Program-made: the position numbers and the translations under genes
Notes under the pieces: generated by a model
What the model saw: the letters and a program-made list of their open reading frames with translations, nothing else
What the model was told of the DNA's origin: nothing
The model's database searches: none
NCBI GenBank assembly: GCA_946412015.1
Contig: CAMKGA010000002.1
Coordinates: 6,930 to 70,929, forward strand
DNA: 64,000 nt
Direction of reading: 5' to 3'
Origin: an uncultured Bacillales bacterium
GTDB lineage: Bacteria; Bacillota_I; Bacilli_A; RF39; UBA660
Part shown: piece by piece, positions 1 through 64,000 of the stretch
Layout: each line of letters starts with the position of its first letter
Numbering within the stretch: the first letter of the stretch is position 1

Positions 1-1385
1 ATGATAAAGAAGAATATGGAACTGATGTAATTCTTACTATTCGTGAGGGTGAGGAATATGATACATATTTAGAAGAGTATGAAATAAGAAGATTAATTAA
101 AAAGTATTCTGATTATATTACATATCCAATAAAAATGAATGTTACAAAAAGTAGACTAAAAGAAGATTCTAAAGATGAATATGAAGAATATGAAGAAGAA
201 GAGGTTATTAATAGTTTAGTTCCAATTTGGAAACGTAATAAAAAAGATATTACTGATGAAGAATATAATACATTCTATTCTGATAAATTTTTTGATTATG
301 AAGCACCACTTGCTCATATTCATACTTTAGCAGAAGGTACTATTTCATATAATTCACTTATATATATTCCATCTCATGCTTCATTTGATTATTATTCAAA
401 AGAGTATGAAAAAGGATTACAATTATATTCAAATGGTGTATTAATAATGGAAAAGTGTGCAGATTTAGTTCCAGATTATTTTAGCTTTGTAAAAGGTGTT
501 GTAGATTCTCCAGATTTAACACTTAATATATCAAGAGAAACATTACAACAAAATAGAGTATTAAAAACTATTGAAAATGCAATTGAGAAAAAGATCAAAA
601 AAGAATTAATTGATATGCAACAAAATAAAGAAGAAGATTATTTAAAATTTTATAAAGATTTTGGTATGCAACTTAAAGTTGGTATATATAATAATTATGG
701 AATGGATAAAGAAAAAATTCAAGATTTAGTTATGTTTTATTCATCAACAAAAGAAAAATTAGTTACTTTAAATGATTATTGTACTCGTAATAAAGATTAT
801 AAAAATATATATTATGCATGTGGTGAGACTATTGATAAAATTAATTTATTACCACAAGTAGAATCATTAAAAGCTAAGAATAAAGAAATATTATATTGTA
901 CAGATTATGTAGATGAATTTGTATTTAAAACACTTGTCAAATTTGATGATAAAGAGTTTAAAAATGTATGTAGCGATTTATCTTTAGATGATGAATCTAG
1001 TAAAGAGATTGATAAATTAAATAAAAAATCTAAGGATATGTTAGATTTGATTAAAGAGGAAATAAATGTTAGTGATGTTAAATTTACTAATAAACTAAAT
1101 TCTCATCATGCAGTATGTTTATCTAATAAGGGTGAGGTATCTATAGAGATGGAAAAAGTTATGAAAGAAATGCCTATAGATAATAATGTTGAGGCAGAGA
1201 AAATTTTAGAAATTAATCAGTCTCATCCTATAGCTAAAAAATTACAAGAATTATATAAAAAAGATAAAGATAGTTTAAAAGAGTATTCAAAAATACTATA
1301 TGCTCAAGCTAGACTTATTGAAGGACTTCCTATTGAAAATCCAACAGAAATAAGTAATTTAATATGTGATTTAATGGCAAAATAA
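1..1385 (+). CDS. htpG: Molecular chaperone HtpG (Hsp90 family), C-terminal part; 5' end lies outside the window
   Basis: The frame is open from nt 3 (DKEEYGTDVILTIREGEEYDTYLEEYEIRRLIKKYSDYITYPIKM) and runs into the 135..1385 ORF. Hsp90 middle-domain motifs are present: YSDYITYPI, FYSDKF, LYSNGVLIM, VKGVVDSPDLTLNISRE. A terminator follows. Confidence 0.93.
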   Translation, partial: DKEEYGTDVILTIREGEEYDTYLEEYEIRRLIKKYSDYITYPIKMNVTKSRLKEDSKDEYEEYEEEEVINSLVPIWKRNKKDITDEEYNTFYSDKFFDYEAPLAHIHTLAEGTISYNSLIYIPSHASFDYYSKEYEKGLQLYSNGVLIMEKCADLVPDYFSFVKGVVDSPDLTLNISRETLQQNRVLKTIENAIEKKIKKELIDMQQNKEEDYLKFYKDFGMQLKVGIYNNYGMDKEKIQDLVMFYSSTKEKLVTLNDYCTRNKDYKNIYYACGETIDKINLLPQVESLKAKNKEILYCTDYVDEFVFKTLVKFDDKEFKNVCSDLSLDDESSKEIDKLNKKSKDMLDLIKEEINVSDVKFTNKLNSHHAVCLSNKGEVSIEMEKVMKEMPIDNNVEAEKILEINQSHPIAKKLQELYKKDKDSLKEYSKILYAQARLIEGLPIENPTEISNLICDLMAK

Positions 1386-1416
1386 AACTATAATGGAATT
1401 TTCATTATAGTTTTTT
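1386..1416 (+). terminator. Rho-independent terminator of htpG
   Basis: Perfect 10-bp stem AACTATAATG/CATTATAGTT (1386-1395/1403-1412) running into a T-run. Confidence 0.8.
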
Positions 1417-1418
1417 AT

Positions 1419-1447
1419 TTGACAAGCGGACATAAAAGTAGTATATT
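1419..1447 (+). promoter_or_regulatory. Sigma-A-type promoter for the 1474 ORF
   Basis: TTGACA (1419-1424), 17-nt spacer, TATATT (1442-1447). RBS AGGAGG lies before ATG 1474. Confidence 0.65.
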
Positions 1448-1473
1448 ATTTAAAATTTTTTAGGAGGAATCTT

Positions 1474-2154
1474 ATGAATGACAAGGATTTTTTATTATTA
1501 ATAAATTATTTAACTTTAATCGAAGATGGTATAACTTTCGGAATTGAAATGGCTAAAACTATAGGACAAGTAAGAAAAATCATATATTATTTAACAGGAC
1601 AAAAATTAAAATCTATCGATAAAAAATACGATGATTTATCAGTTGATGAATATTTAAATGTTGTAAGAATAAAAAGATTAGTTGAGAATAGTATTATTGA
1701 TAGTGAAATTGGTTGCAAGTTAGTGAAGTTATATTACACTTATTTGGATAATGAATATAAGAAAGAATCAATAATTTTAGCTGAGTATCGTAAAATATCT
1801 GAAGAGCACAAGAAAACATTGCCAAATATTTGGATGGCCTTAAAAAACTTTACATTAGTTAAGGAATTAGATGGTAATAAGGATCTACACATTATTGATG
1901 CTAGACAAAAGGATATATTGGCATTAATATCATTATTCTCTGTTCCAAAAAAGTTTTATTGTAAGGCAAGTCTTACTTCTTTATTTTCAAATGATATTGA
2001 TCCTGTTTCTTATGAGGTTGAGCAAGTTTTTGATTTAAATTATGCTTTAAATATTGATTATTCACTTAAAGATGTAGATGATATTAGAGATAAAACGAAA
2101 ACACTTAATATTGCAGCTAGCAATAAGTTTAAAAAAGATATTAAAAATTTATAA
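1474..2154 (+). CDS. Hypothetical protein (226 aa), no recognisable motif
   Basis: Long ORF with strong RBS (TAGGAGGAATCTT-ATG), its own promoter, and a shared bidirectional hairpin (stem 2157-2166/2174-2183) at the 3' end. Confidence 0.7.
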   Translation: MNDKDFLLLINYLTLIEDGITFGIEMAKTIGQVRKIIYYLTGQKLKSIDKKYDDLSVDEYLNVVRIKRLVENSIIDSEIGCKLVKLYYTYLDNEYKKESIILAEYRKISEEHKKTLPNIWMALKNFTLVKELDGNKDLHIIDARQKDILALISLFSVPKKFYCKASLTSLFSNDIDPVSYEVEQVFDLNYALNIDYSLKDVDDIRDKTKTLNIAASNKFKKDIKNL

Positions 2155-2185
2155 AAACTATTATAGAATTTTACTATAATAGTTT

Positions 2186-3964
2186 TTATATTTTTATTTC
2201 TATATTATACTTTTCTATCCATAAATCAAATTGATATAAATAAGCAATTAATTGTGGTTTTGTCATTAACTGTCCAAACCACGGAATTACATAATCAGTA
2301 TTATCATCAAGTAATATATTAATTTCATCTATATTAAATATTTTACTTAAATTGTTATTTTTTAATCTTGATTTTAATAAAATTTTTACTTCATTTAAAA
2401 AGTAAGGATGATGAGTTTTAGGATATGGATTTTTCTTCCTATATAATATTTCATCTGGAATAACACCTTTAAATGCCTCTCTTAGTAAATATTTTTCTTG
2501 ATTATTTTTATACTTATAACTAAATGGTAAATTCCATAAATATTCAATCAACTTAGTATCTGCAAACGGCACTCTTGCTTCTATAGTAGCTCCCATAGTC
2601 ATTCTATCTTTTCTATCAAGTAGGGTAGTCATAAAATGTGTCATATTTATATAAAATAGTCTTTTATACTTATTCTTTCTATCTTTTCTATTTAGTTCTT
2701 TAATCATTCTTTTATATTCTTTTTTTATAGTTTTTTCTAAATTAATATTTATATTCTTATTAATTAACTTTTGTCTATATTCTATATTATTAATCCAAGG
2801 AAATATGTTATTTAACTCATCTTTATAAAACCATGGATATCCACCAAATATTTCATCTGCAACCTCACCACTTAATATAACTTTATAATCCTTAGATATT
2901 TCTTTAGAAAACCAGTATAGTGATGAGTCTATATCTGTCATTCCTGGATAGTCTCGCAAAAATAATGTATCATCAAGTAATTTTACAACATCTTTTTGAT
3001 TAATAGTTTTATATTTATGATTAGTATTAAATGTTTTACTCATTAACTCTATATATTTTTTATCTTCTGATACAGTAAAATTATTTTTTTTAAAATATTT
3101 ACTATTATCTTCATAGTCAATTGAATATGTTGTAAGATTATCCTTTGAATTAATCGCACATATCGCACTAATTATACTAGAATCCAGCCCTCCTGATAGT
3201 AAAGTTGCAATTCTTGTATCTGATACCATTTGTCTTTTTATAGAACTTGTAACTAAATTATATACTTTATCTTTAGCCTCATCAAACGAGTCAGTACACT
3301 TTTTACTTTTTAACTTCCAATATCTTTTTATTTTTATACGTCCCTTTTTATATATTAAATAATGTGCTGGCCTTAATTCATATATATCTTTAAAAACGCC
3401 ACTACCACTTTTTCTAGAAGGACCTAGAGCTAAGAGATTAGCTAATTCTTTTTTTGTTAATATAGGTCTTACTAATTTACTTTTTAAAATAGGCCTAATC
3501 ATAGATGAAAATATAAATTTCTTTTTTATTTTAGAATAAAATAATGGTTTTACTCCAAATCTATCACGTGCTAAAAATAATTCTTTTGTTTTTTTATTAT
3601 ATATTGCGAATGCAAAAATGCCTTCTAGTTTATTAAGAATTTTCTTTTTATATTCTGCATATCCTTTTAGTATTACTTCTGTATCACTAGTTGTTGAAAA
3701 TGTATAACCTTTATTTAAAAGATCATTTTTTATCTCTTCAGAATTATATACCTCACCATTGTAAACAATTATATAATTTTTAAAAAACATAGGTTGGCTA
3801 CCATTTTTTAAGTCTCTAATTGCTAGTCTTTTATGACCTAATGATACATTTTTATTAAAATAATATCCTGTTGAATCTTTTCCTCTGTTTTTCATTAAAT
3901 CAAGCATTTCTTTAAATAGATTATGATCTATATTACTGTTTAATACACCTAATATCGCACACAT
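2186..3964 (-). CDS. asnB: Asparagine synthase (glutamine-hydrolysing)
   Basis: N-terminal MCAILG (Ntn Cys2 of class-II amidotransferases), RGKDSTG, YNGEVYN. The synthetase domain has SGGLDSS (PP-loop) and LSGEVADEIFGGY. Confidence 0.93.
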   Translation of the reverse strand: MCAILGVLNSNIDHNLFKEMLDLMKNRGKDSTGYYFNKNVSLGHKRLAIRDLKNGSQPMFFKNYIIVYNGEVYNSEEIKNDLLNKGYTFSTTSDTEVILKGYAEYKKKILNKLEGIFAFAIYNKKTKELFLARDRFGVKPLFYSKIKKKFIFSSMIRPILKSKLVRPILTKKELANLLALGPSRKSGSGVFKDIYELRPAHYLIYKKGRIKIKRYWKLKSKKCTDSFDEAKDKVYNLVTSSIKRQMVSDTRIATLLSGGLDSSIISAICAINSKDNLTTYSIDYEDNSKYFKKNNFTVSEDKKYIELMSKTFNTNHKYKTINQKDVVKLLDDTLFLRDYPGMTDIDSSLYWFSKEISKDYKVILSGEVADEIFGGYPWFYKDELNNIFPWINNIEYRQKLINKNININLEKTIKKEYKRMIKELNRKDRKNKYKRLFYINMTHFMTTLLDRKDRMTMGATIEARVPFADTKLIEYLWNLPFSYKYKNNQEKYLLREAFKGVIPDEILYRKKNPYPKTHHPYFLNEVKILLKSRLKNNNLSKIFNIDEINILLDDNTDYVIPWFGQLMTKPQLIAYLYQFDLWIEKYNIEIKI

Positions 3965-4047
3965 AATATCACCTATAATAACATATGATATAGTTTAAAT
4001 ATTGTCACATAAAATACTTTTTTAAATATTATAAAGTGAGGTGTGTT

Positions 4048-4782
4048 ATGAAAATATTGTTTTTAGGTAGGGATAATCGTTATGATATTTTAATTGATAA
4101 TCTAAAGAATAAGTATGATATATATTGTTTAGGTTATGGATATAGAAAAGATGTAAAAATAGGAGACATTAGTAATATAAATAATTATGATATTATTGTA
4201 CTTCCTATGAGTGGATTTAAAAATAACAAAGTAGATATATTTAGACTACCTAGTAATTTTTTTGATGACTTTAAAGGAATTATTTATACAGGATTCAAAG
4301 GTAATTTAAAGGGGAATGTTATAAGCTTTTTATCAGATAATGATATTGTTTTAGAAAATACAAAAATTACAGTAGATGGTATTATAGATAAAATAAGTAA
4401 TTATAATATTAATAATGTATGTATATTAGGTTATGGTAATATAGGCTCTATTTTATATGATAAAATAAAAGATAAGTATACTGTTTATGTTGGAGTAAAT
4501 AAAAAGGTTGATATTAAACATACATTTAAAACTGATAATTATATTGATATGGAAAAAATATTTTTAAATAGTGATATTATAATTAATACAGTACCATCTC
4601 ATATTATTCCAAAGTATATATTAGAAAAAATAAATTGCTATTTTTTAGATGTTGCATCATATCCTTATGCAATTAATAAAGAAGATATTAATAATTATTC
4701 TTTTAAATATGAACTTTATTCTCAAATACCTAGTAAGTATGATCCAAAAAGAGCTGGAAAAATACTTCTTAAAAAATTTTAG
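4048..4782 (+). CDS. dpaA: Dipicolinate synthase subunit A (SpoVFA/DpaA-like)
   Basis: Rossmann motif ILGYGNIGS. It lies immediately upstream of and is coupled to dpaB. ATG 4048 follows GTGAGGTG; the track's GTG 4036 start is probably too early. It looks shorter than the SpoVFA proteins I recall. Confidence 0.75.
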   Translation: MKILFLGRDNRYDILIDNLKNKYDIYCLGYGYRKDVKIGDISNINNYDIIVLPMSGFKNNKVDIFRLPSNFFDDFKGIIYTGFKGNLKGNVISFLSDNDIVLENTKITVDGIIDKISNYNINNVCILGYGNIGSILYDKIKDKYTVYVGVNKKVDIKHTFKTDNYIDMEKIFLNSDIIINTVPSHIIPKYILEKINCYFLDVASYPYAINKEDINNYSFKYELYSQIPSKYDPKRAGKILLKKF

Positions 4783-4790
4783 GAGGAATT

Positions 4791-5372
4791 ATGAAAATAG
4801 GTTTCGCAATTACTTCATCTTTTTGTACTTTAGATAAAGTTTTAAAAGAGGTTGCTAGTTTAAAAACTTTAGGTTATGATATATATCCTATAGTATCAGA
4901 AAATATAGTAAAATATGATACCAGATTTGGCAAATCAAAAGATTTTATAGATAAATTAGAGAAAATATGTGAACATAATGTTGCATCAAATATAGTCGAG
5001 GCTGAAACATTTGGACCTAAAAATAAAATGGATGTAATGGTAGTTATGCCAGCTACGGGTGATTTTTTGGGTAAGATGGCAAATGGTATTACTGATAATC
5101 CAGTTAATTTAGCAGTAAAAGCAACTATGCGCAATAACAAGCCTATAGTTATTGCTGTATCTACTAATGATGGGCTTGGTTTAAGTGGAGAAAATATTAT
5201 GAAGCTTTATAATAATAAGAATGTATATTTTGTGCCATTTGGGCAAGATAATTATAAAGATAAACCAAATTCTTTAATTGCTCATTATGATATGTTACTG
5301 CCTACTATTGAGCATGCTTTAAATAATAGTCAAATTCAACCTGTAATAAAAGAGTATAAAAAGATAAAATAA
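4791..5372 (+). CDS. dpaB: Dipicolinate synthase subunit B (SpoVFB/DpaB, flavoprotein family)
   Basis: Collinear with my recollection of B. subtilis SpoVFB: IGFAITSSFCT, MPATGDFLGKMANGITDNPV, KATMRNNKPIVIAVSTNDGLGLSGENIMKL, VYFVPFGQDNYKDKPNSLIA. Confidence 0.9.
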   Translation: MKIGFAITSSFCTLDKVLKEVASLKTLGYDIYPIVSENIVKYDTRFGKSKDFIDKLEKICEHNVASNIVEAETFGPKNKMDVMVVMPATGDFLGKMANGITDNPVNLAVKATMRNNKPIVIAVSTNDGLGLSGENIMKLYNNKNVYFVPFGQDNYKDKPNSLIAHYDMLLPTIEHALNNSQIQPVIKEYKKIK

Positions 5373-5437
5373 TTCTCATTTTTGAGAATTTTTTTTAAGA
5401 TAAAAAAAGTGTTATAATTTTATGGGGAGGGATTATT

Positions 5438-6253
5438 ATGTATTGTACGAATTGTGGTACTGATAATAGTAAGGATTCTCTATTTTGTAAAAGATGTGGA
5501 TATAGTTTAGTTGAGAGTTATTTAAATAATACAAAAGAAACTACTACTAATAAAAAAAAGATAAATAATATTACAAAAAATTATAATAAGAAGAAAGTAG
5601 TAAATAAGAATATTGTAAAAAATAAAAATAAAAATAAAAAGAATAAGAAAAATAAAGATAATACCAAATATGCAGAAAGAGTAGAAGTAGTAAGGAAAAT
5701 GACTTTTTTTCAAAAATTTATGTTTTTTTTATTAGTGTTAGTTATTTTAGTACTAATTGGAGTTACTACTGTTATGGGATTATATATATTTTCTAAAAAA
5801 ACAGTATTAGTACCTGATGTAGTTGGGATGAATTATGATGAAGCAAGAAATGAATTAGAAAATAATAGTTTTAAAGTATCTAAAAAAGAGGTAGAAGGAG
5901 ATTTAGATATAGTACTTAGACAAAATAGAAAAAGTGGTACATATGTTATAAAAGGCAGTACAATTATTCTAACGGTAGGAATAGAAGATAAATATTTACC
6001 TAATTTATTAAATATGAGTGAAAGTGCAGCTATATCTATTTTAGAGGATTATAATATTCAATATGAAATTGAGTATGTAGAAAATGGCGAAGAAGTTGTC
6101 TTATACCAGAGTTATAAAGAAGGCACTAAAGTTAAAAATATTAAGAAAATAAAATTAAAAATTGGTAAAATTACAGATAAAAGTAGTAGTAATGAACATG
6201 ATAGTAAAGATACAGAAAATTTAAAAGAGGATAATATAGATGTTGATAATTAA
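5438..6253 (+). CDS. Zinc-ribbon / Lys-Asn-rich linker / TM / two PASTA-like domains protein
   Basis: N-terminal CTNCG...CKRCG zinc ribbon, a poly-K/N linker, the TM segment FFQKFMFFLLVLVILVLIGVTTVMGLYIF, then VPDVVGMNYDEARNELE and LPNLLNMSESAAISILE (PASTA-like starts). No kinase or transpeptidase domain. Confidence 0.7.
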   Translation: MYCTNCGTDNSKDSLFCKRCGYSLVESYLNNTKETTTNKKKINNITKNYNKKKVVNKNIVKNKNKNKKNKKNKDNTKYAERVEVVRKMTFFQKFMFFLLVLVILVLIGVTTVMGLYIFSKKTVLVPDVVGMNYDEARNELENNSFKVSKKEVEGDLDIVLRQNRKSGTYVIKGSTIILTVGIEDKYLPNLLNMSESAAISILEDYNIQYEIEYVENGEEVVLYQSYKEGTKVKNIKKIKLKIGKITDKSSSNEHDSKDTENLKEDNIDVDN

Positions 6254-6307
6254 AGTACTGATATGTACTTTTTTTATTTATGAAAAAAAGATAAAACAAT
6301 TAAAAAC

Positions 6308-6319
6308 ATACAAATGTTC
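6308..6319. promoter_or_regulatory. Possible LexA (Cheo-type) box upstream of recA
   Basis: ATACAAATGTTC, whose reverse complement is GAACATTTGTAT, against GAAC-N4-GTTC. One half-site is exact and the other is degenerate. It abuts the recA -35. Confidence 0.3.
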
Positions 6320-6329
6320 GGTAAAACTG

Positions 6330-6358
6330 TTGACAATAAAAATTTATTATTATATAAT
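6330..6358 (+). promoter_or_regulatory. recA promoter
   Basis: TTGACA (6330-6335), 17-nt spacer, TATAAT (6353-6358). Confidence 0.75.
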
Positions 6359-6387
6359 GAGCTTAGCTAATAGGGAGGAAAACAATT

Positions 6388-7407
6388 ATGGCAAAAGAAG
6401 CTGACAAAACATTAGAGCAAGTAATGAAGGATATAGAAAAACAGTTTGGTAAAGGAGCTGTTATGAAACTAGGAGAACATGCCAACCAAAAAGTGGAAGT
6501 TATTTCTAGTGGATCAATAACCTTAGATACAGCTTTAGGTATAGGAGGATATCCAAAGGGGAGAATAATAGAAATATATGGACCTGAGTCAAGTGGTAAA
6601 ACTACATTTGCTCTTCATGCAATAGCAGAAGCTCAAAAAAATGGTGGTAGAGCTGCTTTTATCGATGCAGAACATGCGTTAGATCCAGTTTATGCATCAA
6701 AACTTGGAGTTAATATTAACGATTTACTTTTATCACAACCAGATAATGGAGAGCAAGCACTAGAAATATGTGAGGCATTAGTTAGAAGTGGAGCAATTAG
6801 TATTATCGTAATAGATAGTGTTGCTGCACTAGTTCCACAAGCCGAAATTGAAGGTGAGATGGGAGACAGTCATGTTGGGCTCCAGGCAAGATTAATGTCA
6901 CAAGCATTAAGAAAATTATCTGGTGTTATTAATAAAACAAATACGGTTGCTATATTTATTAATCAGTTACGTGAGAAAGTAGGGGTTATGTTTGGAAACC
7001 CTGAGGTTACTCCTGGAGGTAGAGCTTTAAAGTTTTATTCCTCTGTACGTTTAGAGATTAGACGCGGTGAACAAATTAAACTTGGAACAGATATAATTGG
7101 TAATAAAGCAAATATAAAAGTAGTAAAAAATAAAATGGCACCACCTTTTAAAAGTTGTTCTGTTGATATTATGTATGGAACAGGTATATCTAAATATGGA
7201 GAACTTGTAGATTTAGGTGCTCAAGCAAATGTAATTGAAAAAAGTGGTGCATGGTATTCTTATAATGGTGAAAAGATTGGTCAAGGAAAAGAGAATACTA
7301 AGGAGTGGTTAAAGAAAAATCCTGATGTAACTAAGAAAATTGCCCAAGAGGTTAGAAAGTTTTTTGCGAGTAGCGATACTTTAGAAATAGGAAAAACAGA
7401 AAATTAG
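6388..7407 (+). CDS. recA: Recombinase RecA
   Basis: GPESSGKTT (Walker A), [35 protein letters not shown]. Full-length collinearity with RecA. Confidence 0.98.
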
Positions 7408-7555
7408 TTTTTTCTTTTTTGATGTTTATTTTTAATAAATTATAATTAAATAAAGTTAATTAATTTGAAATTCGACAAAATTTGATAATTGACATGCTTA
7501 TAATATTATTATAAAATTAATTTATGGGAAGAAGATAAGTCAGTGTGGAGGAAAA

Positions 7556-7825
7556 ATGTGTAATGATATAAGCAAATTAAAATTTACTTTGACAAAGGAA
7601 ATGACTTATATGATGATTCAAATAAATAATTTAAATAAGGAAAAAGATTTGCTTGAATCACAACTTAAACTTTATAAAAATTCAATTCACTATCATGAAT
7701 TAAATAATTCAAAAAAGAAATTAGAAAGAAAAATAAATAGAATAAAAAAACAGTTTATAAATGAGTTCCAAAAAGAGAATAAAATTGAAATAGAAAAATA
7801 TTGGCAAATAAGAAGTATGAAATGA
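7556..7825 (+). CDS. Hypothetical small coiled-coil protein (89 aa)
   Basis: RBS GGAGGAAAA-ATG and a heptad-like K/E/L-rich sequence. It lies upstream of the STAS/sigma pair. Confidence 0.5.
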   Translation: MCNDISKLKFTLTKEMTYMMIQINNLNKEKDLLESQLKLYKNSIHYHELNNSKKKLERKINRIKKQFINEFQKENKIEIEKYWQIRSMK

Positions 7826-7899
7826 TACTTCTTATTTTTTATATCTTATTTTGTCGATTGTGTATAAGAACAAAATAATTAATCAAAATGTATTAGAAG

Positions 7900-8250
7900 G
7901 TGATAAATTTGAGAATAAATACAGAATATAGAAATGGAATACTTTTTGTAAGATTAAAGGGAAATCTTATTAGTAAAAATGTGGATTTAATGAATAAAAA
8001 GGTTACAAATCTTATATATCGAGCTGGTATTAGAAACGTAGTTTTTAATTTTGAAAAAATGAATAGAATTGATTGTAAAGGTATAAATTTGCTTTTATAT
8101 AATTATGAATTAGTAAAAAAGAATGATGGAAATATTTTTATATGTGGTGATAATGAAACGGTAAGAAAAACTTTAAGATATAATCACGTTTTTAAGTATA
8201 TTGCTGAGATAAATGATGAATTATGTGCGATGAATTTAATGAAAGGATAA
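7900..8250 (+). CDS. STAS-domain anti-sigma-factor antagonist-like protein (SpoIIAA-like, with Cys at the phospho-acceptor position)
   Basis: Aligns with B. subtilis SpoIIAA as I recall it: IRNVVFNFEKMNRIDCKGINLLL against [23 protein letters not shown]. The gene is 4 nt upstream of a SigF/G-type sigma gene. The start could be GTG 7900 or TTG 7909. Confidence 0.75.
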   Translation: MINLRINTEYRNGILFVRLKGNLISKNVDLMNKKVTNLIYRAGIRNVVFNFEKMNRIDCKGINLLLYNYELVKKNDGNIFICGDNETVRKTLRYNHVFKYIAEINDELCAMNLMKG

Positions 8251-8254
8251 TATT

Positions 8255-8905
8255 ATGAATATTGAAAGTGTTATTAATGATAATAAAAGATTAGTTTATG
8301 CAATTGCTTCGTCTTTTCCTAATTATAAAAATAAAGAAGACTTATATCAAGCAGGATATCTTGGTATTATAAAAGCATTCAATAATTTTGATCCGAGTTT
8401 AAATTGTAAGTTTTCAACTTATGCATATACATATATTTTAGGAGAAATGAAAAAAGTAATAAGGGAAGATAAAGGATATAAAGTAAGTAGAAGTATAAGT
8501 AAAATTAATTTATTGATTGAAAAAGCATATATCATTTTAAGTCAAAAACTAATGAGAAATCCATCAATACAAGAGATTGCTAGTTATTTAAATGAAGATG
8601 AATATACTATAAGTGAGGCAATTATGAGCAGCAATGTTATTATGAGTATTGATGAACCTATATTAGATGATGCAAATTGTACTTTACAAGAAGTAATAGG
8701 CAAAAGTGATAATATTGATGATTTAATTCTTTTAAAAGAAAGTATGCTTAAATTAAATGATACAGATAGAGAACTTATAAATAATAGATATATGAAAGAT
8801 TATACACAAACGGAAACATCTAATTTAATGAATATGTCACAGGTACAAGTATCGAGAAAAGAAAAAAAGATACTTAAAAAACTGAAATATGAAATGATGG
8901 TTTAA
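8255..8905 (+). CDS. Sporulation-type sigma-70 family factor (SigF/SigG-like)
   Basis: FSTYAYTYILGEMKKVIRED, YKVSRSISKI, PSIQEIASYL and YTQTETSNLMNMSQVQVSRKEKKILKKLK closely parallel SigF regions 2-4. The STAS gene lies directly upstream. Confidence 0.85.
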   Translation: MNIESVINDNKRLVYAIASSFPNYKNKEDLYQAGYLGIIKAFNNFDPSLNCKFSTYAYTYILGEMKKVIREDKGYKVSRSISKINLLIEKAYIILSQKLMRNPSIQEIASYLNEDEYTISEAIMSSNVIMSIDEPILDDANCTLQEVIGKSDNIDDLILLKESMLKLNDTDRELINNRYMKDYTQTETSNLMNMSQVQVSRKEKKILKKLKYEMMV

Positions 8906-8962
8906 ATCTTCACTGTTTGTATAATTTTTAATATCTTTTTTTTGTTTTAGCTAAAAAAATTA

Positions 8963-8991
8963 TTGTCATAAATTAATAAATGTGCTATAAT
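8963..8991 (+). promoter_or_regulatory. Promoter of tRNA-Ser
   Basis: TTGTCA (8963-8968), 17-nt spacer, TATAAT (8986-8991), about 18 nt before the tRNA 5' end. Confidence 0.7.
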
Positions 8992-9008
8992 TCTATATGT
9001 AGCCAGAT

Positions 9009-9099
9009 GGAGTGGTACTCAAGAGGCTGAAGAGGCGCCCCTGCTAAGGGTGTAGACCGGGCAACTGGTGCGAGGGTTCAAATCCCTCCCACTCCGCCA
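9009..9099 (+). tRNA. tRNA-Ser (anticodon GCU), long variable arm, encoded CCA
   Basis: Acceptor GGAGTGG pairs with CCACTCC, followed by G and CCA. D-arm GTACTCAAGAGGCTGAAGAG. Anticodon loop CT-GCT-AA. Long variable arm GGTGTAGACCGGGCAACTGGTGC. T-arm GAGGG-TTCAAAT-CCCTC. The segment is GC-rich in an AT-rich background. Confidence 0.95.
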
Positions 9100-9138
9100 T
9101 TAGAAAAAATAAAACGTAAAGTTATAAAAATACTTGCG

Positions 9139-9157
9139 TTTTTTTTTTTTTTTTTTT
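9139..9157 (+). repeat. T19 homopolymer (terminator tail of the tRNA, abutting and overlapping the -35 of the pilin-like gene)
   Basis: Counted directly as 19 consecutive T. The paralogous locus has T8 at the same place (60907-60914). Confidence 0.95.
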
Positions 9158-9201
9158 GATAAACTTAATATAAAGGTAATATATAAGATAGGAGAGTGTT
9201 T

Positions 9202-10182
9202 ATGAAAAGAAAAAATGGATTTACCTTAATAGAACTAATAGCAGTATTAGTAATTTTAGCAATTTTAGCTTTAATAGTCACACCACTTGTAATGAATATT
9301 ATAAGAAAAGCTAGAATTTCAGCGGATAAAAGAAGTATTGATGCATACGGAAGAAGTGTTGAACTTGCAATAGCTACTTATCTATTGGATAATGGAGATT
9401 TTCCAACAGATATATCACAATTATCTATTGAATACTCAGGAGATAGAGTAGAATGTGAAACAACACAGCTTAATTCAGATTCATCAGTATATCTAACTGG
9501 ATGCACAGTTGGAGGAAGAAATGTAGATTATACATATGGAACAGATAAGACTCCATCAACACCAACATATACAGCGTATAGTGTAGGAGATTCAGTTACA
9601 TATAATAATGTAGATTATTATGTAATTAAAGATTCAGGAACTAATGAATCTATTGTTACGTTATTAAAAGCAGAGCCACTTACAGTAGATGAAGTTAATC
9701 TTTATGGTGTTGGTCATATAAATAACTATAGCACTTATGTATCGCAAGGAACTGCATTTGATGTAAAAGGAGATGGCTCGATAGGTGGAATGGCATATTA
9801 TAGTAGCTCATCTTGTGCATATACAAACGAATCTATTGAAGATGGCTGCATATCAGACTATGAATCGTCAGATATTAAATACGTTGTAGATTCTTGGGCT
9901 AGTGCAAATGGACTTTCAGATGCGCGATTAGTAACATATGATGAGATATACAATAATTCTGAAGAAAAGCTTAGTTGTGCATATAGTTGTTTTAATTCAC
10001 TTGTTGTAAAATATGATTGGTTATATAGTAGTGAATATGCTTATTGGGGAATGACACCATCATCTGCTGCTAAAGTTTACTACGTTCATGGTAGCGGGAG
10101 GTTACAGGATGTACAAATTTACTGGAATGATATCGCTATTCGTCCTGTCATAACTCTAAAGAAAAGTGCATTAGAAAATTAG
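9202..10182 (+). CDS. Prepilin-type N-terminal cleavage/methylation domain protein (type IV pilin/pseudopilin-like) with a large C-terminal domain
   Basis: MKRKNG/FTLIELIAVLVILAILALIV is the class III signal (G-1, F+1, E+5). ATG 9202 follows AGGAGAG. Paralogue of 60962..61894. Confidence 0.85.
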   Translation: MKRKNGFTLIELIAVLVILAILALIVTPLVMNIIRKARISADKRSIDAYGRSVELAIATYLLDNGDFPTDISQLSIEYSGDRVECETTQLNSDSSVYLTGCTVGGRNVDYTYGTDKTPSTPTYTAYSVGDSVTYNNVDYYVIKDSGTNESIVTLLKAEPLTVDEVNLYGVGHINNYSTYVSQGTAFDVKGDGSIGGMAYYSSSSCAYTNESIEDGCISDYESSDIKYVVDSWASANGLSDARLVTYDEIYNNSEEKLSCAYSCFNSLVVKYDWLYSSEYAYWGMTPSSAAKVYYVHGSGRLQDVQIYWNDIAIRPVITLKKSALEN

Positions 10183-10253
10183 TAGATAAGATACTAATTT
10201 TTTATTTGTATTTATTAAATTATATGATATGATTAGCTAAAGGAGAATAATAT

Positions 10254-11237
10254 ATGGAAGATGAAGTAGAATTTGTTGATGGTACTGATATAGAAATAAG
10301 TGAAGAGTTAGAAAAGGAACTAGGTACTTTTTTGGAACCTGGTGAACATGGCAGTAAATATAATTATACTTACGTACCACTTGAATATGTAATTAAGGAA
10401 CCCTACGAATATATTATTCCAGAGTGTATTGATGCATGTAAAGCATTTTGGGATAAAAATATAGAGACATTTATGGTTAGTAATTATGATGATGATGCTT
10501 TGTATGTATTAATTATGAATATATCAAAAGAAAATGAAGATATTGTTAAAAAATTAATGAAAGAAGATCCTAGGTATTTTTATGATGCATATAGAGAGGC
10601 TTATGGAATAAGAGTTAATGGAATGAGTAAAGGAGATTCTTTTGAATTATTAACACTTGTTGATGTATTTAAAATGCAAGATACAACGAGATACCAAAGT
10701 GAAGAAGAATATTTATGTGAATATAAAAAAACTGGTGGAGAGATGTATATTGACGATGAAGGGAGAATATTAACTAAAGAAAATCCATTGCTTAAAGATG
10801 CAACTATTACTGATGCTTTATCTGCTAATAATTGTGATAATTTATATATTAAAGAAGAAGGTAGAATATATGAAAATGAATTATTCTTATCATGGCATTT
10901 AAAGTATTTAAAATATGAGATGAATATAGTAAAAAATTATTTAGTTAGTTTAAGAGAAAATAATATAAATAGCGATATAAGTTATATTAGAGATACTTTT
11001 CTTTCTTCAGAAATGGATTTTTTAAAAGAAATATTAAGTAATTATAAAAATAGAGACTATATTAAAAATTTAAATAAATTTAGTAGTGATGCATTAATTG
11101 ATGCTGCTATAAAATTAATGGATAATATTGATAGTGGAGTTTATAGTAAAGATGAACTTGAAAAAATAGAGAAAGATATTATTTTATATTTATCTGCAAT
11201 TATAGATAAAAAAGATTCTAAATCTAAAATAAAGTGA
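10254..11237 (+). CDS. Hypothetical acidic protein (327 aa)
   Basis: Long ORF with RBS AAAGGAGAATAATAT-ATG. It ends 6 nt before the DUF1848 gene. No motif recognised. Confidence 0.65.
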   Translation: MEDEVEFVDGTDIEISEELEKELGTFLEPGEHGSKYNYTYVPLEYVIKEPYEYIIPECIDACKAFWDKNIETFMVSNYDDDALYVLIMNISKENEDIVKKLMKEDPRYFYDAYREAYGIRVNGMSKGDSFELLTLVDVFKMQDTTRYQSEEEYLCEYKKTGGEMYIDDEGRILTKENPLLKDATITDALSANNCDNLYIKEEGRIYENELFLSWHLKYLKYEMNIVKNYLVSLRENNINSDISYIRDTFLSSEMDFLKEILSNYKNRDYIKNLNKFSSDALIDAAIKLMDNIDSGVYSKDELEKIEKDIILYLSAIIDKKDSKSKIK

Positions 11238-11243
11238 TTTTGT

Positions 11244-12122
11244 ATGATACTTAATGTAAGTGGAAGAACTGATATAGTTGCTTTTTATTCTAAATGGTTT
11301 ATGAATAGATATAAGGAAGGGTTTGTAGATGTTAGAAATCCTTTTAATCCAAAATTAGTTAGTAGGATATATTTTAAAGATGTAGATTTAATAATGTTTT
11401 GTACTAAGAATCCTATACCTATTATTAAACATTTGAAAAATATTAATAAACCAATCTTATTTCATATAACACTCACGCCATATAAAAATGATATTGAGGT
11501 AAATGTTAAGAATAAAGGTTTAATAATTGAAGCAATAAAAAAGGTATCAGAAATTATAGGTATCGATAATGTTGTAGTTAGATATGATCCTATTTTTTTT
11601 AGTGATAAATATAATATTGAATATCATAAAAAAGCGTTTTCTCATATGTGTGAATTATTGGATGGCTATGTTAATAAAATAATTGTATCTTTTATGGATG
11701 AATATAAGAATGTATTAAACAATTATAATATACTTAAATATAGAAATTTCAAAGAAGATGACTATAAAGAGATAGGACTATCTTTTAGTAAGAGTGCAAA
11801 AAAGCATAATATGACAGTACAAACTTGTTACGAGGATAGAAATTTAGAAGAATATGGTTTTGTTAAAGGTGAATGTTTATCTACAACTTTAGCTTATGTT
11901 TTAACTGGAAAAAAATATAACACTTGGAAAGCTAGAAAATGTAGTTGTGCCCAGATGGTTGATATAGGAGTTTATAACACATGTAAACATTTTTGTAAGT
12001 ATTGTTATGCTAATTATGATGAGAAAAAAGTTAATATTAATTATTTGAATCATGATGTTACTTCATCATTACTTATTGGTCAAATTGAAGATTCTGATAT
12101 AATTAAAGTTAGAAATAAATAA
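11244..12122 (+). CDS. DUF1848-family protein (C-terminal radical-SAM-like Cys cluster)
   Basis: N-terminal ILNVSGRTDIVAFYSKWFMNR and the overall length fit DUF1848 as I remember it. The C-terminal CSCAQ...NTCKHFCKYCYAN contains CX3CX2C. Confidence 0.6.
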   Translation: MILNVSGRTDIVAFYSKWFMNRYKEGFVDVRNPFNPKLVSRIYFKDVDLIMFCTKNPIPIIKHLKNINKPILFHITLTPYKNDIEVNVKNKGLIIEAIKKVSEIIGIDNVVVRYDPIFFSDKYNIEYHKKAFSHMCELLDGYVNKIIVSFMDEYKNVLNNYNILKYRNFKEDDYKEIGLSFSKSAKKHNMTVQTCYEDRNLEEYGFVKGECLSTTLAYVLTGKKYNTWKARKCSCAQMVDIGVYNTCKHFCKYCYANYDEKKVNINYLNHDVTSSLLIGQIEDSDIIKVRNK

Positions 12123-12142
12123 ACTAGATATCTAGTTTTTTT
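12122..12142 (+). terminator. Terminator after the DUF1848 gene
   Basis: Palindrome AACTAGAT/ATCTAGTT followed by T7. Confidence 0.7.
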
Positions 12143-12176
12143 AATATTTATTTGTTATTATATAGATGGTGATACT

Positions 12177-15100
12177 ATGACAGATAGTGAAAAGAGAATA
12201 ATTATAGATGCATTTTTAAATAAAGATTATAAAATAATAATTAATTCCTTTAGTTATGAAAGAAGAAAAGAACTATTTCAATTTATAGAACAATTAGGAG
12301 ATGAGATTGAAAATGAATTAGGTACTGTTATACCAGATATAGATTGTGATAATTTTATAGCATCTTTTTTTACCAATGATGAGGCTATAAGTTATTTTTA
12401 TGAAACAGACGATGTAGATATAAAAAGAAATTTAATGTACTGTATAAATGATGATGATTTAAAAATAGAATTAATAAAAAAAAATAAAACTTTAACTTTT
12501 TCTATTTTAAAAACACTTTCTAGCGATGAAAAATTATTAGAAGCTATTCATAACCTAGATGATAATTTTAGAGATGCTTGTTTTTATTCCTTTATAAAAT
12601 ATTTCCGTAGTGACGAAAATAAACTTAAATATGTCGAAGATGCTCAAATAAATGAATTAACTATGTTGGAAGCATTGATAGAATCTTTAAATGATATTGA
12701 TTTAAAGTATTATGCATTTAATAAATATATTAAGAATAATTATCCTAAGTATGAAAAGTATGAGTTGTTTCAATTAATTAATAGTATTGATAATCCAAAA
12801 GTAAAAATATCTAAATTTAATGAATTTGTAGATGATTATATTAATAATAAATTTATAATATATTGCCTAAGAATTACAATAAAAGGAAATCTAGAATCCG
12901 AAATAGATATTCTATACTTAATTTTTCAATTAACAACTAATCTTGCAGATGAATATAAAGTAGATATATTTAATATTTTAGAAAAAATAGAATCTGTAAG
13001 AGAAGTAGATTTTAAACATATTAATAATATAATAAATAATATCAGTGATTTTAGTAAATTAAGTAGTGCATCAAATTACATTTTATCTAAATATATAGAA
13101 TATTATCAAGATAGAATTAATTCTAATCATTTAGTATTATTTGTGGATAAATTTGGGTTAGAGTCTTTAAAATATTTAACTAATAAAAATATAGTTAGTA
13201 TTATTAATATGAATGATGACAATTTTAGTAAATTTTTAAAAATATTTAATGAAAAATTTACTAAGCTAGATAATCAACTTGTAAATACTGTATATAATTC
13301 TTGTATTCAAAGAGAATATAGAATTAAAAATCAAGAGGAGTATAATATATTTAGTTTAATTAAAGATGCTATAGATGAAAAAAATATAAAAGTTTTAAAA
13401 GAATTATTGATTAAAATAGATATATTTAAAATGTTTGATGGAGATATTGATACTATTATAAATAGAATAATTAATAGTGATAATATACAAGAATATTTAG
13501 ATAAAATTAATATTTTATCTAATAGTTATATAAAAAGAAGAAGAGAAGAATATATAGAATCTAGAAAAAAAGATTTTTATAGCGAAGTTAAGTTAGAAAA
13601 AAGATATGAAAAAAATGCAGCACTAAAGTATTATTTGTCAACTATGTCATATGAAGATATTGATTCATTTTTAAAGCTTATTGATAAAATCGATATTAAT
13701 AAAATAGATAGTGATATTAGAGATTTAATTAATGATAAAGATAAACTAATTAGTATTTTAAAATTTAAGATAAATCCTAGAGAAGAAAAATATACTGGGG
13801 ATAAAATAGATATAAAAAGATTTAGTAAAATACTAAATTATTTGTATGAGAATGGTATGATTATACTGCCTGGTAATTTAGAATTAAATTATGAATATTA
13901 TCCAAAAAAAATTGAATATTCTAGATTTTTGCCTGCGTTAATGGATATAAATGTTAATAATTTAGTTAATAATATATTTTCAGATAATAATACTTATCAA
14001 GAATTCTTAAATTATTTATTAAGATATAAAATATTAGGGTACGGTGATACTTTTAATAATATATTTAAATTAAGTGATGTTGATTATGGAAATGATACAT
14101 TTATAGGTTTAATATCATATTTTGATAAAATAAAAGAAAGAATTAATAGTAAAAATGAACTTATGTCTTTAATTGACTGGAGCAATTGCTATAGTTCATT
14201 ATCTTCAATTTATGGAATAGTATTAGGAATTGAAGATTTTGGGCTTATAAAATCAAATCCAGGACCTAATTCTGCAAGTTTAAATAGGCAGGAAAGACTT
14301 GATGAAGCATTGAAAAAGATTGTAGTTATGTATAAAAGAAGCTATGTTAGTGTTCCGACAATTAACCAAGAGGTTAAATTAAAATCTGGTAAAAGTATTC
14401 ATGTTACTCTAGGCGAGGTTACAGATACTAACAATTTAACTTTAGGTGAGAGAACTGGTGCTTGCATGCGTATAGGTGGGGCTGGAAGTACATTACTTGA
14501 TTTTTGTATTGAAAATGAAAATGGATTTCATATTATATTTAGAAATTCTAATAATAATTTTGTTTCTAGAGTGTCTGGATTTAGAAATGGAAATACTGTA
14601 TTTTTAAATCAACTTAGGTTTAGTAAAGATGATAATTATGAAACAGAAGATGTAATCGATGCCTGTTTACTTGTAGCAAAAATGTTAATTACAAAAAGTA
14701 AGGATAGTTCATATCCTATTGATAATGTAGTAATATCTGCAACTCAAGCAATGCTTGGCGTTTCTAAAGAAGAAGATTTAAAGATTGCGAATCCAACTGA
14801 TAATTTAGGCTATTTTTATTCCGATGTTAAAGATAAAGCAGTAGTAATAGCTACAAGAAGTAAAACTTCATCATTTGTACCGATTAATCTTAATCAAGAT
14901 GGTATTCCTAAGTATGATACTGTAAGAGGAAAAGTTAGTAAAATTACTGATAAACTAGAGATTTTACAAATAATAAATAAAACTAGAATTATTAATAATT
15001 TATTAAATGGAGAAGAAATAGATAATATTGAAACTTTACAAGAGGATTATATAAATAATGTATCATATGTAATTAGTGGAGAAGATTTTTATATATTAGT

Positions 15101-15245
15101 TGATAATAATGATAATATAATAGAAGAATTTATTATGGATAAAAGAATTAATAATAATAGGACATTAAATGAGATAAATAGAGTGAAAGAAATTTATTTG
15201 AAGAAAAAAGCTGTTGATACTTATGAAAATGGTTATAATATATAA
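12177..15245 (+). CDS. Large hypothetical protein (1022 aa): helical N-terminal two-thirds plus a more conserved-looking C-terminal domain
   Basis: Uninterrupted 3-kb ORF with an RBS (GGTGATACT-ATG). No signal peptide or TM segment. The C-terminal segment [35 protein letters not shown]...[19 protein letters not shown] is less low-complexity than the rest. Confidence 0.75.
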
Positions 15246-15265
15246 TCATTTTTTATTATGATTCA

Positions 15266-15294
15266 TTGCAAAGTAAAAAAAATAATGATATAAT
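15266..15294 (+). promoter_or_regulatory. lysS promoter
   Basis: TTGCAA (15266-15271), 17-nt spacer, TATAAT (15289-15294). It lies inside the N-terminal extension of the track ORF, which argues for the downstream GTG start. Confidence 0.75.
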
Positions 15295-15331
15295 CTATAG
15301 GACAAACAGGTTTATTAGAAAGAGGGATATT

Positions 15332-16816
15332 GTGAGAGAACTATCAGATCAAGAGATTGTAAGAAGAGAAAAAGCAGAAAAAATTAAAGAATTAGGAATT
15401 GATCCTTTTGGTGAAAGATTTGAGCGTACTGATTTTGCAGCTGATATTAAAGAAAAATATCAGGATGTAGATCACGATATGTTTGAGTCTATGGATGATA
15501 CTGCAACAATTGCTGGAAGAATAATGTTTATAAGAAAAATGGGTAAAGCTTCATTTATGTCTATTCAAGATAAGTCTGGTAAAATACAAGTATATATATC
15601 TATTAATGATATTGGAGAAGAATCTTATAATTTATTTAAGACAGCAGATATTGGAGATATAGTTGGTGTACATGGTAAGATTATGAAAACTAGAACAGGT
15701 GAGGTTACTATTAAGTGTTTAAAATATACTCATTTAGTAAAAGCATTAAGACCTCTTCCAGAGAAGTTCCATGGACTTACTGATATAGAAGAAAGATATA
15801 GAAGACGTTATGTAGATTTAATTATGAACGAAGACTCTAAAAAAGTAGCATTTATGCGTCCTAAAATTATTAGATGTATTCAAAACTTTTTAGATAATAA
15901 AGGATTTACTGAAGTAGAAACTCCAATACTTACAAATCTTTTATCAGGAGCTTCAGCACGTCCATTTATTACACACCATAATACACAAGATATTGATATG
16001 TATTTGCGTATCGCCCTAGAGTTAAATTTAAAAAGACTTCTTGTAGGTGGAATGGAATCGGTATATGAAATAGGTAGAACATTTAGAAATGAAGGTATGG
16101 ATCCACAACATAACCCAGAGTTTACAATGATGGAAGTATATCAAGCTTATTCAGATTTAGATGGAATGATGGATTTAACTGAAGAGATGTATCAAGAAAT
16201 TGCAAATAAAGTATGTGGAAAAACAACATTTAATTATTTAGGGCATGACATTGATCTTTCTGGTAAATGGAAAAGAATTAGTATGACTGATGCAATAAAA
16301 GAAAAAACTGGTATAGATTTTAAATCAATAACTAGTGTTGATGAATGTATAAAACTTGCAGAAGAACACAATATTGAATTAGAAGAGCATGAAAAGCAAT
16401 ATGGTCATATTATAAACAAATTTTTTGAGAAGTATGTAGAAGAAACATTAATTGAACCAACATTTTTATATGGTCATCCAATTGAGATTTCTCCTCTTAC
16501 TAAAAAAGATCCAGAAGATCCTAGATTTACACAGAGATTTGAGTTATTTATCTCAGGACACGAATGTGCGAATGCATACACTGAGTTAAATGATCCAATA
16601 GATCAACTTGAAAGATTTGAAGCTCAATTAAAAGAAAGAGATTTAGGAAATGATGAAGCAAATGATATTGATTATGATTTTGTTGAAGCATTAGAGTATG
16701 GAATGCCTCCTGCTGGTGGTATAGGATATGGAATTGATAGATTGATTATGTTATTTACAGAACAATCATCAATACGTGATGTATTATTATTCCCAACAAT
16801 GAAGGGAAGAAAATAA
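15332..16816 (+). CDS. lysS: Lysine--tRNA ligase (class II)
   Basis: [21 protein letters not shown]-fold segment, [23 protein letters not shown] (motif 2) and [15 protein letters not shown] (motif 3). GTG 15332 follows AGAGGGA and is in frame with track ORF 15266. Confidence 0.95.
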
Positions 16817-16817
16817 T

Positions 16818-17351
16818 ATGGTTTTATATGTAGTAAGACATGGGGAAACTGAAAAAAATAAGTATGGATTGATTCAAGGACAAACGGAATGTGATTTAAT
16901 AAAAAAAGGTGTAGAAAAAGCAAAAGAATTGATTCCAATCGTGGAAAGTTTAGATATAGATGTTGTAATATCATCTCCTCTTAAAAGAGCGATTGATACT
17001 GCTAAAATAATTACAGAGGGTAAATTTCCAATCAATATTGACGATAGAATAATTGAAAGAAATTGGGGATTTTGTGAAGGTGAAAATATTGATTCAGTTG
17101 ATACTGTAAAATGTTGGGACTTTTATTTAAATACTGATGCAAATAAAATAGAAAAAGTTCAAGATTTATTAAGTAGAGTGTCTGAATTTATAGAAGATAT
17201 AAAAAATAAATATAGTAATTCTAATGTTTTAGTAGTTGCTCATAGCGCAATATTAAGAGCGATTCATTATTGTCTTCATCCAATTCCTGAAGATGGTGAT
17301 ATGAGTAAACTTGAAATACCGAATTTAAGAATAATTGAATATGAAGTATAG
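16818..17351 (+). CDS. Histidine phosphatase family protein (phosphoglycerate mutase-like)
   Basis: N-terminal LYVVRHGETEKN (RHGE motif), plus SSPLKRA and VVAHSAILRA. Confidence 0.85.
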   Translation: MVLYVVRHGETEKNKYGLIQGQTECDLIKKGVEKAKELIPIVESLDIDVVISSPLKRAIDTAKIITEGKFPINIDDRIIERNWGFCEGENIDSVDTVKCWDFYLNTDANKIEKVQDLLSRVSEFIEDIKNKYSNSNVLVVAHSAILRAIHYCLHPIPEDGDMSKLEIPNLRIIEYEV

Positions 17352-17360
17352 GAGGATTTT

Positions 17361-18536
17361 ATGAAAATATTAGCTGTTAATTGTGGTAGTTCATCATTAA
17401 AATTTCAAATGTATGAAATGCCAGAAGAAAATGTTTTAATATCAGGTGTTTTTGAAAGAATAGGGATAGAAAATAGTTTTTATACAATTAAGATTAATGG
17501 TGAAAAGATAAAAAAAGATGTAATTTTAAATAATCATGAGGATGCTGTTAGAATATTAGTTGATGAACTATTAGAAAGAAAAATTGTTGATAGTTTAGAT
17601 GAAATAAAAGGAATAGGACATAGGGTTGTACAGGGTGCAGATAAATTTGATAAAAGTGTTCTTGTAGATGATAGTGTTTTAAAAACTATAGATGAGTTAT
17701 CAAGTTTAGCACCACTACATAATCCAGCTGCTTTAATTGGTATAAATGCTTTTAAAGAATTTGTTCCAAATGCAAGTCATGTAGTTGTATTTGATACAGC
17801 ATTTCATCAAACAATGGCTAAAGAGACATATCTTTATGCATTACCATATGAATTATATGAAAAATATGGTATAAGAAAATATGGAGCACATGGTACAAGT
17901 CATAAATATGTTACTGAATTTATGAATAATTATTATAAAGAAAATAAGAAGCTTATAGTTTGCCATATTGGAAGTGGAGCATCTATTACAGCAGTTAAAG
18001 ATGGAAAAGTAGTAGATACATCAATGGGATTTACTCCTAATGCTGGAGTTATTATGGGAACACGTACAGGAGATATTGATGCATCAATAATTCCATATCT
18101 TATTAAAAATTTAGATTACAGTGCAGATGATATTGATAAATTAATTAATAAAGAAAGTGGATTTAAAGGTATTACTGGTGGAATATCTGATTCAAGAGAT
18201 ATAGAAGATGGTATTAAAGCTGGTAATGAAAAATGCGAAATTGCACAAAAGATGTTTGTAAGAAGTATAGTTAATTATATTGCTAAATATTATGTATTAT
18301 TAAATGGTGTAGATGCTATATGTTTTACAGCGGGAATAGGAGAAAATTCTATTCTTACGAGACAAAACATAATGGATAGTCTATCTTGCTTGGGTGTTAC
18401 TATTGATAACGATGCAAATTCTAATCGTGGTAAATTTATAAAAGTATCAGGGGATGATTCTAAAATAGATTGCTTTGTAGTCCCAACAGATGAAGAAGTA
18501 ATGATTGCAAGAGATACATTTGAAATTGTAAAATAA
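17361..18536 (+). CDS. ackA: Acetate kinase
   Basis: MKILAVNCGSSSLKFQ, HRVVQG, PLHNPA, VFDTAFHQTM, YGAHGTSH, TAGIGENS. Confidence 0.97.
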   Translation: MKILAVNCGSSSLKFQMYEMPEENVLISGVFERIGIENSFYTIKINGEKIKKDVILNNHEDAVRILVDELLERKIVDSLDEIKGIGHRVVQGADKFDKSVLVDDSVLKTIDELSSLAPLHNPAALIGINAFKEFVPNASHVVVFDTAFHQTMAKETYLYALPYELYEKYGIRKYGAHGTSHKYVTEFMNNYYKENKKLIVCHIGSGASITAVKDGKVVDTSMGFTPNAGVIMGTRTGDIDASIIPYLIKNLDYSADDIDKLINKESGFKGITGGISDSRDIEDGIKAGNEKCEIAQKMFVRSIVNYIAKYYVLLNGVDAICFTAGIGENSILTRQNIMDSLSCLGVTIDNDANSNRGKFIKVSGDDSKIDCFVVPTDEEVMIARDTFEIVK

Positions 18537-18557
18537 GAGTTTTATCTACTCTTTTTT
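18535..18557 (+). terminator. ackA terminator
   Basis: Stem AAGAGT/ACTCTT with a 7-nt loop, then a T-run. Confidence 0.6.
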
Positions 18558-18562
18558 TGAAT

Positions 18563-18591
18563 TTGACAAGCAAACAAAAAAGTGTTAATAT
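18563..18591 (+). promoter_or_regulatory. Promoter for the 18618 ORF
   Basis: TTGACA (18563-18568), 17-nt spacer, TAATAT (18586-18591). Confidence 0.7.
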
Positions 18592-18617
18592 ACAACTCGA
18601 AAAAAGGGGGATATTTT

Positions 18618-19061
18618 ATGAGAAATATTATATTAGAAAAAGAAAATGGTAATGTAATTGATTTACCAAAAACTAAAGAAGTCATTTATGAATTGCATGA
18701 AGGAAGTAGAATAAAACATTTATGTTTTGACTGTGTTAGAGGTTGTGTTAGCAAATGTGCTAAAGTTGCTGATTATCGTAAAAAACCAATTACTGCTTAT
18801 GATTTTATTATAGGCGGTTATCAGATATACGATAATAAAGGTGATGTTCAAGAATTTACCGTAACTGAATGTCAAAATTATAAATACGATGAGCCTAAAT
18901 ATGTGTCTAAAAAAGAAAAAATGGCAGCAAGAAAAGTTATAGGCTTATTCCACATGGCATATTTTGGAGCTAATGACTTAGATGAATTAGAAGAAATAAA
19001 AGATGATTTAGGACTAATTGATAAAATTGAAGAAACTAAAAAAAGAGTTAAAGTTAAGTAA
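18618..19061 (+). CDS. Hypothetical Cys-containing protein (147 aa)
   Basis: ATG 18618 follows AAGGGGGAT. CFDCVRGCVSKC cluster. No family recognised. Confidence 0.6.
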   Translation: MRNIILEKENGNVIDLPKTKEVIYELHEGSRIKHLCFDCVRGCVSKCAKVADYRKKPITAYDFIIGGYQIYDNKGDVQEFTVTECQNYKYDEPKYVSKKEKMAARKVIGLFHMAYFGANDLDELEEIKDDLGLIDKIEETKKRVKVK

Positions 19062-19105
19062 TAAAAGGCCCGTACATTTGTATGGACTTTTTCATTGATA
19101 TAAAT

Positions 19106-19133
19106 TTGACAAAAAAACTTTAAATGATATAAT
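19106..19133 (+). promoter_or_regulatory. Promoter of the RpoD-like sigma gene
   Basis: TTGACA (19106-19111), 16-nt spacer, TATAAT (19128-19133). Confidence 0.7.
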
Positions 19134-19155
19134 ATGCAAGACAAAGGGGGATATT

Positions 19156-20415
19156 ATGAAAAATGATAAAAAAGCTAAAATAATAAAAACTGAACTAGAT
19201 AAAATAGAATCTAATAATGAATATAAAAAAAATGAAAATATAGATTTAAAAAATATATCTTGTGATGATTCAGTAAAAATGTATTTTAATGAAATAATTA
19301 AATATGACTTATTATCTGATGAAGAAGAATATAATTATTCAAAAAATATACATATTGCTGACGATTTAGATATTACAAATAAATCGATTGTTCAAGGATG
19401 TACTAAAATAGATATTAATTTAACTAATATATTTTTATCATTTATTGATATTTCTTGTTATGATCAAATACTTAGAGAACTTTTATATTTTTATAAAACT
19501 TGTAATAATAATGAAGATAAAAAAGTATATAGTATATTAAAAAAATATGAAAAAAAAGTTACTGAAAAGGGTAGTTCTTTAAGCTTTGATGAAGTATCAA
19601 AATTAATAAATATAGATAAAAGTAATATAAAATATTTAAATGGAATACAATTAATGACACAAATAAAAAAATTTATATTATATAAAGATTCATACAATAA
19701 AATGTTTTGTTCTAACTTGAGATTAGTTGTAAGTATCGCAAAAAAATTTAATAGTCAAAATGATTTTTTAGACAATATTAATGAGGGAAATATTGGATTA
19801 ATGAAAGCAATTGATATGTATAATCCAGATTTAGGATATAGATTCTCAACGTATGCAACGTGGTGGATAAGACAAAAAATAGCTCGTTCTATCCATGATA
19901 GTTCAAGATTGATTAGGTATCCTGTGCATATTTCTGAAAATATTAATAAATTAAAAATGATAAGAAAAAAATATGTAACAGAATTTAGTAGAGTGCCTAC
20001 AATGGAAGAATTAATTAAAGAGCTTAATTTGCCAGAATCAAAAGTAAAGGAAATATTAAAATATGAATATGATGTAATATCTTTAAGTACACCTGTTGGT
20101 GAATCTGAAGACAGTGTTTTAGAGGACTTTATTAGTGATAAAAAAAATGTTGAAGATGATGTTGATAAAACTTTTCTAAAAGAAGATATAAATATATTAC
20201 TTGATGGATTAAATGAAAAAGAAAAAGAAGTTTTAAAACTTAGATTTGGACTAAATACTGAAAATGGAAAAGCAATGACACTTGAATCTGTAGCTTCTAT
20301 ATATGGAGTTAGCAGAGAAAGAATTAGACAGATAGAAGAAAAAGCTTTAAGAAAAGTAAGAGGAAGATCATATAGAAATTCTAAGAAAAGAGCAGTAAAA
20401 GAATACTTAATATAA
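19156..20415 (+). CDS. RpoD-like (group 1/2) sigma-70 factor with a long insertion between regions 1.2 and 2.1
   Basis: DSVKMYFNEIIKYDLLSDEEE (region 1.2), NLRLVVSIAKKF (2.1), FSTYATWWIRQKIARSI (2.3/2.4), IRYPVHISENINKL (3.0) and GVSRERIRQIEEKALRKVR (4.2). Confidence 0.85.
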   Translation: MKNDKKAKIIKTELDKIESNNEYKKNENIDLKNISCDDSVKMYFNEIIKYDLLSDEEEYNYSKNIHIADDLDITNKSIVQGCTKIDINLTNIFLSFIDISCYDQILRELLYFYKTCNNNEDKKVYSILKKYEKKVTEKGSSLSFDEVSKLINIDKSNIKYLNGIQLMTQIKKFILYKDSYNKMFCSNLRLVVSIAKKFNSQNDFLDNINEGNIGLMKAIDMYNPDLGYRFSTYATWWIRQKIARSIHDSSRLIRYPVHISENINKLKMIRKKYVTEFSRVPTMEELIKELNLPESKVKEILKYEYDVISLSTPVGESEDSVLEDFISDKKNVEDDVDKTFLKEDINILLDGLNEKEKEVLKLRFGLNTENGKAMTLESVASIYGVSRERIRQIEEKALRKVRGRSYRNSKKRAVKEYLI

Positions 20416-21033
20416 AAGAGTTATTCTTTTATTTTTTATTTCAATAAAACCTTCTTCCTTTAGATATTTTAATTCTCTTGACATTGCTGATCTATCTATT
20501 GCTAAAAAATCAGCTAGATCAGTAAAAGTAAAAGGTAAATATATGTTTTTAGAATTGTTTTTAGATGAAACAATTCTAAAATATTCTAACAATTTATTTC
20601 TAATAGTTTTTTTTGTTAATATTTCAATTCTATTGTTTTTTTCATTTATTGAGTTTATTATTATTTCCAGAAGATTTTTTATAAATTGATTATAATATTT
20701 ACTTTTACTATTCTTATTTATTATTTGGTAATAATCAAATATTATTATTTTTGTTTCTTCTTTGGTAATAATACTATATTCTATATTATTTAACGATGAT
20801 ATTTTAGAACCAAATATTTCATTTTCTCCTAATTCTTCTATAATAATTCTATTTCCATTATAGTCAGTCTTTATAATTTGAATTAGTCCATTAACAATAA
20901 TACCAATAAAATTGGTATTTTTTACTTTTTTTAATATTAATTCATTTTTTTCGAAGCTTATTGAATATGCTTCTAAGTCTTTTAATAGATTTATCTTTTC
21001 TTGTTTATTTATATTATCAAATGGTTGCCTCAT
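20407..21033 (-). CDS. Crp/Fnr-family transcriptional regulator
   Basis: The cNMP-binding-like N-terminus (ILKKVKNTNFIGIIVNGLIQI...EIFG) and the C-terminal HTH (FTFTDLADFLAIDRSAMSRELKYLKEEGFI) support the family call. ATG 21033 follows AGGAGA, and the track's upstream extension is rejected. Confidence 0.8.
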   Translation of the reverse strand: MRQPFDNINKQEKINLLKDLEAYSISFEKNELILKKVKNTNFIGIIVNGLIQIIKTDYNGNRIIIEELGENEIFGSKISSLNNIEYSIITKEETKIIIFDYYQIINKNSKSKYYNQFIKNLLEIIINSINEKNNRIEILTKKTIRNKLLEYFRIVSSKNNSKNIYLPFTFTDLADFLAIDRSAMSRELKYLKEEGFIEIKNKRITLLY

Positions 21034-21074
21034 AATAAAATCTCCTACGTCAATTAAAATGATAACACATTTTT

Positions 21075-21100
21075 TATATTGTTGCAATTGCAACAATATA
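21075..21100. promoter_or_regulatory. Perfect 26-bp palindrome in the crp/nrdD divergent intergenic region (candidate operator)
   Basis: TATATTGTTGCAATTGCAACAATATA is its own reverse complement, verified base by base. Confidence 0.6.
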
Positions 21101-21150
21101 ATTTTAAAAAATGTGATATTATGATGATGGTATACGAAGTAGGAGGACAT

Positions 21151-23343
21151 ATGAAGGTTATAAAAAGAGATGGACATATGGTAGAATATAGTCCTGATAA
21201 AATAGAAGAAGCTATAAATAAAGCTAATTTAGAAGTTGAAGAAGAAGATAGAGTATCGTCTATTCAAATTAAAAATATTATTAAATATATTGAAAGATTA
21301 GGTAAAAAAAGAATTTTAGTTGAAGACATTCAAGATATTATTGAAATGAAATTAATGTCAATGGGGAAATATGTTTTAGCAAAAAAATATATTACTTATC
21401 GTTATACGAGAGAACTTGTTAGAAGAAGTAATACAACAGATCTTGCTATTAAAGAACTTATTGATGGTGAGTCTGAATACTGGAATACTGAAAATTCTAA
21501 TAAAAATGCTAGAGTAGTTACTACTCAAAGAGATTATTTGGCTGGTATAACTAGTACAGATATTACAAGAAGATTTTTACTTCCTGAAGATATTGTTAAA
21601 GCACACGATGATGGTATAATTCATTTTCATGATGCAGATTATTTTGCACAAAATGCGCTTCATAACTGTGATTTAATCAATCTTGATGATATGCTTCAAA
21701 ATGGAACGAATATTAATGGTGTAATGATAGAAAAGCCACATAAATTCTTAACGGCAATGACAATTGCAACACAGTTAATAACAGCAGTAACATCATCACA
21801 ATATGGTGGTGCTACTATAACGCTAACACACCTAGCTCCATTTGCTCGTGCAAGTTATTTGAAGTATTTAGAAAAATATAAAAAGAGAAAAATGACTAAA
21901 GCACAATGTGAAAAATATGCTAAGGAAGATTTACATAGAGAAATTGTTGATGGAGTACAAACTTTTCAATATCAGATAAACTCTATGACAACTACTAATG
22001 GTCAGGCACCATTTCTATCAGTTTGTATGTATTTAGGTGAAACTGATGAATATAAAGATGAGCTTGCTATGATAATAGAGGAAGTTTTAAAACAAAGAAT
22101 TGAAGGAATGAAAAATGAAAAAGGTGTATATATTACTCCAGCATTTCCTAAACTATTATATGTACTTGAAGAAGATAATATAAAAGAAGATTCTAAGTAT
22201 TATTATTTAACTAAATTAGCTTGTGAATGTACAGCTAAAAGAATGGTTCCAGATTATATATCTGAAAAAGTAATGAAGGAGCTAAAGAAGAATGAGTATG
22301 GAGAAGGAGAATGCTATCCTTGTATGGGTTGCCGTTCATTCTTAACTCCAGATAGATCAATTTCACGTGGTAATATTGCTAAAGCTAAAAATTATGTTGA
22401 GGGTAAAGGTAAATACTATGGTAGATTTAACCAAGGTGTTGTTACAATAAATCTTGTTGATGTTGCTCTTACTGCTGATAAAGATATGGATGTATTTTGG
22501 CGCGTATTTGAAGAAAGATTAGAATTATGTCATAGAGCACTACAAATCAGACATAAACGTTTATCTAAAACCACATCGGATGTTGCTCCAATATTATGGC
22601 AATATGGTGCTTTAGCTAGACTTGAAAAGGGTGAATCTATTCATGAGTTACTACACCATGGATATTCTACAATTTCACTTGGCTATGCTGGACTTTATGA
22701 ATGTGTTAAGTTTATGACTGGACATTCACATACAGATAATGGTAAAGGAAAAGAATTTGCCTTAGAAGTAATGCAAAAAATGAACGATAAATGTAATGAA
22801 TGGAAAAAGGAAGAGGATATAGACTATAGTGTTTATGGTACTCCTATTGAATCAACTACTTATAAATTTGCAAAATGTTTAAAAGAAAGATTCGGCAAAA
22901 TTAAAGGAATTACTGATAGAGATTATATTACTAACTCTTATCATGTTCCTGTATTTGAAGAAATTGATGCATTTGATAAATTAACGTTAGAATCAGAATT
23001 TCAAAGATTATCACCAGGTGGAGCTATTTCTTATATAGAGACTCCTAATTTACAAAATAATTTAGATGCAGTAATGGAAATAGTTAAATTTATTTATGAT
23101 AATATTATGTATGCTGAACTTAATACTAAGTCTGATTACTGTCAAGAATGTGGATATACAGGAGAAATATTAATAGACGATAATTTAGAATGGTATTGTC
23201 CAAATTGTGGAAATAGAGACCACGATAAATTAAATGTTGCTCGACGTACTTGTGGATATATTGGAACTAATTTTTGGAATAAAGGTAGAACTCAGGAAAT
23301 CAAAGAAAGAGTACTACATGTAGATAATAAAGATTGTGATTAA
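21151..23343 (+). CDS. nrdD: Anaerobic ribonucleoside-triphosphate reductase (class III)
   Basis: N-terminal ATP-cone (VIKRDGHMVEYSPDKIEEAI), the C-terminal Zn site CQECG...CPNCG and the glycyl-radical tail RRTCGYIG. ATG 21151 follows AGGAGG. Confidence 0.95.
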   Translation: MKVIKRDGHMVEYSPDKIEEAINKANLEVEEEDRVSSIQIKNIIKYIERLGKKRILVEDIQDIIEMKLMSMGKYVLAKKYITYRYTRELVRRSNTTDLAIKELIDGESEYWNTENSNKNARVVTTQRDYLAGITSTDITRRFLLPEDIVKAHDDGIIHFHDADYFAQNALHNCDLINLDDMLQNGTNINGVMIEKPHKFLTAMTIATQLITAVTSSQYGGATITLTHLAPFARASYLKYLEKYKKRKMTKAQCEKYAKEDLHREIVDGVQTFQYQINSMTTTNGQAPFLSVCMYLGETDEYKDELAMIIEEVLKQRIEGMKNEKGVYITPAFPKLLYVLEEDNIKEDSKYYYLTKLACECTAKRMVPDYISEKVMKELKKNEYGEGECYPCMGCRSFLTPDRSISRGNIAKAKNYVEGKGKYYGRFNQGVVTINLVDVALTADKDMDVFWRVFEERLELCHRALQIRHKRLSKTTSDVAPILWQYGALARLEKGESIHELLHHGYSTISLGYAGLYECVKFMTGHSHTDNGKGKEFALEVMQKMNDKCNEWKKEEDIDYSVYGTPIESTTYKFAKCLKERFGKIKGITDRDYITNSYHVPVFEEIDAFDKLTLESEFQRLSPGGAISYIETPNLQNNLDAVMEIVKFIYDNIMYAELNTKSDYCQECGYTGEILIDDNLEWYCPNCGNRDHDKLNVARRTCGYIGTNFWNKGRTQEIKERVLHVDNKDCD

Positions 23344-23344
23344 T

Positions 23345-23842
23345 ATGAGATATAATAAAATAAGAAAAATGGATATAGCAAACGGTCCTGGTATTAGGGT
23401 GTCAATATTTATGCAGGGTTGTACATTTAATTGCAAGGGATGTTTCAACCCTGATACTCATAGTTTTACTGGGGGCAAAGAATTTAATGATGATATTATT
23501 GATAAAATAATTGATTTATCTAATAAAAATTATATTAGAGGATTATCAATATTAGGTGGAGAACCTATGCATAAAAAAAATGCTTTAGGAACTTTAAAAC
23601 TTGCTAAAATCTTTAAAGAAAAATATCCTGAAAAAGATGTATGGGTATGGTCTGGTTTTTTATATGATGATTTGATAAAAAATTATGATTTAAATAATAT
23701 AGATATCCTTGTTGATGGAAAATATGTACAAGATTTATATAATCCAACATTAAAGTATAGGGGGTCATCTAATCAAAGAGTTATTGATGTAAAAAAATCT
23801 TTAAAGAAAAATAAAATTGTATTGTATGAAGGAGTAGAGTAG
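23345..23842 (+). CDS. nrdG: Anaerobic RNR activating protein (radical SAM)
   Basis: ANGPGIRVSIFMQGCTFNCKGCFNP (CX3CX2C), plus GLSILGGEP. It lies directly after nrdD. Confidence 0.92.
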   Translation: MRYNKIRKMDIANGPGIRVSIFMQGCTFNCKGCFNPDTHSFTGGKEFNDDIIDKIIDLSNKNYIRGLSILGGEPMHKKNALGTLKLAKIFKEKYPEKDVWVWSGFLYDDLIKNYDLNNIDILVDGKYVQDLYNPTLKYRGSSNQRVIDVKKSLKKNKIVLYEGVE

Positions 23843-24297
23843 TGAGAAAAAGAGGATTTGAAATAGCAAAAGGTTGGGAAGATAAAGATATTCATATACC
23901 AGTTAGAAAGACAGCTCATGCTGCTGCATATGATATTGAAGCGGCAGAAGATATAATAGTTCCAGTTTATAAGCCAGGAATAAAACCAACACTTATTCCA
24001 ACTGGATTAAAAGCATATTGTATGGATGATGAATGTTATTTTTTACTAAGTAGATCTGGTGGACCTAAAAAAGGATTATTAACCCCACACGGATTTGGAT
24101 TAATTGATGCAGATTATTATGAAAATCCAGATAATGATGGACATTTTATGGTTCAAGTATTTAATTGTTCAGATAAGGAATTAAAAATAAAAAAGGGCGA
24201 TGCAATTGCTCAAGTAATGTTTACGAAATTTTTGATTACGGATGATGATAATGCAAAAGGGACAAGAAAAGGTGGTTTCGGTTCTACAGATAGATAA
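23842..24297 (+). CDS. dut: dUTP diphosphatase (trimeric dUTPase superfamily)
   Basis: AAAYDI, RSGGPKKGL, GLIDADY and the C-terminal RKGGFGSTD motif V. GTG start after AGGAGT. Confidence 0.88.
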   Translation: MRKRGFEIAKGWEDKDIHIPVRKTAHAAAYDIEAAEDIIVPVYKPGIKPTLIPTGLKAYCMDDECYFLLSRSGGPKKGLLTPHGFGLIDADYYENPDNDGHFMVQVFNCSDKELKIKKGDAIAQVMFTKFLITDDDNAKGTRKGGFGSTDR

Positions 24298-24307
24298 GTT
24301 TTTTAGG

Positions 24308-25928
24308 GGTGAAGTAAAGTAATTGTTGGAAAATTTTTAGAGGAAATACAAGTTATATAATTAATTTGTATTTTTTTATATTCTTTTAGATAGAAAATAA
24401 TCTAATCTATAGTTATCTTTTAAATTAAAATTAGAATTATTAATATAGTGTTCAATATTATATTTATTATTAGGATTAATTAGTATATTAGATTGATTTC
24501 TAAATTTAATTTTTTATATGCTGAAATACCTGATTTAAACTCATAATATATTTCTTCAGTTAATTTTATTTTATTTGCTTTCATAGTAAGTAGTTGAACA
24601 ATATTCTCTAAACCAGTTTCAGAATAAGAATGAGGTCTGGAAGTAATAAATTTGGCATATTTGTTTGAAATATGACCTTCCATAGAACAAGGACATTTGC
24701 AAAGTGGATGATGTAGATTAATTATACCTTCTATATTTTCAATTAAAAAGTTCTGAACTTTAATTATATCTGCTTTTTGTTCTGAAAATTTATCTATTTG
24801 AGAATTAACTAATAATTTAAATTCATTTATCATTTTATTTCTTAAATAAGAATCAGCAATTTTTGTTAATAAAGTGTCTTTTTTAAATATATAAGCTAGT
24901 TTTTTATTAAAATAATGAAATGGATCTAATACATAAATGGCATTTGAAAAAGCAACATCATATCCTTTTATTCAATGGCCACCATCACCAGAAATAAATA
25001 TTGTTGGTTCTTTATTTAAATCATATTTTTTATTTAGATAGTTATAAGTTTCTTCCCATAACTTATCAGTTTTAAGTATTGAAGAAACAAGATAATGTTG
25101 TTCCTTAAGTTCTTTTTTCTTAACAAAATCTTCTTTGTGACCTTCATGAGTTAAAATAACAGGAACAATTCTATTTTTAGTACCAAGATTTCTAGATTGA
25201 AGATTAGCATGTACTTCATCTGCTTCAATATAAATAACATCAGGAGTATCTTTCTGCTTAACTTTTTCAATATAATTGTAATTTATATTTTGAATTTTAG
25301 ATGAAATTGTCTGCCATTTAACAATGTAGTTAGGAATAGAATTATTAGCGGACCAATAATAACCATTATCTAAAGCATTATTTATAAATTTAACTTCAGC
25401 GGCAAGGGTCATTTTAGCCCATTTAGCAATACCTAGATAATCTTCTAAGTAACTGTAATATTTATATTTGCCATTTATCTTATTTTTAGATTTATAGTAA
25501 GTTTTATTAAAAGTTAATAATCCTAAAGAAGTAATCAAAGTTCTTTCCCTGGTTTACCACACATAGTATTTTTCTTTTCTAACTTTAGAATTTTTATATT
25601 GTAAATCTAAATATTCTAATATTTGCCTTAAAATATCAATATTTAATTCGTTAGTAGACTTTAATAAATTATGTTCAATATGATGTAAATATTGATTATT
25701 TACTAAAATGTTAGATAAATGGTTAACAAATGACTGAAATAGTGATATGATATTCATTGAGAAAACAACTCCTTTAATTAACCTTTACACTTTGAGTGTT
25801 TATACAGGTTATTGTTTATATGTTCAAATTAATTATATAACATTAAGTTATATTTATATAGGAGGTTTTCTCTTTTTTATTATAAAATTATTTTTCCCAC
25901 ATCTATTTTACTACATCTTTTTATCCTG
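24308..25928 (-). mobile_element. Decayed ISLre2-family (UPF0236-type transposase) insertion sequence
   Basis: Three consecutive minus-strand ORF fragments of one transposase. The identical 11-mer AGTTTTTTAGG flanks the unit at 24297-24307 and 25929-25939. The ends show only loosely inverted similarity (GGTGAAGTAAAGTAATTGTTGG against the reverse complement of CCCACATCTATTTTACTACATC). Confidence 0.7.
24480..25757 (-). pseudogene. UPF0236/ISLre2-type transposase, broken into at least 3 frames
   Basis: The fragments 25757-25554 (..LDLQYKNSKVRKEKYYV), 25538-24972 (LLTFNKTYYKSK..YLEDYLGI..VIYIEADEVHANLQ..IFISGDGG) and 24833-24480 match the order of UPF0236 proteins, but they lie in different frames with stops between them. 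Confidence 0.75.
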
Positions 25929-26006
25929 AGTTTTTTAGGAGTAATATTGAAATTCTTCTTTTTTTATTGTAAAATATTATTAATAATAAATAATTAGAAG
26001 GGGTTT

Positions 26007-27671
26007 GTGATTATGACAAATTCGGCTAAATTAAATATAAAGAGAGTAGTAGCAAAACAAAATTCAGTAAAACCAAAATTTAATAATTATAATTCATATG
26101 GAATTAAAAAAGTTAATTATAAAGCAAATACGAATAAGCTACCGGATAATAATGATTCAGAATCTATTGATTTTAAAATTGAAAATAGTGATTTTTCAAA
26201 ACTTACTGATTATCAGAATGTATCTTTAACTGCTATTGATTTTATTCAATATTTAGCTATTAATGGATTTGATATTAATAGGTTAAAAGGGAAAACGATA
26301 AGTGAATGTGTAGAAATATTTAGTGAAGGTAACGATGAATATCATGTTGGCTTTTTAAAAGGTCTAATGGATAATGGTTTTTCAGATTATAAAATAGTAG
26401 AAGTAATACAAGATGGAAGCTTTGATGCGGTTGTATTACAAGATCCATCTGGAAATTATAGGATATTTTATAATTCTACTAAGAATTATGGAGATTATTC
26501 AGATGATATTGGAGATTATTTATATGATGCAAGAAATATTGTTGAAGAACAATTTGTAAATGGCTGGATTGATTCCTTACTTGGTAATGCTTTTGAAACA
26601 ACTGGTACATTTGCTGGAACTGCATTAGGAATTGCTGCGAGTATATTGGGGGCTCCTCAACTTATGGCTGCAGGTGTTGTAACAGGAAAGGTTTTAGGAG
26701 CTAATTTGTATAAAAAAGCAGTTGATGCTATTAGAAATGGGCTTGATCCTGATTCTGATTCATATCTTATTGAATTTATTGAGAATAAATTAGATGATTC
26801 AGGAATGGATGAATCTATGAAAAAACAACTAATATATACAATAAAGAATGGTGGATTAAATGGTCAATATCAAGATCAGCAAAATAAAGCTAAAGCGCTT
26901 GCAGATAAATACTTTAATACAGCCTTGAGTAAAGGTAAAAAACTAAGTGTTCAAGGTTATTCTCTTGGTGGTAGTTTAACAGAAGCGGCCTACCTTTCTT
27001 TATGTGATAGAGAAGGAGCAAATGAGGTATTAGACGGAGTTGTTCTATATAATCCATATCACGATAATCTTACAACAGAGGAAGCAAATAAAATAAAAAA
27101 TGCTAATGGTTTTGAATTATATTGTGCTGAAGGTGATATGGTATCAACAGTATTTAATTATGATGATTTTAAGGATGATGCAAAGTATCTGTATATGGAT
27201 TATAAAACATTGCTTAAAAAGAATATAGGGAATATTGAAAATGATGGATTCAAAATGGATCAATTATCAAACTTTTCAGCAATTTTTGGGAATACCCATT
27301 TACCACATCCGTATTTAAATGAAAGGTTTGAGGGAACCAGCAGTCAAATTGCTTTTGCTGAGGATGGTTCTGTTAGAAAAAATGTTAACGGATATGATGT
27401 TCACGGTCATTCATTTGAAGAATTGTCTCAATATTTATTTGGTGGAGATAAAATAGCTAATGTTGATGAACTTGGTAAAGCAATTGTTTCAGAGGGTGCT
27501 TCAACTTATTTAGGAATAAATCTTACAGATGGTGATTTAGAAAATCCAACTAATGCTATTCCTGCGGCTGGAACTAAAGCTTTAACTGCTAAGATTGCAA
27601 AAATAGCTTTAGAATTGTATTTAAATTCTAATGCTAGTGGTGGTTCTAGTCATGGTGGAGGAGATTTATGA
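26007..27671 (+). CDS. Lipase/esterase-like alpha/beta-hydrolase protein (DUF2974/class-3-lipase-like), no signal peptide, Gly-rich C-terminus
   Basis: Nucleophile elbow VQGYSLGGSL (GxSxG), preceded by AVVLQDPSGNYRIFYNST. There is an internal hydrophobic Gly/Ala-rich stretch, and the protein ends SGGSSHGGGDL. The start is GTG 26007 or ATG 26013, after GAAGGGG. Confidence 0.65.
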   Translation: MIMTNSAKLNIKRVVAKQNSVKPKFNNYNSYGIKKVNYKANTNKLPDNNDSESIDFKIENSDFSKLTDYQNVSLTAIDFIQYLAINGFDINRLKGKTISECVEIFSEGNDEYHVGFLKGLMDNGFSDYKIVEVIQDGSFDAVVLQDPSGNYRIFYNSTKNYGDYSDDIGDYLYDARNIVEEQFVNGWIDSLLGNAFETTGTFAGTALGIAASILGAPQLMAAGVVTGKVLGANLYKKAVDAIRNGLDPDSDSYLIEFIENKLDDSGMDESMKKQLIYTIKNGGLNGQYQDQQNKAKALADKYFNTALSKGKKLSVQGYSLGGSLTEAAYLSLCDREGANEVLDGVVLYNPYHDNLTTEEANKIKNANGFELYCAEGDMVSTVFNYDDFKDDAKYLYMDYKTLLKKNIGNIENDGFKMDQLSNFSAIFGNTHLPHPYLNERFEGTSSQIAFAEDGSVRKNVNGYDVHGHSFEELSQYLFGGDKIANVDELGKAIVSEGASTYLGINLTDGDLENPTNAIPAAGTKALTAKIAKIALELYLNSNASGGSSHGGGDL

Positions 27672-27700
27672 TAGAATTATAATGAAATAGGAGGTTTTAT

Positions 27701-28177
27701 ATGAATATTGAAGGTATATATGAACATTCAAAAAAGAATAGTATAGGGAAAGAAAAAAAACAAAAATTAGTAAAAAGAATAAAAAGAATATCTACAGAAG
27801 TACTTGTATCTCTTATAGCAATAACAAGTGGGGTTAGTCTAACAGCTTGCCAGGATCCTAATTATACAACTAAAATGGTTTCATTATATATATATGATGC
27901 ACAAGAAATATTTGATAAATATGGTATGGATACTAGTCGAAAATATGGTGTTGAGGATTATATTAAGATTCCAGATATAAATGATGATAATTTAATTGGA
28001 TTTTATGAAATGCTAGGAAGAGAAGAATGTGAAAAAATAGCTCAAGCATTAGGATACAATGGGATTGATAATTATTTGATAAAAAATGGATATTTAAATT
28101 CTAATGGAGAGGCAAGTATTAAAGCATGGCGTGAATACTATGCTAGTAAGGCATTAGGAGGAGAAAAAACAAAATGA
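27701..28177 (+). CDS. Putative lipoprotein (158 aa)
   Basis: A basic n-region and hydrophobic segment are followed by the lipobox SLTAC (VSLIAITSGVSLTAC/QDP). RBS TAGGAGG. Confidence 0.7.
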   Translation: MNIEGIYEHSKKNSIGKEKKQKLVKRIKRISTEVLVSLIAITSGVSLTACQDPNYTTKMVSLYIYDAQEIFDKYGMDTSRKYGVEDYIKIPDINDDNLIGFYEMLGREECEKIAQALGYNGIDNYLIKNGYLNSNGEASIKAWREYYASKALGGEKTK

Positions 28178-28401
28178 GTATAGAAACTTTAGATATAGAT
28201 GGTAAAGAGTACTATGTTGTAGAAAAAATAAATAATAATAATAACTTATACTATATATTAATTAATACTATTGATAAAAATGATTTAATAATTAGGAAGT
28301 ACTTAAAAGAAGAAAATGAAGAGTATATTGTTGGATTAGATAATGAAAAAGAATATTATGATGTTATGAAAAAATATAATGATGGGGATAAAAATGAATA
28401 A
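28174..28401 (+). CDS. Small acidic protein (75 aa), DUF1292-like pattern
   Basis: ATGA overlap with the upstream stop. IETLDIDGKEYYVVEKI...LYYILIN...IIRKY...EYIVGLDNEKEYYDVMKKY resembles the DUF1292/UPF0473 layout. The assignment is weak. Confidence 0.5.
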   Translation: MSIETLDIDGKEYYVVEKINNNNNLYYILINTIDKNDLIIRKYLKEENEEYIVGLDNEKEYYDVMKKYNDGDKNE

Positions 28402-28660
28402 TCAATTTTTACCAATAGGAACGGTTGTTAAACTCATTAATGAAGGCAGTAAAATTGTCATAATTGGATATCTTATGAAAAATAAACAAGGATATACATA
28501 TGATTATTGTGGATGTAAATATCCAATGGGTGTTATAGATAACTATTATAATTATTATTTTAATAAATCTGATATAATAGAGATAATAAAATTAGGATTA
28601 GTAGATAAGGAAACTAATGATGTCTTAAATAAGATTAATATTGCTAAATTAGCTAGTTAA
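28394..28660 (+). CDS. DUF4176-like small protein
   Basis: FLPIGTVVKL..GSKIVIIGYL......YDYCGCKYPMGV......YFNKSDIIEIIKLGLVDKE matches the DUF4176 signature as I recall it (LPLGSVV.L, IIG, DY.g..YP.G, FN..dI). ATG 28394 follows GGGGA. Confidence 0.65.
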   Translation: MNNQFLPIGTVVKLINEGSKIVIIGYLMKNKQGYTYDYCGCKYPMGVIDNYYNYYFNKSDIIEIIKLGLVDKETNDVLNKINIAKLAS

Positions 28661-28745
28661 ATGATTCAAAAAAGTGATAAATACTTCTTTTAAGTATAAA
28701 TAATAAAATAATAATAATTTATTTAAAGAAATTGGAGAAAAATAT

Positions 28746-29699
28746 ATGATTATACAAATTTTATTATTGATTGTAGGTTTTATTGTTTTAATTAAAGGAG
28801 CTGATTTATTTGTTGATGCGGCATCAAGTTTAGCTTCTAATTTTAAAATTTCTAAAATGCTAATTGCACTTACAGTTGTTTCATTTGGAACAAGTGCTCC
28901 AGAACTTGCTGTATCTATAAAATCAATGTTATCTGGAAGCGGAGATATTGTCCTTGGAAATGTTATAGGAAGTAATATAGTTAATATATTATTAATATTA
29001 GGTGTTTCAGGATGTGTGCATTTTCTAAATGTTAAAAATGCAACTGTAAAAAAAGAGTTACCAATTACAATCTTACTTTCTACATTACTGTTTGTTTTGA
29101 TGAATGATAAATTATTATCGGGGACTAAAATAAACAATTTAACTAGATCTGATGGTATTACAATTATTTTATTTTTTTTAGTATTTATTTATTATTTAAT
29201 TTCAACTATGCGCAATAAAAAAGATGAAAATCAAGAAGAACCTAAATATGGAATTATAAAATCATTAATTTTTACTTTAATTGGAATAGTTTGTTTAGTT
29301 TTAGGAAGTAATGCAGTAGTTGATTCTGCATCACATATTGCATCAATGTTAGGTGTTAGTGAAAGAATGATATCACTTACAATTATTGCGCTTGGTACTA
29401 GTTTACCTGAACTTGTGACAAGCGTTGTTGCAACTAAAAAAGGTGAATATGATATTGCGATTGGTAATGTTGTAGGAAGTAATATATTTAATATAGGTAT
29501 TGTTCTTGGTATGCCTATTGCTGTTTTTGGAAGTATAAGTTCATTTAATATAAACATTATAGATATAACAATGATGCTACTATCTGCAGTTTTGTTATTC
29601 TTATTCTGTTTTAAAGATAGAAAAATATCTAAAATTGAAGGAATTATATTTATCCTTATATTTGTTATTTATTATTCATTTGTAATAATTACAAATTGA
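28746..29699 (+). CDS. CaCA-family sodium/calcium exchanger membrane protein (YrbG-like)
   Basis: Two alpha-repeats, GTSAPELAVSI and GTSLPELVTSV, each followed by GNV(I/V)GSNI(V/F)N. About 10 TM segments. Confidence 0.9.
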   Translation: MIIQILLLIVGFIVLIKGADLFVDAASSLASNFKISKMLIALTVVSFGTSAPELAVSIKSMLSGSGDIVLGNVIGSNIVNILLILGVSGCVHFLNVKNATVKKELPITILLSTLLFVLMNDKLLSGTKINNLTRSDGITIILFFLVFIYYLISTMRNKKDENQEEPKYGIIKSLIFTLIGIVCLVLGSNAVVDSASHIASMLGVSERMISLTIIALGTSLPELVTSVVATKKGEYDIAIGNVVGSNIFNIGIVLGMPIAVFGSISSFNINIIDITMMLLSAVLLFLFCFKDRKISKIEGIIFILIFVIYYSFVIITN

Positions 29700-29746
29700 C
29701 AATTATATATTGTAATGTTATTATAACTCCTAACAGGAGTTTTTTT

Positions 29747-30358
29747 ATGAATTTAGAAAAAAATAAAATTATAATTAATGAAGTACTAACAAAACTAGAA
29801 AAAGAAAAAGATTATTGTATGTCAGAAAAACCGTTATATAATATAGGTAGATTTGGTTTTTCTATAGTTACTTTACAATCTTGTTTTGGAACAATATATA
29901 TTTACAATTTAAGTAAAGTGTTATCATATAATCTTAATATAGCACCATTTTTAGGAATGTTTACAGTTTTATCAGGAATAGGGGTTACTTGTTTTGGCCT
30001 AAAGGTTCGAGATATCAATTATAAAATTAATTATTTAAATTATGAATTAGAAAAATATAATAATAAATTAAAATTATGTGATAGCAATTATTATTTGAAT
30101 GCTAAAAATAATACTAATATTGTATCTATAGACGAATTAAAAATAATATCAAGTAGAATTAATTTAATAGAGATGATATATAGCGATAAATATCGTTTTA
30201 AATATTATAGAAAGAATGGTAATTTAAATGATATTATTAGTAGTATATATGAATCTACTTATAAAGAAAAAATAAATAGTGATGAGTTAAATTATCAAAT
30301 TAATATTACTAATAATTATTTGGATGGAAAATATAGTAAGAAAAAGGTTAAAAAATAA
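29747..30358 (+). CDS. Hypothetical membrane protein (203 aa)
   Basis: ATG 29747 follows AGGAG. Two hydrophobic segments are followed by a coiled-coil-like tail. Confidence 0.55.
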   Translation: MNLEKNKIIINEVLTKLEKEKDYCMSEKPLYNIGRFGFSIVTLQSCFGTIYIYNLSKVLSYNLNIAPFLGMFTVLSGIGVTCFGLKVRDINYKINYLNYELEKYNNKLKLCDSNYYLNAKNNTNIVSIDELKIISSRINLIEMIYSDKYRFKYYRKNGNLNDIISSIYESTYKEKINSDELNYQINITNNYLDGKYSKKKVKK

Positions 30359-30424
30359 TCTTTTTTTTAGTTCAATTTTTATATAAAACATTGTATAATA
30401 TATTTAGATAGAAAGGACGATTTT

Positions 30425-33400
30425 ATGAAAATAGTTACAATGGATGGAAATGAGGCAGCAAGTTATACAGCTTATTTATTTACAGAAGTATCTGGAATTT
30501 ATCCAATAACACCATCAAGTCCTATGGCAGAAAATACAGAAAAAATGTCAAATAAGGGAGAGAAAAACATATTTAATGATACTGTTAAGTTAGTAGAAAT
30601 GCAATCAGAAGCAGGAGCAGCAGGATTTATTCATGGTGCACTTCAAAGTGGAGTTTTAGCAACCACTTATACAGCGTCACAAGGATTACTTTTAATGATA
30701 CCAAATATGTATAAGATAGCAGGTGAAATGCTTCCTGGAGTAATACATGTAGCAGCTCGTAGTTTATCAACACACGCATTAAGTATTTTTGGTGATCATC
30801 AGGATATATATGCAACAAGATCTACAGGATTTTGTCTTCTTGCATCATCATCTGTTCAAGATTGTGCAGTATTATCAGCAGTAGCTCATCTATCAAGTAT
30901 TAAAGCATCACTTCCTTTTTTGCACTTTTTTGACGGTTTTAGAACAAGTCATGAAATTAATAAAATAAAACTTTTAGAAAAAGAAGATTATAAAGATTTA
31001 ATTGATTATAAGTCTCTAGAAAAATTTAGACTAAGAGCACTTAATATTGATAATAAAAAAACAGTAGGAACTAATCAAAACGATGATATTTATTTTCAAA
31101 GTGTAGAAGCTAAAAATAAAGATTATTTATCTGTTTGTGATATTGTAGCTGAATATATGGAAGAAATAGGTAAAAAAGTAGGTATTAATTATAAACCTTT
31201 TAATTATTATGGAAACAAAGATGCTTCAAAAGTAATAGTTGCAATGGGGTCAGTTTGTGAAACTATAAAAGAGTATATAGATAAAATAGATAATACAGTT
31301 GGTCTTATTGAGGTACATTTATATCGTCCATTTAGTGTAGAATATCTTTTAAAAGTTTTACCTGATTCTGTAAAGAAAATAGCAGTAATAGATAGAACAA
31401 AAGAACACGGTAGTGTTGGAGAACCATTGTATTTAGATATAGTAACTGCGTTAAAGGATAAGAATATAGATATAACTGGTGGAAGATATGGTCTTTCTTC
31501 AAAAAATACAACTCCTGGAGATATTGCAGCAATTTATAAAATGCTTGATAATCCTATAAATAATTTTACTGTTGGAATAATTGATGATGTTACAAATTTA
31601 TCATTAGATAGATTAGATATTAGTATAAATGATACTACAGATATACTAATATACGGTTATGGTAGTGATGGAATGGTAAGTGCATCAAAATCATTAATAA
31701 AATTAATTGGTAATAATACAGATAAATTTGTTCAAGCATATTTTCAGTATGATTCAAAAAAATCAGGTGGAGTTACAACAAGTCACTTGCGTATTAGCGA
31801 TGATGTAATAAGAAAAACATATTATGTTGATAGCCCTAATATATTAGTAATTAGTAAAGATAATTATTTAAATGATTTTAATTTAGTAAAAGATATTAAA
31901 GATAATGGTATTTGTATTATTAATACTATAAAAGATAATGATGAGATTAATAGTTATATGTCTCCAAATATAAAAAAATTATTTGTAAAAAGAAACGTCA
32001 AAGTATATTCAATAAATGCATATAAAATTGCTTTCGAAGTTGGACTTAGAGATAAGATTAGTATGATTATGGAATCTGCTATTATTAGTTTAACCAATTT
32101 TGCAGATAAAGAAACTATGTTTAAATATTTAATTAGTGATATAAAAACTAAGTTTTCTAAAAAGGGCAAGGATGTAATAGATGCTAATATTAAAGCAATA
32201 TCTAAAGTATTTGATTATATAAATAGATTAACAATTGATAATACATATAAATCTGAAAAAAAAGATTATTCATTTTATGATTTAATTATGAAAAGAGAAG
32301 GAAATACAATACCCGTATCAGAGTTTTTACCTGTTAGAGATGGTTCTTTTAAAGACGGTATTAGTAATTCAAATAGTAATATAGAAATTACACCTTGTTG
32401 GATTAAAGAAAATTGTATAAATTGTAATCAGTGTTCTATTGTTTGTCCACATGGTGTAATTAGACCGTTTGTTTTAAGCGAAGAAGAATATAATAATTCA
32501 CCAGATTATATAAAAGAATATTGTATGAAATCTTTGGATAAAAAAGGATATTTTGCTCTTGGAATATCTATCAATAATTGTACAGGATGTATGAGATGTG
32601 TAAGTGCTTGTCCTGGTATGCGAAATATTAAAGCATTAATTTCAAAAAGTGATGATAAGAATAATTATCAAAAAATATTTGATTATTTAGAAAAAAATAT
32701 TACAGTAAAAGAGAATGATGAAAATACTATTAAAGGAACTCAATTTATAGAACCTAAATTTAAATATCCAGGTTCTTGTCAAGGTTGTGGAGAGACTGCA
32801 TATTTAAAATTGCTTACTCAAATGTTTGATAATTTAATAATTAGTAATGCAACAGGATGTTCAAGTATTTATGGTGGTATAGTTCCAAGTATGCCATATA
32901 AAATGCCATGGGCAAGTAGTTTATTTGAAGATAATGCTGAATATGGATATGGTATGAGAGTAGCTATAAATAAAATTAGAAATAGAATAAAAACAATAAT
33001 GGAAGAAAATCAAGATAATGAAAATAAAGAGTTATTTAATATTTGGCTTAATAATTATGACGATTATGAAAAAACAAAATATGTTTACGATAATTTAACT
33101 GATAATATTCCAAAGGAATTAAATGATATAAAAAGTTTCATAAAGAAACCATCTGTTTGGTGTATTGGAGGAGATGGATGGGCATATGACATTGGCTATG
33201 GTGGAATTGATCACGTTCTATCTTGTGGTGATGATATAAATATATTAGTTTTAGATACTGAGGTATACTCAAATACTGGTGGTCAAGCAAGTAAAGCAAC
33301 TACTAGAGGAACACTTGCAGAATTTGCTGATACAGGTAAAAAGACAAATAAGAAAGATTTGGCACGTATGTGTATGAGTATTCCAAATTGCTATGTAGCT

Positions 33401-33760
33401 TGTGTTTCAATGGCAAATCCAAGCCAAGTAATTAGAGCATTAAAAGAAGCATATGAATATTCTGGACCAAGTATAGTTATTGCATATTCTGTATGTATTT
33501 CACACGGTATAAAGGGTGGAATGACAAATAGTTTTGAATTAGAGCAATTAGCATACCAGTCAGGGTACTTTCCAACATTTAGATATCATCCAATAAATGG
33601 TTATAAATTTGATAGTAAGAATGTTGACTTTGATAAATATAGAAGCTTTGTTGATAAACAAACAAGATTCAATTTAATTAGCCACGATAAATCATTATAT
33701 GATAGTTGTTTAGACGAACTAAAAAGAAGGTTTGAATATTATAAAAACTTAAATTGCTAA
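30425..33760 (+). CDS. nifJ: Pyruvate:ferredoxin (flavodoxin) oxidoreductase
   Basis: N-terminal MDGNEAASYTAY..YPITPSS, two ferredoxin-type 4Fe-4S motifs (CINCNQCSIVCP and CTGCMRCVSACP), and the TPP domain GGDGWAYDIGYGG and NTGGQASKAT. Confidence 0.95.
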   Translation: MKIVTMDGNEAASYTAYLFTEVSGIYPITPSSPMAENTEKMSNKGEKNIFNDTVKLVEMQSEAGAAGFIHGALQSGVLATTYTASQGLLLMIPNMYKIAGEMLPGVIHVAARSLSTHALSIFGDHQDIYATRSTGFCLLASSSVQDCAVLSAVAHLSSIKASLPFLHFFDGFRTSHEINKIKLLEKEDYKDLIDYKSLEKFRLRALNIDNKKTVGTNQNDDIYFQSVEAKNKDYLSVCDIVAEYMEEIGKKVGINYKPFNYYGNKDASKVIVAMGSVCETIKEYIDKIDNTVGLIEVHLYRPFSVEYLLKVLPDSVKKIAVIDRTKEHGSVGEPLYLDIVTALKDKNIDITGGRYGLSSKNTTPGDIAAIYKMLDNPINNFTVGIIDDVTNLSLDRLDISINDTTDILIYGYGSDGMVSASKSLIKLIGNNTDKFVQAYFQYDSKKSGGVTTSHLRISDDVIRKTYYVDSPNILVISKDNYLNDFNLVKDIKDNGICIINTIKDNDEINSYMSPNIKKLFVKRNVKVYSINAYKIAFEVGLRDKISMIMESAIISLTNFADKETMFKYLISDIKTKFSKKGKDVIDANIKAISKVFDYINRLTIDNTYKSEKKDYSFYDLIMKREGNTIPVSEFLPVRDGSFKDGISNSNSNIEITPCWIKENCINCNQCSIVCPHGVIRPFVLSEEEYNNSPDYIKEYCMKSLDKKGYFALGISINNCTGCMRCVSACPGMRNIKALISKSDDKNNYQKIFDYLEKNITVKENDENTIKGTQFIEPKFKYPGSCQGCGETAYLKLLTQMFDNLIISNATGCSSIYGGIVPSMPYKMPWASSLFEDNAEYGYGMRVAINKIRNRIKTIMEENQDNENKELFNIWLNNYDDYEKTKYVYDNLTDNIPKELNDIKSFIKKPSVWCIGGDGWAYDIGYGGIDHVLSCGDDINILVLDTEVYSNTGGQASKATTRGTLAEFADTGKKTNKKDLARMCMSIPNCYVACVSMANPSQVIRALKEAYEYSGPSIVIAYSVCISHGIKGGMTNSFELEQLAYQSGYFPTFRYHPINGYKFDSKNVDFDKYRSFVDKQTRFNLISHDKSLYDSCLDELKRRFEYYKNLNC

Positions 33761-33761
33761 T

Positions 33762-33790
33762 TTGCAATTGTCAAACTTATCTGATATAAT
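33762..33790 (+). promoter_or_regulatory. Promoter of the 581-aa repeat protein gene
   Basis: TTGCAA (33762-33767), 17-nt spacer, TATAAT (33785-33790). Confidence 0.7.
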
Positions 33791-33814
33791 TTAGATTGAA
33801 ATTGAGGTGTTTTT

Positions 33815-35560
33815 ATGACTCAGGAAGAGTTAATTAGAAGGATTAGAGAGCTAGAACAAGAAAATGGTCTTTTAAGAAGTCGATTAAGAGAAATTGAGAC
33901 TAATAGAACAGTTAGTTATGATGATTTAAAAAATGAATATGATGGTGAATTAGAAAAAAATGAAAATATAAATGATGTATCATACACCACACCACCAGTT
34001 ATAATAGATACATCAAAAAGTGCAAATAGTTCGGTTAGTGAGACTAAAGATAATAAGAAAGAAAATAGAAGTGAACTAAGAAGACGACTATTTCCATGGC
34101 TTAATAAAAAAAGTATTTCCAAAATTAGTGATGAACAAGAAGAATTTGTTGATATAAACCAATTTGCAACAACTGACAAAAAAGGTAGCAATAATCAAAG
34201 TGATGATACTGTAACCGAAGATAAGTCACTTGATCTATCAGATTTTTCATTTGTCGATATTAATGAAGAAGAGAACAAAAATCAAGAAGAAAATGAAAGC
34301 AAGCCTGAAGATGAGAATGTTAATGATGAAGCTGTAACTGAAAATCAGCCACTTGATTTATCAGGATTTTCATTTGTTGATATTAATGAAGAAGAAAACA
34401 AAAATCAAGAAGAGAATCAACAAGAAAATGAAAATGGTGATGATTTTTCTGGTTATTACTTTGATGATGATGAAGTTGTAGAAAATGAAGATAATAATAA
34501 AAAAAGAAGATTTCCATTTTTTGGAAAAAAGAAAGAAAAAATTGATTATCAACCGAAACATATGAGAAAAACTAAAAAATTAGAAAGAATTCGTGAATCT
34601 AAATTTTTTAAGAAAATTAAATCAGCGCTTAACAATAAAGCAGTAAAAGTTATTGCAGCAGTTTTAATAGCTCCTGTTGCAATTGGTGGAATTATACTTG
34701 CAGCAAAATTATCAAATGATGAGAAAAATAATGATCATGATAATACATCTAATGTTTTATATGATAATTCAGAGGTTCCATCAACTACAGCTGCTAACGA
34801 GATTAGCCTAAGCGCAAAAGATGTCGCATCTTCTGTTGATAAAAAAGATGATAATAGTGATAAAAAAGAAACATCAACTAGTGATGAAGTAGTAGGTAGT
34901 TATGAATATGCAAGCAATGAAGAGGATATTAAAGAAAATGATATACCAGAATCATCTAGTGATGAAGTAGTAGATAGTTATGAATATGAAAGTAATGAAG
35001 AAGATATTAAAGAAAATTCTAGACTAGAATCGACTAGTGATGAAGTAGCAGATAGTTATGAATATGAAAATAGTCAGGAAGATATTCAAGAGCATGAATC
35101 TTTAAAATCGATTGATGATGAAGCAGTTATTAGCGGTGAATACGAAAATAATCAAGAATACATTCAAGAAAATAATAGATCAGAATCAACTAGTGATGAA
35201 GCAGTTGAAAGTGACTTAACAGATTATACAATAGTAGATGATGGTTATAGTGTTGAATTTGGTTATGACATAGGGGATTCAGTTCATTTTGATGGGCCAT
35301 ATATTTATAGAACAAGTATTGATGCAAAAAATGATACTAATAGATATAATCCATTATATCCTTCAACTGACGAGAGAGTAATCTCATTAATTAGGCTTGT
35401 TTCTCCAGATGGAAGTGAAAAAATAACTATAAATGCTAACAATAAAGATAAAAAGGATCAATTAGAAGCTCAAGGTTGGACAATTGAATCTTACAATATT
35501 GATGATTTAACAAATGGTGTTACTAATGAAGGATGGGCACCTGGAAAAAGTTTAAAATAG
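33815..35560 (+). CDS. Single-pass membrane protein with a coiled-coil N-terminus, two families of acidic tandem repeats and a C-terminal globular domain
   Basis: EELIRRIRELEQENGLLRSRLREIE is followed by a duplicated LDLS(D/G)FSFVDINEEENKNQEEN unit. A basic stretch and the TM segment AVKVIAAVLIAPVAIGGIILAA come next. These are followed by 4.3 copies of a 26-aa repeat and about 110 non-repetitive residues. Confidence 0.8.
   Translation: MTQEELIRRIRELEQENGLLRSRLREIETNRTVSYDDLKNEYDGELEKNENINDVSYTTPPVIIDTSKSANSSVSETKDNKKENRSELRRRLFPWLNKKSISKISDEQEEFVDINQFATTDKKGSNNQSDDTVTEDKSLDLSDFSFVDINEEENKNQEENESKPEDENVNDEAVTENQPLDLSGFSFVDINEEENKNQEENQQENENGDDFSGYYFDDDEVVENEDNNKKRRFPFFGKKKEKIDYQPKHMRKTKKLERIRESKFFKKIKSALNNKAVKVIAAVLIAPVAIGGIILAAKLSNDEKNNDHDNTSNVLYDNSEVPSTTAANEISLSAKDVASSVDKKDDNSDKKETSTSDEVVGSYEYASNEEDIKENDIPESSSDEVVDSYEYESNEEDIKENSRLESTSDEVADSYEYENSQEDIQEHESLKSIDDEAVISGEYENNQEYIQENNRSESTSDEAVESDLTDYTIVDDGYSVEFGYDIGDSVHFDGPYIYRTSIDAKNDTNRYNPLYPSTDERVISLIRLVSPDGSEKITINANNKDKKDQLEAQGWTIESYNIDDLTNGVTNEGWAPGKSLK
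34877..35215 (+). repeat. In-frame 78-bp tandem repeat, about 4.3 copies (coding)
   Basis: Units start at 34877, 34955, 35033, 35111 and 35189, with consensus (T/S)SDE(V/A)V.SYEYE.N.EDI(K/Q)EN...ES. Confidence 0.9.
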
Positions 35561-35569
35561 GAGGGTCGA

Positions 35570-35830
35570 ATGGATAGTGTTGATGTAGGTAAAATAGTAA
35601 CAATAGAAAGTAATGATTTTGTAGTTTTAGATACTATTATAAAAGAAAATAAGAAATATGTGTTTTTAAAGGGTGTCGATGAAAATGAAGAATTACTTGA
35701 TTCTCAAATAATTGCAAGAGTTGTAATAGATGAGATGGGTGATTTTGCACTAGAAGATATCGATGATAGATTTTTATTAGAGGTACTTCGAAATGAATTT
35801 GCTAATAGACTTAGAGAGGAATATATGTAG
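35570..35830 (+). CDS. Small acidic protein (86 aa), DUF1292-like pattern
   Basis: RBS TAGGAGGGTCGA-ATG. IVTIESNDFVVLDTI..ENKKYVFL....IIARVVIDEMGDFALEDIDD. The family assignment is weak. Confidence 0.55.
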   Translation: MDSVDVGKIVTIESNDFVVLDTIIKENKKYVFLKGVDENEELLDSQIIARVVIDEMGDFALEDIDDRFLLEVLRNEFANRLREEYM

Positions 35831-35874
35831 AGATATTCCTTTTTTTGTGCTATAATTAATTAGGGTGGTAAGGT

Positions 35875-38022
35875 ATGAATAATACAATAATAAATGAATT
35901 AAGTGATAATTTAAAAATTAAAAATGAACAAATTATAAGTGTATTGGAATTGTTAAGCGAAGGTGCTACAATTCCTTTTATCGCACGTTACCGAAAAGAT
36001 AAAACAGGTGCATTAGATGAAGAGACAATAAGAATAATTGAAGAAAAATATCAATATCAAGTTAATTTATCAAAAAGAAAAGAAGATATTACACGTTTAA
36101 TAGATGAGAAAGGAATGCTTACTGATGAAATAAAAAAGGCTATTAGTTCTGCAACTAAACTGGTAGAATTAGAAGATATATATAGGCCTTTTAAAGAAAA
36201 GAAAAAAACAAAAGCAACAGAAGCTATTAAAAATGGTTTAGAACCATTAGCTAAGATAATTATGAAATTTCCAGTGGAAGGATCTATAGAAATAATTGCA
36301 AAATCATTTGTTAATGATAAAGTTTTAAATATAGATAAAGCAATTGAGGGTGCTAAATATATTATTGCAGAAAAAATATCTGATGATGCAAATGTTAGAA
36401 AGAAAATTAGAGATAATACATATAATTATGGAATTATAAAAAGTAAAATAAAAAAGGGTGCTAAAGACGATAATAAAATATATGATATGTATTATGAATA
36501 TGAAGAGAGAATTAAATATATAAAGCCTCATAGAATTCTTGCATTAAATAGAGGAGAAAAAGAAAAAATACTCAGTGTAAGTATTGATTATGATATTAAT
36601 CGAGTAATTAATTTTCTAAATAGAAAGTTTATAAAAAATGAAAAATCATTTGTAGTTGACACTGTAAAAGAAGCCATAATTGATTCTTATAAAAGATTAA
36701 TAGCTCCATCTATAGAAAGAGAAATTAGGAGTGAACTTACAGATATAGGAGAGAAGGCTGCAATTGATAATTTTGGGAAGAATTTAGAAGCATTACTTTT
36801 AACTCCTCCTATGAAAGAAGTTACTGTATTAGCATTCGATCCAGGATTTGTTAATGGATGTAAAATAGCTGTTATAGATAAAAATGGTAAGTATTTAGAC
36901 TCAACAGTTGTAAAACCATTTTTAAAAGGTAATAGCCAAAAATATATTGAAGATTCTGAAGTTATTGTTAAAAATTTAATAGAAAAATATAAAGTTGATA
37001 TTATTGCTATAGGAAATGGTACTGCATCAAGGGAAAGTGAAACTTTTATTGCAAACTTAATTAAAAAATATAATTTAAACTGTAAATATGCTATTGTATC
37101 AGAAGCTGGAGCATCAATTTATAGTGCATCTAAAGAAGCAATTTTAGAATTTCCAGATCTTGCAGTTGAAAAAAGAAGTGCTGTAAGTATAGGTAGAAGA
37201 TTACAAGATCCGCTTGCTGAACTTGTAAAGATTCCACCATCAGGAATAGGTGTTGGCTTATATCAACACGATGTATCAGAAAAAAAACTATCTGAAAATT
37301 TGGATTTTGTAGTTAGTAAAGTAGTAAATAATGTAGGTGTTAATGTTAATACTGCAAGTATTTCAATATTAAAATATATTTCAGGTTTAACCAAAAGAAC
37401 AATTGATAAGCTAATTAATTATCGAAATGAAAATGGTAATTTTAAATCACGTGATGAGATAAAAAAAATATTACCTGCAAAATCTTATGAACAGGCAATA
37501 GGCTTTCTAAGAATTGTTGATGGAACAAACATTTTAGATTCGACTTCAATACATCCTGAAAGTTATAATCAAACTATTAATTTAATTAACTATTTAAACT
37601 TAAAATTAAGTGATATAGGTTCAAATGTATTAGTTGATAAACTTAATTCTATTGATTTAGAAAGTAGTGAAAAAGAGCTTAATATTGAACATTATACATT
37701 AGAGGATATTATTAAATGTTTAAAAAATCCCAAAAGGGATCCAAGAGATGAAATGCCACAACCAATATTAAAGTCTGATATATTAACAATCGATGATCTT
37801 AGTATAGGTATGAAGTTACAAGGCACAGTTAGAAATGTAGTTGATTTTGGTGCTTTTGTTGATATAGGACTACATGAAGACGGACTTGTGCATATTTCAA
37901 AGATTACAGATAAATATATAAAACATCCTAACGAAGTATTAAGTGTTGGAGATATTATTGATTGCTATGTTATAGATATTAATAAAGAGAAGAATAAAGT
38001 TTCGTTATCATTATTAAAATAA
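35875..38022 (+). CDS. tex: Transcription accessory protein Tex (S1 RNA-binding domain protein)
   Basis: N-terminal TIPFIARYRKDKTG, a YqgF/RuvC-like core (VLAFDPGFVNGCKIAV, IAIGNGTASRE), an HhH region and the C-terminal S1 domain GTVRNVVDFGAFVDIG..DGLVHIS. Confidence 0.95.
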   Translation: MNNTIINELSDNLKIKNEQIISVLELLSEGATIPFIARYRKDKTGALDEETIRIIEEKYQYQVNLSKRKEDITRLIDEKGMLTDEIKKAISSATKLVELEDIYRPFKEKKKTKATEAIKNGLEPLAKIIMKFPVEGSIEIIAKSFVNDKVLNIDKAIEGAKYIIAEKISDDANVRKKIRDNTYNYGIIKSKIKKGAKDDNKIYDMYYEYEERIKYIKPHRILALNRGEKEKILSVSIDYDINRVINFLNRKFIKNEKSFVVDTVKEAIIDSYKRLIAPSIEREIRSELTDIGEKAAIDNFGKNLEALLLTPPMKEVTVLAFDPGFVNGCKIAVIDKNGKYLDSTVVKPFLKGNSQKYIEDSEVIVKNLIEKYKVDIIAIGNGTASRESETFIANLIKKYNLNCKYAIVSEAGASIYSASKEAILEFPDLAVEKRSAVSIGRRLQDPLAELVKIPPSGIGVGLYQHDVSEKKLSENLDFVVSKVVNNVGVNVNTASISILKYISGLTKRTIDKLINYRNENGNFKSRDEIKKILPAKSYEQAIGFLRIVDGTNILDSTSIHPESYNQTINLINYLNLKLSDIGSNVLVDKLNSIDLESSEKELNIEHYTLEDIIKCLKNPKRDPRDEMPQPILKSDILTIDDLSIGMKLQGTVRNVVDFGAFVDIGLHEDGLVHISKITDKYIKHPNEVLSVGDIIDCYVIDINKEKNKVSLSLLK

Positions 38023-38280
38023 AAAAAGAAACTGCCCCCTGAGCAGTTCCTATAAAAGAATAAAAAGGGGTTGGCTAGTGTGATACTAGCACCAATTCGT
38101 CTAATCCGAACTGGTGCTTTATATATTAATCGAAAAAGCTTATTTTGTCAATAGTTTTTAAAAAAAAAATGAAAAAATAGAATTATTATTGATTATATTT
38201 TGAAATATTATAATTCTTAATTTGATTAATCATAAAATATATGCTAGAATTACTACTTGGAATTGAACAAGGAGAGCTAA

Positions 38281-38577
38281 ATGGATAAAATAAATTTATT
38301 AATGTGTATAAATGATTATATAATAAAAGAAAAAATTGATATTAGAAATATTAACAATTTTGATATTATTTTTAATAAAATGAAATATGATTCTATGAGT
38401 ATTGATATGATGCTTTTTTATATATGGAATAGAGAAAAACATATAATAAAAACGTATCCAAAAAAAGACTGTCATAAAATAATAGAAAATATTAATAATG
38501 AACTATCACTTATAAATAATGATACAATGATAGAAGTAAAATTAATTAAAGTAAAAGCTATACTTAACTTAGTATAG
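38281..38577 (+). CDS. Hypothetical protein (98 aa)
   Basis: ORF with RBS AAGGAGAGCTAA-ATG. No motif recognised. Confidence 0.45.
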   Translation: MDKINLLMCINDYIIKEKIDIRNINNFDIIFNKMKYDSMSIDMMLFYIWNREKHIIKTYPKKDCHKIIENINNELSLINNDTMIEVKLIKVKAILNLV

Positions 38578-38578
38578 C

Positions 38579-39448
38579 TTATTTTATTTCATATAATTGT
38601 TTTTTTAATTTTTCTAAATTATCGTTTATTAAATTTATATAGTCATAATTATTATTTCTTTGTTCATCAGTTAATATTGATAATAAATTTAGTTTTATTG
38701 TTGTAACAGGAGTTTCAGCAATCAATGAATTTATTATGTCGTTTTCTTCATTTTCCTTAACATATATATAACTGATGCTATTACTATTAATAAGAGTTCT
38801 TGCTAAAACTAAGTTTTTTTCATACTCTTCATTATCAGAATCTAATGATATAACATTAGCACCATATTTTTTTAAGAATAAAAATATATCATCACTTACT
38901 ATTATATTTGTATTACTAGCATCTTTAAATACTTGTCTATATTTAGCTTCAATATTTGTTAAATCAATTTTTAATTCATCATAATTTTTATCTATTTCAT
39001 CCTCTAAGTATTTCGCACTTATATATTCGTGAAATCCTTTTTTTATATTATTTGCAATAGTTAATAAATTAGATGGATCAAGCCATAATTCTTCAACACC
39101 ATTTTTATAATTTATATCTGATGCTACATCAATAATTTTTAAATGCTTATTTTCCTTTAACATAGGTTTTACATAATCTTTTTCATTTGATAATCCATTA
39201 AATATAAACATATCAGTATTACTATACTCACTTAATAAAACATCAGTTACTTTATAGTCATATATATCCACACCATTTGGATAAATACTTTTTACTGTAC
39301 TATGGTTCTTATAAAGCCTATTTATTACATATTCAATAGGATATGTTGTTGTATAAATATTGACATCATCCATATTTGTATCTTGATTACAACCACAAGT
39401 TAAAAATAATATTAAAAAACACATTAACCCACTAATTATTCTTTTCAT
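38579..39448 (-). CDS. ZnuA/TroA-like (cluster A) substrate-binding lipoprotein, apparently lacking the canonical His ligands
   Basis: Signal peptide plus Cys (LILFLTCGC). Family-like blocks are [23 protein letters not shown] and NIIVSDDIF. The positions that are usually His (H.YEP, DPH.W) read IYDYK and EELW. Confidence 0.6.
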
Positions 39449-39665
39449 AGTACCTCTTTCTTTTTACTGGATCATATCCTTTTGTTCCAAATGGATTACA
39501 CCTTAATATTCTTTTTATCGCCATAAAACTACCTTTAACAGAACCATATTCATTAATTGCATCAATTGCATACTGTGAACAAGTAGGGTAGTGTCTACAG
39601 TAATTATGAAAATTTCCTGGAACCTTTTGATATAATCTAATTATCCATATTAATAATTTTTTCAT
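39432..39665 (-). CDS. yidD: Membrane protein insertion efficiency factor YidD
   Basis: [16 protein letters not shown]...G..M...RILRCNPF...GYDPV. This is the classic YidD signature. Confidence 0.92.
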
Positions 39666-39751
39666 ATAAATAATTATACTAAAAATATAATAAAAAGTAA
39701 AATAGTATTTTATATTTTTATTAATTTTGATATAATGTTTTTGGTGATTTT

Positions 39752-40420
39752 ATGGATATACTTGATAAATTAAATATTCATTATGATAATATAGATATAT
39801 ATAATCAAGCATTTACTCATACATCATATGCAAATGAAATGAAATGTGAAAGCTATGAGAGATTAGAGTTTTTAGGTGATGCAATATTAGAACTTATTAT
39901 AAGTGAATATTTATATAAAAATACTTATTATGAAGAAGGTCGCATGACAAAACTTAGAAGTCATTATGTATGTGAAAATGCTTTATATGAATATTCAGTT
40001 AAATTAGGACTTAATGAATATATAAAATTAGGGAAAGGTCAGCAAGAACAAGATGGTAAACATTGTAAGGCAATAGTTGCGGATATATTTGAATCATTTA
40101 TTGCTGCTATTTATTTAGATTCAGGATTAAACGAAGTAAAAAAGTTTATATATAAATATGTTATACCAATAATAGAAAGTAATACTTTAGACTTTTTTAA
40201 TGATTACAAATCTAAATTACAAGAATTTGTTCAAACGGATAAAAAGAGTTTAGAATATATATTAGTAAATGAAATTGGTCCTGCACATAATAAAACATTT
40301 GAAATAGAAGTTAGAATTAATGGCATTTTATATGGCAAGGGTAGTGCTAAAAGTAAAAAAGAAGCAGAACAACTAGCTGCAAGAGATGCTTTAGAAAAAT
40401 CAGAAATAGTTGTTAAATAA
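39752..40420 (+). CDS. rnc: Ribonuclease III
   Basis: The signature ERLEFLGDAILELIISEYLY, catalytic ADIFESFIAAIYLD, and the C-terminal dsRBD (DYKSKLQEF...GPAHNKTF...GSAKSKKEAEQLAARDAL). Confidence 0.95.
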   Translation: MDILDKLNIHYDNIDIYNQAFTHTSYANEMKCESYERLEFLGDAILELIISEYLYKNTYYEEGRMTKLRSHYVCENALYEYSVKLGLNEYIKLGKGQQEQDGKHCKAIVADIFESFIAAIYLDSGLNEVKKFIYKYVIPIIESNTLDFFNDYKSKLQEFVQTDKKSLEYILVNEIGPAHNKTFEIEVRINGILYGKGSAKSKKEAEQLAARDALEKSEIVVK

Positions 40421-40462
40421 TTATTGATATGATAAAATACTTAGAAAAGAAAGGAAGATTTT

Positions 40463-41176
40463 ATGGGAAGATTTCCAAATATAGCAGCTGCAAAAGCTAA
40501 AACAGGAGCAGCAAAAGGTAAATTATATGGTATGTATGCAAAAGAAATATATCAAACAGCAAAGAATGGAGGAGTTACACCTGAGGGTAATCCTGCACTT
40601 AAAAGACTTATTGAAAAGGCAAAAAAAGAACAAGTACCTAATGATGTAATTAAAAGAGCAATAGATAAAGTAAGTAGTGGTGCAGATGAATCATATGAAG
40701 AAGCTAGATATGAATTATTTGGTCCAGCAGGTTCAACACTTATAGTAGATTGTTTAACAGATAATGTAAATCGTACAGTTAGTGATATTAGAACTGTTGT
40801 TAATAAATGTCATGTTAAATTAGGTGCTATGAATAGTGTTAGTTATATGTATGACAATTTATGTATAGTTGGATTTAAAGGAATAACAGAAGAAGAAGCA
40901 ATGGATGCATTAATTAATAATGGTGTAGATATTGTAGATATGGAAGATGATAATGGTACTATTATGATTTATGGTAATCCTACAGATTTAAATAGTATTA
41001 AAGAAGCGATACTTTCATTTAAAGAAGTACAATTTGATATTGATGAGATTGCTATGCTTCCAAAAGATAAAATTAAATTATCAGGTGATGATTTAGAAGT
41101 ATTTAATAAACTAATTACTATGCTTGATGAAGTAGATGATGTAAATCATGTATATCATAATGTAGAATTAGATTAA
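40463..41176 (+). CDS. YebC/PmpR-family DNA-binding transcriptional regulator
   Basis: LIEKAKKEQVPNDVIKRAIDK, YELFGPAGSTLIVDCLTDNVNRTVSDIR and VSYMYD are collinear with YebC/YeeN proteins. Confidence 0.9.
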   Translation: MGRFPNIAAAKAKTGAAKGKLYGMYAKEIYQTAKNGGVTPEGNPALKRLIEKAKKEQVPNDVIKRAIDKVSSGADESYEEARYELFGPAGSTLIVDCLTDNVNRTVSDIRTVVNKCHVKLGAMNSVSYMYDNLCIVGFKGITEEEAMDALINNGVDIVDMEDDNGTIMIYGNPTDLNSIKEAILSFKEVQFDIDEIAMLPKDKIKLSGDDLEVFNKLITMLDEVDDVNHVYHNVELD

Positions 41177-41196
41177 AAAATATTGTGGGGGGATTT

Positions 41197-41814
41197 ATGA
41201 AAATAAGAGAAGTGTCTACTATAGAGATTATTTATAACAATGGTAATACACAAATTGGTTATAAAGATAATATTCAATATATGATTTTAGATAGAAGTGA
41301 ATTATCATCAATTAAAGATTTTGATTTAAATAAATATCAAAGATTAACTAAAATAGAAGCTAATAGATATAATATTAATGTTAGTATAGGAGATTATGCA
41401 TATATAATATCTAGAAATTATAATTTAATTATTAATCAAGAATGTATTGATTTAGACTTAATAGATATGAATATTAATCATCATAATGCAGATAGATGTA
41501 ATATAACAGCTAGTTTTAATGAAAAAGATAAAATAATTAGTAAGGATATTATAGTTGATAGATGTGAGACAAGTTTTGATAATAAAGTTTATTTAGCTCA
41601 TAATATTAATAACCAAGATTTAGAAAGATTAGATAGTCATGCTAAAAATATTGCATCTTTAATTATTAATAATAGAAAATATGATTTTAGTAATACAATT
41701 ATAGGTGATTACAAATATTATTATAATATGGCTATGGAAGAATTAATTAATAGTATGAGTGCTTATAAGTGTTATTTAGATAATAAAGCATATGAAAGAA
41801 TAAAAAAGAAATAG
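41197..41814 (+). CDS. Hypothetical protein (205 aa)
   Basis: ATG 41197 follows GGGGGGA. Asn/Ile-rich. No motif recognised. Confidence 0.5.
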   Translation: MKIREVSTIEIIYNNGNTQIGYKDNIQYMILDRSELSSIKDFDLNKYQRLTKIEANRYNINVSIGDYAYIISRNYNLIINQECIDLDLIDMNINHHNADRCNITASFNEKDKIISKDIIVDRCETSFDNKVYLAHNINNQDLERLDSHAKNIASLIINNRKYDFSNTIIGDYKYYYNMAMEELINSMSAYKCYLDNKAYERIKKK

Positions 41815-41910
41815 AAATTAGGCAAGTTTTAAAACAAAAATTAAATCCTATCTTTTTAGGAAGTTGTCTACTATAAGTAAGAATAAAATAATAGTATTCT
41901 TACTTTTTTC

Positions 41911-41961
41911 TTGCAATTTTATAAATTATATAATATAATCTTAATGCAACAAATTTGCATT
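41911..41961 (+). promoter_or_regulatory. Promoter plus inverted-repeat candidate operator of the permease/Fur-family operon
   Basis: TTGCAA (41911-41916), 17-nt spacer, TATAAT (41934-41939), then AATGCAA-N5-TTGCATT (41943-41961) between the -10 and the RBS. Confidence 0.55.
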
Positions 41962-41972
41962 TAGGAGGAATT

Positions 41973-42815
41973 ATGTTAGATATAATTATAGATACATTAA
42001 TAGATGGATTAAAATTAATACCGTTTTTATTCATTGCATTTTTAATAATAGAGCTTTTAGAACATAAGCTAAGTAAAAAAAATAGAAAGTTAATATCTAA
42101 GACAGGAAAATTAGGACCAATATTTGGAAGTATTTTAGGAGCATTCCCACAGTGTGGTTTTTCTTGTCTTGCTACTAATTTATATGTTACAAGAATAGTT
42201 AGTTTAGGAACACTTATTTCTATATATTTATCAACTAGTGATGAAATGTTACCAGTATTATTATCACAAAAGGCACCTGTTAAAGTTATATTATCAGCAC
42301 TTATTATAAAAGTTATAATAGGTATGATATCTGGTATTATTATTGATTTTATATTACGTAAGAAAGAGAAAAATATAGAAATAGATAATGAAATATGCCA
42401 TGAAGAAAATTGTCATTGTAAAGATCATTTGTTAGTATCGGTATTAAAACATACATTAAGTATTACACTATTTATAATGCTTATTTCATTTATTTTAAAT
42501 ATATTAATAGAGTATACTGGCATATTTGATGAAAATAATATAATAGCTAATAATCCATTTACAGTATTTATAACAAGCTTAATAGGTCTTGTACCTAATT
42601 GTGCATCAAGTGTAATGATTACTACTTTATATGCAAAGGGTGTAATTGAATTTTCAGCACTCATATCAGGACTACTTACAGGTAGTGGAGTTGCAATTAT
42701 AATATTATTTAAATCTAATAAAAATATAAAAGAAAATATAATTATTTTATCTTTAGTATATTTTATAGGAGTGGTAAGTGGATTAATAATTCAGCTACTT
42801 GGAGTTCATATATGA
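41973..42815 (+). CDS. Polytopic membrane permease (resembles the 'putative 10-TM heavy-metal exporter'/ArsP_2-type family)
   Basis: About 8-10 TM segments, FPQCGFS and VPNCASS motifs, and a central Cys/His loop (ICHEENCHCKDH). ATG 41973 follows AGGAGG. The family name is from memory only. Confidence 0.5.
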   Translation: MLDIIIDTLIDGLKLIPFLFIAFLIIELLEHKLSKKNRKLISKTGKLGPIFGSILGAFPQCGFSCLATNLYVTRIVSLGTLISIYLSTSDEMLPVLLSQKAPVKVILSALIIKVIIGMISGIIIDFILRKKEKNIEIDNEICHEENCHCKDHLLVSVLKHTLSITLFIMLISFILNILIEYTGIFDENNIIANNPFTVFITSLIGLVPNCASSVMITTLYAKGVIEFSALISGLLTGSGVAIIILFKSNKNIKENIIILSLVYFIGVVSGLIIQLLGVHI

Positions 42816-43189
42816 TAGACAAAATGTTTAAAAATAGTAATTTAAAAATTACTAAACAGAGAAAAGAGATAATAGATATTATATTAGAATTAAAGAATAG
42901 TGCGACTATATCTAATATAATAAAAAAAGCAAGCATGAATAAATCAACTGTATATAGAATAATAGATATACTAGTTAAAAATAATATATTAGTAAAACAA
43001 ATTAACTACGATAATAATGATTATTATGTCATTAATGAATATCATAAGCATTATATAAAATGTATTAAGTGTAATAAAATAAAAGAGTTAGATAATTGTC
43101 CATTTGATAGTATCAATATATCAGGATTTGAAGTTATAAATCATAGTTTAAAAATAGAAGGAATTTGTGAAGAATGTAAAGAAAGTTAA
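42812..43189 (+). CDS. Fur-family metalloregulator (Fur/Zur/PerR type)
   Basis: LKITKQRKEIIDIIL winged-helix start, H..H block (HKHY) and two CxxC pairs (CIKCNK and CEEC). ATGA overlap with the permease gene. Confidence 0.8.
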   Translation: MIDKMFKNSNLKITKQRKEIIDIILELKNSATISNIIKKASMNKSTVYRIIDILVKNNILVKQINYDNNDYYVINEYHKHYIKCIKCNKIKELDNCPFDSINISGFEVINHSLKIEGICEECKES

Positions 43190-43240
43190 AATTGCTTTCT
43201 TTTTTAGTATTCTTTTGGTATACTTATTTAGGGTGGTAAT

Positions 43241-44959
43241 ATGTTTTTACTAGCAACTGATTTTGATAGAACATTTTATACAAATAATACTGATTTAAAA
43301 AGGAATATAGATAATTTACCAAAATTTAGAGAAAGAAATAAGTTTGTAATTATTACAGGAAGATCATATGGGGATTTTATTAATTTAACTAAAAATTCTA
43401 TAAAAACAGATTATTTAATTGTAAATCATGGCGCAACTATTTTAAAAGATGATGAAATAATAAATAGTATTTATATTGATGAATTAACTAAGAAAAAACT
43501 TATGGAATTATTTGATTTTAATAAAGTAACTTATTTTGCATCTCACGATAAAGATAGTAGAGTAGATATTAATACTTTAGATTTATCTAAAATAAATATA
43601 CAATTATCTGATAATTTGGTTGCTAAAAAAGCAGCAGATTACATTAATGAAAATTTTAGTGATATTGAGGCATATATATCTATGCGTCATAAAAATCATA
43701 TTGAAATAGTAAATAAAAAAGCGAATAAAGCCAATGCAATTAGATATGTAAGTAATTTAGAAAAGATAAATAAGCATTTAATATATACAGTTGGTGATGG
43801 TTATACTGATATAGAGATGATTAAACAGTTTAATGGTTATGCAATTAGTGATGCAGTTGATGAATTAAAAGAATATGCAATTGATACTATATCAAGTGTT
43901 AGTGATATGATGGAATACTTAAATGTTGATGTTAATTTAGAAGATACAGACTTAGAAATTACTGATTTTGTAAATGAGTGTTATGATAAAGATGATTATT
44001 TTAAAAAGTATATGGGTAAAATTTATAATAAAAAAGAGGGTAAACATTTAACTATAAGGAAGAATAGTGAACTTATAGCTTGTGCATTACTTTTATCTAA
44101 TAATATTTATATTGATAATGATGTTTTAGATATTTTAACTATTGGAAGCATTTGTGTAGATAAAAAATATCGCAAACAAGGTTACTTTAAAATGTTAATG
44201 GGATTAATAAAAAAATATGAAGAGAAATATGATATAGGAGTGCTTTCAGGTAATATTGAAAAATATAAAAAATATGACTATTATCCTAATATTTTAAACT
44301 TATATAAATTTGGTTCATTAGATAATAATATTACATTTAAAAAAATGGATGATACATATTTAGATGAGATATTAGAAATGTATAATAGTAAAATTCATTT
44401 AAATAGAAATAGAAATAACTTTTTAGATATTGCTAATCAGTGGAAGACAGATGCATATTATATATTTAATAATAATATATTTGATGGCTATTTATTTTAT
44501 AATACGAAAAGAGATTTTATAAATGAAATAAGATGTAGTGATATAAATAGTACAGCTTCATCATTTGCTAAATTGAAAAATAGAGATTACATAAATTTGA
44601 AAGTATTTAAAAGTGATTATGAAACTATAAAAAAATTAGATGGTATTTCTAATTCTAAAATGTATAATAGACAGTTATATTCAATACATAATTTTAAGAA
44701 AGTAATAAGTGTATATTTAAATTATAAAAATAAATATAGTGATTTAAAAAAAGGTGAATTATCTATAAAAATAGATGATGAAATAATTAAAATAAGTGTT
44801 TTAGATAGAGTAGATGTTACTGATAATAATACATATGATATGGAACTTACAAAAGAACAAGCGATGAATATTTTGTTAAATAAAAAGATGTCTTTAAATG
44901 AACTGCTTTCTTCATGGTTTTATTTAGATATTGATATTTATAATAATGATTTAGTATAA
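43241..44959 (+). CDS. Fusion protein: Cof-type HAD phosphatase (N-terminal) plus GNAT acetyltransferase with an Eis-like C-terminal extension
   Basis: HAD motif I LATDFDRT (DxDxT) and motif IV VGDGYTDIEM. GNAT motif A: IGSICVDKKYRKQGYFKMLM. Confidence 0.7.
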   Translation: MFLLATDFDRTFYTNNTDLKRNIDNLPKFRERNKFVIITGRSYGDFINLTKNSIKTDYLIVNHGATILKDDEIINSIYIDELTKKKLMELFDFNKVTYFASHDKDSRVDINTLDLSKINIQLSDNLVAKKAADYINENFSDIEAYISMRHKNHIEIVNKKANKANAIRYVSNLEKINKHLIYTVGDGYTDIEMIKQFNGYAISDAVDELKEYAIDTISSVSDMMEYLNVDVNLEDTDLEITDFVNECYDKDDYFKKYMGKIYNKKEGKHLTIRKNSELIACALLLSNNIYIDNDVLDILTIGSICVDKKYRKQGYFKMLMGLIKKYEEKYDIGVLSGNIEKYKKYDYYPNILNLYKFGSLDNNITFKKMDDTYLDEILEMYNSKIHLNRNRNNFLDIANQWKTDAYYIFNNNIFDGYLFYNTKRDFINEIRCSDINSTASSFAKLKNRDYINLKVFKSDYETIKKLDGISNSKMYNRQLYSIHNFKKVISVYLNYKNKYSDLKKGELSIKIDDEIIKISVLDRVDVTDNNTYDMELTKEQAMNILLNKKMSLNELLSSWFYLDIDIYNNDLV

Positions 44960-44979
44960 AAAAATAATCCGAGAGTGGA

Positions 44980-45813
44980 TTATTTTTTTCTTAGTCTAAA
45001 AAAGTTAAATGATGGTTTATTTAATAATCTGAAATTAACCTCATCATTACCAAGACCGTTAGATATATATACTTTTGTGTTTTTCTTTTTATAATAATTT
45101 TTACCATATAAATAATTATCTTCAGGAAGTATTATTCCGCCTAAAAGAGGTATTCTAACAACTCCACCTTTAGTATGACCTGCCAAAATCAAATTAAACT
45201 TATCATAATCAATTTTATCTATATTATTTGGTTCATGCATAATTAAAATGCTATAGTTACTATTATTATTTAAATATTCATAAGTATCTTTTAATTTATC
45301 TTCTATATTTGTTTTATCTTTTTTAGTACTTATTCCAGAAATTAAGATAGGTTCTTTATCTTTATATATTAATTCATATTTATTATCTAAACTATTAAAG
45401 CCACTTTTATTTAGTATATCATTAACAGTATCATCATTATAATCATTATCTCCAGTTATATAGTATTTTCCAAGCTCAGTATTTATTTTAGAAAGTATAT
45501 TAGCAACATCTGTAGAATCTTTATTATCCTTATACATTAAATCACCAGTAAAAAATACAATATCAGGTTTTATTAAATTAATATTTTTAACAATTCTTTT
45601 AAGTTCATCTTTATTTACAGTATTACCATAATATATATCACTAATTTGTACAATCTTTAATCCATTATATTTATCGGATATATTTTCATATAAAGCTATT
45701 TCATTAACTTTAAATCCATGGCTATTAATAAAAAATCCATCCAGTATAATAAGTGTAGTTATAACAACTAATGCAATTACTATTTTAACCCATAATCTTA
45801 ATTTCTTTTTCAT
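44980..45813 (-). CDS. Membrane-anchored metallophosphoesterase
   Basis: N-terminal TM segment, then VQISDIY, FTGDL, ITGDNDY, LIMHEP, AGHTKGG (calcineurin-like motifs). Confidence 0.85.
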   Translation of the reverse strand: MKKKLRLWVKIVIALVVITTLIILDGFFINSHGFKVNEIALYENISDKYNGLKIVQISDIYYGNTVNKDELKRIVKNINLIKPDIVFFTGDLMYKDNKDSTDVANILSKINTELGKYYITGDNDYNDDTVNDILNKSGFNSLDNKYELIYKDKEPILISGISTKKDKTNIEDKLKDTYEYLNNNSNYSILIMHEPNNIDKIDYDKFNLILAGHTKGGVVRIPLLGGIILPEDNYLYGKNYYKKKNTKVYISNGLGNDEVNFRLLNKPSFNFFRLRKK

Positions 45814-45908
45814 ATCCTCACCATATAAATTTTAGCACGAATTAATATAAAAAACAATTTAAAAAAAAGATAATAAAATAATTATCTTACATGTATTAAT
45901 TATAATAT

Positions 45909-46334
45909 TTAAATCTTTTTCCATTTTGCATATAATTTAACATCTTTATATCCTATTATACAATTGTTTTTATCTTTTTTTGTAGTAATAGTTATTTCAT
46001 TAGTTTTATTCGCAACCACTTTATTTTTTAAATCTTTATCATAGTACCATCCATCAAAATCATATCCTTCATTTTTTGGTATTGGAATCTCAGGATAACT
46101 ATCAGGTGAACATGCAATACATACATTTATTAAATCTATTTTATCATTACTATTAGTTTCAAAAATTAAATTATAACTTCCTCCAGTAAATGGAATACAT
46201 TTTTTATTCTCTTCTTTATTATTAATATTTATTTTCTTACTACTTTTAGTGTTTATAAGTATTAAAATAACTGTAACAAAAGTGATTAAAATAATACTTG
46301 ATATAATAACTATCATTTTCTTTTTATTATTCAT
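45909..46334 (-). CDS. Small membrane-anchored protein with one Listeria-Bacteroides-type (Flg_new) repeat
   Basis: N-terminal TM segment. The C-terminal GYDFDGWYYDKDLKNKV....VKLYAKW is the typical repeat signature. Confidence 0.65.
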   Translation of the reverse strand: MNNKKKMIVIISSIILITFVTVILILINTKSSKKININNKEENKKCIPFTGGSYNLIFETNSNDKIDLINVCIACSPDSYPEIPIPKNEGYDFDGWYYDKDLKNKVVANKTNEITITTKKDKNNCIIGYKDVKLYAKWKKI

Positions 46335-46452
46335 CTTACCACCTACAAAAATAGTATCATAAAAAAAATATATTTACAATTATATTAATGAATAAATGTT
46401 ACAATAACTTATTTCTTTGTATAGAAATAATTCATATTATTTGTAACACTCT

Positions 46453-46479
46453 ACTAGTATAAATACATACTAGTTTTTT
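46453..46479 (+). terminator. Orphan plus-strand terminator in the 45909/46535 intergenic region
   Basis: Stem ACTAGTAT/ATACTAGT (8 bp), 6-nt loop, T6. No plus-strand CDS lies upstream of it. Confidence 0.55.
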
Positions 46480-46481
46480 AC

Positions 46482-46510
46482 TTGAAAAAAATAACTATTT
46501 AATATATAAT
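46482..46510 (+). promoter_or_regulatory. Promoter of the third pilin-like gene
   Basis: TTGAAA (46482-46487), 17-nt spacer, TATAAT (46505-46510). Confidence 0.65.
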
Positions 46511-46534
46511 TAGTATGTAAATATAGGTGATAAT

Positions 46535-47266
46535 GTGAAATTGAATAATCGTGGATTTGCTATTTCTACTATGATGTATATGATTTTAATATTAGCTATT
46601 ACATTAACTGCTACTTTTTTAATCATATTAAATGGTAGAAGTAAAGTACTAAATAATTTAAGGAATAAAGTACAAAATGAAATAAATGATAAAGGAAATG
46701 TTAATGATTATATTTGTATTGGTAATAATAACGGAAATAATCAAGTAGGAGATAAGTATACTTGTACTGTATCTAATACGGAAGAATATGATTTTTATGT
46801 TATTAGTAGTGATTCTGCAAGTGTTAATTTAGTAATGTCAGAAGCACTTACTTTTAGTAAAGGAAATTATGGTGCTGCTGATGATGTAAAAACAGAATCT
46901 AAAGTTGCGTATATTACTGATACAGATTATAGTGTATCTAATGTATATAAGCCTATTACTGCTCTTAAGGTGCTAAAAAGAATTACTGATAACTGGTTTT
47001 ATTTGGATGATAGAACTGACACTGTAAATGATATAGATTATACAGGATATAAAGCAAGATTAATTGCTTTATCTGATATAAATAATTTTGTATCTGAAGA
47101 TAAACTAACAATAGATTTTATTTCTGATACATTAACTAGTACAATTTCTAGTGATAATAATATATATAGTATTAGTGATAATACACTAATAGATGATAAG
47201 GATGTTACTGATGAATACAAAGTTGTACCGATTATTACTGTTGGTGTTGATAAAATTAAAAATTAA
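46535..47266 (+). CDS. Pseudopilin-like protein (degenerate prepilin signal, no Glu+5) sharing the C-terminal module of the two other pilin-like paralogues
   Basis: MKLNNRG/FAISTMMYMILILAITL. DFYVISSDSASVNLVMSEAL parallels DYYVIKDS...VTLLKAEPL, and the C-terminal VVPIITV parallels IRPVITL. Confidence 0.6.
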   Translation: MKLNNRGFAISTMMYMILILAITLTATFLIILNGRSKVLNNLRNKVQNEINDKGNVNDYICIGNNNGNNQVGDKYTCTVSNTEEYDFYVISSDSASVNLVMSEALTFSKGNYGAADDVKTESKVAYITDTDYSVSNVYKPITALKVLKRITDNWFYLDDRTDTVNDIDYTGYKARLIALSDINNFVSEDKLTIDFISDTLTSTISSDNNIYSISDNTLIDDKDVTDEYKVVPIITVGVDKIKN

Positions 47267-47302
47267 AAATTAGCTGTCAAAATTAAAAATTAAAAATTAG
47301 CT
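47252..47302 (+). repeat. Two direct copies of the 24-nt unit AAAATTAAAAATTAAAAATTAGCT (27-bp period)
   Basis: Copies at 47252-47275 and 47279-47302. The first contains the stop codon of the pilin-like gene, and the second abuts the -35 of the T-box promoter. Confidence 0.85.
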
Positions 47303-47330
47303 TGAAAAATATTATAAAAGGATATATAAT
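47302..47330 (+). promoter_or_regulatory. Promoter of the T-box leader
   Basis: TTGAAA (47302-47307), 17-nt spacer, TATAAT (47325-47330). Confidence 0.7.
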
Positions 47331-47336
47331 ATTGTA

Positions 47337-47553
47337 AATTTTAAAAACTTTGAACTTGAGGAGTATATTATATTTAATTTATAGAGAGTTATCATTTGGT
47401 GGAAGATAATAATTAAAGTAATAGAAGGTAGCAAGGGAGTTTAATATTTGAATTAAGTAGAATGTTACGTTACATGCGTTAAATGTTTAAGGTAGTTTAT
47501 ACTACGAATTAAGGTGGTACCACGCCAAGCGTCCTTATAAGGATGCTTTTTTT
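47337..47553 (+). promoter_or_regulatory. T-box riboswitch leader (probable Val specifier GUA)
   Basis: Stem I AGAGAG (47383-47388) and GGTGGAAG distal motif. Candidate specifier GTA followed by A at 47418-47421. The conserved T-box AATTAAGGTGGTACCACG lies at 47507-47524. The terminator stem GCGTCC/GGATGC plus T7 lies at 47530-47553. The operon ends in valS. Confidence 0.88.
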
Positions 47554-47564
47554 ATGGAGGAAAT

Positions 47565-48617
47565 ATGAGATATACAAAAGGTTCAATAAAAATTAATAAT
47601 GATTTAAATAGGATTGATAAAGAATTAAATAATAATAAAAATGTAGGTAAAAATATTACTATACTTGAAAATTATTTAAATCAGCCATATTTTAAAACAA
47701 GAGTAAAAAAGATATTGTTTAAAGGATATATGCAGATAAGAAAAATAGATAAGGCATATAATTTAATTAAAGAATTATACGAAAGTACAAAAGAAGAGAC
47801 TGCTTTAATGGATTTAGTTAAACTACTTTTAGATAGTGGGTTAGTAGATAAGGCAAAAGAGTATGTAAATGATGCATATTTTTCAAATGAAAAAATATAT
47901 TTACTTGGATTAATATATGAATATGAAGGTAATTATGAAGATGCAATTGCAACTTTAAAAAAATTAAATCATACTTTAATGGAAGAAGATATGCATATAG
48001 AACTTGGATGTATATATGAATATATGCATAATTTAAAGAGCGCAAAAGAAGAGTTTAAGTGTTTACTTAAAACTGATAAGAGATATCAAGCAACCCTTAG
48101 ACTTATAAAAATTGCTTTTGGAGAGAGTGATCCTAAATTACCTGAATTAATTCAAAGTTTTGATATTGATAATTGTAAACATCAAGGAGATATAGTTCAG
48201 TATAAAAGGTGTGTCAAATACTATAAATATTTACGTGGTGAGTTAATTGATGAAGATATTGAAACTTATTTTGATAGACAGTTATATAGTTATAGTAAAG
48301 ATAGAGCATTACAACATGTAAGTAAGCGTCATTTATTAAAGGGGACTCTTTATAAGTTAAATGATGATATTAACTTAGCTGAAGTGTATGATTATTGTAC
48401 TTCTAATTTAAAACATTTAGTAAGAAAAGATGATACAGATATGTATTTAGTAAAAATGCCTTACGATATAGGATATTTAATGGATTATAAAACTGATTTA
48501 CTTGAAGTTGTAGTAATACCTAATACTAACAAAATACTTACAATGTATCCTGTAGCTAGAATTGGAAGATATGAAAAAATGCTTGAAAAAGAAGGTAAGG
48601 TAAAGGATGAACAATAA
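47565..48617 (+). CDS. TPR-like repeat protein with an unknown C-terminal domain (350 aa)
   Basis: First gene after the T-box terminator (GGAGGAAAT-ATG). It has 34-residue-type helical repeats, for example YLLGLIYEYEGNYEDAIATLKKL and ELGCIYEYMHNLKSAKEEFKCLL. Confidence 0.65.
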   Translation: MRYTKGSIKINNDLNRIDKELNNNKNVGKNITILENYLNQPYFKTRVKKILFKGYMQIRKIDKAYNLIKELYESTKEETALMDLVKLLLDSGLVDKAKEYVNDAYFSNEKIYLLGLIYEYEGNYEDAIATLKKLNHTLMEEDMHIELGCIYEYMHNLKSAKEEFKCLLKTDKRYQATLRLIKIAFGESDPKLPELIQSFDIDNCKHQGDIVQYKRCVKYYKYLRGELIDEDIETYFDRQLYSYSKDRALQHVSKRHLLKGTLYKLNDDINLAEVYDYCTSNLKHLVRKDDTDMYLVKMPYDIGYLMDYKTDLLEVVVIPNTNKILTMYPVARIGRYEKMLEKEGKVKDEQ

Positions 48618-49269
48618 TATAATAGATTTTTATATGTTTACAAATATATTAAAAAATAAACTTAGAACGGGATGGGTTGAAATAGAAATTAGTAAAGAAA
48701 GAAAAGAGAGTATTGCAGAACATATATATGGAACTTTAATGCTTGCAATAGCAATAGATAGTGAATATAAACTAGATATTGATATGTTAAAAGTATTAAA
48801 AATGCTATCTTTACACGAATTAGAAGAAATACTTATGCCAGATTATACAATAAGGTCTAATATTACAATAGATGAAAAAAGAAAAAATGGTAAAAAGAGC
48901 GTTGAAAAAGTTGTAGATGGTCTAATAAAAAAAGAAGATATTATAAATCTATTAGATGAGTTTAATGAACGTGAAAGTAAAGAAGCTAAGTTTTGTTATT
49001 TGATTGATAAAATAGAATGTGACTTTCAAGCTAAATTATATGATTTAGAAGGGGTTATGGATTTTGAAAAATCAAAAGAAGATTTAGAATATTATGGTGA
49101 TAGAAAAGATGAGATTAATAATAATTCTAAATGTGCAAGTGATTTTTGGATAGAATATGATAGAGTTAGATATCAAGATAATAAAATATTTAAAAGTTTA
49201 ATAGATGATATTAAAAATATAGATACTAATAAATATAAAAAAATAATGGAGGAAGAAAATATATGCTAG
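48607..49269 (+). CDS. HD-superfamily hydrolase (YfbR-like 5'-nucleotidase family, HD_3 type) with HE instead of HD
   Basis: LRTGW, ESIAEHIYGTLMLA, LSLHELEEILMPD, YLIDKIECD. Collinear with YfbR metal ligands except for the D to E change. Confidence 0.7.
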   Translation: MNNNIIDFYMFTNILKNKLRTGWVEIEISKERKESIAEHIYGTLMLAIAIDSEYKLDIDMLKVLKMLSLHELEEILMPDYTIRSNITIDEKRKNGKKSVEKVVDGLIKKEDIINLLDEFNERESKEAKFCYLIDKIECDFQAKLYDLEGVMDFEKSKEDLEYYGDRKDEINNNSKCASDFWIEYDRVRYQDNKIFKSLIDDIKNIDTNKYKKIMEEENIC

Positions 49270-51794
49270 ATAAGAAATATAATCATAATAAAGTAGAAGA
49301 GAATAAATATGAAAAATGGCTTAGTAAAGATTATTTTAAGTGTGAAGATGGAATTAGTAACAAAAAATCATTTTGTATAGTATTACCTCCACCAAATGTA
49401 ACAGGGGTACTACATTTAGGACATGCTTGGGATGTAACATTACAAGATATTATTATTCGTTATAAGAAAATGGAGGGTTATGATACATTATGGCTTCCTG
49501 GTATGGACCATGCTGCAATTGCAACTGAAGCTAAAGTTGTAAAAAGATTAAAAGAAAATAATATTAATAAATATGAATATGGTAGAGAAAAATTTTTAAA
49601 TGCTTGTTGGGATTGGACTAAAGAACACGGCGATATTATACGCAAACAGTGGGCTAAAATGGGTATTGCTCTAGATTATTCTAAAGAAAGATTTACTTTA
49701 GATGAAGGATTATCTAAAGCTGTAAAAAAAGTTTTTGTTGATTATTACAATGAAGGGTTAATATATCGTGGTGAGAAAATAATTAACTGGGATCCAGTAG
49801 CTAAAACTGCATTATCAAATGAAGAAGTTATATATAAAGAAGAAAAAAGTGCTTTTTATCATTTAAAATATATAATAGATGGAACAGATGATTATTTAGA
49901 TGTTGCAACCACTCGTCCTGAAACATTATTTGGAGATACTGCAGTTGCAGTAAATCCTAATGATGATAGATATAAACATCTAATTGGGAAAAATGTTATA
50001 CTACCTCTTGTTGGAAGATTAATACCAATTATAGCAGATGAACATGCAGACCCTACTAAAGGAACAGGTGTTGTTAAAATTACACCATCACATGATCCTA
50101 ATGACTTTGAGGTAGGCCTAAGACATAACCTTGAGAGAATTAATGTTATGAATGATGATGCTACTATGAATGAAAATGCTCTAAATTATTGTGGTATGAC
50201 TCGTGAAGAGTGTAGAGAAGAAATGTTAAAAGAACTAGAAAAATTAGGATTACTTTTAGAAGTTGAACCATTAGTACATGAAGTTGGACACAGTGAAAGA
50301 ACTGGTGTAATGGTAGAGCCAATGATAAAAAAACAATGGTTTGTTAAAATGCGCCCATTAGCAGATAAAGTATTAGAAACACAAAAGAAAAAGGATGAAA
50401 AAGTTAACTTTGTACCTACAAGATATGAAAAAGTTATGAATCACTGGATGGAAATTACATATGATTGGTGTATTTCACGTCAATTATGGTGGGGACATAG
50501 AATACCTGCTTGGTATAAAGGTGATGATGTTTATGTCGGAATAAATCCTCCTAAAGAAGATGGATGGGTACAAGATGAAGATGTACTTGATACTTGGTTT
50601 TCATCTGCACTATGGCCATTTGCAGCATTAGGTTGGCCTGATAATACAGAAATGTTAAAAAAATATTATCCAAATCAATGTTTAGTAACAGGATATGATA
50701 TTATACCTTTTTGGGTTAATAGAATGACATTTCAAGGAGAAAAATTACTTGGTAAAAGACCATTTAAAGATTGTTTAATTCATGGATTAATAAGAGATAA
50801 GCAAGGTAGAAAATTTTCTAAAAGCCTAGGTAATGGAATTGATCCATTTGACATGGTAGAAAAGTATGGAGCAGATGCTTTAAGATATTATCTTGCAACC
50901 GATGTCGCACCAGGTACTGATATGAAATTTGATGAAGAAAAAATTAAATCAGCATGGAACTTTATAAATAAAATATGGAATGCCGCAAGATTTGTTATAT
51001 CAAATATTGAAGATTTAAAAGAAATTAATTTAGATAATTTAAAACCAGAAGATAAATGGATACTTACTAAATATGAAAAATGTATTCATGAAGTAAAAAA
51101 ATTTATGGATAAATATCAATTTAATAATGCTGCTGCATCCATCTATGAGTTTACTTGGAATATGTTCTGTGATAATTATATAGAAATGGCTAAATATTCA
51201 ATAGATACTATAAGTACTAAATCAACATTATGTTTTGTACTTACAGGAATATTAAAAATGTTACAACCATTCATGCCATATGTAACAGATGAGATTTATT
51301 CAAAACTTCCTATAAAAGAGAAAGAAGATATAATGATTTCATCATATCCAAAATACAGTAAAAAATATATATTTACTGATGCCGAGATTGCAGTAGATGA
51401 CCAAATTGAATTTATAAAAAGCTTTAGAAACATAAAAGCAGAAAATAATATTACTAAAGAAGCAAAGATAATGTTTGATACAGATGATGATAATGATTTA
51501 ATTGTAAATATGCTTAAAATAAAAGATAATGTTGTAAAAAAACCACTTGGTATGAAAGCATATAAAGTATTCTCAAGAAGAGTAAAAGCACAAATTTTCT
51601 TTGAGAAAGTTGAAACAGAAGCAGATAAAAAATTAAAGGAAGCACAAATAAAACTATTATCTTCATCAATAGAAAGAAGAGAAAAATTATTATCTAATGA
51701 AAATTATGTTAATAAGGCACCTAAAAAAATAGTTGATTTAGATAGAGCCAAGTTAGAAGAAGAAAAGAAAAAACTAGAATTATTATTGAAATAA
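49263..51794 (+). CDS. valS: Valine--tRNA ligase
   Basis: PPPNVTGVLHLGHA (HIGH), the CP1 editing region TTRPETLFGDTAVAVNP, WCISRQLWWGHRIP, KFSKSLGN (KMSKS) and a C-terminal coiled coil. Confidence 0.97.
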   Translation: MLDKKYNHNKVEENKYEKWLSKDYFKCEDGISNKKSFCIVLPPPNVTGVLHLGHAWDVTLQDIIIRYKKMEGYDTLWLPGMDHAAIATEAKVVKRLKENNINKYEYGREKFLNACWDWTKEHGDIIRKQWAKMGIALDYSKERFTLDEGLSKAVKKVFVDYYNEGLIYRGEKIINWDPVAKTALSNEEVIYKEEKSAFYHLKYIIDGTDDYLDVATTRPETLFGDTAVAVNPNDDRYKHLIGKNVILPLVGRLIPIIADEHADPTKGTGVVKITPSHDPNDFEVGLRHNLERINVMNDDATMNENALNYCGMTREECREEMLKELEKLGLLLEVEPLVHEVGHSERTGVMVEPMIKKQWFVKMRPLADKVLETQKKKDEKVNFVPTRYEKVMNHWMEITYDWCISRQLWWGHRIPAWYKGDDVYVGINPPKEDGWVQDEDVLDTWFSSALWPFAALGWPDNTEMLKKYYPNQCLVTGYDIIPFWVNRMTFQGEKLLGKRPFKDCLIHGLIRDKQGRKFSKSLGNGIDPFDMVEKYGADALRYYLATDVAPGTDMKFDEEKIKSAWNFINKIWNAARFVISNIEDLKEINLDNLKPEDKWILTKYEKCIHEVKKFMDKYQFNNAAASIYEFTWNMFCDNYIEMAKYSIDTISTKSTLCFVLTGILKMLQPFMPYVTDEIYSKLPIKEKEDIMISSYPKYSKKYIFTDAEIAVDDQIEFIKSFRNIKAENNITKEAKIMFDTDDDNDLIVNMLKIKDNVVKKPLGMKAYKVFSRRVKAQIFFEKVETEADKKLKEAQIKLLSSSIERREKLLSNENYVNKAPKKIVDLDRAKLEEEKKKLELLLK

Positions 51795-51818
51795 ATAGCA
51801 CCTATCTGCTATTTTTTT
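51793..51818 (+). terminator. valS terminator
   Basis: Stem AAATAGCA/TGCTATTT with loop CCTATC, running into T7. Confidence 0.7.
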
Positions 51819-51821
51819 AAT

Positions 51822-51850
51822 TTGCTAAAAAACTAAAAATATGGTAATAT
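51822..51850 (+). promoter_or_regulatory. Promoter of the 349-aa/630-aa cassette
   Basis: TTGCTA (51822-51827), 17-nt spacer, TAATAT (51845-51850). Confidence 0.6.
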
Positions 51851-51875
51851 ACAAACCTGTTAAAGGGGGATTATT

Positions 51876-52925
51876 ATGGAAGATAAACTATATAATTTAT
51901 TTAAGTGTGAAAAAATAGTTAATGAAGAATTTATATTAGAATTAATAGATTATTTAAATAATAATAATTACGATATTAGAGGTATAAATAATATAATAAA
52001 AGCTATATGTAATTACAATACTAAAATATATGAAAAATTAAGATTAGAAAATAAGGAATTTGAATCTGTATTAAATAAAAGAAAAGAAGTAAAAAACATA
52101 GAAAAATTAGAAAATAATGTAGTACATGAACATATTAAAGAAGATAAAGAAGACAATTCAATGAAAATGGATATATCATTTTATATAGAATTTATAAACA
52201 GTTTAGATGATTATGAAGATATAGATATGATATTACCAAAAAAACATACTGATAATTATCAAGATATAATAAATTTAATATTACTTCACTATTTTGAAGA
52301 ATACAAAATGACTGAAAAGTTATTAAAGGATATAAGTAAAGATGATATAGATTATAAAGAATATAATGATTATAAATGTAAATGTTTAAAAATAATAAAA
52401 TATATAAAAAATTATAATCAATATATAAATAGTTCTAATAATAATACAGATGATATAGAAAATAAAGTAGTTTTCTTAAAAACTAATAGAGATAATATAT
52501 GTGTAAAAAATGATATTATAAAGGATATACCACAACAGTATTATTCTGATATACTAGAACTTATTGAAAGTATTAAAAAAGGTACATTTAAAAATATTAA
52601 GTGTTTTAATAATAATAAAAACTTAGAAGGATTATATGAAGTTAAGTATCGTGATGTTAGATTAACATTCAAAAGACTATCTAAAGATGTTTATATATTA
52701 ATTCAAGCATTTGTAAAAAAATGTTATACAAGTAGTCAGTATCATAATATGATGGGAAGTAGATATGTAGTTTTTAAATCACAAAAAAATCTATTATTAA
52801 AATATATAAATGATACTAATTATCTTCTTGAAAATGCAAAAATATTAGATTATATAGAAGAAATATTAGGTAATAAAAAGGGATGTGATAATTATGAAAA
52901 GGTTAAAAGAAGCGATAGAAAGTAG
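51876..52925 (+). CDS. Hypothetical 349-aa protein containing a RelE/ParE-like toxin-fold segment (about residues 196-282)
   Basis: RBS AAAGGGGGATTATT-ATG. The segment VVFLKTNRD..IPQQYYSDILELIESIKKG...LEGLYEVKYRDVRLTFKRLSKDVYILIQAFVKK matches the RelE/ParE/Gp49-type pattern. The rest is unrecognised. Confidence 0.6.
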   Translation: MEDKLYNLFKCEKIVNEEFILELIDYLNNNNYDIRGINNIIKAICNYNTKIYEKLRLENKEFESVLNKRKEVKNIEKLENNVVHEHIKEDKEDNSMKMDISFYIEFINSLDDYEDIDMILPKKHTDNYQDIINLILLHYFEEYKMTEKLLKDISKDDIDYKEYNDYKCKCLKIIKYIKNYNQYINSSNNNTDDIENKVVFLKTNRDNICVKNDIIKDIPQQYYSDILELIESIKKGTFKNIKCFNNNKNLEGLYEVKYRDVRLTFKRLSKDVYILIQAFVKKCYTSSQYHNMMGSRYVVFKSQKNLLLKYINDTNYLLENAKILDYIEEILGNKKGCDNYEKVKRSDRK

Positions 52926-54777
52926 ATGTAGAGTTTTAAAGGTAGAACCTATAGATTCTCATTATGAAGAATTTTTAAGAATTTATAAAGAGTGTTTATA
53001 TGGAAAATACGAAAAAGCAGAACCAGCATTCTATTCTATTTTTGTATTATTATTAATAATAACAAAAATAGGGCCATCATATTCAAAAAAACTAGAAGAG
53101 CTTATTAAAAGTTGTAGTTTAATATTCTCTAATATTATTCTTTCGGAACGAAAATATCGTGAATATTATGATGCGCTTAAAATATTATATAATCATGACC
53201 ATGATAAAAAAGTAGCAAAGCTAAACTTATTAGCTGCCCAAAATACAGTTAGAAAAATAAATAAAGAATTTGATAAAATATATGATAATATTCCTAAAAC
53301 AAAAATGAGACCTTCACTTGCACTAAAAGAATTATTCTATTTATGTCCGGATAAAGATATATTTATGAGTGTTCTTCTATTTGATAAACTTGCATATATT
53401 GATAAAAATTTTGATGGAATACTAGATGATATTAAAAGTGAAAGAGGCATACAAGTAAAAAACAAAAAAGCAAAAAAGTTGAAGCGTGAATCTATAAATA
53501 CAATTGGTAGTAAAGAGATAAAAATTATAGATAGATATTGTAAGATGATAGATGATTATTACACAAATTTATTTAATGAAACAAGAAATAACAGTAAAAT
53601 TAATAATAAAATAAAAAATAATTATGAAAAGTTATACATGAAATTAGTATATAATAGAGGTTATATTAGTAGTATAAATGAAGATATAAAACTAATAGAA
53701 GATGAAAATGTATTACACGAATATTTAAGATATGTTATTAGTAATAATAGTAAATATGAACAGGAAGTATCTAAAAAGAATATTGAGCTGAAAAGTAAAC
53801 AAGTATCCAACATTGAGATTATATTTCATAAATATGGTTATAACTTATCAAAATTAACTGAAGATGGAATAATAGAAATTAGTGAAATTGATAATTTAGA
53901 AGAAAAGTTAAATTTATTAAGAAACTCTAAATTAAATATTGTAAGTGAAGATAATAATTTGTTTATATTATTATTAAAATGTGATATAGAACAACTTTAC
54001 TATTTTACTTATTTATATAAAGAAAGCATTATAGATATAAATTTTTTAATTAACAATAGCTTAGTTTTAACAAATAAAGATATTTATAATAATTTTAAAT
54101 TAAATATAAATTTACTTAATAATTTTATAAGTAAAATTGCCAAATATAATAAAAATATATTATTAATAAATAATAATACATTAACAAAAAGATTAAAACT
54201 TATGCAATATTATAATATAGATATAAATAAGTTTAATAAATTTGAATTTTTAGAAAATGACATTATATTTAATTTACTTGATAATTTTATAGAACTTGGT
54301 TATTATAATCAAATAAGTAATAATCCTGATTACCTTGTAAGTAGTAATTATAATGCAATAAAAAGATTACAAATAGCTAGTTTAATTAACATGAATGTTA
54401 TAAATAATGATAATTCATTTATAGGTTCAATTATAACTGGAGATAATTTTTATATTCCAGATAATAAATTAGATGAGTTTTTAGTTGACTATACAGAAGA
54501 TTATGTTGATAACAACATATCTAGCATAGAAATATCAAATAGTGATTATAGTTACTTATCTAAATTATCTAATTATGAAATTGATAATTTAACATATAAT
54601 ATAAATGGTAAATTAATAAGTAAAAATAGATTATTAAGAAACATAAATGCATTAAAAGGGGAAGAAAGCACATATTTATTACATAAAGCAATTTTATCAG
54701 GTTCAATTAATTTAGATAATGATGATATTAGTGTAATAAATAATATTATAGGGATTAAGATAAAAGTTAAGAAATAA
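52894..54777 (+). CDS. Hypothetical 627-aa protein with about 30-residue helical repeats; its start overlaps the upstream gene
   Basis: ATG 52894 follows AAGGGA (GTG 52885 is also possible) and lies inside the 3' end of the previous ORF. The ORF is uninterrupted for 1.9 kb and is followed by a terminator (54769..54796). Confidence 0.7.
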   Translation: MKRLKEAIESRCRVLKVEPIDSHYEEFLRIYKECLYGKYEKAEPAFYSIFVLLLIITKIGPSYSKKLEELIKSCSLIFSNIILSERKYREYYDALKILYNHDHDKKVAKLNLLAAQNTVRKINKEFDKIYDNIPKTKMRPSLALKELFYLCPDKDIFMSVLLFDKLAYIDKNFDGILDDIKSERGIQVKNKKAKKLKRESINTIGSKEIKIIDRYCKMIDDYYTNLFNETRNNSKINNKIKNNYEKLYMKLVYNRGYISSINEDIKLIEDENVLHEYLRYVISNNSKYEQEVSKKNIELKSKQVSNIEIIFHKYGYNLSKLTEDGIIEISEIDNLEEKLNLLRNSKLNIVSEDNNLFILLLKCDIEQLYYFTYLYKESIIDINFLINNSLVLTNKDIYNNFKLNINLLNNFISKIAKYNKNILLINNNTLTKRLKLMQYYNIDINKFNKFEFLENDIIFNLLDNFIELGYYNQISNNPDYLVSSNYNAIKRLQIASLINMNVINNDNSFIGSIITGDNFYIPDNKLDEFLVDYTEDYVDNNISSIEISNSDYSYLSKLSNYEIDNLTYNINGKLISKNRLLRNINALKGEESTYLLHKAILSGSINLDNDDISVINNIIGIKIKVKK

Positions 54778-54819
54778 GAGATTTCTTAGCTTTTTTAATA
54801 TAAAAATTATAAAAATTTG

Positions 54820-54848
54820 TTGCAATTGAATAACTTATGTGCTAATAT
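54820..54848 (+). promoter_or_regulatory. hup promoter
   Basis: TTGCAA (54820-54825), 17-nt spacer, TAATAT (54843-54848). Confidence 0.7.
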
Positions 54849-54892
54849 TAGATTGTAGGCAAGATAGCTTACGTAGATGAGGGAGGTAAATT

Positions 54893-55165
54893 ATGACAAA
54901 AACAGATTTAATTAATTATGTTGCTGAAGAAGCAGGATTATCAAAAGCAGATGCAACTCGTGCACTAGATGCAGTTATGAGTGGAATTACTAAAGGATTA
55001 AAGGAAGAAAAGAAAGTTGCTTTAACTGGTTTCTGTACTTTTACTGCAAAAGATAAACCAGCATCAACTGGACGTAATCCAAGAACTGGAGAACCAGTTA
55101 CAATTGCAGCTAGAACTGCAGTTACTGTTAAAATTGGTTCTAAATTAAAAGATGCTTTAAACTAA
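54893..55165 (+). CDS. hup: DNA-binding protein HU
   Basis: MTKTDLINYVAEEAGLSKADATRALDAV, GFCTFTAKDKPASTGRNPRTGEPVTIAA. This is the canonical HU/IHF signature. A terminator hairpin plus T9 follows. Confidence 0.96.
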   Translation: MTKTDLINYVAEEAGLSKADATRALDAVMSGITKGLKEEKKVALTGFCTFTAKDKPASTGRNPRTGEPVTIAARTAVTVKIGSKLKDALN

Positions 55166-55304
55166 TAATTAATGAATAAAATTGATGCAAGTTACTTGCA
55201 TTTTTTTTTGCTAAAATTAGAAATTGTTATAAAAGATATAGATAAAAAGCATATACTTTATAAGTAGATTAAAGTAATAAAATAAAAGTCATAAACTTTA
55301 ATGT

Positions 55305-55973
55305 TTATGGCTTTTTGTTTATAATCTTTTCTTTATTTTTATTGTCTGTAAACATTATATTACCATTTTCAATATTAAAATCCATATTGAAAAAATCACT
55401 AATAATATTATTATCACTTATATTTATACTAGATATAAATGTAACATGAATATAATCAAGTAATTTAATATAGTATTCCTTAGTAGATTTTTGATCTCTA
55501 TTTATATATTTTAACTCTAATAATTCTTTTAATTCTTTTAGTTTATTTATTTTTTTATCAACATCACTATTATTAATACTATCAATCTCTTTATTTTTAG
55601 CATCAATTTCTTTATCAAATGAAACTTTTTCTTCTTGATAAAAATATATTTCATTAACAGCGGATTTATCATCACTAAGTAATCTATCAATTAACTCTAC
55701 TAAATTTGGTGGAGTAAGTAAATCAAAACGATGTAGATAAACTGATCTAGTCCCATCATAGTATTCATTAAAACCAATAGGTTCACTAGTATGATTTTTA
55801 ACTAACTTATTTTCAAAATAATTGTCATTAAAGCTATATTCTCTTTCAATTTCAACATGTTCTATTTTACTACAATTATTAATTATTTCTTTTTTTATCT
55901 CATTTATTCTATTTATATCATATGTAATTTCATATTTATTAATAACTTTATCATCTAATTCATAATATATCAT
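55305..55973 (-). CDS. Hypothetical protein (222 aa)
   Basis: RBS TAGGAGGGTTTT-ATG on the minus strand. No motif recognised. Confidence 0.55.
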   Translation of the reverse strand: MIYYELDDKVINKYEITYDINRINEIKKEIINNCSKIEHVEIEREYSFNDNYFENKLVKNHTSEPIGFNEYYDGTRSVYLHRFDLLTPPNLVELIDRLLSDDKSAVNEIYFYQEEKVSFDKEIDAKNKEIDSINNSDVDKKINKLKELKELLELKYINRDQKSTKEYYIKLLDYIHVTFISSINISDNNIISDFFNMDFNIENGNIMFTDNKNKEKIINKKP

Positions 55974-56071
55974 AAAACCCTCCTAAATAGATTATAACAT
56001 ATTTATAAAATTTTAGTGAAAATGATTGTTAAAAATGATTATTTTTGTTACATTAATAATGAGGTGTAAAT

Positions 56072-57148
56072 GTGGATAATATATTAGATGTATTAAAAGA
56101 ATTTGAAAAATCAGGGTATGAGGCATATTTTGTAGGAGGTTATCCAAGGGATTTATATATGGGATTATCTACTATAGATTATGATATTACGACAAGTGCA
56201 ACTCCAAAAGAAATAAAAGAAATATTTAATGAAGTTACTAGTGATAATTATGGGTGTGTTAACTTTATTTATAAAAATAATAAGTTTCAAGCTACGACAT
56301 ATAGAAAAGAATTAAAATATAAAGATAATAGAAAACCTATTGAAATAGAATATATTAATGATTTAAAAATAGATTTGATGAGAAGAGATTTTACTATTAA
56401 TACATTATGTTTAGATAGTGATGGAAATTTACATGATTATTTAAATGGAAAAAAAGATATAGATAATAAAATAATAAAAGTAGTAGGGAATACTAATAAA
56501 AAATTACAAGAAGATGCACTTAGAATACTTAGAGCTATTCGTTTTGCGACCACTCTTAATTTTAAACTTTCTAAAGAATTATATGAAGGAATTAAAAAAT
56601 ATGGATATTTAGTTGAAGGATTATCTTATGATAGAAAAAAAGAAGAATTAGATAAAATATTTTTAAGTAATAATATAGATTATGGTATTAAATTAATTAG
56701 AGAACTAGATTTAGAAAGACCACTTGAAATTAATACATATAATTTAAAGAAAACTACTTATTTAGTTGGTATATGGGCTCAATTAAATGCTAAAAATTAT
56801 CGTTTTAATAAGTCTGAGGCTGAGACTATAAAACAAGTAAATAACTTATTAAAATTAGATATATTAGATAAATTAAATCTATATAAATATGGACTTTATA
56901 TATCTAGAATTGCAGCTGAAATAAAAGGAATAGATATTGATAAAATAAATTTAGAGTATAATAATTTAAAAATTAAAGATAGAAATGATATTAAAATTAC
57001 ACCAGTTGAAATATGTGATGTTATAAATGAAGAACCTAGTGCGATATTAAATGATATATTGTGTGATTTAGAAGAAAAAATTATATATGAAAAGTTAGAA
57101 AATGATAAAGATAAAATAATTGAATATTTAAAAAAAGTATATCTATAA
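56072..57148 (+). CDS. cca: CCA-adding enzyme / tRNA nucleotidyltransferase (class II)
   Basis: AYFVGGYPRDLYMG, DYDITT, RRDFTINTL and EDALRILRAIRFAT. GTG start after GAGGTG. Confidence 0.9.
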   Translation: MDNILDVLKEFEKSGYEAYFVGGYPRDLYMGLSTIDYDITTSATPKEIKEIFNEVTSDNYGCVNFIYKNNKFQATTYRKELKYKDNRKPIEIEYINDLKIDLMRRDFTINTLCLDSDGNLHDYLNGKKDIDNKIIKVVGNTNKKLQEDALRILRAIRFATTLNFKLSKELYEGIKKYGYLVEGLSYDRKKEELDKIFLSNNIDYGIKLIRELDLERPLEINTYNLKKTTYLVGIWAQLNAKNYRFNKSEAETIKQVNNLLKLDILDKLNLYKYGLYISRIAAEIKGIDIDKINLEYNNLKIKDRNDIKITPVEICDVINEEPSAILNDILCDLEEKIIYEKLENDKDKIIEYLKKVYL

Positions 57149-57565
57149 ATTTAGAAGATATATAGATAAACTTAATATGGTTGCAAATGTATTCCAAATA
57201 ATATATGGAATTAAATATTTAGATTTTATCTCATTATATAAGTATAATGAACTAATTAATACTATTACAGTATCAACGAATGCAATAAATGGACTTTTTA
57301 AACTAAAGAATAAGAATGTATATATTTGATTAGAGAAATAGTTTATTATTAGACTCTTATAATATATAACACTCTTATTCTTATTATTATAAAGAGCAAT
57401 GGCTATTAGTATATATATTATAGTCCATACTATTGGAAATAATATTTTAGGTGGTGCGAAGAATGGTTTATTAATAGTATCATAAAAAGATGTATCTATT
57501 CTAAATAGTAAACTAGGTAGTATCCATGGCAAGAAATAACCTAAGAATTTTAAGATTTTTTTCAT
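57143..57565 (-). CDS. tspO: TspO/MBR-family tryptophan-rich sensory protein
   Basis: NKPFFAPPKILFPIVWTIIYILIAIALY and five TM segments. Its 3' end overlaps the cca 3' end convergently by 6 nt. Confidence 0.8.
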   Translation of the reverse strand: MKKILKFLGYFLPWILPSLLFRIDTSFYDTINKPFFAPPKILFPIVWTIIYILIAIALYNNKNKSVIYYKSLIINYFSNQIYTFLFFSLKSPFIAFVDTVIVLISSLYLYNEIKSKYLIPYIIWNTFATILSLSIYLLNL

Positions 57566-57622
57566 ATATCCTCCCTTTACATATTTTATGAAATGTATTA
57601 AAATATTATTACGGGTGATTTA

Positions 57623-58789
57623 ATGAATATTGTATTAAATAAATCAGATGAAATTGTTATGCGCCTACTGCACTATTTTATTATTGAACAAAATTATAAT
57701 CCTGTTGTATTACATGGAGCTAAAGATGAAATTTGGCTTGAAAAATCCGATGGAGATTATAAAATAATTAGAATAGTTAGTAATTATATTCATAATAATG
57801 AACAACTTAATTTTGATATATATAGAACTAAACAAATTATAAAGAAAATAAAAAATAAGATGTTTTTATTTAGAGTTCCATCACTAAGTATTTTTGTTAA
57901 TTTAGGTGAAAATGTTGAAGTTGATAAGTTAAATACTGGTAATATTGATATAGCTAATTTAAATAAATTTGAAGATATAAAGAATTATGATTTTATTACT
58001 AAGAATTTTCCAAATATTTTAGAAGTAGAAAAAGACAGTAAAGAAGGTATTGAATTATTTGTTAAATTAACTAATGATATTAATAAGAAAAATAAAGAAG
58101 AAAATGATAAAGCACAAGAAATATTTTCTAAGAAAGTACCTGTAGTTACTTATATACTTTTAGGAATTAATATATTATTATTTTTAATTACCGCATTTGA
58201 TTGTAAGAATATATTTGAAATTAGTACAGGATCTATATATAAATATGGAGGGTTAGTTAATACTGATTACTTAAATGGTATCCTAGATTATTCTAGAGTT
58301 ATTACAAGTGGATTTTTACATGCAGGAATTATTCATTTGGTATTTAATATGTATGCACTTTATGTAATAGGTCCGCAACTTGAAAGTTTCTTTGGTAAAG
58401 TAAAATATTTAATTATCTATTTAGGTAGTATAATATTTGGTAATTTATTATCGCTTTTATTTATTCAAGGTAATTATATTAGCTGTGGTGCAAGTGGTGC
58501 AATATTTGGACTTCTTGGAGCACTATTATATTTTGGATATCATTATAGAGTATATTTATCAGATGTTATAAAATCTCAAATAATACCACTTATAGTAATA
58601 AATTTATTAATAGGTATGTTTATAGCAGGCATTAATATTATAGCCCACGTAGGTGGATTAATTGGAGGATTTTTAGTAGCTAAAGCAGTTGGAGTTAAAT
58701 ACAAGAGTACCTTAAGTGATAAAGTAAATGGAATACTTATGTGTATTGCATTTATGGCATTTTTAATATATATGATATTTTATAAATAG
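57623..58789 (+). CDS. Rhomboid-family intramembrane serine protease with an N-terminal cytoplasmic domain
   Basis: HLVFNMYALY, the catalytic GASGAIFGLLGA and HVGGLIGGF. About 165 soluble residues precede the first TM segment. Confidence 0.9.
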   Translation: MNIVLNKSDEIVMRLLHYFIIEQNYNPVVLHGAKDEIWLEKSDGDYKIIRIVSNYIHNNEQLNFDIYRTKQIIKKIKNKMFLFRVPSLSIFVNLGENVEVDKLNTGNIDIANLNKFEDIKNYDFITKNFPNILEVEKDSKEGIELFVKLTNDINKKNKEENDKAQEIFSKKVPVVTYILLGINILLFLITAFDCKNIFEISTGSIYKYGGLVNTDYLNGILDYSRVITSGFLHAGIIHLVFNMYALYVIGPQLESFFGKVKYLIIYLGSIIFGNLLSLLFIQGNYISCGASGAIFGLLGALLYFGYHYRVYLSDVIKSQIIPLIVINLLIGMFIAGINIIAHVGGLIGGFLVAKAVGVKYKSTLSDKVNGILMCIAFMAFLIYMIFYK

Positions 58790-58805
58790 TGTTAACTAAA
58801 AATAG

Positions 58806-58834
58806 TTGACAGACATAAAAAAATGTAATATAAT
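58806..58834 (+). promoter_or_regulatory. rpsP promoter
   Basis: TTGACA (58806-58811), 17-nt spacer, TATAAT (58829-58834). Confidence 0.75.
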
Positions 58835-58860
58835 AAGTTCAATTAAAAGGAGGTGCTAAT

Positions 58861-59139
58861 ATGGCAGTTAAATTAAGATTAAAAAGAATGGGAGCAAAAA
58901 AGAAACCTTTCTATAGAATAGTTGCAGCAGATTCTAGAAGCCCTAGAGATGGTAAATTTATAGAAGAAGTAGGATATTATGATCCAACTAAGAATCCAGC
59001 TGTTGTTAAGGTTGATAATGAAAAAGCTCTTAAGTGGTTATCAACAGGAGCTATCCCAACTGATACTGTAAGAAATTTATTAAGTAAAGAAGGAATTATG
59101 AAACAATTCCATGAAAGCAAAATGAAGAAAGAAGGCTAA
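58861..59139 (+). CDS. rpsP: 30S ribosomal protein S16
   Basis: [42 protein letters not shown]. Confidence 0.98.
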
Positions 59140-59141
59140 TT

Positions 59142-59384
59142 ATGGAATTAGTAGAACTTACAGAATATATAGTAAAAAATTTAGTTAAAGATCAAGATTC
59201 AGTTGAGGTAAATATTGCTGAATCTAACAATGTTAAAATTATTCAAGTATTAGTAAGTAGCGAAGATATTTCTTCAGTTATAGGAAAAAGTGGTATAATA
59301 GCTAATGCAGTTCGTACAATTGTACAAGCTAGCAGTTATCATAATAAACTTGGAAAAGTTAGAGTTAACTTTGATACTAAATAG
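59142..59384 (+). CDS. KH-domain RNA-binding protein (YlqC/UPF0109 family)
   Basis: Conserved position after rpsP. VIGKSGIIANAVRTIV (GxxG KH loop). Confidence 0.88.
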   Translation: MELVELTEYIVKNLVKDQDSVEVNIAESNNVKIIQVLVSSEDISSVIGKSGIIANAVRTIVQASSYHNKLGKVRVNFDTK

Positions 59385-59385
59385 T

Positions 59386-59416
59386 AAATTGCAATTTTAT
59401 TTGCAATTTATTTTTT
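59386..59416 (+). terminator. Terminator after rpsP-KH
   Basis: Stem AAATTGCAA/TTGCAATTT (9 bp), loop TTTTAT, then A plus T6. Confidence 0.7.
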
Positions 59417-59499
59417 ATTTAATAAATTTATTTTTGATAAGAAATAGTATAATACTATTTATATAGATTATTTAAATATTTTAGAGGAGACAATAGACT

Positions 59500-60171
59500 A
59501 TGAAAAATAAATATAATTTAACAAGAGAGCAAAATATATTTGTCGCAAAAAGAAACATAGTAGACTATATATGGAAAAGTGCAAATTTAGAAGGAATTGC
59601 TGTTACATATTCCGAAACTCAAGCAATATATGATGGTGAAATTGTAAATGGACTTACTGTTGATAAAATTATAGCTATTAATAATTTAAAATATGCGTGG
59701 TAATTTATATTGGAAAATGATGGAATTGATTACGATTTTAAATCATTGTGTTATATTCATAAATTAACATGTGATAAATTAGTATTAGATCAACATTTAG
59801 GAATGCTAAGATCTACTCCTGTCAATATTGGTGGTACTTCTTGGAAACCGTAATTTCCAATTGAAAGTCAAATAAAAGAAGAATTAGAAAGATTATTACA
59901 TCAAACTGAAAAAACAAAAACAAAAATAGCTATCGAGATTATGCTATGGATCATGAGAAGAAAAATGTTTATAGATGGTAATAAAAGAGTTGGAATGCTT
60001 TTTGCCAACAAAATAATGATAGATAATGGTTGTGGAATTATTACTATTTCTCAAGAAAATTAACCTACCTTTTTTGAAAAACTTATCAATTTTTATGAGT
60101 CTGGAGATAATAGTGATTTAAAAGAATGTATTTATAATACAAGTATTGATGGTATTTATTTGAATAATTAA
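59500..60171 (+). pseudogene. Fic/Doc-family protein gene interrupted by three in-frame TAA codons
   Basis: A single frame reads through 223 codons with TAA at 59701, 59851 and 60061 and the final TAA at 60169. It has a Fic-like N-terminus (ANLEGIAVTYSETQAIYDG) and the core MFIDGNKRVGMLFAN (Doc-type xFxDGNKR) with Lys where the catalytic His is expected. Confidence 0.75.
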
Positions 60172-60380
60172 AAGAATGAAATAAATATTATTATTTCATT
60201 TAACATTTAAGTAAAAATTTGCAACAATAGTTGCTTTTTTTTAATAACTATGTTATGGTCTAATTTCTAACGTTAGTTATATAAAAACTAATAAATATGT
60301 TTCAAATAATGTATGGAAAAAAGCATAATTATTTGTTATTTAAAAAATTGTATGATACAATAAAAAAGTAAGGAGGAATT

Positions 60381-60665
60381 ATGAAACAACAGTATGATTT
60401 TTATAAATATGGTCTAAAAGTAGCGGAAGAAGCATTATTTGATGGTCGTAATGATATAAAAAAATTAGAAAAAGAGATAGAGCAAAGATATGGTGCAAAG
60501 GCTAGAGAACTATTTTGTTTAGGATATAACGTATATTTAAAAGAGGCAAAAGCTGCTACAAAATACGATTTTGAATTTGTAGAATCTGTAGAGCAAGAGG
60601 AATATATTGAAGATAAAATACGAAGGTCTATTAAAGAAGAAAAAGCAAATAAAACTGTACTATAA
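60381..60665 (+). CDS. Hypothetical protein (94 aa)
   Basis: Strong RBS (TAAGGAGGAATT-ATG). A terminator (CTACAC..GTGTAG plus T8) follows. Confidence 0.55.
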   Translation: MKQQYDFYKYGLKVAEEALFDGRNDIKKLEKEIEQRYGAKARELFCLGYNVYLKEAKAATKYDFEFVESVEQEEYIEDKIRRSIKEEKANKTVL

Positions 60666-60961
60666 TTACCAAAAAAAGAAAATTAGAAGTGATTTGAAGA
60701 AAATCTACACAAAATATAAAGCGTGTAGCTTTTTTTTATGGTAAAATTAATATAAAGAGAATATATATGGGATGAGAATATCGACACTTTACTAGAGAAG
60801 ATAAAATTAAAGATGTAAAGATAATATTAATTGAAATAACTGGTCTGATAAAAGAATAGATAGAAAATATTTGACTTTAAGTAAAAAGTACGCAATAAAT
60901 CTTGCGTTTTTTTTGATAGACTTAATATAAAGGTAATATATAAGATAGGAGAAGTGATTAT

Positions 60962-61894
60962 ATGAAGAAAAAAGCATTTACCTTAATAGAATTAATAGCA
61001 TTATTAGTAATACTAGCAATACTAGCGTTAATAGTGACACCGCTTGTTATGAATATAATAAGAAAAGCTAGAATATCTGCAGATAAAAGAAGTATTGATG
61101 CATACGGGAAAAGTATTGAGCTTGCTATAGCATCATATTTAATTGATGAAGGAAAGTTTCCAACAGATATGTCACAGTTATCTATAGAATATACAGGAGA
61201 TGAAGTAGTATGTACTACAACTCAGCTAAATAGTGATTCATCAGTATATCTATCTGGTTGTACAGTTGCAGGAAGAAATGTAGATGGATATACATATGGA
61301 AAAGAAGAAGTAATTACGTATGATGCATATAGTGTAGGAAATGAAGTTACATATAATAATGTAGATTATTATGTAATTAAAGATTCGTCTACTTTTGAAT
61401 CAACTGTAACACTATTAAAAGCAGAACCATTATCATATGAAGAAGTTCAGATTTATTCTGAGGGAACTGGAGCACAAACTTCAAATGAAAATGGTTATGG
61501 TGGAATGAAATATCATTCAGAAAGTAGAGATTATTCAAATTCATATGTAAAAAATACAGTAGATGCATGGGCGTCTGCAAATGTACCAGTGGCAATAGAA
61601 ACAAGATTAATTACTTTTGATGAATTAGTTGATAATTTGGGGTATGAGCAAGACCAAACCGTCGTTACTATGATGAGGCCAAATCAAGCCAATACTCCAA
61701 GTTGGGTATATAATAATCAATATTATTATTATACAATGTCACCTGCAGCAGATAATTTTAGAGAAGATAGTATTATTGTATATTCTGTTAGTAAGTTTGG
61801 TTATCTTATTTATAGCGATAACCCATACGATGGAACTGGTGGTTTTGGAGTTGTCCGTCCAGTTATAGTACTTCCTAAAACAGCACTTAACTAA
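60962..61894 (+). CDS. Prepilin-type N-terminal domain protein, paralogue of 9202..10182 (Ala at the -1 cleavage position)
   Basis: MKKKA/FTLIELIALLVILAILALIVTPLVMNIIRKARISADKRSIDAYG is nearly identical to the first paralogue. The central segment YNNVDYYVIKDS..VTLLKAEPL and the end VRPVIVLPKTAL are shared. The region between them is divergent. Confidence 0.85.
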   Translation: MKKKAFTLIELIALLVILAILALIVTPLVMNIIRKARISADKRSIDAYGKSIELAIASYLIDEGKFPTDMSQLSIEYTGDEVVCTTTQLNSDSSVYLSGCTVAGRNVDGYTYGKEEVITYDAYSVGNEVTYNNVDYYVIKDSSTFESTVTLLKAEPLSYEEVQIYSEGTGAQTSNENGYGGMKYHSESRDYSNSYVKNTVDAWASANVPVAIETRLITFDELVDNLGYEQDQTVVTMMRPNQANTPSWVYNNQYYYYTMSPAADNFREDSIIVYSVSKFGYLIYSDNPYDGTGGFGVVRPVIVLPKTALN

Positions 61895-61903
61895 AAAAAG
61901 CAT

Positions 61904-62164
61904 TTACTGCTTTTTTATTTTGTCATTATGTTTTTTAAAGAATAGATTAATATCAATATTTAGAACATCTGCAATTCTACCTAGTGTTGCAATGCTAAAA
62001 GATTTCTTTCTTTTAACACTTTCTATTTCAGCTATAAAGTCAAGTGATAAATCAGTTTCATCAGCAAGTCTTTGTTGTGTATACTTTTTTTCTAATCGAT
62101 ATTTTCTAATATTATGCCTTGCAATATCATAATAATAACCATCGTCGTGTTTTACTACTGCCAC
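61904..62164 (-). CDS. XRE-family helix-turn-helix transcriptional regulator
   Basis: YRLEKKYTQQRLADETDLSLDFIAEIESVKR is a classic HTH_3. GTG start after TAGGAGG. Confidence 0.85.
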   Translation of the reverse strand: MAVVKHDDGYYYDIARHNIRKYRLEKKYTQQRLADETDLSLDFIAEIESVKRKKSFSIATLGRIADVLNIDINLFFKKHNDKIKKQ

Positions 62165-62186
62165 AAAAGTACCTCCTATATATAAT

Positions 62187-62203
62187 TTACCAATAAATGG
62201 TAA
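62187..62203. promoter_or_regulatory. Inverted repeat TTACCA-N5-TGGTAA in the XRE divergent intergenic region (candidate operator)
   Basis: Perfect 6-bp arms, read directly at 62187-62192 and 62198-62203. Confidence 0.35.
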
Positions 62204-62284
62204 TAATATTTTATGGGCTTATAGCACTATACAAATTAATAATAATAGTATATAATACTTATTAATTAATTAGTGGGTGATTTT

Positions 62285-62470
62285 ATGTTAAGTATTATTT
62301 GTAAGAAATTTAATTATATTGAAAAAGAAAAAAGAAAATTAGATATTAAGTATTTAAATAAAAAGATTATAAGTAAAAAAGAAAAAGAAATATTAAATAA
62401 ATATGATGATGAATATTTAAAAGAATTATTAAAAATAGAAGATATGATTAATGATTATAACAAAGAATAA
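62285..62470 (+). CDS. Hypothetical small Lys-rich protein (61 aa)
   Basis: ATG 62285 follows GGGTGA. Divergent from the XRE gene. The coding status is uncertain. Confidence 0.4.
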   Translation: MLSIICKKFNYIEKEKRKLDIKYLNKKIISKKEKEILNKYDDEYLKELLKIEDMINDYNKE

Positions 62471-62519
62471 TCTATGATTGTTCTTTTATTTTTGATATAA
62501 TTAATGAGTAGGTGATTAT

Positions 62520-63989
62520 ATGAATTTATCAAAATCAAAGTATTGTAATGGAATACAGTGTAAAAAAATGTTATGGTTAGATAAGTATAAGAGTGATGTT
62601 AAAGAAGATGTTGATAATTCTTCTATTATGGATAATGGTAATGATGTACATGAAGTAGCACGTAAATTATTTGGTGATGATATAAATATTCAATTTAATG
62701 AGAATTTAAATGTTATGATTGAGGATACTAAAGAAGCTTTAAAATGTGATAAAGTAGTAATTACAGAAGCATCTTTTGCCTACAAAAATAATTTTTGTAG
62801 TGTTGATATTTTGGTTAAAGATGGTAATTTTTATGATATATATGAGGTGAAAAGTTCTACACATTTAAAGGATGTATTTAAAACAGATTTATCGTATCAA
62901 GTATATGTATTAACTAAATTAGGATATAATGTTAGAAAGAGTTTTGTAGTTATTATTAATAGTAATTATGAATATCACGATCATTTAGAATTAGATAAAT
63001 TATTTATAAAAATTGATTTAACTGAAGAGATGATAGATAAACAAAAATATATAGAAGATAATATTAAAGGTATTAATGATTATGTAGATGATAGTAAAGA
63101 GAAGGAAAGTGTAATTAGTATTAATTGTTTTGAACCATATAAGTGTCCATATTTTAAATATTGTACTAGTAGTATAGATAAACCCAATGTATTTGATATT
63201 AGATCATTATCAAATAAAAAAAAGATAGAACTATATAATAATGGTTTTAAAAATTATAAAGAATTATTAAAATCTAATATAAATGATAAATATAAAATGC
63301 AGATAGAATATGATTTAAATAATAAACAAGATTATATAGATAAAAATAAAATTAAAGAATTTTTAGATACACTTTCATACCCATTATATTTTTTAGATTT
63401 TGAAACTTTTCAAATGTCTATTCCAAAATATGAAGGTGTAAAACCATATATGCAAGTACCTTTTCAATACTCACTACATTATTATGATAAAAATGGAGTA
63501 TTAAAGCATAAGGAATTTTTAGGTGATTCTAATACTGATCCTAGAAGATCTTTAGCTGAAAGATTAGTTAAAGATATAAAAAAAGATACATGCATTTTAG
63601 CTTACAACATGTCATTTGAAAAAAATGTTATTAAGAATTTAGCTAGTTTATATCCTGATTTAAAAGATGATTTAGATAATATTTATAATAATATAAAAGA
63701 TTTAATGATTCCTTTTAAAAATAGATATTATTATAATAAAGATATGCATGGATCATATTCAATAAAATATGTATTGCCAGCACTTTTTAAAGATGATCCT
63801 ACTCTTGATTATCATAATCTTGATTTAGTACATAACGGGAGTGAAGCTATGAATATATTTGCTAATTTAAGTAGTTATAGTGCTGATGAACAAGAAAAAA
63901 TTAGAAAAAGTTTGCTTGAATATTGTTGTCTTGATACATATGCAATGGTAAAAATATATGATTATTTGAATGATATAGTAAAGGAGTAA
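62520..63989 (+). CDS. DUF2779-family protein (PD-(D/E)xK nuclease-like N-terminal half, DEDD/RNase-H-like C-terminal half)
   Basis: The N-terminal LSKSKYCNGIQCKKMLWL is the DUF2779 hallmark. SVDILVK....YDIYEVKSS is a D...ExK motif. There is a Cys cluster CFEPYKCPYFKYC, and YFLDFETF is DxE exonuclease motif I-like. Confidence 0.75.
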   Translation: MNLSKSKYCNGIQCKKMLWLDKYKSDVKEDVDNSSIMDNGNDVHEVARKLFGDDINIQFNENLNVMIEDTKEALKCDKVVITEASFAYKNNFCSVDILVKDGNFYDIYEVKSSTHLKDVFKTDLSYQVYVLTKLGYNVRKSFVVIINSNYEYHDHLELDKLFIKIDLTEEMIDKQKYIEDNIKGINDYVDDSKEKESVISINCFEPYKCPYFKYCTSSIDKPNVFDIRSLSNKKKIELYNNGFKNYKELLKSNINDKYKMQIEYDLNNKQDYIDKNKIKEFLDTLSYPLYFLDFETFQMSIPKYEGVKPYMQVPFQYSLHYYDKNGVLKHKEFLGDSNTDPRRSLAERLVKDIKKDTCILAYNMSFEKNVIKNLASLYPDLKDDLDNIYNNIKDLMIPFKNRYYYNKDMHGSYSIKYVLPALFKDDPTLDYHNLDLVHNGSEAMNIFANLSSYSADEQEKIRKSLLEYCCLDTYAMVKIYDYLNDIVKE

Positions 63990-64000
63990 ATATGATAAAA

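Follow-up and report, generated by a model that had tools for sequence, protein, structure and literature searches.

The 64,000-nucleotide stretch of rumen bacterial DNA analysed here (the window) raises the question of how a forespore sigma factor could be controlled when most of its usual control system is missing. The switch composed of SpoIIAA, SpoIIAB, sigma F and SpoIIE is the textbook example of compartment-specific gene activation, and in its canonical form Ser58 of SpoIIAA is the phospho-acceptor. The source organism belongs to an order of uncultured Bacilli with small genomes, and its draft genome (1.69 Mb, 25% GC, 57 contigs, 93% complete) carries in this window a STAS gene ending at position 8250, followed by a sigma F-type gene at 8255-8905 (forward strand, 216 aa), recognized from its ORF, family matches and the synteny of relatives. 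As already stated in a preliminary description of this DNA, no kinase gene lies between the two, the gap of 4 nt being too small for any further gene. The two genes are in different reading frames in this genome. Our results make it very likely that this pair represents an order-wide version of the spoIIA operon, devoid of kinase, phosphatase and phosphosite, in which the STAS protein is nevertheless still selected. They are more equivocal on what this protein does.

The STAS gene had been read from position 7900, where a GTG codon would yield a protein of 116 aa. Its true start is very probably the TTG at 7909 (7909-8250, forward strand, 113 aa), since a ribosome-binding site, GAAGGTG (7896-7902, forward strand), is located 6 nt ahead of it and every homologue in the databases, like every gene call, is 113 aa long; STAS homologues use the equivalent start codon. 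The genes 5' of it are dpaA, dpaB, a gene for a zinc-ribbon/PASTA protein, recA and an 89-aa coiled-coil ORF. A hairpin read directly from the sequence (AAGAAGTAT / ATACTTCTT, then a T-run; 7810-7842, forward strand) was kept at the loci of the two closest relatives (L063 and L066) and probably terminates the 89-aa ORF, in which case the STAS-sigma pair would form its own transcription unit. This hairpin was missed by a consensus promoter and terminator scan because of its AT-rich stem; in this 25% GC DNA, the scan returned 18 sites versus 15.6 expected, and no terminators. Promoters of spoIIA operons carry Spo0A sites, and a candidate Spo0A box, TGTCGAT (7852-7858, forward strand), occurs about 50 nt 5' of the STAS start, with six of seven positions matching the consensus TGTCGAA. 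The TTTTGTCGATT block surrounding it was also kept at the loci of the two closest relatives, and exact 0A-type heptamers number only five in the whole 64-kb window. Downstream, the operon is limited by a tRNA-Ser (GCT) found by ARAGORN at 9009-9099 (forward strand); spoVA is not located 3' of sigF in this genus.

Besides its ORF, the STAS gene was characterized by family matches and profile alignment. The protein scored 56.2 bits against Pfam PF01740, 60.9 bits against the NCBIfam anti-sigma-factor antagonist model TIGR00377 (above cut-off) and 61 bits against the SpoIIAA equivalog (under its cut-off of 114.75). SpoIIAA was the top match of a profile search against the PDB (74 bits), and a profile of 40 STAS sequences aligned without gaps to the SpoIIAA structures of Geobacillus (1TH8_B, E 7.6e-20) and B. 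subtilis (1AUZ, E 4.8e-19). Likewise, the AlphaFold2 model (pLDDT 93.6, pTM 0.86) had as its top Foldseek match the SpoIIAA complexed with SpoIIAB (1THN_B, TM 0.90, rmsd 1.5 Å). When the canonical SpoIIAA of a class-level relative served as query, the window STAS was the best match in the genome (5e-19). By sequence and fold, the protein is thus an orthologue of SpoIIAA. Profile alignment, model and fold match together indicate that the preliminary description had correctly aligned RIDCKGINL on FMDSSGLGV: a Cys occupies the Ser58 column and a Lys the Ser59 column, and the proper alignment placed neither Ser nor Thr at the acceptor position. On this alignment, the protein lacks a phosphorylatable Ser where SpoIIAA has its own.

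The Cys itself, encoded by a TGT codon at 8074-8076, had led to the suggestion of redox or thiol control, and a thiol switch acting on sigma F would indeed find it at a regulatory position, the N-terminus of helix alpha-2 in the model. It also recurs in independent metagenome assemblies, the region 7800-8400 with its TGT codon being identical in contigs of three independent sheep or bovine gut runs. Yet, relatives with 87% and 80% identity carry Phe (TTT/TTC) at this position, a single nucleotide away from TGT, and apart from this species and its twin (98% identical), the Cys turned up in no more than a few scattered homologues. In a set of 63 clade sequences, the column was filled by Tyr (22), Leu (12), Ile (7), Phe (6), Met (5) and Cys (4). 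Farther out, 281 homologue clusters matched the STAS protein at E≤1e-10; in the best 150 of their 50%-identity representatives, the column contained L, I, S, E, N, K, M, Y and others; Ser or Thr was counted in just 20 and Cys in none. The acceptor column is therefore unconstrained, which gives no support to a redox role. Canonical SpoIIAA has the other Cys of the protein as well (C79, in a CG motif). A redox switch is thus very improbable, and the Cys is an incidental residue, one of many that are tolerated here now that the constraint has gone.

Comparison of the clade with nine canonical sequences separated a retained fold core (R15, L16, G18, N47, D55, G58, Y66, G74 and C79) from the residues lost or replaced. 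E19, F53, S56, G60 and the S92-G93-L94 (SGL) motif were lost, and five positions were switched (M54I, S57K, I62L, G64Y and R65N). Invariant columns numbered 18 among 40 homologues with identities down to 43%. Helix alpha-2 was highly variable across the best 150 of the 281 representatives (50% identity), as would be expected of an interface that is plastic or under weak constraint rather than of one newly fixed, and this counts against the explanation preferred below.

The sigma factor displayed regions 2, 3 and 4. Its best NCBIfam models were SigB/F/G (163.3 bits) and SigF (TIGR02885, 162.5 bits, under the equivalog cut-off of 321.45), followed by SigG models at 112-131 bits; all these scores remained under the equivalog cut-offs. 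Its assignment as a SigF orthologue is made by context: it follows spoIIAA, is adjacent to spoVA in relatives, and differs from the SigG, SigE and SigK encoded elsewhere in the genome. The preliminary description had also pointed to its shortness. The protein does start some 20 residues late, at region 2.1, and so lacks the N-terminal helix of canonical SigF and SigG. A link between this truncation and the loss of the kinase was rejected, since aligned N-termini showed that some SpoIIAB-bearing relatives are equally short.

A kinase encoded elsewhere in the genome had been proposed as a way out. Only two STAS genes were found, the one in the window and one on contig C29, which also holds the only PP2C gene and the only small HATPase_c_2 gene. 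SpoIIAB was not detected in this genome, either by profile searches or by phmmer --max in six frames with the SpoIIAB of a class-level relative; a weak TIGR01925 match on C42 fell inside a 424-aa frame of histidine-kinase size. No SpoIIE-type protein was found either, the SpoIIE of the relative matching by phmmer --max only the C29 PP2C, and weakly so. Further SpoIIE matches at C13:37783-39023 corresponded to short frames of hydrophobic low complexity and were discarded as remnants of SpoIIE. Sporulation sigma genes were exactly four, one of each kind: the sigF of the window, which is its sole locus, SigG at C1:10056-10883 (369 bits, cut-off 372), SigE together with SpoIIGA on C44, and SigK on C13. 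Spo0A, SpoIIR and DpaA/DpaB were present as well. At the level of genes, the endospore programme is therefore represented by Spo0A, SpoIIR, SpoIIGA/sigma E, sigma G, sigma K and DPA synthase.

The C29 genes deserve separate consideration because the RsbW-like protein could act in trans as the anti-sigma F, with the adjoining PP2C in place of SpoIIE. They encode a membrane PP2C of 537 aa, an RsbW-like HATPase_c_2 kinase of 134 aa (68.6 bits to PF13581) and a 96-aa STAS protein with Ser in the acceptor column, so that a phosphatase, a kinase and a Ser-bearing second STAS are all available, and they are the sole genes of such type in the genome. They are, however, part of a cluster of their own with a single-module NRPS (A-T-C) and a MATE exporter. 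The kinase scored higher as RsbW-like (38 bits) than as SpoIIAB (26 bits), and the PP2C resembled SiaA/RsbU rather than SpoIIE (46.8 bits to TIGR02865, whose cut-off is 490.8). Moreover, only two of 37 family genomes contain such a cluster, the present one (G000) and that of a sister species (G004), where phosphatase and kinase are fused, and the window STAS offers no residue for the C29 kinase to phosphorylate. With its own Ser-bearing STAS and so narrow a distribution, the C29 kinase cannot be the general solution. Action in trans on sigma F is accordingly improbable, and the C29 genes are an accessory RsbU/RsbW/RsbV-like unit rather than the missing spoIIA components.

Examination of related genomes showed that the kinase-less pair is real and that it is no local oddity, as it had first seemed, but a trait of the whole order. 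Orthologous STAS genes occurred in most of the 37 family genomes, and at every inspected locus with a STAS match sigF followed directly, often overlapping or 4 nt apart, the one exception being G008, where metK is inserted. A scan with the single STAS protein recovered only three distant loci. None of the 37 genomes had a small HATPase_c_2 gene beside the STAS gene, and in an even sample of the order (301 genomes, 127 genera), not one genome reached the SpoIIAB cut-off. Matches to the SpoIIAB model at E≤1e-10 in the order were all below cut-off (≤51 bits) and lay in histidine-kinase-sized frames of 346-455 aa, apart from one 117-aa frame ending at a contig end. The SpoIIE domain PF07228 was absent in 35 of the 37 family genomes, being present only in G000 and G004, while SpoIIAB-bearing relatives have SpoIIE proteins of 698-781 aa. 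Spo0A and SpoIIR were above cut-off in 36 and 35 of the 37, respectively. All seven class-level relatives with a STAS match displayed the order STAS-SpoIIAB (138-149 aa)-SigF, in six cases with SpoVAC next in line, and their acceptor motif read MDSSG or IDSSG.

The classical neighbourhood of sigF comprises spoVA, dacF and recA. In several family members and in one GenBank MAG labelled 'uncultured Bacilli', spoVAC-AD-AE and recA follow sigF, and a dacF-like gene directly precedes it in one family member. Taken together, these surveys of SpoIIAB, SpoIIE, STAS, Spo0A and SpoIIR indicate that kinase, phosphatase and phospho-serine were lost jointly across the lineage and that the rest of the cascade, SpoVA included, was kept. 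They also bear on the idea that the pair is a decaying duplicate and that a canonical spoIIAA-spoIIAB-sigF operon hides in the unassembled 7% of the genome. An assembly of 57 contigs at 93% completeness leaves some room for this, and the same incompleteness was counted against our preferred explanation. Nevertheless, the kinase-less layout recurred in every related genome with the locus, not one of the 301 genomes of the order reached the SpoIIAB cut-off, the four sporulation sigma genes are present in one copy of each kind, and the pair is under purifying selection (see below). No canonical operon was found elsewhere in the genome, and we consider a hidden one scarcely conceivable.

Selection was estimated by NG86 against two close relatives (87% and 80% amino acid identity). 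For the STAS gene, dN/dS was 0.106 and 0.148, and for sigF it was 0.116 and 0.152 against the same two; recA gave 0.03. Purifying selection acts as strongly on the STAS gene as on sigF and, with values of 0.11-0.15, the STAS gene is not a pseudogene. At the same time, three family genera (G024, G028 and G021) possess sigF without any STAS gene and two others have degenerate STAS genes, so that the protein is dispensable in some lineages, a point counted against the preferred explanation. A protein that is useful without being indispensable is more readily seen as a modulator than as an obligatory chaperone of sigma.

These same genera also speak for the main rival, according to which the STAS protein is a leftover that plays no part in controlling sigma F, or has acquired an unrelated partner instead. 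Control of sigma F would in that case fall to Spo0A-dependent transcription only, or to a further anti-sigma factor unrelated to SpoIIAB. The wide variation of the acceptor column and of helix alpha-2 across the clade agrees with such a loss of function, as does the insertion of metK between the two genes in G008. What weighs against it is that a leftover would hardly show dN/dS values equal to those of sigF, remain adjacent to it at every other inspected family locus and keep 18 invariant columns among homologues as distant as 43% identity. We consider this reading unlikely, although it is the one to be taken most seriously among the alternatives. As to a substitute anti-sigma factor, two candidates encoded 5' of the STAS gene were rejected: the product of the 89-aa ORF (orf89) is limited to this genus, and an anchored protein of about 400 aa found at this place in eight other genera has no homologue in the present genome.

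With kinase, phosphatase and phospho-serine lost, sigma F must be controlled in another way. The explanation that we prefer, with confidence no more than middling for the whole, is that of a reduced operon whose STAS protein modulates sigma F independently of phosphorylation. The spoIIAA-spoIIAB-sigF operon would have shrunk to spoIIAA*-sigF in these genome-reduced uncultured Bacilli of rumen and gut, the asterisk denoting the altered STAS gene, and the STAS protein would no longer take part in a phosphorylation-driven partner switch. Most likely, it would have become a factor that modulates sigma F stoichiometrically, by holding or inhibiting it, and that may bind sigma F directly or act through a partner other than a HATPase-type kinase. 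The operon would probably be switched on by Spo0A, and forespore specificity would have to be achieved by means other than dephosphorylation through SpoIIE. The narrower claim that the STAS protein modulates sigma F directly and without phosphorylation remains tentative, and we would rather doubt it than assert it.

Compared with the canonical spoIIA system, as known from B. subtilis, Geobacillus (PDB 1TH8, 1THN and 1AUZ) and Clostridia, the present one shares the SpoIIAA fold (TM 0.90), a SigF-type sigma factor, a locus whose synteny extends to spoVA, dacF and recA, a probable Spo0A box upstream and the downstream SpoIIR, SpoIIGA/sigma E, sigma G and sigma K. It departs from it by the lack of SpoIIAB, of SpoIIE and of a phosphorylatable Ser at the acceptor position, by the loss or replacement of E19, F53, S56, S57, G60, G64, R65 and the SGL motif, and by a sigma factor without the N-terminal helix. 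At the level of gene lists, spoIIAB and spoIIE had already been recorded as lost from order RF39 (Microb Genom 2024, PMC10868615), and the pattern of gene loss observed here matches the published one. Placement of the present lineage in RF39 is indirect, being based on this match and on the NCBI labels of relatives ('Mollicutes bacterium', 'uncultured Bacilli bacterium'), which was likewise counted against the preferred explanation. That survey recorded presence or absence of KEGG orthologues only and mentions neither SpoIIAA, the lost acceptor serine, the adjacency to sigF nor selection. What our sequence comparisons would add to it is a selected, apparently non-phosphorylatable STAS protein encoded next to sigF.

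Other departures from the classical scheme offer partial parallels. SypA of V. fischeri and RbaV of Rhodobacter (PMC8256260) are likewise STAS-only proteins whose output is perhaps not exerted through a classical anti-sigma factor, but they retain the conserved Ser, a cognate kinase and a phosphatase, all three of which are gone here. In Actinoplanes missouriensis, sigma-SsdA and SipA (PMC10733313) provide a precedent for rewired STAS-sigma architectures, with physical linkage between the sigma factor and an antagonist domain of STAS type. There, the STAS domain is fused to sigma and still binds the HATPase-type anti-sigma domain of SipA, in contrast to the separate genes and the lack of any HATPase-type anti-sigma factor in the present case.

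To our knowledge, spore formation has not been demonstrated in any member of the lineage, whose sporulation cascade may have been recruited for a different purpose. The boldest proposition, that endospores are formed without SpoIIAB and SpoIIE throughout an order of rumen and gut Bacilli, whose SpoIIAA descendant serves as a direct anti-sigma or holding factor independent of phosphorylation, strikes us as doubtful though worth stating. If true, it would define a minimal two-protein STAS-sigma module, and sigma F would be released in the forespore by another principle, for instance differential stability or the asymmetry of gene position. On one reading, then, forespore-specific activation of sigma F would proceed through a simpler, as yet undescribed mechanism; on the other, the cascade would serve a different use. 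Either would bear on the minimal set of sporulation genes and on the prediction of sporulation from metagenome-assembled genomes, as well as on the evolution of partner-switching modules.

In the window, the genes preceding recA form a stretch (4036-6253) where a DpaA-like gene and DpaB are followed by a gene for a stand-alone zinc-ribbon/PASTA membrane protein. The DpaA-like match was weak, scoring 64.6 bits where the cut-off is 261, in contrast to the strong match of its neighbour DpaB. A close relative (locus L066) keeps the entire block, i.e. dpaA-dpaB-PASTA-recA-orf89-STAS-sigF. Within this block, orf89 (7556-7825, between recA and STAS) codes for a coiled-coil protein of 89 aa without any family match. 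It was restricted to the genus of the source organism, displayed a dN/dS of 0.06, indicating strong purifying selection, and has a probable hairpin terminator of its own.

The position directly upstream of the STAS-sigF pair was occupied, in eight other genera of the family, by a gene whose product, roughly 400 aa long, is anchored to the membrane by its C-terminus (L026:211-1422, with homologues in loci L028, L033, L034, L035, L037, L038 and L039). No homologue was found in the source genome, and this anchored protein is possibly a lineage-specific partner of the STAS-sigF operon.

Two type IV pilin-like genes were recorded in the source genome, one in the window (9196-10182) and the other on contig C29 (103-1056). 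The two are almost identical over ~50 N-terminal residues (FTLIELIAVLVILAILALIVTPLVMNIIRKARISADKRSIDAYGRS) and diverge beyond; they are paralogous pilins whose C-terminal domains vary.

An accessory partner-switching cluster was also observed outside the window, on the same contig C29 (1179-7854; loci L001, L006 and L020). It comprises a membrane PP2C (537 aa), an RsbW-like HATPase_c_2 protein (134 aa), a STAS protein with Ser in the acceptor column, a single-module NRPS (A-T-C, 1002 aa) and a MATE exporter. The cluster was common to the source genome and its sister species (G004) only, the latter displaying fused PP2C and kinase. Since no sigma gene is attached to it, the cluster may have the NRPS or the exporter as its output.

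In the sole sister-family genome of the sample (G037), spo0A (C28:9933-10674) was broken by an in-frame TAG; the gene may be a pseudogene or be recoded, or the TAG may be a sequencing error.

The pair itself was divided in a single instance, by metK (SAM synthetase, 388 aa) inserted between STAS and sigF in one genus (L059, G008:C28:18200-20800). Three further genera displayed sigF without an upstream STAS gene (L054 in G024, L056 in G028 and L058 in G021); in G024, a dacF-like carboxypeptidase gene lies immediately 5' of sigF. These three genera are natural cases of STAS loss and are, as such, of use in comparative tests.

Follow-up and report, generated by a model that had tools for sequence, protein, structure and literature searches.

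Genes A (9202..10182) and B (60962..61894) lie on the forward strand of the 64,000-nucleotide stretch of DNA analysed here (the window, to which unprefixed coordinates refer), and they belong to a family of ~32 paralogues. The family takes up 2.1% of the DNA of a gut or rumen bacterium with a genome of 1.69 Mb and 25% GC. In our best explanation, to which we give a probability of roughly 0.75, these genes encode modular type IV pilins with variable lectin-like tips, which are served by one minimal machine and switched copy by copy. The single prepilin peptidase, PilD, would cleave the ~32 pilins, and one minimal type IV pilus machine (PilB, PilC and a 124-aa pilin) would build them into or onto a filament. 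Since one machine would build all the paralogues, the conserved N-terminal (N) module would be the adaptor that fits the filament, and the variable C-terminal (C) module would be an exposed ligand-binding tip, probably for glycans. Diversity of the tips would arise from three sources: first, the old duplication of genes whose tips came under relaxed or diversifying selection; second, recombination or gene conversion spreading the promoter and 5' cassette among divergent copies; third, in at least six sister paralogues, diversity-generating retroelements (DGRs) that mutate the final ~25 residues of the lectin fold. Expression would probably be switched for each copy by slippage within the simple-sequence repeat of which the promoter spacer consists.

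The gene pair, its modules and its family

The sequence-only reading of the window had proposed that A and B share four elements, among them about 115 nearly identical N-terminal residues with 85-90% DNA identity, then diverge strongly and re-converge at the C-terminus. This was borne out by exact alignments. BLASTP of gene B against gene A gave 52% identity overall (E 7e-91). In the stretch from FTLIEL to YTYG, 93 of 108 residues are identical (86%; 84.7% in DNA), and the AYSVG..KAEPL segment has a DNA identity of 83.3%. The remaining part shows 36% identity in protein (50/139) and 58% in DNA with many indels, and both genes end in (I/V)RPVI.L. An assembly artefact, which the same reading had named as a possible source of the shared 5' regions, was ruled out, since both genes lie in unique contexts within one 93-kb contig and ~15% of the positions differ. 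Many of the other family paralogues, roughly ten, are situated at contig ends, in an assembly with 55-nt end overlaps. No protein identical to A or B was found in other assemblies by exact-protein look-ups.

The Pfam N_methyl profile (PF07963, cut-off 21.2 bits) matches gene A with 34.3 bits and gene B with 20.1 bits (E 4.7e-4), the latter just below the cut-off. The prepilin site reads KNG/FTLIE in A and KKA/FTLIE in B, with Phe at +1 and Glu at +5, and the PDB profile matches of the pilin module are the N-termini of MshA, GspG and PilE. In the AF2 model of gene A (pLDDT 91), a helix (residues 9-64) and strands (83-108) make up a complete small pilin module, which is followed by a separately folded alpha/beta module (123-326). 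Foldseek matched this C module to the IgA peptidase of T. ramosa (9qa6, E 1.5e-4, probability 0.99), the N-terminal domain of which is annotated as DUF6273 (PMC12402451). Further matches were 8q4e, CD23, EgtB and the C-terminal domain of Legionella Lcl, together with several phage DUF6273 domain-containing proteins at probability 1.0 and phage DUF1566 proteins. On the basis of the AlphaFold model, in which a pilin helix and small head are joined to a C-type-lectin-like DUF6273 module, A and B are predicted modular type IV pilins, consisting of a class III signal peptide, a hydrophobic alpha-1 helix, a small head, a short linker and a ~200-residue C-type-lectin-like (DUF6273-type) module.

A resemblance to DUF6273 had been noted in the sequence-only reading. 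It holds for the fold and, in some paralogues and relatives, for the sequence, but A and B themselves stay below the Pfam score. With PF19789 (gathering threshold 23.5 bits), neither A nor B gave a match at E<=1, and the 18 paralogues with weak matches do not include them. The threshold is passed on summed scores by four frames, namely three long paralogues of ~490 aa (C14, C26, C27; prefixes of this form denote contigs) and one frame beside a 199-aa pilin on C33. A pilin paralogue on C26 scores 25.6 bits, and PF19789 is present on many database relatives at 60% identity. The family C module also recurs on non-pilin proteins and on phage proteins.

Jackhmmer on all ORFs of the genome found 32 members whose N domain matches strongly. 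Their architectures are of three kinds: N+C, N+N'+C, and N+N' followed by another DUF6273-type C module. Each of the 32 has a start codon of its own; a ribosome-binding site and a promoter-like region accompany it in most cases. The family is present in all seven congeners searched (8-36 matches each), and no match to it was obtained in 17 other genera of the same taxonomic family; its database relatives number more than 2,100. The sequence-only reading had called for dN/dS along the gene; the N domain gave 0.17 and the C module 0.60, both values being rough because pS, ~0.5 throughout, is near saturation. Taken with the ~32 paralogues and the 13 promoter cassettes described below, this supports the earlier picture of a diversifying prepilin-type family with a conserved stalk, conserved expression signals and a variable exposed part, in a family far larger than that picture had assumed.

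The gene at 46535..47266, taken in that picture as a distant third member, fared less well. Its comparison with the family was not significant by BLASTP (E 0.13), jackhmmer or profile-versus-sequence search, and a fold search gave no significant match for its AF2 model (pLDDT 85), the weak top matches including C-type lectins. A profile-profile match was obtained with hhalign (86% probability, E 4.7e-6), covering only 38 columns (Y.VGD..YYVI..V.L..E.L). The gene was rejected as a demonstrable family member; a distant relationship to the start of the C module is the most that can be claimed for it.

Table 1. Features of the window that bear on genes A and B.
Position	Strand	Feature	Basis
9009..9099	+	tRNA-Ser(GCU), directly 5' of the gene A promoter region (context only)	ARAGORN; Rfam tRNA, 51 bits
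9132..9157	+	ACTTGCG with a T19 run after it (9139-9157), upstream of gene A	read from the sequence
9158..9195	+	promoter/leader cassette of gene A, GATAAACTTAATATAAAGGTAATATATAAGATAGGAGA, ending in the ribosome-binding site AGGAGA	37/38 match to the gene B copy
9202..9540	+	gene A, pilin module: class III signal peptide MKRKNG/FTLIE, alpha-1 helix (residues 9-64), small beta-sheet head with Cys85/Cys101	Pfam N_methyl, AF2, PDB profiles
9568..10182	+	gene A, C-terminal C-type-lectin-like (DUF6273-like) module, residues ~123-326, end IAIRPVITLKKSALEN	AF2, Foldseek, entropy map
46535..47266	+	single-copy 243-aa protein, pilin-like N-terminus without Glu5 (NNRG/FAIST) and alpha/beta module	hhalign, AF2
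60827..60871	+	remnant of an Rpn/PDDEXK_2 nuclease gene (3' end, LIEITGLIKE*IENI), 5' of gene B	tblastn, 80% over 15 aa
60890..60914	+	hairpin ACGCAATAAATCTTGCGT, terminator of the former Rpn gene, its last T starting the T8 run 60907-60914	terminator scan, sequence
60915..60952	+	promoter/leader cassette of gene B	alignment with other copies
60962..61894	+	gene B, modular pilin paralogue, 310 aa, MKKKA/FTLIE (Ala at -1), pilin module and divergent lectin-like module ending GVVRPVIVLPKTALN	BLASTP, N_methyl

Promoter cassettes and their repeats

The 38-nt block GATA(A/G)ACTTAATATAAAGGTAATATATAAGATAGGAGA, claimed as one of the shared elements, was confirmed at 37 of 38 positions between the two genes. 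It is part of a cassette with 13 copies in the genome, each at one of the ~32 paralogues. Among the copies, identity falls from 96% at the promoter core to ~60% by codon 110, and the 5' boundary, at the T-run, is abrupt. An ancient regulatory element was considered and rejected, as the seven congeners hold no copy at up to three mismatches and have different cassettes of their own. In the Rfam scan of the window one tRNA and one T-box were the only hits, and the conserved leader had no match.

The terminator-like CTTGCG and T-run was also counted among the shared elements. T-runs are found upstream of both genes, but the consensus scan called a terminator for gene B alone, at a 6-bp hairpin ACGCAA/TTGCGT (60890-60907), and none for gene A. 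In gene A, TTGCGT is a -35-like hexamer and the T-run is the spacer up to the -10-like TAAACT. Family promoters of this genome show a -35-like hexamer, then T6-19, then a -10-like TA(G/A/T)A(C/A)T. The promoters of congener G007 read TTGCGT-T16 or T8-AGTAGAAT, those of G002 read TTGNNA-(TA)n-G-TATAAT with spacers of 9, 15, 15, 15 and 19, and tracts of T21 and T27 occur in G004. In four species the position of the repeat fits a place between putative -35 and -10 hexamers, with alternative hexamers existing and implied spacers of 20 in A and 9 in B. The spacer of an active promoter is 17±1, and both implied values fall outside it. The promoter can also be read as TTGATA-N18-TATATA, or with a -10 at TAATAT.

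Runs of A or T of 12 or more number only 11 in the genome and are almost confined to family promoters. Four runs of 16-19, placed 45-48 nt before the start codon, are all upstream of family genes. The lengths of the T-runs fall into two classes, ~6-10 and 16-19, although for long homopolymers they are uncertain because the assembly is built from short reads (k=55 overlaps); the short runs may simply be terminator tails. Rpn/PDDEXK_2 nuclease genes stand directly 5' of at least five family copies. The region of the Rpn relic 5' of gene B gives a 123-nt DNA match (85%) to an intact Rpn-pilin junction on contig C22; the Rpn gene there is complete and has a PF12784 match.

Phase-variable promoters whose spacer contains a repeat are known from vlp of Mycoplasma hyorhinis (poly-A), hifA/B of Haemophilus influenzae ((TA)n) and opc/porA of Neisseria meningitidis (poly-C/G). 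The present promoters resemble them in the apparent placement of a homopolymer or (TA)n between the -35-like and -10-like hexamers of surface-protein genes, in repeat lengths that differ among paralogues, and in belonging to a multigene surface-protein family of a small-genome, low-GC relative of Mollicutes. They differ in that switching is putative, the repeat is also the tail of an upstream terminator, the lengths form two classes and the cargo consists of pilins rather than lipoproteins. The T-runs and (TA)n tracts suggest slipped-strand phase variation.

The 5' region might instead play no part in switching. It would then be an intrinsic terminator of the upstream Rpn or tRNA gene together with a constitutive promoter copied along with the gene, and the copies would be expressed together or under one regulator. 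We regard this as possible but rather unlikely. The hairpin with T8 has the form of a normal terminator and follows the Rpn gene in intact loci. Moreover, five of the 13 cassette copies, with T-runs of 6-9 and spacers of 8-10, are too far from 17 for small slips, and the 96% conservation of the core is what would be expected of a regulator-binding or leader element. Nevertheless, tracts of T16-T27 are far longer than a terminator needs and, genome-wide, are essentially limited to these promoters at their fixed distance from the start codon. In G002 a (TA)n of variable length is flanked by clear TTGNNA and TATAAT hexamers. This arrangement does not function as a terminator and presents the classic layout of a repeat-controlled promoter.

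Assembly machinery

The sequence-only reading had noticed no pilus machinery in the window. Accordingly, Peptidase_A24, T2SSE and T2SSF have no match in it, and the matches of the whole genome are confined to other contigs. A genome without a prepilin peptidase would have spoken against prepilin function, in the terms of that reading; a single one, PilD (Peptidase_A24, 65 bits), was found at C21:15186-15944. It is clustered with PilC (two T2SSF domains, C21:13796-15181), a Wzy_C-type ligase and a 124-aa pilin, which consists of the N module alone and is the probable major pilin. PilB (T2SSE, 409 bits) is encoded at C16:15336-17369. PilM/N/O and PilT were not found in the genome, the sole weak PilM_2 match being FtsA, which adjoins FtsZ. 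This means that the machine may be Com- or T2SS-like and not that of a classical adhesive pilus.

Modular pilins, as Raynaud et al. (2021) use the term, join a complete small pilin module to a second, independently folded one that is not tied to pilus biology. Such type IV pilins have been described in Streptococcus sanguinis, where PilB carries a vWA module and PilC a concanavalin-A-like lectin module (PMC8179133, PMC9934059). The likeness extends to the small pilin module, short linker and bulky ligand-binding module, to the monoderm host and to the use of the same machine for short major pilins, which would apply here as well. In the present family, unlike those two pilins, the module has a C-type-lectin/DUF6273 fold, the paralogues number ~32 and not two, and they are scattered over the chromosome rather than kept in a pil locus; many have Ala at -1 and some are DGR targets.

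The prepilin signal might also serve only for export and for anchoring at the membrane or cell surface, as in archaeal sugar-binding proteins with class III signal peptides or in T2SS/Com pseudopilins, with the proteins displayed singly, in the role of receptors or adhesins, or in a short pseudopilus and no extended pilus formed. Many prepilin peptidases cleave poorly when Ala is at -1, and this residue occupies the position in 12 of the 32 paralogues, gene B included, and in all 15 copies of congener G007 where a prepilin motif was found. The minimal machinery, with PilM/N/O and PilT undetected, would suit such a role, and a filament whose every subunit bore a bulky module of 200-370 residues would be difficult to pack. 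Moreover, at C22:29934-31467 the same C module is part of a protein with an ordinary Sec signal peptide in front and a membrane anchor at the C-terminus. We nevertheless judge this alternative improbable. The N-module-only pilin adjoins pilC-pilD and the Wzy_C ligase in the layout of a true fibre-making locus, purifying selection on the N module, head included, is strong, which fits subunit packing better than an anchor, and the modular pilins of S. sanguinis do become part of pili (PMC8179133, PMC9934059). Together these points favour incorporation of the family into a filament, where its members would act as adhesins.

Variation at the putative tip and its significance

The nearest paralogue of A, and likewise that of B, changes from segment to segment, and the pair C4_26941/C15_56 has a pS of 0.05 in the N part and 0.55 in the C part. 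As their nearest relatives differ by segment, the family genes are mosaics. In this they resemble Neisseria pilE/pilS, with which they have in common a conserved N-terminal and a variable C-terminal pilin part, many copies and mosaic recombination. The difference lies in expression: no one expression locus draws on silent cassettes without promoters, and each copy has a start codon of its own, in most cases with a ribosome-binding site and a promoter-like region. Silent partial copies of the pilE/pilS type were not found among the 32. The tandem C-only copies at C22:29934-31467, considered as pilS-like cassettes, were rejected as such: together they make up a single disrupted gene that encodes a Sec signal peptide, two C modules and the membrane anchor. 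The other C-only copies are fragments.

DGRs target at least six sister paralogues (on C13, C26, C32, C39, C43 and C27), as seen from template and variable repeats with adenine-specific mismatches. On C13, 16 of the 17 mismatches between the template repeat and the pilin variable region fall at template adenines. The C26-type template has its variable regions in the pilins of the other five contigs, C26 itself among them, with 66-82% of the mismatches at adenines. The cassettes are adjoined by bAvd, a reverse transcriptase and a MutS_I-like accessory gene; RVT_1 and bAvd (PF22296) were matched at C13, C26 and C8. Among 121 homologues, entropy exceeds 3 bits at positions where the DGR template specifies Asn, immediately ahead of the invariant VRPVI, and the last ~25 residues of gene A before RPVI are the equivalent of the variable region of the sister paralogues.

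That A and B are themselves current DGR targets, which would explain their C-terminal divergence, is very improbable. They do have the scaffold of the DGR-targeted C13 paralogue (61% identity), gene B has an IMH-like GTTGTCCGTCCAG identical at 12 of 13 positions to the bases that end the C13 variable region, GTTGTCCGCCCAG, and a reverse transcriptase gene follows B at a distance of 2.7 kb (C2:71502-72434). Against this, their tails align to no template repeat of the assembly (best local matches 16-17 nt), GC in the variable-region equivalent is 0.42 in A and 0.36 in B versus 0.45-0.56 in true variable regions, and the divergence spans the whole 200-residue module with its indels, far past that region. 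No DGR reverse transcriptase or Avd is present in the window, and a DGR beside gene B was rejected, the surroundings of the nearby reverse transcriptase holding no template/variable pair and no Avd. That enzyme is probably retron-like or part of another defence system, and a 129-aa ORF adjoining it appears NUDIX-like from its residues. With the same scaffold and no template match, A and B look like fixed descendants of a DGR process.

The targeted paralogues resemble known DGR variable proteins (Mtd of Bordetella phage, TvpA of Treponema denticola, phage 'tentaclins' and DUF6273/DUF1566 targets; PMC10743442) in that the variable region, on all six contigs, is at the C-terminal end of a lectin fold, the mismatches are adenine-specific, bAvd and a reverse transcriptase are adjacent, and one template serves several targets. 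Here, unlike in those proteins, the carrier is a type IV pilin module, and A and B, lacking a template match, are at most descended from diversified copies. A GspG-type pilin domain has been listed among rare DGR targets (PMC11661182); the DGR surveys consulted give a pilin-type target domain no more than a passing mention, and a full-text search yielded no paper devoted to one.

We propose, tentatively and at rather low odds, that three mechanisms are stacked on one pilus machine with ~32 interchangeable lectin-tipped pilins: switching of each gene by repeat slippage, a recombined 5' cassette whose spread is possibly aided by Rpn/PDDEXK_2, and multi-target DGR hypermutation of the ligand-binding surface in a subset. 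Such an arrangement would be a pilus-based counterpart, in genome-reduced gut or rumen Bacilli, of the variable-surface-protein systems of mycoplasmas.

Type IV pili are usually described with one major pilin and a handful of minor ones. With ~2% of a 1.7-Mb genome spent on ~32 pilins, the present family exemplifies the 'grafted module' strategy on a large, genus-wide scale, and it is natural material for finding which surface positions of a C-type lectin tolerate variation. If the promoters switch, one pilus could carry a changing subset of adhesins. If true, this would bear on how small-genome bacteria of gut and rumen attach to particles, host glycans and other cells, and on how they evade phages and immunity that target pili.

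Domain architecture of genes A and B

Genes A and B, the two prepilin-type paralogues of the window, align over their full length with 52% identity (BLASTP, E 7e-91). Exact alignment counts bore out what the sequence-only reading had described, namely a shared 5′ block, a nearly identical N-terminal part, divergence and an RPVI.L end. The 38-nt block ahead of the ribosome-binding site is identical at 37/38 positions, the segment FTLIEL..YTYG at 93/108 residues (DNA identity 84.7%) and the segment AYSVG..KAEPL at 83.3% in DNA, while the remaining sequence, with numerous indels, has 58% DNA and 36% protein identity; (I/V)RPVI.L forms the terminus of both genes. An assembly artefact as the source of this similarity was ruled out, as both genes are internal to one 93-kb contig and ~15% of positions differ in the conserved part. 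Upstream of gene A lies tRNA-Ser(GCU) followed by ACTTGCG and a T19 run, and upstream of gene B a hairpin (ACGCAA/TTGCGT) with a T8 run.

Features in the window and on contigs (C) of the assembly that holds it
Feature	Coordinates	Description
Gene A	window 9202..10182 (+)	326 aa
Gene B	window 60962..61894 (+)	310 aa
Third gene	window 46535..47266 (+)	pilin-like N-terminus
STAS-domain protein and sigma factor	window 7900-8905	anti-sigma antagonist type; 216-aa sigma-70 family factor; just 5′ of tRNA-Ser/gene A
Orphan protein, then DUF1848 protein	window 10254-12122	acidic, 327 aa; 284 bits; directly 3′ of gene A
T-box leader	window 47341-47539	123 bits; directly after third gene
Degenerate cassette copy	window 60730-60790	T8-ATGGTAAAATTAATATAAAGAGAATATATATGGGATGAGAAT; ~180 nt upstream of gene B, before Rpn relic
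Rpn relic	window 60827-60871	last 15 codons of Rpn gene; upstream of gene B
Rpn/PDDEXK_2 genes	C22:21420-22343, C25:1084-1938, C32:17188-18021, C23:32035-32475, C33:6086-6979	"recombination-promoting nuclease/putative transposase"; upstream of pilin genes, same strand
Wzy_C/O-antigen-ligase-type membrane protein	C21:15976-17388	between pilD and 124-aa pilin
Pilin-like protein	C1:14860-16404	514 aa (KKG/FTLIE); large internal tandem duplication; in cell-division cluster beside ftsA/ftsZ
Broken surface-protein gene	C22:29934-31467	one in-frame stop, one frameshift
Reverse transcriptase	C2:71502-72434	310 aa, RVT_1 72 bits; just past window end (C2:70929)
Reverse transcriptase neighbourhood	C2:70921-72434 and window 62520-63989	129-aa ORF, DUF2779/Cas4-like protein

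The prepilin N-methylation motif is the sole Pfam match, and a profile of 121 homologues matches the N-termini of solved pilins, e.g., MshA, GspG and PilE. The AlphaFold model of gene A (pLDDT 91.3) comprises a helix (residues 9-64), a small beta sheet with two invariant cysteines (residues 83-108) and a separate alpha/beta module from residue ~123. In Foldseek searches its top PDB match was the IgA peptidase of Thomasclavelia ramosa (9qa6, E 1.5e-4), the N-terminal domain of which carries DUF6273 annotation (PMC12402451), followed by the Legionella Lcl C-terminal domain, EgtB and CD23 lectin domains. A search of viral models gave matches of probability 1.0 to several phage proteins annotated as "DUF6273 domain-containing" or DUF1566. 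DUF6273 is described as a C-type lectin fold and as a target of diversity-generating retroelements (DGRs) in phage receptor-binding proteins (PMC10743442). In the Pfam sequence search, genes A and B are below the PF19789 threshold; weak matches occur on 18 paralogues, the paralogue on C26 is above threshold and many database relatives carry PF19789. Taken together, the motif, the N-terminal profile matches, the model and the DUF6273-type fold matches mark A and B as modular type IV pilins as defined by Raynaud et al. (PMC8179133), here with a pilin part (N module) ahead of a lectin-like part (C module). The lectin-like module is also used on a non-pilin surface protein, as the broken gene on C22 combines a Sec signal peptide, two tandem pilin C modules and a C-terminal membrane anchor.

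The third gene had been named as a distant family member. Its product, a conserved protein present in single copy, has 69 relatives at 50-95% identity and a pilin-like N-terminus (NNRG/FAIST) without Glu5. The proposed kinship found support in a profile-profile match of 86% probability that spans just 38 columns where the C module begins, but BLASTP, jackhmmer and profile-against-sequence comparison did not recover the gene as a family member. Its model (pLDDT 85) shows a long helix and an alpha/beta module, for which the fold search gave no significant match; the weak top matches include C-type lectins. The gene is possibly a remote relative, yet membership in the family is not demonstrable. 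Beyond the T-box leader that follows it are encoded a 350-aa protein of no clear family, an HD-domain protein and an 843-aa ORF.

Extent of the family and its pilus machinery

A protein search of the assembly (1.69 Mb, 25% GC, 57 contigs, 93% complete), followed by jackhmmer over all stop-to-stop ORFs, found the conserved N domain in 32 genes. Seventeen have the N+C architecture of A and B (303-355 aa), five are N+N′+C with head residues ~38-108 repeated (~400-436 aa), eight carry N+N′ and a longer C module (~480-490 aa), one is a single variant of 411 aa and one is the N domain alone (124 aa). Including broken copies and fragments, the family amounts to ~36 kb or 2.1% of the genome, and it breaks the assembly, with ~10 copies located at the ends of contigs, which overlap by 55 nt. 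Matches were obtained in 7/7 congeneric genomes searched (8-36 each) and in none of 17 other genera of the same taxonomic family. More than 2,100 relatives are present in the protein collection; among named records the nearest are MAGs of uncultured "Erysipelotrichaceae" and "Bacillales", with rumen as the source of the closest.

The earlier view of a paralogue family with a conserved stalk and a variable part was essentially right. For the 17 N+C genes, synonymous differences are abundant throughout (median pS 0.49-0.57), and dN/dS rises from 0.17 in the N module to 0.39 in the first part of the C module and 0.60 in its remainder; as pS is near saturation, these values are rough. The figures point to an old family in which selection, and not recent copying alone, has kept the N module conserved. 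The copies also exchange sequence: the paralogues C4_26941 and C15_56 differ with pS of 0.05 in N and 0.55 in C, and gene A is closest to C15_56 over codons 1-50, to gene B over codons 51-110 and to C7_39261 in the C module, the closest paralogue of gene B likewise changing by segment.

The sequence-only reading found no pilus machinery nearby, which is true for the window; the machinery genes are on C21 and C16. Profile matches on C21 identified pilC with two T2SSF domains and the prepilin peptidase gene pilD (Peptidase_A24, 65 bits), and a 124-aa pilin there is 67% identical to the gene A N module. A PilB-type ATPase of 677 aa adjoins two further pilin-like genes on C16. Profile searches of the assembly found neither PilT nor PilM, a weak PilM_2 match being FtsA, and a separate Tad locus is present on C9. 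The arrangement of pilD, ligase and short pilin is similar to that of loci with an O-glycosylated major pilin, and the position of the Wzy_C ligase suggests that the major pilin is glycosylated. Alanine replaces glycine at position -1 in 12/32 paralogues, gene B included, and in all 15 copies with a detected prepilin motif in the congener G007, so alanine counts as a normal state in the genus and not a defect.

Promoter cassettes and repeats

A T(n)-GATAGACTTAATATAAAGGTAATATATAAGATAGGAG promoter/leader cassette is common to 13 genes from all three main architectures. The homology starts abruptly at the T-run, reaches 96% in the core and declines gradually to ~60% by codon 110. This cassette is absent from the 7 congeners searched, which carry other cassettes of their own. 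The abrupt 5′ boundary, the decay towards codon 110 and the species-specific cassettes fit concerted evolution, which would proceed by 5′ conversion tracts within each species. At five pilin-family loci, an intact Rpn/PDDEXK_2 nuclease gene (PF12784) is directly upstream, the hairpin being the Rpn terminator; nine copies or fragments were counted in the assembly. The Rpn genes may drive the 5′ exchange or may simply travel along with the cassette. The degenerate cassette copy ahead of gene B may be either the promoter of the lost Rpn gene or a relict pilin cassette.

The T-run lies between a -35-like hexamer (TTGCGT, TTGTCT or TTGACA, other choices existing) and a -10-like TA(G/A/T)A(C/A)T, with implied spacers in the 13 genes of 8, 9, 9, 9, 10, 15, 15, 17, 17, 18, 19, 19 and 20 (gene A 20, gene B 9). 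Only 11 A/T runs of at least 12 occur in the genome, as read from a short-read assembly with uncertain homopolymer lengths. Of the five runs of 16-19, four sit 45-48 nt ahead of the start codon of a family gene; the shorter ones are mostly within ~170 nt of a contig end, and three such ends match mutually at 80-93%. Short T tracts double as terminator tails. Among the congeners, G007 has TTGCGT-T16-AGTAGAAT twice (spacer 17) and one T8 version, G002 has TTG(CAA/ATA/TAA/TCA)-(TA)n-G-TATAAT/TATACT with spacers of 9, 15, 15, 15 and 19, and G004 has T21 and T27. Repeats that differ in type between species yet occupy one and the same promoter position would be expected of slipped-strand phase variation, as known from M. 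hyorhinis vlp, H. influenzae hif and N. meningitidis opc/porA. The likeness to these systems would be the repeat-controlled promoter; switching in the present family is inferred from sequence.

Diversity-generating retroelements

A whole-genome RVT_1 search revealed that reverse transcriptases adjoin family members. The order on C13 is pilin (N+C architecture, 61% identity with gene A), MutS_I-like gene, bAvd, reverse transcriptase and template repeat; the template and the variable region at the pilin 3′ end have 17 differences, 16 of them at template adenines. On C26 the order is pilin (490 aa), template repeat, 93-aa ORF, bAvd and reverse transcriptase. Two contigs carry related templates: C8, on which the reverse transcriptase has a frameshift, and C39, at its end. 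Variable regions matching the C26-type templates are found in pilins on C26, C32, C39, C43 and C27; of their mismatches, 66-82% fall at adenines. The paralogues on C7 and C25 have GC-rich, variable-region-like tails with no assembled template and are possible further targets.

Among the 121 homologues, entropy exceeds 3 bits at columns encoded as Asn by the C13 template; conservation holds at the V, W, G and L positions between them and at the final VRPVI. The noted divergence and re-convergence on RPVI.L thus in part reflects a DGR variable region with its conserved 3′ end behind it. A and B differ over the whole C module and not just the tail. Neither gene matches any template repeat in the assembly, and the GC content of their variable-region equivalents is 0.42 (A) and 0.36 (B) versus 0.45-0.56 in variable regions. 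The reverse transcriptase on C2 has no template/variable pair and no Avd at its locus; it stands behind a 129-aa ORF, read as NUDIX-like, downstream of the DUF2779/Cas4-like protein, and the locus is possibly a defence module, retron-like or otherwise.

Modular pilins, DGR targets of C-type lectin fold and promoters under repeat control are each of a known kind; the unusual aspects here are scale and combination. The family is a genus-specific, very large set of modular type IV pilins with lectin-like tips, for which incorporation into a filament and ligand binding are predicted.

Follow-up and report, generated by a model that had tools for sequence, protein, structure and literature searches.

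A cassette of four tightly coupled genes, all read in the same direction on the plus strand at 26013-28660 of the analyzed 64-kb stretch of DNA (the window), most likely encodes a rare new antibacterial lipase weapon of an uncultured, very AT-rich gut or rumen bacterium. Its products are, in order, a 552-aa α/β-hydrolase, a 158-aa anchored protein, a 75-aa acidic DUF1292-like protein and an 88-aa DUF4176 protein. We consider it rather probable that they form a polymorphic-toxin module consisting of an exported lipase, a membrane-anchored immunity protein and a DUF4176 chaperone. The first-pass annotation of this DNA had claimed a toxin/immunity-type island, and the recurring gene set, the swapping of leaders, the fast divergence of the cassette and the presence of a member of the DUF4176 chaperone family all spoke for that claim. 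The toxin/immunity/chaperone reading is further supported because small DUF4176 proteins have been published as chaperones of T7SSb toxins.

The four open reading frames (ORFs) described earlier were all found on the plus strand. The lipase gene (26013..27671) had been read as a 554-aa protein from a GTG at 26007. The gene stands, but its start is most likely the ATG at 26013, giving 552 aa, because an RBS (GAAGGGG) lies 8 nt upstream of this codon and this start was also the one called on independent contigs. A gap of 29 nt with an AGGAGG RBS separates it from the gene for the 158-aa protein (27701..28177). The last two junctions showed the overlaps that had been claimed: ATGA between the 158-aa and 75-aa genes (the latter at 28174..28401), and 8 nt, ATGAATAA, between the 75-aa gene and the DUF4176 gene (28394..28660), the start at 28394 (88 aa) being the one that yields this overlap. 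No terminator was found in a scan of the cassette region. The promoter-like sequence TTGAAA-N17-TAAAAT assigned to the cassette is present at 25947..25975 (plus strand), but a pattern scan could not distinguish it from background, with 38 promoter-like matches in this AT-rich region against 40.1 ± 5.9 expected by chance density. The intergenic stretch around it is conserved in a related locus that is free of the insertion sequence (IS) described below (L010), which gives weak comparative support.

The decayed IS reported upstream of the cassette was confirmed as fragments of an ISLre2/UPF0236-family transposase, in three ORFs of 117, 188 and 67 aa on the minus strand (24480..25757). These ORFs matched Pfam UPF0236 (E 5e-19) and NCBIfam transpos_ISLre2 (E 1.6e-25 and 3e-10), each over a partial range of the profile. 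L010 and L015 have no IS at this site, their lipase gene lying directly after dut. The transposase is a neighbor of the cassette and not a functional part of it. The surroundings are housekeeping genes (nrdDG, dut, PFOR and aminoacyl-tRNA synthetases). As had been stated, there are no T7SS core genes among the window ORFs of at least 90 aa, and EssC, EssB, EsaB/YukD and WXG100 were found neither in the 64-kb window nor in the ~10-kb flanks of related loci.

The 552-aa putative toxin is probably a lipase, as judged from weak family matches, a mediocre model and conserved residues. The nucleophile elbow VQGYSLGGSL (residues 313-322, 26949..26978, containing Ser317) was present as claimed, and its G-x-S-x-G is invariant across 42 diverse relatives. 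The candidate catalytic acid is Asp375 in EGDMVS (27135..27137) and the candidate catalytic histidine is His429 in GNTHLP (27297..27299), all on the plus strand. S317, D375 and H429 show no variation in two alignments (A1 and A2) and are either invariant or conserved to at least 90% in two others (A3 and A4), and the GxSxG, D375 and H429 keep the canonical order across 42-75 diverse relatives. His350 (NPYH) is likewise conserved. The Pfam search returned only sub-threshold matches to Cutinase (22.8 bits, cut-off 25.9), Abhydrolase_3 (15.5 bits) and DUF676, of which the first two lay around the elbow. Of the proposed DUF2974/class-3 lipase context, the remote homology held through the relatives, but the direct profile match of the window protein did not: it reached the threshold of neither PF01764 nor PF11187 (Mbeg1-like, the present name of DUF2974), while 8 of 75 remote relatives matched Lipase_3 and 3 of 75 matched Mbeg1-like. 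The GxSLGG elbow is common to these lipases and the window protein, and the start of the window core (LTDYQNV..AIDFIQYL) parallels that of Mbeg1-like proteins (LTDKQK.LL..LSYLD). Unlike both families, the window protein has a leader, a tail and an insertion of ~115 aa, within which a Gly-zipper hairpin lies. The AF2 model had a pLDDT of 53.5 overall and of 77-95 in the elbow region. The top Foldseek matches were all α/β-hydrolases (4tgl, 3ngm, 7x0d, 9cys), mostly lipases, and none of them was significant (best E 0.04); feruloyl esterase A and cutinase were also among the weak matches.

The leader of the lipase (residues 1-59, 26013..26189) is short, basic and non-hydrophobic. Both the basic character of the N-terminus and the lack of a Sec signal had been noted before and were borne out: the first 60 residues include 11 K/R vs 6 D/E, the N-terminus has no hydrophobic segment, and the sole hydrophobic stretch of the protein is internal (residues 196-229). 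The leader is predicted to be disordered, with no secondary structure predicted (pLDDT 24-34), and at its start it is similar to the leaders seen in dockerin-bearing homologues and in many other members of the superfamily. It is followed by the motif DFSKLTDYQNV (26190..26222), which opens the conserved core and is found behind varied leaders in relatives. The internal hydrophobic stretch is a Gly-zipper-like hairpin (26598..26699, maximum KD19 1.72) placed upstream of the elbow and of the helices preceding it. The hairpin is kept in close homologues and missing from P0009 and P0010; the corresponding region of the homologue P0002 gave non-significant matches to Gly-zipper_Omp (E 0.36) and Gly-zipper_YMGG (E 0.69). 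The hairpin of the window protein is a candidate for membrane insertion and may be a segment that the DUF4176 chaperone binds. The C-terminal part (residues 484-552, 27462..27668) has a predicted amphipathic helical region and a Gly-rich tail, SGGSSHGGGDL, of which GG..(S)DF/L recurs in homologues. A helical, Gly-rich C-terminus had been expected, and the helices at residues 484-541 were indeed predicted, at low confidence (pLDDT 39-60). Residues 484-552 are the most divergent part of the lipase among close homologues (35-39% identity).

T7SSb substrates were taken to be recognizable by a terminal targeting domain of ~150-200 aa, helical and of the LXG or LXG-like type. No LXG, LXG-like helical or WXG100 domain was detected on the window lipase in the Pfam search, and the ten helical leaders of its relatives gave no LXG/WXG100 signal even at E <= 1. 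A reverse arrangement like that of TslA, suggested in the first-pass annotation, was not supported. The C-terminal helical region is only ~69 aa, against ~150 aa in TslM (PMC13560087), the cassette encodes no partner of the WXG100/Lap type, and the variable trafficking modules of the relatives are N-terminal, which is the canonical orientation.

An exhaustive profile search placed the lipase core in a small superfamily of 95 clusters, almost no member of which has a Sec signal; by its profile matches, this superfamily is remotely related to Lipase_3 and Mbeg1/DUF2974. The lipase family is extremely rare: a single locus was found in 185,579 species genomes, and the word-indexed search returned 12 of 5.8 billion proteins. 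At least three leader types (helical, dockerin-bearing and short basic) join one core at a conserved junction, whose motif across relatives is (I/V)N(T/Y)SG.F(S/A).(F/L)TD(Y/F)Q. As aligned, these swapped leaders on a conserved core are a polymorphic-toxin architecture. Polymorphic-toxin systems also have a cognate immunity gene adjacent to the toxin, and here the adjacent gene encodes a putative immunity protein that co-diverges with the lipase. Close homologues of the lipase carry dockerin-like repeats (P0002 matched dockerin type I with 29.7 bits vs a cut-off of 22.9) and one remote relative matched dockerin type I at E 2.3e-10; in the comparison with these homologues, the window lipase has no dockerin repeats. 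The two dockerin-like segments of the dockerin allele are ~110 aa apart and non-adjacent. Another dockerin protein is encoded on the related contig L011.

The same gene order was seen at every related locus long enough to show all genes. Lipase, 158-aa protein, DUF1292-like protein and DUF4176 protein follow each other in L008, L009 and L012, and the L010 contig ends after the first two. A distant locus (L003/L007) keeps the order with a lipase only ~35% identical, and its partners co-diverged with the lipase: 32% identity for the 158-aa protein (E 3e-25), 43% for the 75-aa protein (E 8e-17) and an orthologous DUF4176. Only this locus has an upstream gene for a 127-aa helical protein, which matches WXG100 and YwqH-like profiles at noise level (E 0.16-0.21). 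Recurrence of the order on independent contigs, and even where the lipase is only ~35% identical, puts the arrangement, on this comparison, far beyond chance. Where loci share a chromosomal site, identity is 87-95% in the flanks but 69-82% in the small proteins, 77-79% in the 158-aa protein and 65-67% in the lipase; by these figures, divergence is much faster within the cassette than in the flanks. The L012 allele has a frameshifted lipase but retains the three partners, a pattern that matches the one described for T7SS toxin loci (PMC13560087).

The 158-aa protein, the putative immunity protein, is encoded next to the lipase at every locus. It has a hydrophobic segment at residues 29-52 (31-49 in the lipobox check), a lipobox LTAC (pattern [LVI][ASTVI][GAS]C) at residues 47-50 (Cys50), kept as SLTAC or SLTGC in close homologues, and an extracytoplasmic domain of ~105 aa. 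It had been described as a lipoprotein. The lipobox and the membrane anchor were found, but the protein may equally well be an uncleaved signal anchor like TilM. This is suggested by a Cys that lies past the usual first 40 residues, by an unusually long (~30 aa) and basic N-region before the lipobox that is conserved even at the distant locus, and by the non-canonical lipobox (LSMCSC) of the homologue at that locus. The protein matched no Pfam or NCBIfam family at E <= 1 and no PDB sequence, and profiles of the known lipase-immunity families DUF576 (TilA) and DUF1433 (TilM) did not match it. Its homologues form only 7 clusters in 5.8 billion proteins, with no orphan arrays of the immunity candidate elsewhere, which counts against the toxin-module reading.

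The assignment of the last gene product to DUF4176 passed the profile check (Pfam E 9.8e-22, 77.3 bits vs a cut-off of 25), with a match near full length (profile positions 1-71 of 74), and the protein also matched PDB 9dcs_A ('DUF4176 domain-containing protein', E 2.3e-10). Its 88 aa fit the small DUF4176 subclass, defined as proteins of 70-130 aa encoded beside the putative immunity gene of a toxin (PMC12478183). The gene lies two genes past the toxin, directly after the immunity/DUF1292-like pair, and this position is kept in five locus types. Members of the DUF4176 family have been tied by experiment to the stability and export of T7SSb toxins, which they stabilize as cognate chaperones before export; the small members are typically encoded beside the immunity genes of membrane-acting toxins and have been proposed to bind membrane-inserting helices (PMC12478183; PMC12482557). 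In the glycine-zipper toxin TelE, the middle and C-terminal regions depend on a DUF4176 chaperone (bioRxiv 10.64898/2026.03.12.711312). The window protein is a putative toxin-specific chaperone of this kind. The 75-aa protein (pI 4.4) matched DUF1292 (PF06949) at E 8e-4 with 20.7 bits, under the cut-off of 24, while its L003/L007 orthologue scored 25.7 bits, above it, and three further orthologues have precomputed weak DUF1292 matches. The AF2 model of the 75-aa protein (pLDDT 77.7) has five strands and one helix and gave no PDB fold match. Both small accessory proteins are beta-rich, and no adjacent small helical partner of the Lap/WXG100 type was found at the window cassette.

The closest parallels are with T7SSb lipase systems. 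TslM of the S. aureus TslM/TilM/TlaM system is, like the window lipase, a signal-less lipase-type α/β-hydrolase of similar length (536 vs 552 aa) with GxSxG and a Ser-Asp-His triad, and TilM (149 aa), a proven immunity protein to TslM, shares an N-terminal membrane anchor and an extracellular domain with the 158-aa protein (PMC13560087). In both systems the alleles are polymorphic, in some cases frameshifted, and sit on variable islands outside the T7SS locus. The window cassette differs in the shorter helical tail of its lipase, in its DUF1292-like and DUF4176 partners, in the lack of a DUF1433 match for the 158-aa protein and in its gene order, til2 being divergent from tslM. The TslA/TilA/TlaA1/TlaA2 system of S. 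aureus, Listeria and Enterococcus is also a four-gene cassette, with a signal-less phospholipase that is active only from outside the cell, an extracellular lipoprotein for immunity and two small accessory proteins (PMC10730906). However, the gene for TilA, a tandem lipoprotein of the DUF576 family, lies upstream of the toxin gene, DUF576 was not detected here, and the accessory proteins of the window, unlike those of TslA, are beta-rich. In the LXG operons TelA/LtcA, TelB/LtcB, TelE/LcpE and S. suis LXG1-CT3 (PMC12478183; PMC12482557; 10.64898/2026.03.12.711312), DUF4176 is also linked to a toxin and an immunity gene. As in the window, the gene of the small DUF4176 class neighbors the immunity gene, the toxin has hydrophobic or Gly-zipper helices, and the DUF4176 protein co-diverges with its toxin. 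Unlike these operons, the window has no LXG domain, no Lap1-4 genes and no T7SS locus in view; its toxin would be an enzyme with an embedded Gly-zipper rather than a pore-former, and it has an additional DUF1292-like gene.

In the reading as a polymorphic-toxin module, the 552-aa protein would be a Ser-Asp-His α/β-hydrolase with probable phospholipase or lipase activity that lacks a Sec signal and is synthesized in the cytoplasm. There, the small DUF4176 chaperone would keep it soluble and harmless, perhaps by covering the Gly-zipper hairpin or the amphipathic C-terminal helix, and the 75-aa DUF1292-like protein would be a further accessory in the same compartment and might serve as an adaptor for the basic leader. 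The enzyme would leave the cell by a dedicated non-Sec route, most likely a T7SS-type system encoded elsewhere in the genome; because the window holds no T7SS core gene, this route is one that we infer. Outside, the enzyme would attack the membrane lipids of neighboring Gram-positive bacteria, with the hairpin aiding engagement of the bilayer, while the 158-aa protein, on the outer face of the producer membrane as a lipoprotein or signal anchor, would bind and neutralize it. Several results weigh against this module: the T7SS genes looked for are missing from the window and from the flanks of related loci, neither an LXG-like domain nor a Lap/WXG100 partner gene was found, the lipase assignment leans on weak matches and a mediocre model, and close homologues have dockerin-like repeats.

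Dockerins are classically found on Sec-exported cellulosomal enzymes, and in Pseudomonas and Burkholderia a membrane-anchored foldase is encoded beside the lipase gene. The cassette could accordingly be nutritional: a secreted or surface esterase/lipase with the 158-aa protein as its dedicated foldase of the Lif or PrsA type, acting on it outside the membrane, and with dockerin alleles docked on a cohesin scaffold in a cellulosome-like complex of the rumen. We find this unlikely. The foldase precedent, the dockerin type I repeats of close homologues, the dockerin protein on the L011 contig and the weak matches to feruloyl esterase A and cutinase are in its favor, but a Sec signal, which cellulosomal enzymes have, is missing from the window protein and from the dockerin alleles alike, the window allele lacks the repeats, and the dockerin-like segments elsewhere are ~110 aa apart. 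An ectodomain of 105 aa is far below the size of a Lif foldase, and a DUF4176 protein, a Gly-zipper hairpin, swapped leaders and fast divergence would be unexpected. A housekeeping esterase, intracellular or membrane-associated, with unrelated small neighbors and no toxin or immunity, is highly improbable given the extreme rarity of the family, its presence/absence variation, swapped leaders, frameshifted allele and divergence faster than the flanks, and the strict linkage to a DUF4176 chaperone and a membrane-anchored partner, even if the purely housekeeping surroundings and the missing signal peptide would suit it.

The cassette could also encode a toxin that is not exported by the classical T7SSb, its short basic leader being a new targeting signal read by the DUF1292-like protein, DUF4176 or both; we give this a small but real chance. 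Short leaders that loosely resemble that of the window protein recur in dozens of divergent members of the family, although the apparent motif sits in strongly N/K/S-biased sequence. Neither the window protein nor its close relatives have an LXG/WXG domain or a Lap partner, yet some relatives have long helical leaders and an upstream small helical protein, like T7SS substrates. The acidic 75-aa protein, present in every cassette, is no described T7SS component, and no T7SS genes were found in the window; on the other hand, the cited literature ties DUF4176 to T7SSb only.

The polymorphic-toxin module thus remains the preferred reading. It is conceivable, if rather doubtful, that this rare lipase superfamily of extremely AT-rich uncultured gut and rumen Bacillota is a new class of exported interbacterial effectors without an LXG/WXG targeting domain, recognized through a short basic leader and a beta-rich DUF1292-like/DUF4176 escort. 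If this were true, the cassette would represent a new substrate-recognition mode for a type VII-like machine or an undescribed exporter, and it would provide the first functional context for DUF1292-type proteins.

The four ORFs of the cassette occupy positions 26013 to 28660 on the + strand, and the tight, co-directional packing described in the first-pass annotation was confirmed. The first gene codes for a lipase-like protein. The ORF is real, but its length is most likely 552 amino acids, from the ATG at 26013, rather than 554. This ATG is preceded by GAAGGGG 8 nt 5′ and was also chosen by independent gene calls on metagenomic contigs, while the GTG at 26007 selected by the ORF lister is disfavoured because it is too near the ribosome binding site. 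After a 29-nt spacer that includes AGGAGG comes the gene for a 158-amino acid protein (27701-28177, + strand), which shares an ATGA overlap with the gene for a 75-amino acid protein (28174-28401, + strand); the latter overlaps by 8 nt the gene for an 88-amino acid DUF4176 protein (28394-28660, + strand). No terminator was predicted. The TTGAAA-N17-TAAAAT sequence is present at 25947-25975, but its proposed role as a promoter has no weight by itself because such promoter-like sites occur in this DNA (about 25% GC) at chance frequency, 38 found versus 40.1 expected. The intergenic DNA in which it lies shows conservation in an allele that lacks the IS.

Upstream of the cassette, on the opposite strand (24480-25757), three ORFs are pieces of a single ISLre2/UPF0236 transposase, in agreement with the decayed insertion sequence reported at this place. 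The same decayed ISLre2-type element lies between dut and the cassette in two other samples (L001 and L002), so the element is fixed in the lineage. A different transposase/integrase-like fragment was found upstream of the cassette in the related locus L008 (3-458, - strand), so this site seems to be a hot spot for insertions.

The 552-amino acid protein shows the traits ascribed to it before: a GYSLGG nucleophile elbow, no N-terminal hydrophobic segment, a basic leader (59 amino acids, predicted to be disordered), and a C-terminus with helices predicted at low confidence (residues 484-541) that ends in a Gly-rich tail. Its lone hydrophobic stretch is an internal Gly-zipper-like hairpin (residues 196-229). 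Comparison with Pfam produced only sub-threshold matches around the elbow (Cutinase, Abhydrolase_3, and DUF676), and neither phmmer nor profile searches found a sequence link to the PDB. The AF2 model was mediocre (pLDDT 53.5; 77-95 in the elbow region). The top Foldseek matches were all alpha/beta-hydrolases, with class-3 lipases, PLA1, and a T6SS lipase effector in the lead, and none was significant. When a profile of the lipase core was used in an exhaustive HMMER search, it retrieved 95 representative clusters, and for 40 the E value was 1e-30 or lower. Across the family there is little or no variation at the elbow Ser, D375, and H429 (numbered as in the window protein). The only Pfam families that recurred among 75 relatives were Lipase_3 (8) and Mbeg1-like, formerly DUF2974 (3), and LXG was not seen. 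The DUF2974/class-3 lipase context suggested earlier holds only among remote relatives, but the window protein matches neither family.

Members of the family differ in their N-terminal leaders, among which Sec-like signals are almost absent. Some leaders are helical (about 110-350 amino acids), others are short and non-hydrophobic like that of the window protein, those of its closest relatives bear dockerin repeats, and the rest are Mbeg1-type starts. Helical, dockerin-bearing, and short leaders share the junction (I/V)N(T/Y)SG.F(S/A).(F/L)TD(Y/F)Q, which in the window protein reads DFSKLTDYQNV. The combination of one enzymatic domain with alternative trafficking modules at a fixed junction is how polymorphic toxins are built. 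The presence of LXG or WXG100 domains in the helical leaders was rejected; scanning those of ten relatives at Pfam E <= 1 produced only coiled-coil noise. The analogy with the reverse arrangement of TslA found no support either; the helical tail of the window lipase is about 69 amino acids long, compared to a helical region of about 150 in TslM, and the variable modules of the family are N-terminal. Many divergent members start alike, with M-x-N-(I/V)-x-(P/S)-(I/V) followed by (K/N)-phi-(N/K)-phi-(N/K)-K. This loose, non-hydrophobic similarity covers the first ~30 residues of the window lipase and of relatives such as P0002-P0005, P0075, P0083-86, P0095, P0103-107, P0126, and P0133, among others, and could be a targeting signal or mere N/K/S-rich composition.

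The closest relatives of the window lipase (L010:1194-3368, L008:774-2930, L009:106-2226, and L015:471-2678; 706-735 amino acids) are longer by an insert of about 170 residues that follows the short leader and precedes the core. It holds two dockerin-type Ca-binding repeats spaced about 110 amino acids apart (Pfam Dockerin_1, 29.7 bits), and these proteins have no Sec signal. The window allele has lost this dockerin module in frame. Another dockerin-containing protein, 938 amino acids long and cut by the contig end, was found on a related contig (L011:17019-17137), which suggests that the lineage has a cohesin-dockerin surface system. The related contigs L011 and L012 also include, around 9414-14036, a PrsW-protease gene followed by those of two family-less proteins of 708 and 459 amino acids.

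The DUF4176 assignment of the 88-amino acid protein was borne out by the profile search (Pfam E 9.8e-22) and by its match to 9dcs, the crystal structure of a small DUF4176 protein (E 2.3e-10). The 75-amino acid protein is acidic (pI 4.4) and DUF1292-like. Its score of 20.7 bits is below the cut-off of 24, but its orthologue at the distant locus (L003/L007) reaches 25.7 bits. A single-sequence AF2 model (pLDDT 77.7) is made of five beta-strands and one helix at the C-terminus, and no PDB structure matched it significantly (best E 0.18). Faint RA-domain matches had led to the idea of a ubiquitin-like (EsaB/YukD-like) fold, which was rejected on account of the modelled fold, a meander of five strands with a helix. 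The 158-amino acid protein, which had no match in Pfam, NCBIfam, or the PDB, consists of a 30-amino acid basic N-region, one hydrophobic segment, the lipobox LTAC (Cys50), and, beyond it, a domain of some 105 amino acids. Its earlier designation as a lipoprotein may be correct, but it could equally have an uncleaved signal anchor like that of TilM, because the long N-terminal tail is conserved at distant loci and the distant homologue has no canonical lipobox. Orphan immunity arrays were discarded since the family of this protein comprises only 7 clusters, all linked alleles. HMMs built from all four parts detected no further copies in the window.

Relatives of the cassette are rare. Among 5.8 billion proteins, a word-indexed search gave just 12 relatives; a scan of 185,579 species genomes found one locus, in a MAG labelled 'Bacilli bacterium' from the caecum of roe deer, and the JGI metagenomes contributed one 3-kb contig. 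A phage or plasmid origin was rejected because no relatives were found in IMG/VR, INPHARED phages, or PLSDB plasmids. The gene order is kept wherever the contig is long enough (L001/L002, which are one allele, L008, L009, and L012); the L010 contig ends after the first two genes. Four loci (L008, L009, L010, and L015) share with the window a chromosomal site flanked by nrdG-dut and a Na/Ca exchanger gene. At this site, the identities are 87% for nrdG, 95% for dut, and 88-94% for the exchanger, 65-67% for the lipase core, 77-79% for the 158-amino acid protein, and 69-82% for the two small proteins. At a different site (rplT ... ruvA), L012:4368-6303 (also L011) carries a lipase gene frameshifted inside the Gly-zipper region, giving products of 409 and ~237-280 amino acids, followed by intact genes for the 158-amino acid homologue (canonical lipobox SLTGC), the DUF1292-like protein, and the DUF4176 protein. 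Frameshifted toxin genes with retained immunity genes are typical of T7SS toxin loci (PMC13560087). In the distant MAG (L003/L007), where the lipase is only ~35% identical, the order is a 127-amino acid helical protein, the lipase, a DUF4176 protein, a 189-amino acid homologue of the 158-amino acid protein (32% identity, E 3e-25), a 74-amino acid DUF1292 protein (43% to the 75-amino acid protein, E 8e-17), the orthologous DUF4176 protein, and a third DUF4176 protein. The 127-amino acid protein (L003:9612-9995, L007:9246-9629) is all-helical, has FKKID (FxxxD-like) near its C-terminus, and in this is similar to the Lap-type targeting partners of T7SS, but the Pfam WXG100 and YwqH-like matches are no better than noise (E 0.16-0.21). 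The lipase homologue encoded just downstream of it has a helical leader.

Lipases exported by type VII systems with antibacterial activity were recognised recently, TslA in 2023 (PMC10730906) and TslM in 2026 (PMC13560087), as were DUF4176 chaperones in 2025 (PMC12478183, PMC12482557), all in staphylococci and streptococci. Immunity to TslA is conferred by the lipoprotein TilA, and two helical partners accompany the toxin (PMC10730906); TslM has one WXG100 partner and the membrane-anchored TilM (149 amino acids) as immunity protein (PMC13560087). DUF4176 proteins are toxin-specific chaperones on which stability and export of T7SSb toxins depend; the small members (70-130 amino acids) usually adjoin immunity genes of membrane-acting toxins and have been proposed to shield membrane-inserting helices (PMC12478183). 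In S. suis there is one toxin type per DUF4176 group (PMC12482557), and the middle and C-terminal regions of the glycine-zipper toxin TelE need its DUF4176 protein (10.64898/2026.03.12.711312). Lipase effectors that lack a signal and have membrane-anchored immunity proteins are already known, and so are DUF4176 chaperones. New here are the lipase and immunity families, the lack of an LXG-type domain, the DUF1292-like partner, the dockerin-bearing alleles, and the host lineage.

We consider it probable that the cassette is a toxin, immunity, and chaperone module in which each of the four products has its own role. The 552-amino acid protein would be a lipase or phospholipase effector and the 158-amino acid protein its extracytoplasmic, membrane-tethered immunity protein. 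In the cytoplasm of the producer, the small DUF4176 chaperone would probably cover either the Gly-zipper hairpin or the amphipathic helix at the C-terminus, and the 75-amino acid protein would be a conserved accessory. The effector may leave through a type VII-type system encoded elsewhere in the genome, the most economical route since the cassette includes a DUF4176 gene and some relatives have helical leaders. This route stays provisional: as anticipated for the window, no T7SS core gene was found in it or in the flanks of related loci, no leader scanned has an LXG/WXG100 signal, and the window protein lacks a long helical domain as well as a Lap-like partner. That the same weapon uses a different export route, one that reads the short leader, is unlikely. 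The dockerin repeats of close relatives would also fit a nutritional, surface-docked esterase accompanied by a Lif-like foldase, but this is improbable given that Sec signals are missing, a DUF4176 gene is linked, and the pattern is that of an arms race, and we give very little credit to a housekeeping esterase.

Other features of the window were recorded. Four ORFs, 12177-15245 (1022 amino acids), 33815-35560 (581), 51876-52925 (349), and 52885-54777 (630), had no NCBIfam match, nor did the three included in the Pfam scan (1022, 581, and 630) match that database; all four lack a Walker A motif, so none is an EssC-like ATPase. Two prepilin-type proteins (9196-10182 and 46535-47266) have a single N-terminal hydrophobic helix each, one with the N_methyl motif (GFTLIELIAVLVILAILA) and the other with a NRGFAISTMMYMILILAITL start. 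The first of these genes is followed by a family-less ORF at 10254-11237 (327 amino acids) and the 1022-amino acid ORF, with a DUF1848 gene between them. A T-box leader (47341-47539; Rfam RF00230, 122.9 bits) precedes a family-less 350-amino acid ORF, an HD-domain protein, and a class I aminoacyl-tRNA synthetase (49263-51794).

The cassette takes the theme of lipase, membrane-anchored immunity protein, and chaperone into a rumen/gut lineage that is uncultured and very AT-rich, into a lipase family outside Pfam, and to effectors without a recognisable LXG-type targeting domain, and it adds a conserved DUF1292-like partner so far undescribed in such systems. The dockerin-bearing alleles raise the possibility of a toxin tethered to the cell surface. 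If confirmed, these findings would mean that the clients of DUF4176 chaperones include enzyme toxins in which a membrane-inserting hairpin is embedded, and would provide a tractable four-gene system to study the recognition of effectors that have neither a signal nor a helical targeting domain.

Follow-up and report, generated by a model that had tools for sequence, protein, structure and literature searches.

A conserved two-gene operon of gut and rumen Bacillota pairs a predicted HigB-type domain with a large helical protein

Toxins of the RelE and HigB type are the textbook example of small, mobile, antitoxin-paired modules, and their cellular role is still debated. The known gp49/HigB toxins are single-domain proteins of about 100-120 aa, accompanied by a small XRE-HTH antitoxin and distributed in a patchy and mobile manner. 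CapRel and the toxin-antitoxin-chaperone systems are mobile defence systems whose sensor logic is known, and Cami1 (8phb) is a CRISPR-associated RelE-family mRNA interferase of type III CRISPR loci, with an N-terminal CARF sensor that is activated by cyclic oligoadenylate. The gp49-family toxins act as ribosome-dependent mRNases, with the toxin gene placed first (PMC11980606). The Gerdes 2025 catalogue of multidomain BECR-fold toxins comprises gp49-HTH fusions, RelE-YiaG, ptuXYZ and ToxM/ToxR, and it left out multidomain proteins without an identifiable antitoxin (PMC11980606).

Layout and expression signals of the unit

The locus described here lies in a window of 64,000 nucleotides, the whole stretch of DNA analysed, and consists of two overlapping genes, ORF1 and ORF2, with the following features.

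51785-51821 (core stem 51793-51814), + strand: valS terminator hairpin and T-run, from RNA folding
51822-51850, + strand: putative sigma-70-type promoter, -35 TTGCTA at 51822-51827, N17, -10 TAATAT at 51845-51850, read from the sequence
51862-51869, + strand: Shine-Dalgarno AAAGGGGG of ORF1, 6 nt before ATG 51876, read from the sequence
51876-52925, + strand: ORF1, 349 aa, coordinates confirmed against the sequence
51876-52445 (aa 1-190), + strand: N-terminal helical domain of ORF1, a putative partner-linked module
52461-52730 (about aa 196-285), + strand: HigB/Gp49-type RelE-superfamily domain of ORF1, beta-alpha-alpha-beta-beta-beta-beta, predicted by AF2 and Foldseek
52731-52925, + strand: C-terminal extension of ORF1, two helices (H286-310, H314-332) and a disordered tail in the AF2 model, overlapping the start of ORF2
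52878-52883, + strand: Shine-Dalgarno-like AAGGGA of ORF2, within the ORF1 coding sequence and 10 nt before ATG 52894
52894-54777, + strand: ORF2, 627 aa from the ATG start, all-alpha partner
54762-54794, + strand: cassette terminator hairpin and T-run, from RNA folding

The initial annotation had described a self-contained two-gene unit with a promoter of its own and two bracketing terminators, and its coordinates and sequence proved correct. The fold of the valS terminator (51785-51825) reaches -9.4 kcal/mol (z -4.3), with 0 of 200 shuffles as good, and that of the cassette terminator (54760-54805) reaches -12.3 kcal/mol (z -4.1 against shuffled sequence). A consensus terminator scan detected neither of the bracketing hairpins because their stems have fewer than three G-C pairs. 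In two syntenic relatives, L001 and L003, a hairpin with a T-run stands at the same place as the valS terminator, its sequence different and its structure kept, and L001 has an analogous 7-bp hairpin followed by T8 downstream of ORF2. The putative promoter has an extended -10 element, with TG at 51842-51843 inside the 17-nt spacer; it scores only 8 of 12, and promoter-like sites in this 25% G+C DNA occur at the frequency expected by chance (49 found, 49.1 expected). Its -35 and TGnTAnTAT elements match those of the same two relatives in a gap-free alignment (TTGAAT ... TGcTATTAT). Taken together, a promoter and terminators kept in relatives point to regulation belonging to the cassette itself. 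An Rfam search around the cassette returned no RNA element.

Both start codons that had been put forward for ORF2, GTG 52885 and ATG 52894, are real candidates. The ATG is favoured because the homologues all begin with M-x-K-L-K, and it gives an overlap of 32 nt between the two genes. Translational coupling, as suggested from the start, is probable: the gap between the two genes lies between -46 and +2 nt in 49 of 50 loci. Inspection of the open reading frames in the window likewise bore out that no small, antitoxin-sized or HTH-encoding ORF is adjacent to the pair.

Domains of ORF1 and its partner

The AF2 model of ORF1, built from an alignment of eight sequences, has an overall pLDDT of 73, which rises mostly to 80-93 in the HigB-type domain. 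The elements predicted there (E197-200, H209-217, H220-235, E241-243, E254-258, E261-269, E272-280, H286-310) make up a compact RelE/HigB fold, and Foldseek against the PDB placed HigB (6af4) first (E 5e-3, probability 1.0, TM 0.65), followed in order by RelE (3bpq), Cami1 (8phb, probability 0.66), HigB2 (5jaa) and ParE2 (7r5a). Profile searches gave a more divided answer. ORF1 of the window has no Pfam match at E <= 1 and nothing significant in NCBIfam, while 52 of 149 members of its family match Gp49 (PF05973) at E <= 0.1, the best at E 6.9e-7; sampled members score 13.6-16.3 bits, against a gathering score of 23.9, and cover profile positions 1-82 of 90. The whole-family profile found no match among PDB sequences, and the family has no consistent match in NCBIfam. 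With neither a significant Pfam match for ORF1 nor a PDB match for the family profile, the fold call therefore rests on the eight-sequence model together with matches below the threshold in one third of the family members. On that footing, a RelE/HigB fold of the gp49 branch is supported for about aa 196-285. The initial annotation had read a RelE/ParE/HigB(Gp49)-type fold within a longer protein from a peptide that is exactly residues 196-282 of ORF1, and the predicted structure and the family-wide Gp49 matches agree with that reading.

The conservation of the domain is concentrated in a limited set of positions. Near-invariant across 149 members are N196, K239, E255, V256, K/R257, R262, F265, R267, Y273, F279, K281, K282 and, in the C-terminal extension, Y289 (136 of 149). 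The active site of Streptococcus pneumoniae HigB has been mapped by mutagenesis to E66, R68, R73, F90 and K92 (PMC7984235). E255, K/R257, R262, F279 and K281 of ORF1 follow the same spacing (+2/+5/+17/+2), an equivalence drawn from spacing and strand position, and they are present in 138-148 of the 149 diverse members. Overall identity among these representatives is only 20-30%, so the near-invariance of the HigB-site residues argues for selection on the site itself.

The region in front of the domain is helical throughout in the model (H2-12 to H158-185), residues 73-97 being of low confidence, and is poorly conserved apart from Y103, L120 and P121. On four contigs (L040, L042, L043, L046) a nuclease-less paralogue of ORF1 consists of no more than this N-terminal domain (HMM positions 1-163), yet its gene overlaps that of a complete ORF2 paralogue. 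The N-terminal domain is therefore probably a partner-linked module from which the nuclease domain can be detached.

ORF2, modelled from a seven-sequence alignment (pLDDT 75), is predicted to be helical over residues 1-533, with low confidence at 535-627. Its best-conserved stretch is aa 440-582, with LDNFIELGY, R491, F519 and ISKNRxLRN, and it is homologous to the partners at all other loci compared, which are proteins of 594-671 aa without HTH or RHH. Searches of Pfam, NCBIfam, PADLOC and PHROGs gave nothing significant for ORF2; its family profile retrieved only ferritin or G-alpha noise among PDB sequences, and Foldseek against the PDB and BFVD returned nothing beyond long-helix matches of no meaning (talin and tape-measure proteins, E > 0.1). 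A word-indexed homology search added no further members, its candidate list being saturated by AT-rich low-complexity words. The observation that the pair shows no recognisable enzyme motif thus stands for ORF2 after library, profile and fold searches. The fold and profile searches lend no support to an mTERF-like or TPR-like repeat protein, and a domain common to ORF1 and ORF2 was dropped after hhalign aligned just a 33-column motif (E 0.072). At one locus (L011) unannotated genes precede the pair, and they show no relationship to ORF2. The N-terminal domain of ORF1 and ORF2 are thus two uncharacterised families with no counterpart in Pfam, NCBIfam or the PDB.

Inheritance of the pair and the readings it permits

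The ORF1 family comprises 781 clusters at 50% identity, all of 315-350 aa, and an ORF2 homologue follows at every one of the 50 loci that extend 1.5 kb or more downstream, so the co-occurrence and adjacency on which the initial annotation had made its case depend are conserved. The genes are adjacent or overlapping, as in a type II toxin-antitoxin bicistron, but the sole partner is far from a small DNA-binding antitoxin. The carriers are Erysipelotrichaceae-like Bacillota of gut and rumen, their taxonomic label stopping at 'Erysipelotrichaceae'; a scan of a genome collection with patterns specific to the close subfamily matched only two MAGs. The usual order is addA-[pair]-rplU-rpmA-obg, and the genes around the pair across loci are valS, hup, cca, rnc, yebC, rhomboid, addAB, rplU, obg, dnaG and uvrC. 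Relatives with 90% identity in valS carry the pair at the corresponding place behind it, with 52-55% identity; so fast an evolution may be the mark of an arms race or of weak constraint.

The reading we prefer, and to which we give about even credence, is that of a vertically inherited bicistronic operon encoding a chromosomally fixed, partner-regulated, ribosome-dependent mRNA nuclease of the HigB type with toxin-antitoxin-like logic. ORF2 would be translated by coupling, its start codon lying within the 3' end of ORF1, and may bind ORF1 through the latter's N-terminal domain, an interaction that we infer; in a regulatory or neutralising role it would hold or regulate the HigB-type domain, which, once released or activated, would cleave mRNA in the ribosomal A site by analogy with other gp49/HigB toxins. 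It is the release or activation of a held nuclease that would make the logic toxin-antitoxin-like, with the toxin-first order typical of gp49/higBA, and the module would be fixed in the chromosome and not mobile. Against this, ORF2 lacks an HTH and is unlike any known antitoxin. Nor is toxin-antitoxin logic usually accompanied by wide vertical conservation beside housekeeping genes, which a constitutive cellular role would fit equally well.

Such a role is the substance of a possible, though doubtful, second reading, in which the pair is a constitutive housekeeping factor, a domesticated HigB-fold nuclease for RNA processing or translation surveillance, with ORF2 as a scaffold or targeting subunit and not an inhibitor. 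An example, modelled on Rae1 or SmrB, would be the cleavage of mRNA on stalled ribosomes. The fixed addA/rplU-rpmA-obg slot in at least 20 loci (beside valS, dnaG-sigA or uvrC elsewhere), the size and uniform architecture of the family, the conserved catalytic-type residues and the lack of relatives in mobile elements all speak for it. However, the pair diverges far faster than its neighbours, which is unusual for core translation factors, and the tandem duplications and the nuclease-less paralogue suggest lineage-specific tinkering. A conserved core operon with a known housekeeping role was an outcome that the initial annotation had itself allowed for; the pair is indeed conserved and core-like, which matches half of that description.

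In line with the initial annotation, which saw an apparent insertion and a candidate non-canonical toxin-antitoxin or defence-type pair, the unit could be a mobile type II toxin-antitoxin or anti-phage cassette that had entered the chromosome between valS and hup; this now appears unlikely. A toxin-type domain in a toxin-first, gp49/higBA-like order, a promoter and terminator of its own, quickly evolving proteins with tandem paralogues, and the proximity of addAB in most lineages, which could suggest a guard role, are what such a cassette might present. Yet the position of the pair is syntenic in relatives and kept across lineages at only about 25% protein identity, which is at odds with a patchy, mobile distribution, as are its housekeeping flanks. 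No integrase, transposase or defence gene stands beside it among the neighbours examined; PADLOC has no match for ORF1 or ORF2, and PHROGs nothing significant for either. No relative was found in phage and plasmid collections, nor in 2.9 million viral contigs searched with a six-sequence alignment, and the base composition of the cassette resembles that of other poorly conserved genes nearby. These findings lend support neither to an insertion between housekeeping genes nor to a placement in a defence island.

A further reading, in which a catalytically dead HigB-like domain does no more than bind protein or RNA as part of a structural complex with ORF2, is quite improbable. The flanking helical regions of the AF2 model could occlude the domain, and one paralogue does without it altogether, but the residues that match the HigB active site are near-invariant in representatives as divergent as these. 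A LytTR-type DNA-binding domain in place of a RelE fold is barely credible, since AgrA LytTR, although it ranks first among PDB sequences for the domain profile (over 82 residues), is non-significant at E = 0.1, the predicted beta-alpha-alpha-beta-beta-beta-beta-alpha order with two helices between strands differs from the all-beta LytTR fold, and both Foldseek and Pfam point to HigB/Gp49.

Returning to the HigB-type nuclease with a regulating partner, we would suggest, tentatively and as something that may well fail, that gut Bacillota of a whole order-level lineage have made a HigB-type ribosome-dependent mRNA endonuclease a fixed, core component of the cell, joined through an adaptor domain to a novel helical partner of 600 residues, its ancestral site lying directly after addAB and before rplU-rpmA-obg. 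If true, this would be the first case of a RelE-superfamily toxin that has been domesticated, is inherited vertically and has a partner other than an antitoxin; it might act as a built-in nuclease for translation surveillance or mRNA decay, or else stand 'guard' in the chromosome and sense when AddAB or the ribosome is interfered with. Here a known fold, as predicted and with its active-site pattern apparently kept, forms part of a larger protein that is tied to a large partner of a new kind and stays at one housekeeping locus. This offers a natural test of whether cells can adopt RelE/HigB-type nucleases for the core control of RNA or translation. The two uncharacterised families are, moreover, common in human-gut and rumen bacteria.

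Comparison with described systems

Several described systems share part of this design. In Cami1, as in ORF1, a RelE-fold nuclease domain lies C-terminal to a larger N-terminal domain, but the cassette has neither a CARF domain nor a nucleotide-binding motif and lies in no CRISPR context. The control of a toxin by an appended or extra protein element is also seen in CapRel and in the HigB toxin-antitoxin-chaperone modules; these show no homology to the N-terminal domain of ORF1 or to ORF2, and the cassette has no defence context. The multidomain toxins catalogued by Gerdes (2025) likewise carry a RelE-superfamily domain in a larger protein or a non-standard operon, but none of these architectures has the N-terminal helical domain of ORF1 or an ORF2-like partner (PMC11980606). 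The closest likeness is to S. pneumoniae HigB (6af4; PF05973), the best structural match, which has the same fold and topology, including the C-terminal helix; the toxin-first order and the active-site-type spacing are also common to the ORF1 pair and gp49/higBA. Where the gp49/HigB toxins stand alone beside an HTH antitoxin, however, the domain here sits in a protein of 315-350 aa behind a helical domain of 190 aa, its partner of about 600 aa has no HTH and no fold match, and the unit is syntenic and vertically inherited.

Layout and transcription of the gene pair

The window has a G+C content of about 25%, and two same-strand ORFs lie between the end of valS (51794) and the start of hup (54893):

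51876-52925, plus strand: ORF1, 349 aa, with AAAGGGGG 5' of it
52894-54777, plus strand: ORF2, 627 aa, alternative start GTG 52885

The peptide quoted in the initial annotation corresponds exactly to ORF1 residues 196-282. Since an M-x-K-L-K N-terminus aligns to ATG 52894 in all ORF2 homologues, ORF2 is assigned 627 aa and a 32-nt overlap with ORF1, across which it is read in the +1 frame relative to ORF1. On the minus strand, a 222-aa Asn/Lys-rich ORF (55305-55973) with no Pfam or NCBIfam match separates hup from the gene for the CCA-adding enzyme.

Two terminators had been proposed to bracket the cassette, and both hairpins (-9.4 and -12.3 kcal/mol by RNA folding) indeed fold well beyond shuffled sequence (z -4.3 and -4.1). 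A generic terminator scan detected neither, solely on account of their A+T-rich stems. The putative promoter, of the extended -10 type, is statistically indistinct from the surrounding A+T-rich DNA but is reasonably upheld by the gap-free alignment of its -35 and TGnTAnTAT elements in L001 and L003, syntenic contigs carrying homologues of the pair. In these two the valS terminator differs in sequence but is retained as a structure, and ORF2 has a terminator of its own downstream in the syntenic relatives. Given the hairpins and the conservation of the promoter elements and ORF2 terminator, ORF1-ORF2 is a self-contained transcription unit, as first described.

Predicted folds: a HigB-type domain in ORF1 and a helical partner

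Neither ORF1 nor ORF2 has a match in Pfam, NCBIfam or PADLOC. Three lines of evidence, namely predicted structure, sequence and active-site-type residues, support the presence of a HigB/RelE fold in ORF1. In the AlphaFold2 model (8-sequence alignment; mean pLDDT 73, C-terminal half mostly 80-93), residues 197-310 adopt a beta-alpha-alpha-beta-beta-beta-beta-alpha order; the best PDB neighbour is S. pneumoniae HigB 6af4 (E 5e-3, probability 1.0, target TM 0.65), with M. jannaschii RelE, Cami1, V. cholerae HigB2 and ParE2 as further neighbours. An exhaustive profile search yielded a family of 781 clusters at 50% identity (283 with E <= 1e-30), and nearly all of the best 150 of the 781 are 305-350 aa long and matched across most of their length. 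Scanned singly, 52 of 149 family representatives match Pfam PF05973 (Gp49, the HigB-type branch of RelE/ParE; best E 6.9e-7); these matches lie where expected in the protein and span positions 1-82 of the 90-position profile. The RelE/ParE-like fold recognised initially is thus borne out, and fold and partial profile evidence suggest that the domain is a RelE/ParE-superfamily member of the gp49/HigB branch.

Across 149 family sequences, only 20-30% identical overall, N196, K239, E255, V256, K/R257, R262, F265, R267, Y273, F279, K281, K282 and Y289 are near-invariant. Mutagenesis of S. pneumoniae HigB has placed its active site at E66, R68, R73, F90 and K92, of which R68, R73 and F90 matter most (PMC7984235). 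The same +2/+5/+17/+2 spacing separates E255, K/R257, R262, F279 and K281 of ORF1, from which we infer that these residues are equivalent.

ORF2 (model pLDDT 75) is predicted to be all-helical over residues 1-533, with a C-terminal region of low confidence. No match was found for 11 diverse family members in Pfam, for ORF2 in PDB sequence profiles or PHROGs, or for its model in PDB and BFVD with Foldseek. Conservation is highest in the C-terminal half (LDNFIELGY, R491, F519, ISKNRxLRN), and partners at distant loci are true ORF2 homologues (BLASTP E 4e-9 and 2e-20). A short helical motif, L..I..N......EN..LK, occurs in ORF1 aa 36-69 (51981-52082) and ORF2 aa 274-306 (53713-53811); its Asn is invariant in both families, and the profile-profile comparison is not significant (E 0.072).

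Pairing, neighbourhood and modularity

A metagenome scan provided 50 further loci from human gut, rodent caecum and rumen, and all ORFs of 66 loci were scored by HMM. The ORF2 homologue comes next after that of ORF1 in every locus with at least 1.5 kb downstream (50/50), at a gap of -46 to +2 nt in 49 of 50, so that the adjacency and overlap seen initially hold widely. Taxon labels were obtained for only two carriers, rumen MAGs of 'uncultured Erysipelotrichaceae'.

In lineages further removed, addB-addA(-dinG) precedes the pair and rplU-ysxB-rpmA-obg follows it; at least 20 loci have L21-L27(-Obg) downstream, and many have AddA upstream. Other positions are before uvrC or after cell-wall genes. 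As the pair begins only 14-42 nt past dinG or addA in many lineages (L009:5974-8001; L029:3022-3064; L030:4449-4491), it may be co-transcribed there with the AddAB recombination genes; this linkage is lost in the window lineage. One rumen MAG has no ORF of at least 80 aa within 1.8 kb 3' of its ORF2 homologue (L006:10244-12075). Elsewhere, an IS-type transposase (rve + HTH_Tnp_1; L015:184-1409) lies about 5.5 kb 5' of the pair, non-adjacent, with five unrelated genes between.

Several gut and rumen lineages carry tandem duplicate units:

L039:662-6353, tandem duplicated units
L054:2875-8033, tandem duplicated units
L048:305-4124, tandem duplicated units
L008:2-3100, tandem duplicated units; downstream ORF2 copy apparently split over two reading frames (1974-2789, 2786-3100)
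L040:1923-4384, extra tandem unit upstream of a full pair; likewise L042, L043 and L046

In the last four, human-gut contigs, the first unit encodes a short ORF1 paralogue consisting solely of the N-terminal helical domain (HMM positions 1-163 of 323). It lacks the HigB domain and ends right at the beginning of a full-length ORF2 paralogue (628 aa), stop and start overlapping. The N-terminal domain and partner thus need no nuclease domain alongside them; the N-terminal domain is therefore probably the module linked to the partner, and the HigB domain probably an effector that can be detached.

Proposed function and relation to known systems

Gp49-family toxins are ribosome-dependent mRNases with a toxin-first gene order (PMC11980606). 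The best-supported reading, to which we give an even chance, is a chromosomally fixed module in which ORF1 would combine a HigB-type nuclease with an adaptor domain; ORF2, produced in fixed proportion through translational coupling, would bind this adaptor and control the nuclease. The main rival, a constitutive housekeeping role in RNA or translation surveillance with ORF2 as scaffold, is less probable; the present data fit both readings.

A mobile toxin-antitoxin or defence cassette, as suggested by the initial view of an insertion between valS and hup, is more doubtful still. Close relatives with 90% identical valS keep the order TPR protein, HD protein, valS, ORF1, ORF2, with dnaG-sigA instead of hup downstream. 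No relative turned up among 50,697 phage records, 72,556 plasmids and 2.9 million viral contigs; the pair's neighbours in the window are housekeeping genes (rnc, yebC, cca, rhomboid protease, HD hydrolase, valS, hup), and its G+C (19.0%) is like that of other weakly conserved nearby genes (19-22%). Neither the insertion nor a defence-island setting is therefore supported. Immediately 5' of valS, two overlapping genes occupy 47565-49269, for a TPR-like protein of 350 aa and an HD-domain (HD_3) protein of 220 aa, and form with valS a trio kept in L001-L003. These two proteins are 72% and 67% identical where ORF1 and ORF2 are 55% and 52%; the pair evolves quickly.

That the HigB-like domain is a dead structural one seems improbable; the spacing shared with the mutationally defined HigB active site argues for selection on these positions. 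A LytTR domain is most improbable of all and was rejected, as its weak AgrA match (E 0.1) clashes with the predicted topology.

Type II toxin-antitoxin modules are defined by a small DNA-binding antitoxin and a mobile or patchy distribution, whereas the ORF1-ORF2 system lacks the one and is neither mobile nor patchy. Its architecture is absent from a survey of multidomain RelE/ParE toxins that includes gp49-HTH fusions, RelE-YiaG, ptuXYZ and ToxM and that omitted multidomain proteins without an identifiable antitoxin (PMC11980606). The nearest architectural analogue of ORF1 is Cami1, which likewise joins an N-terminal regulatory domain to a C-terminal RelE domain and differs in its CARF sensor and CRISPR context.
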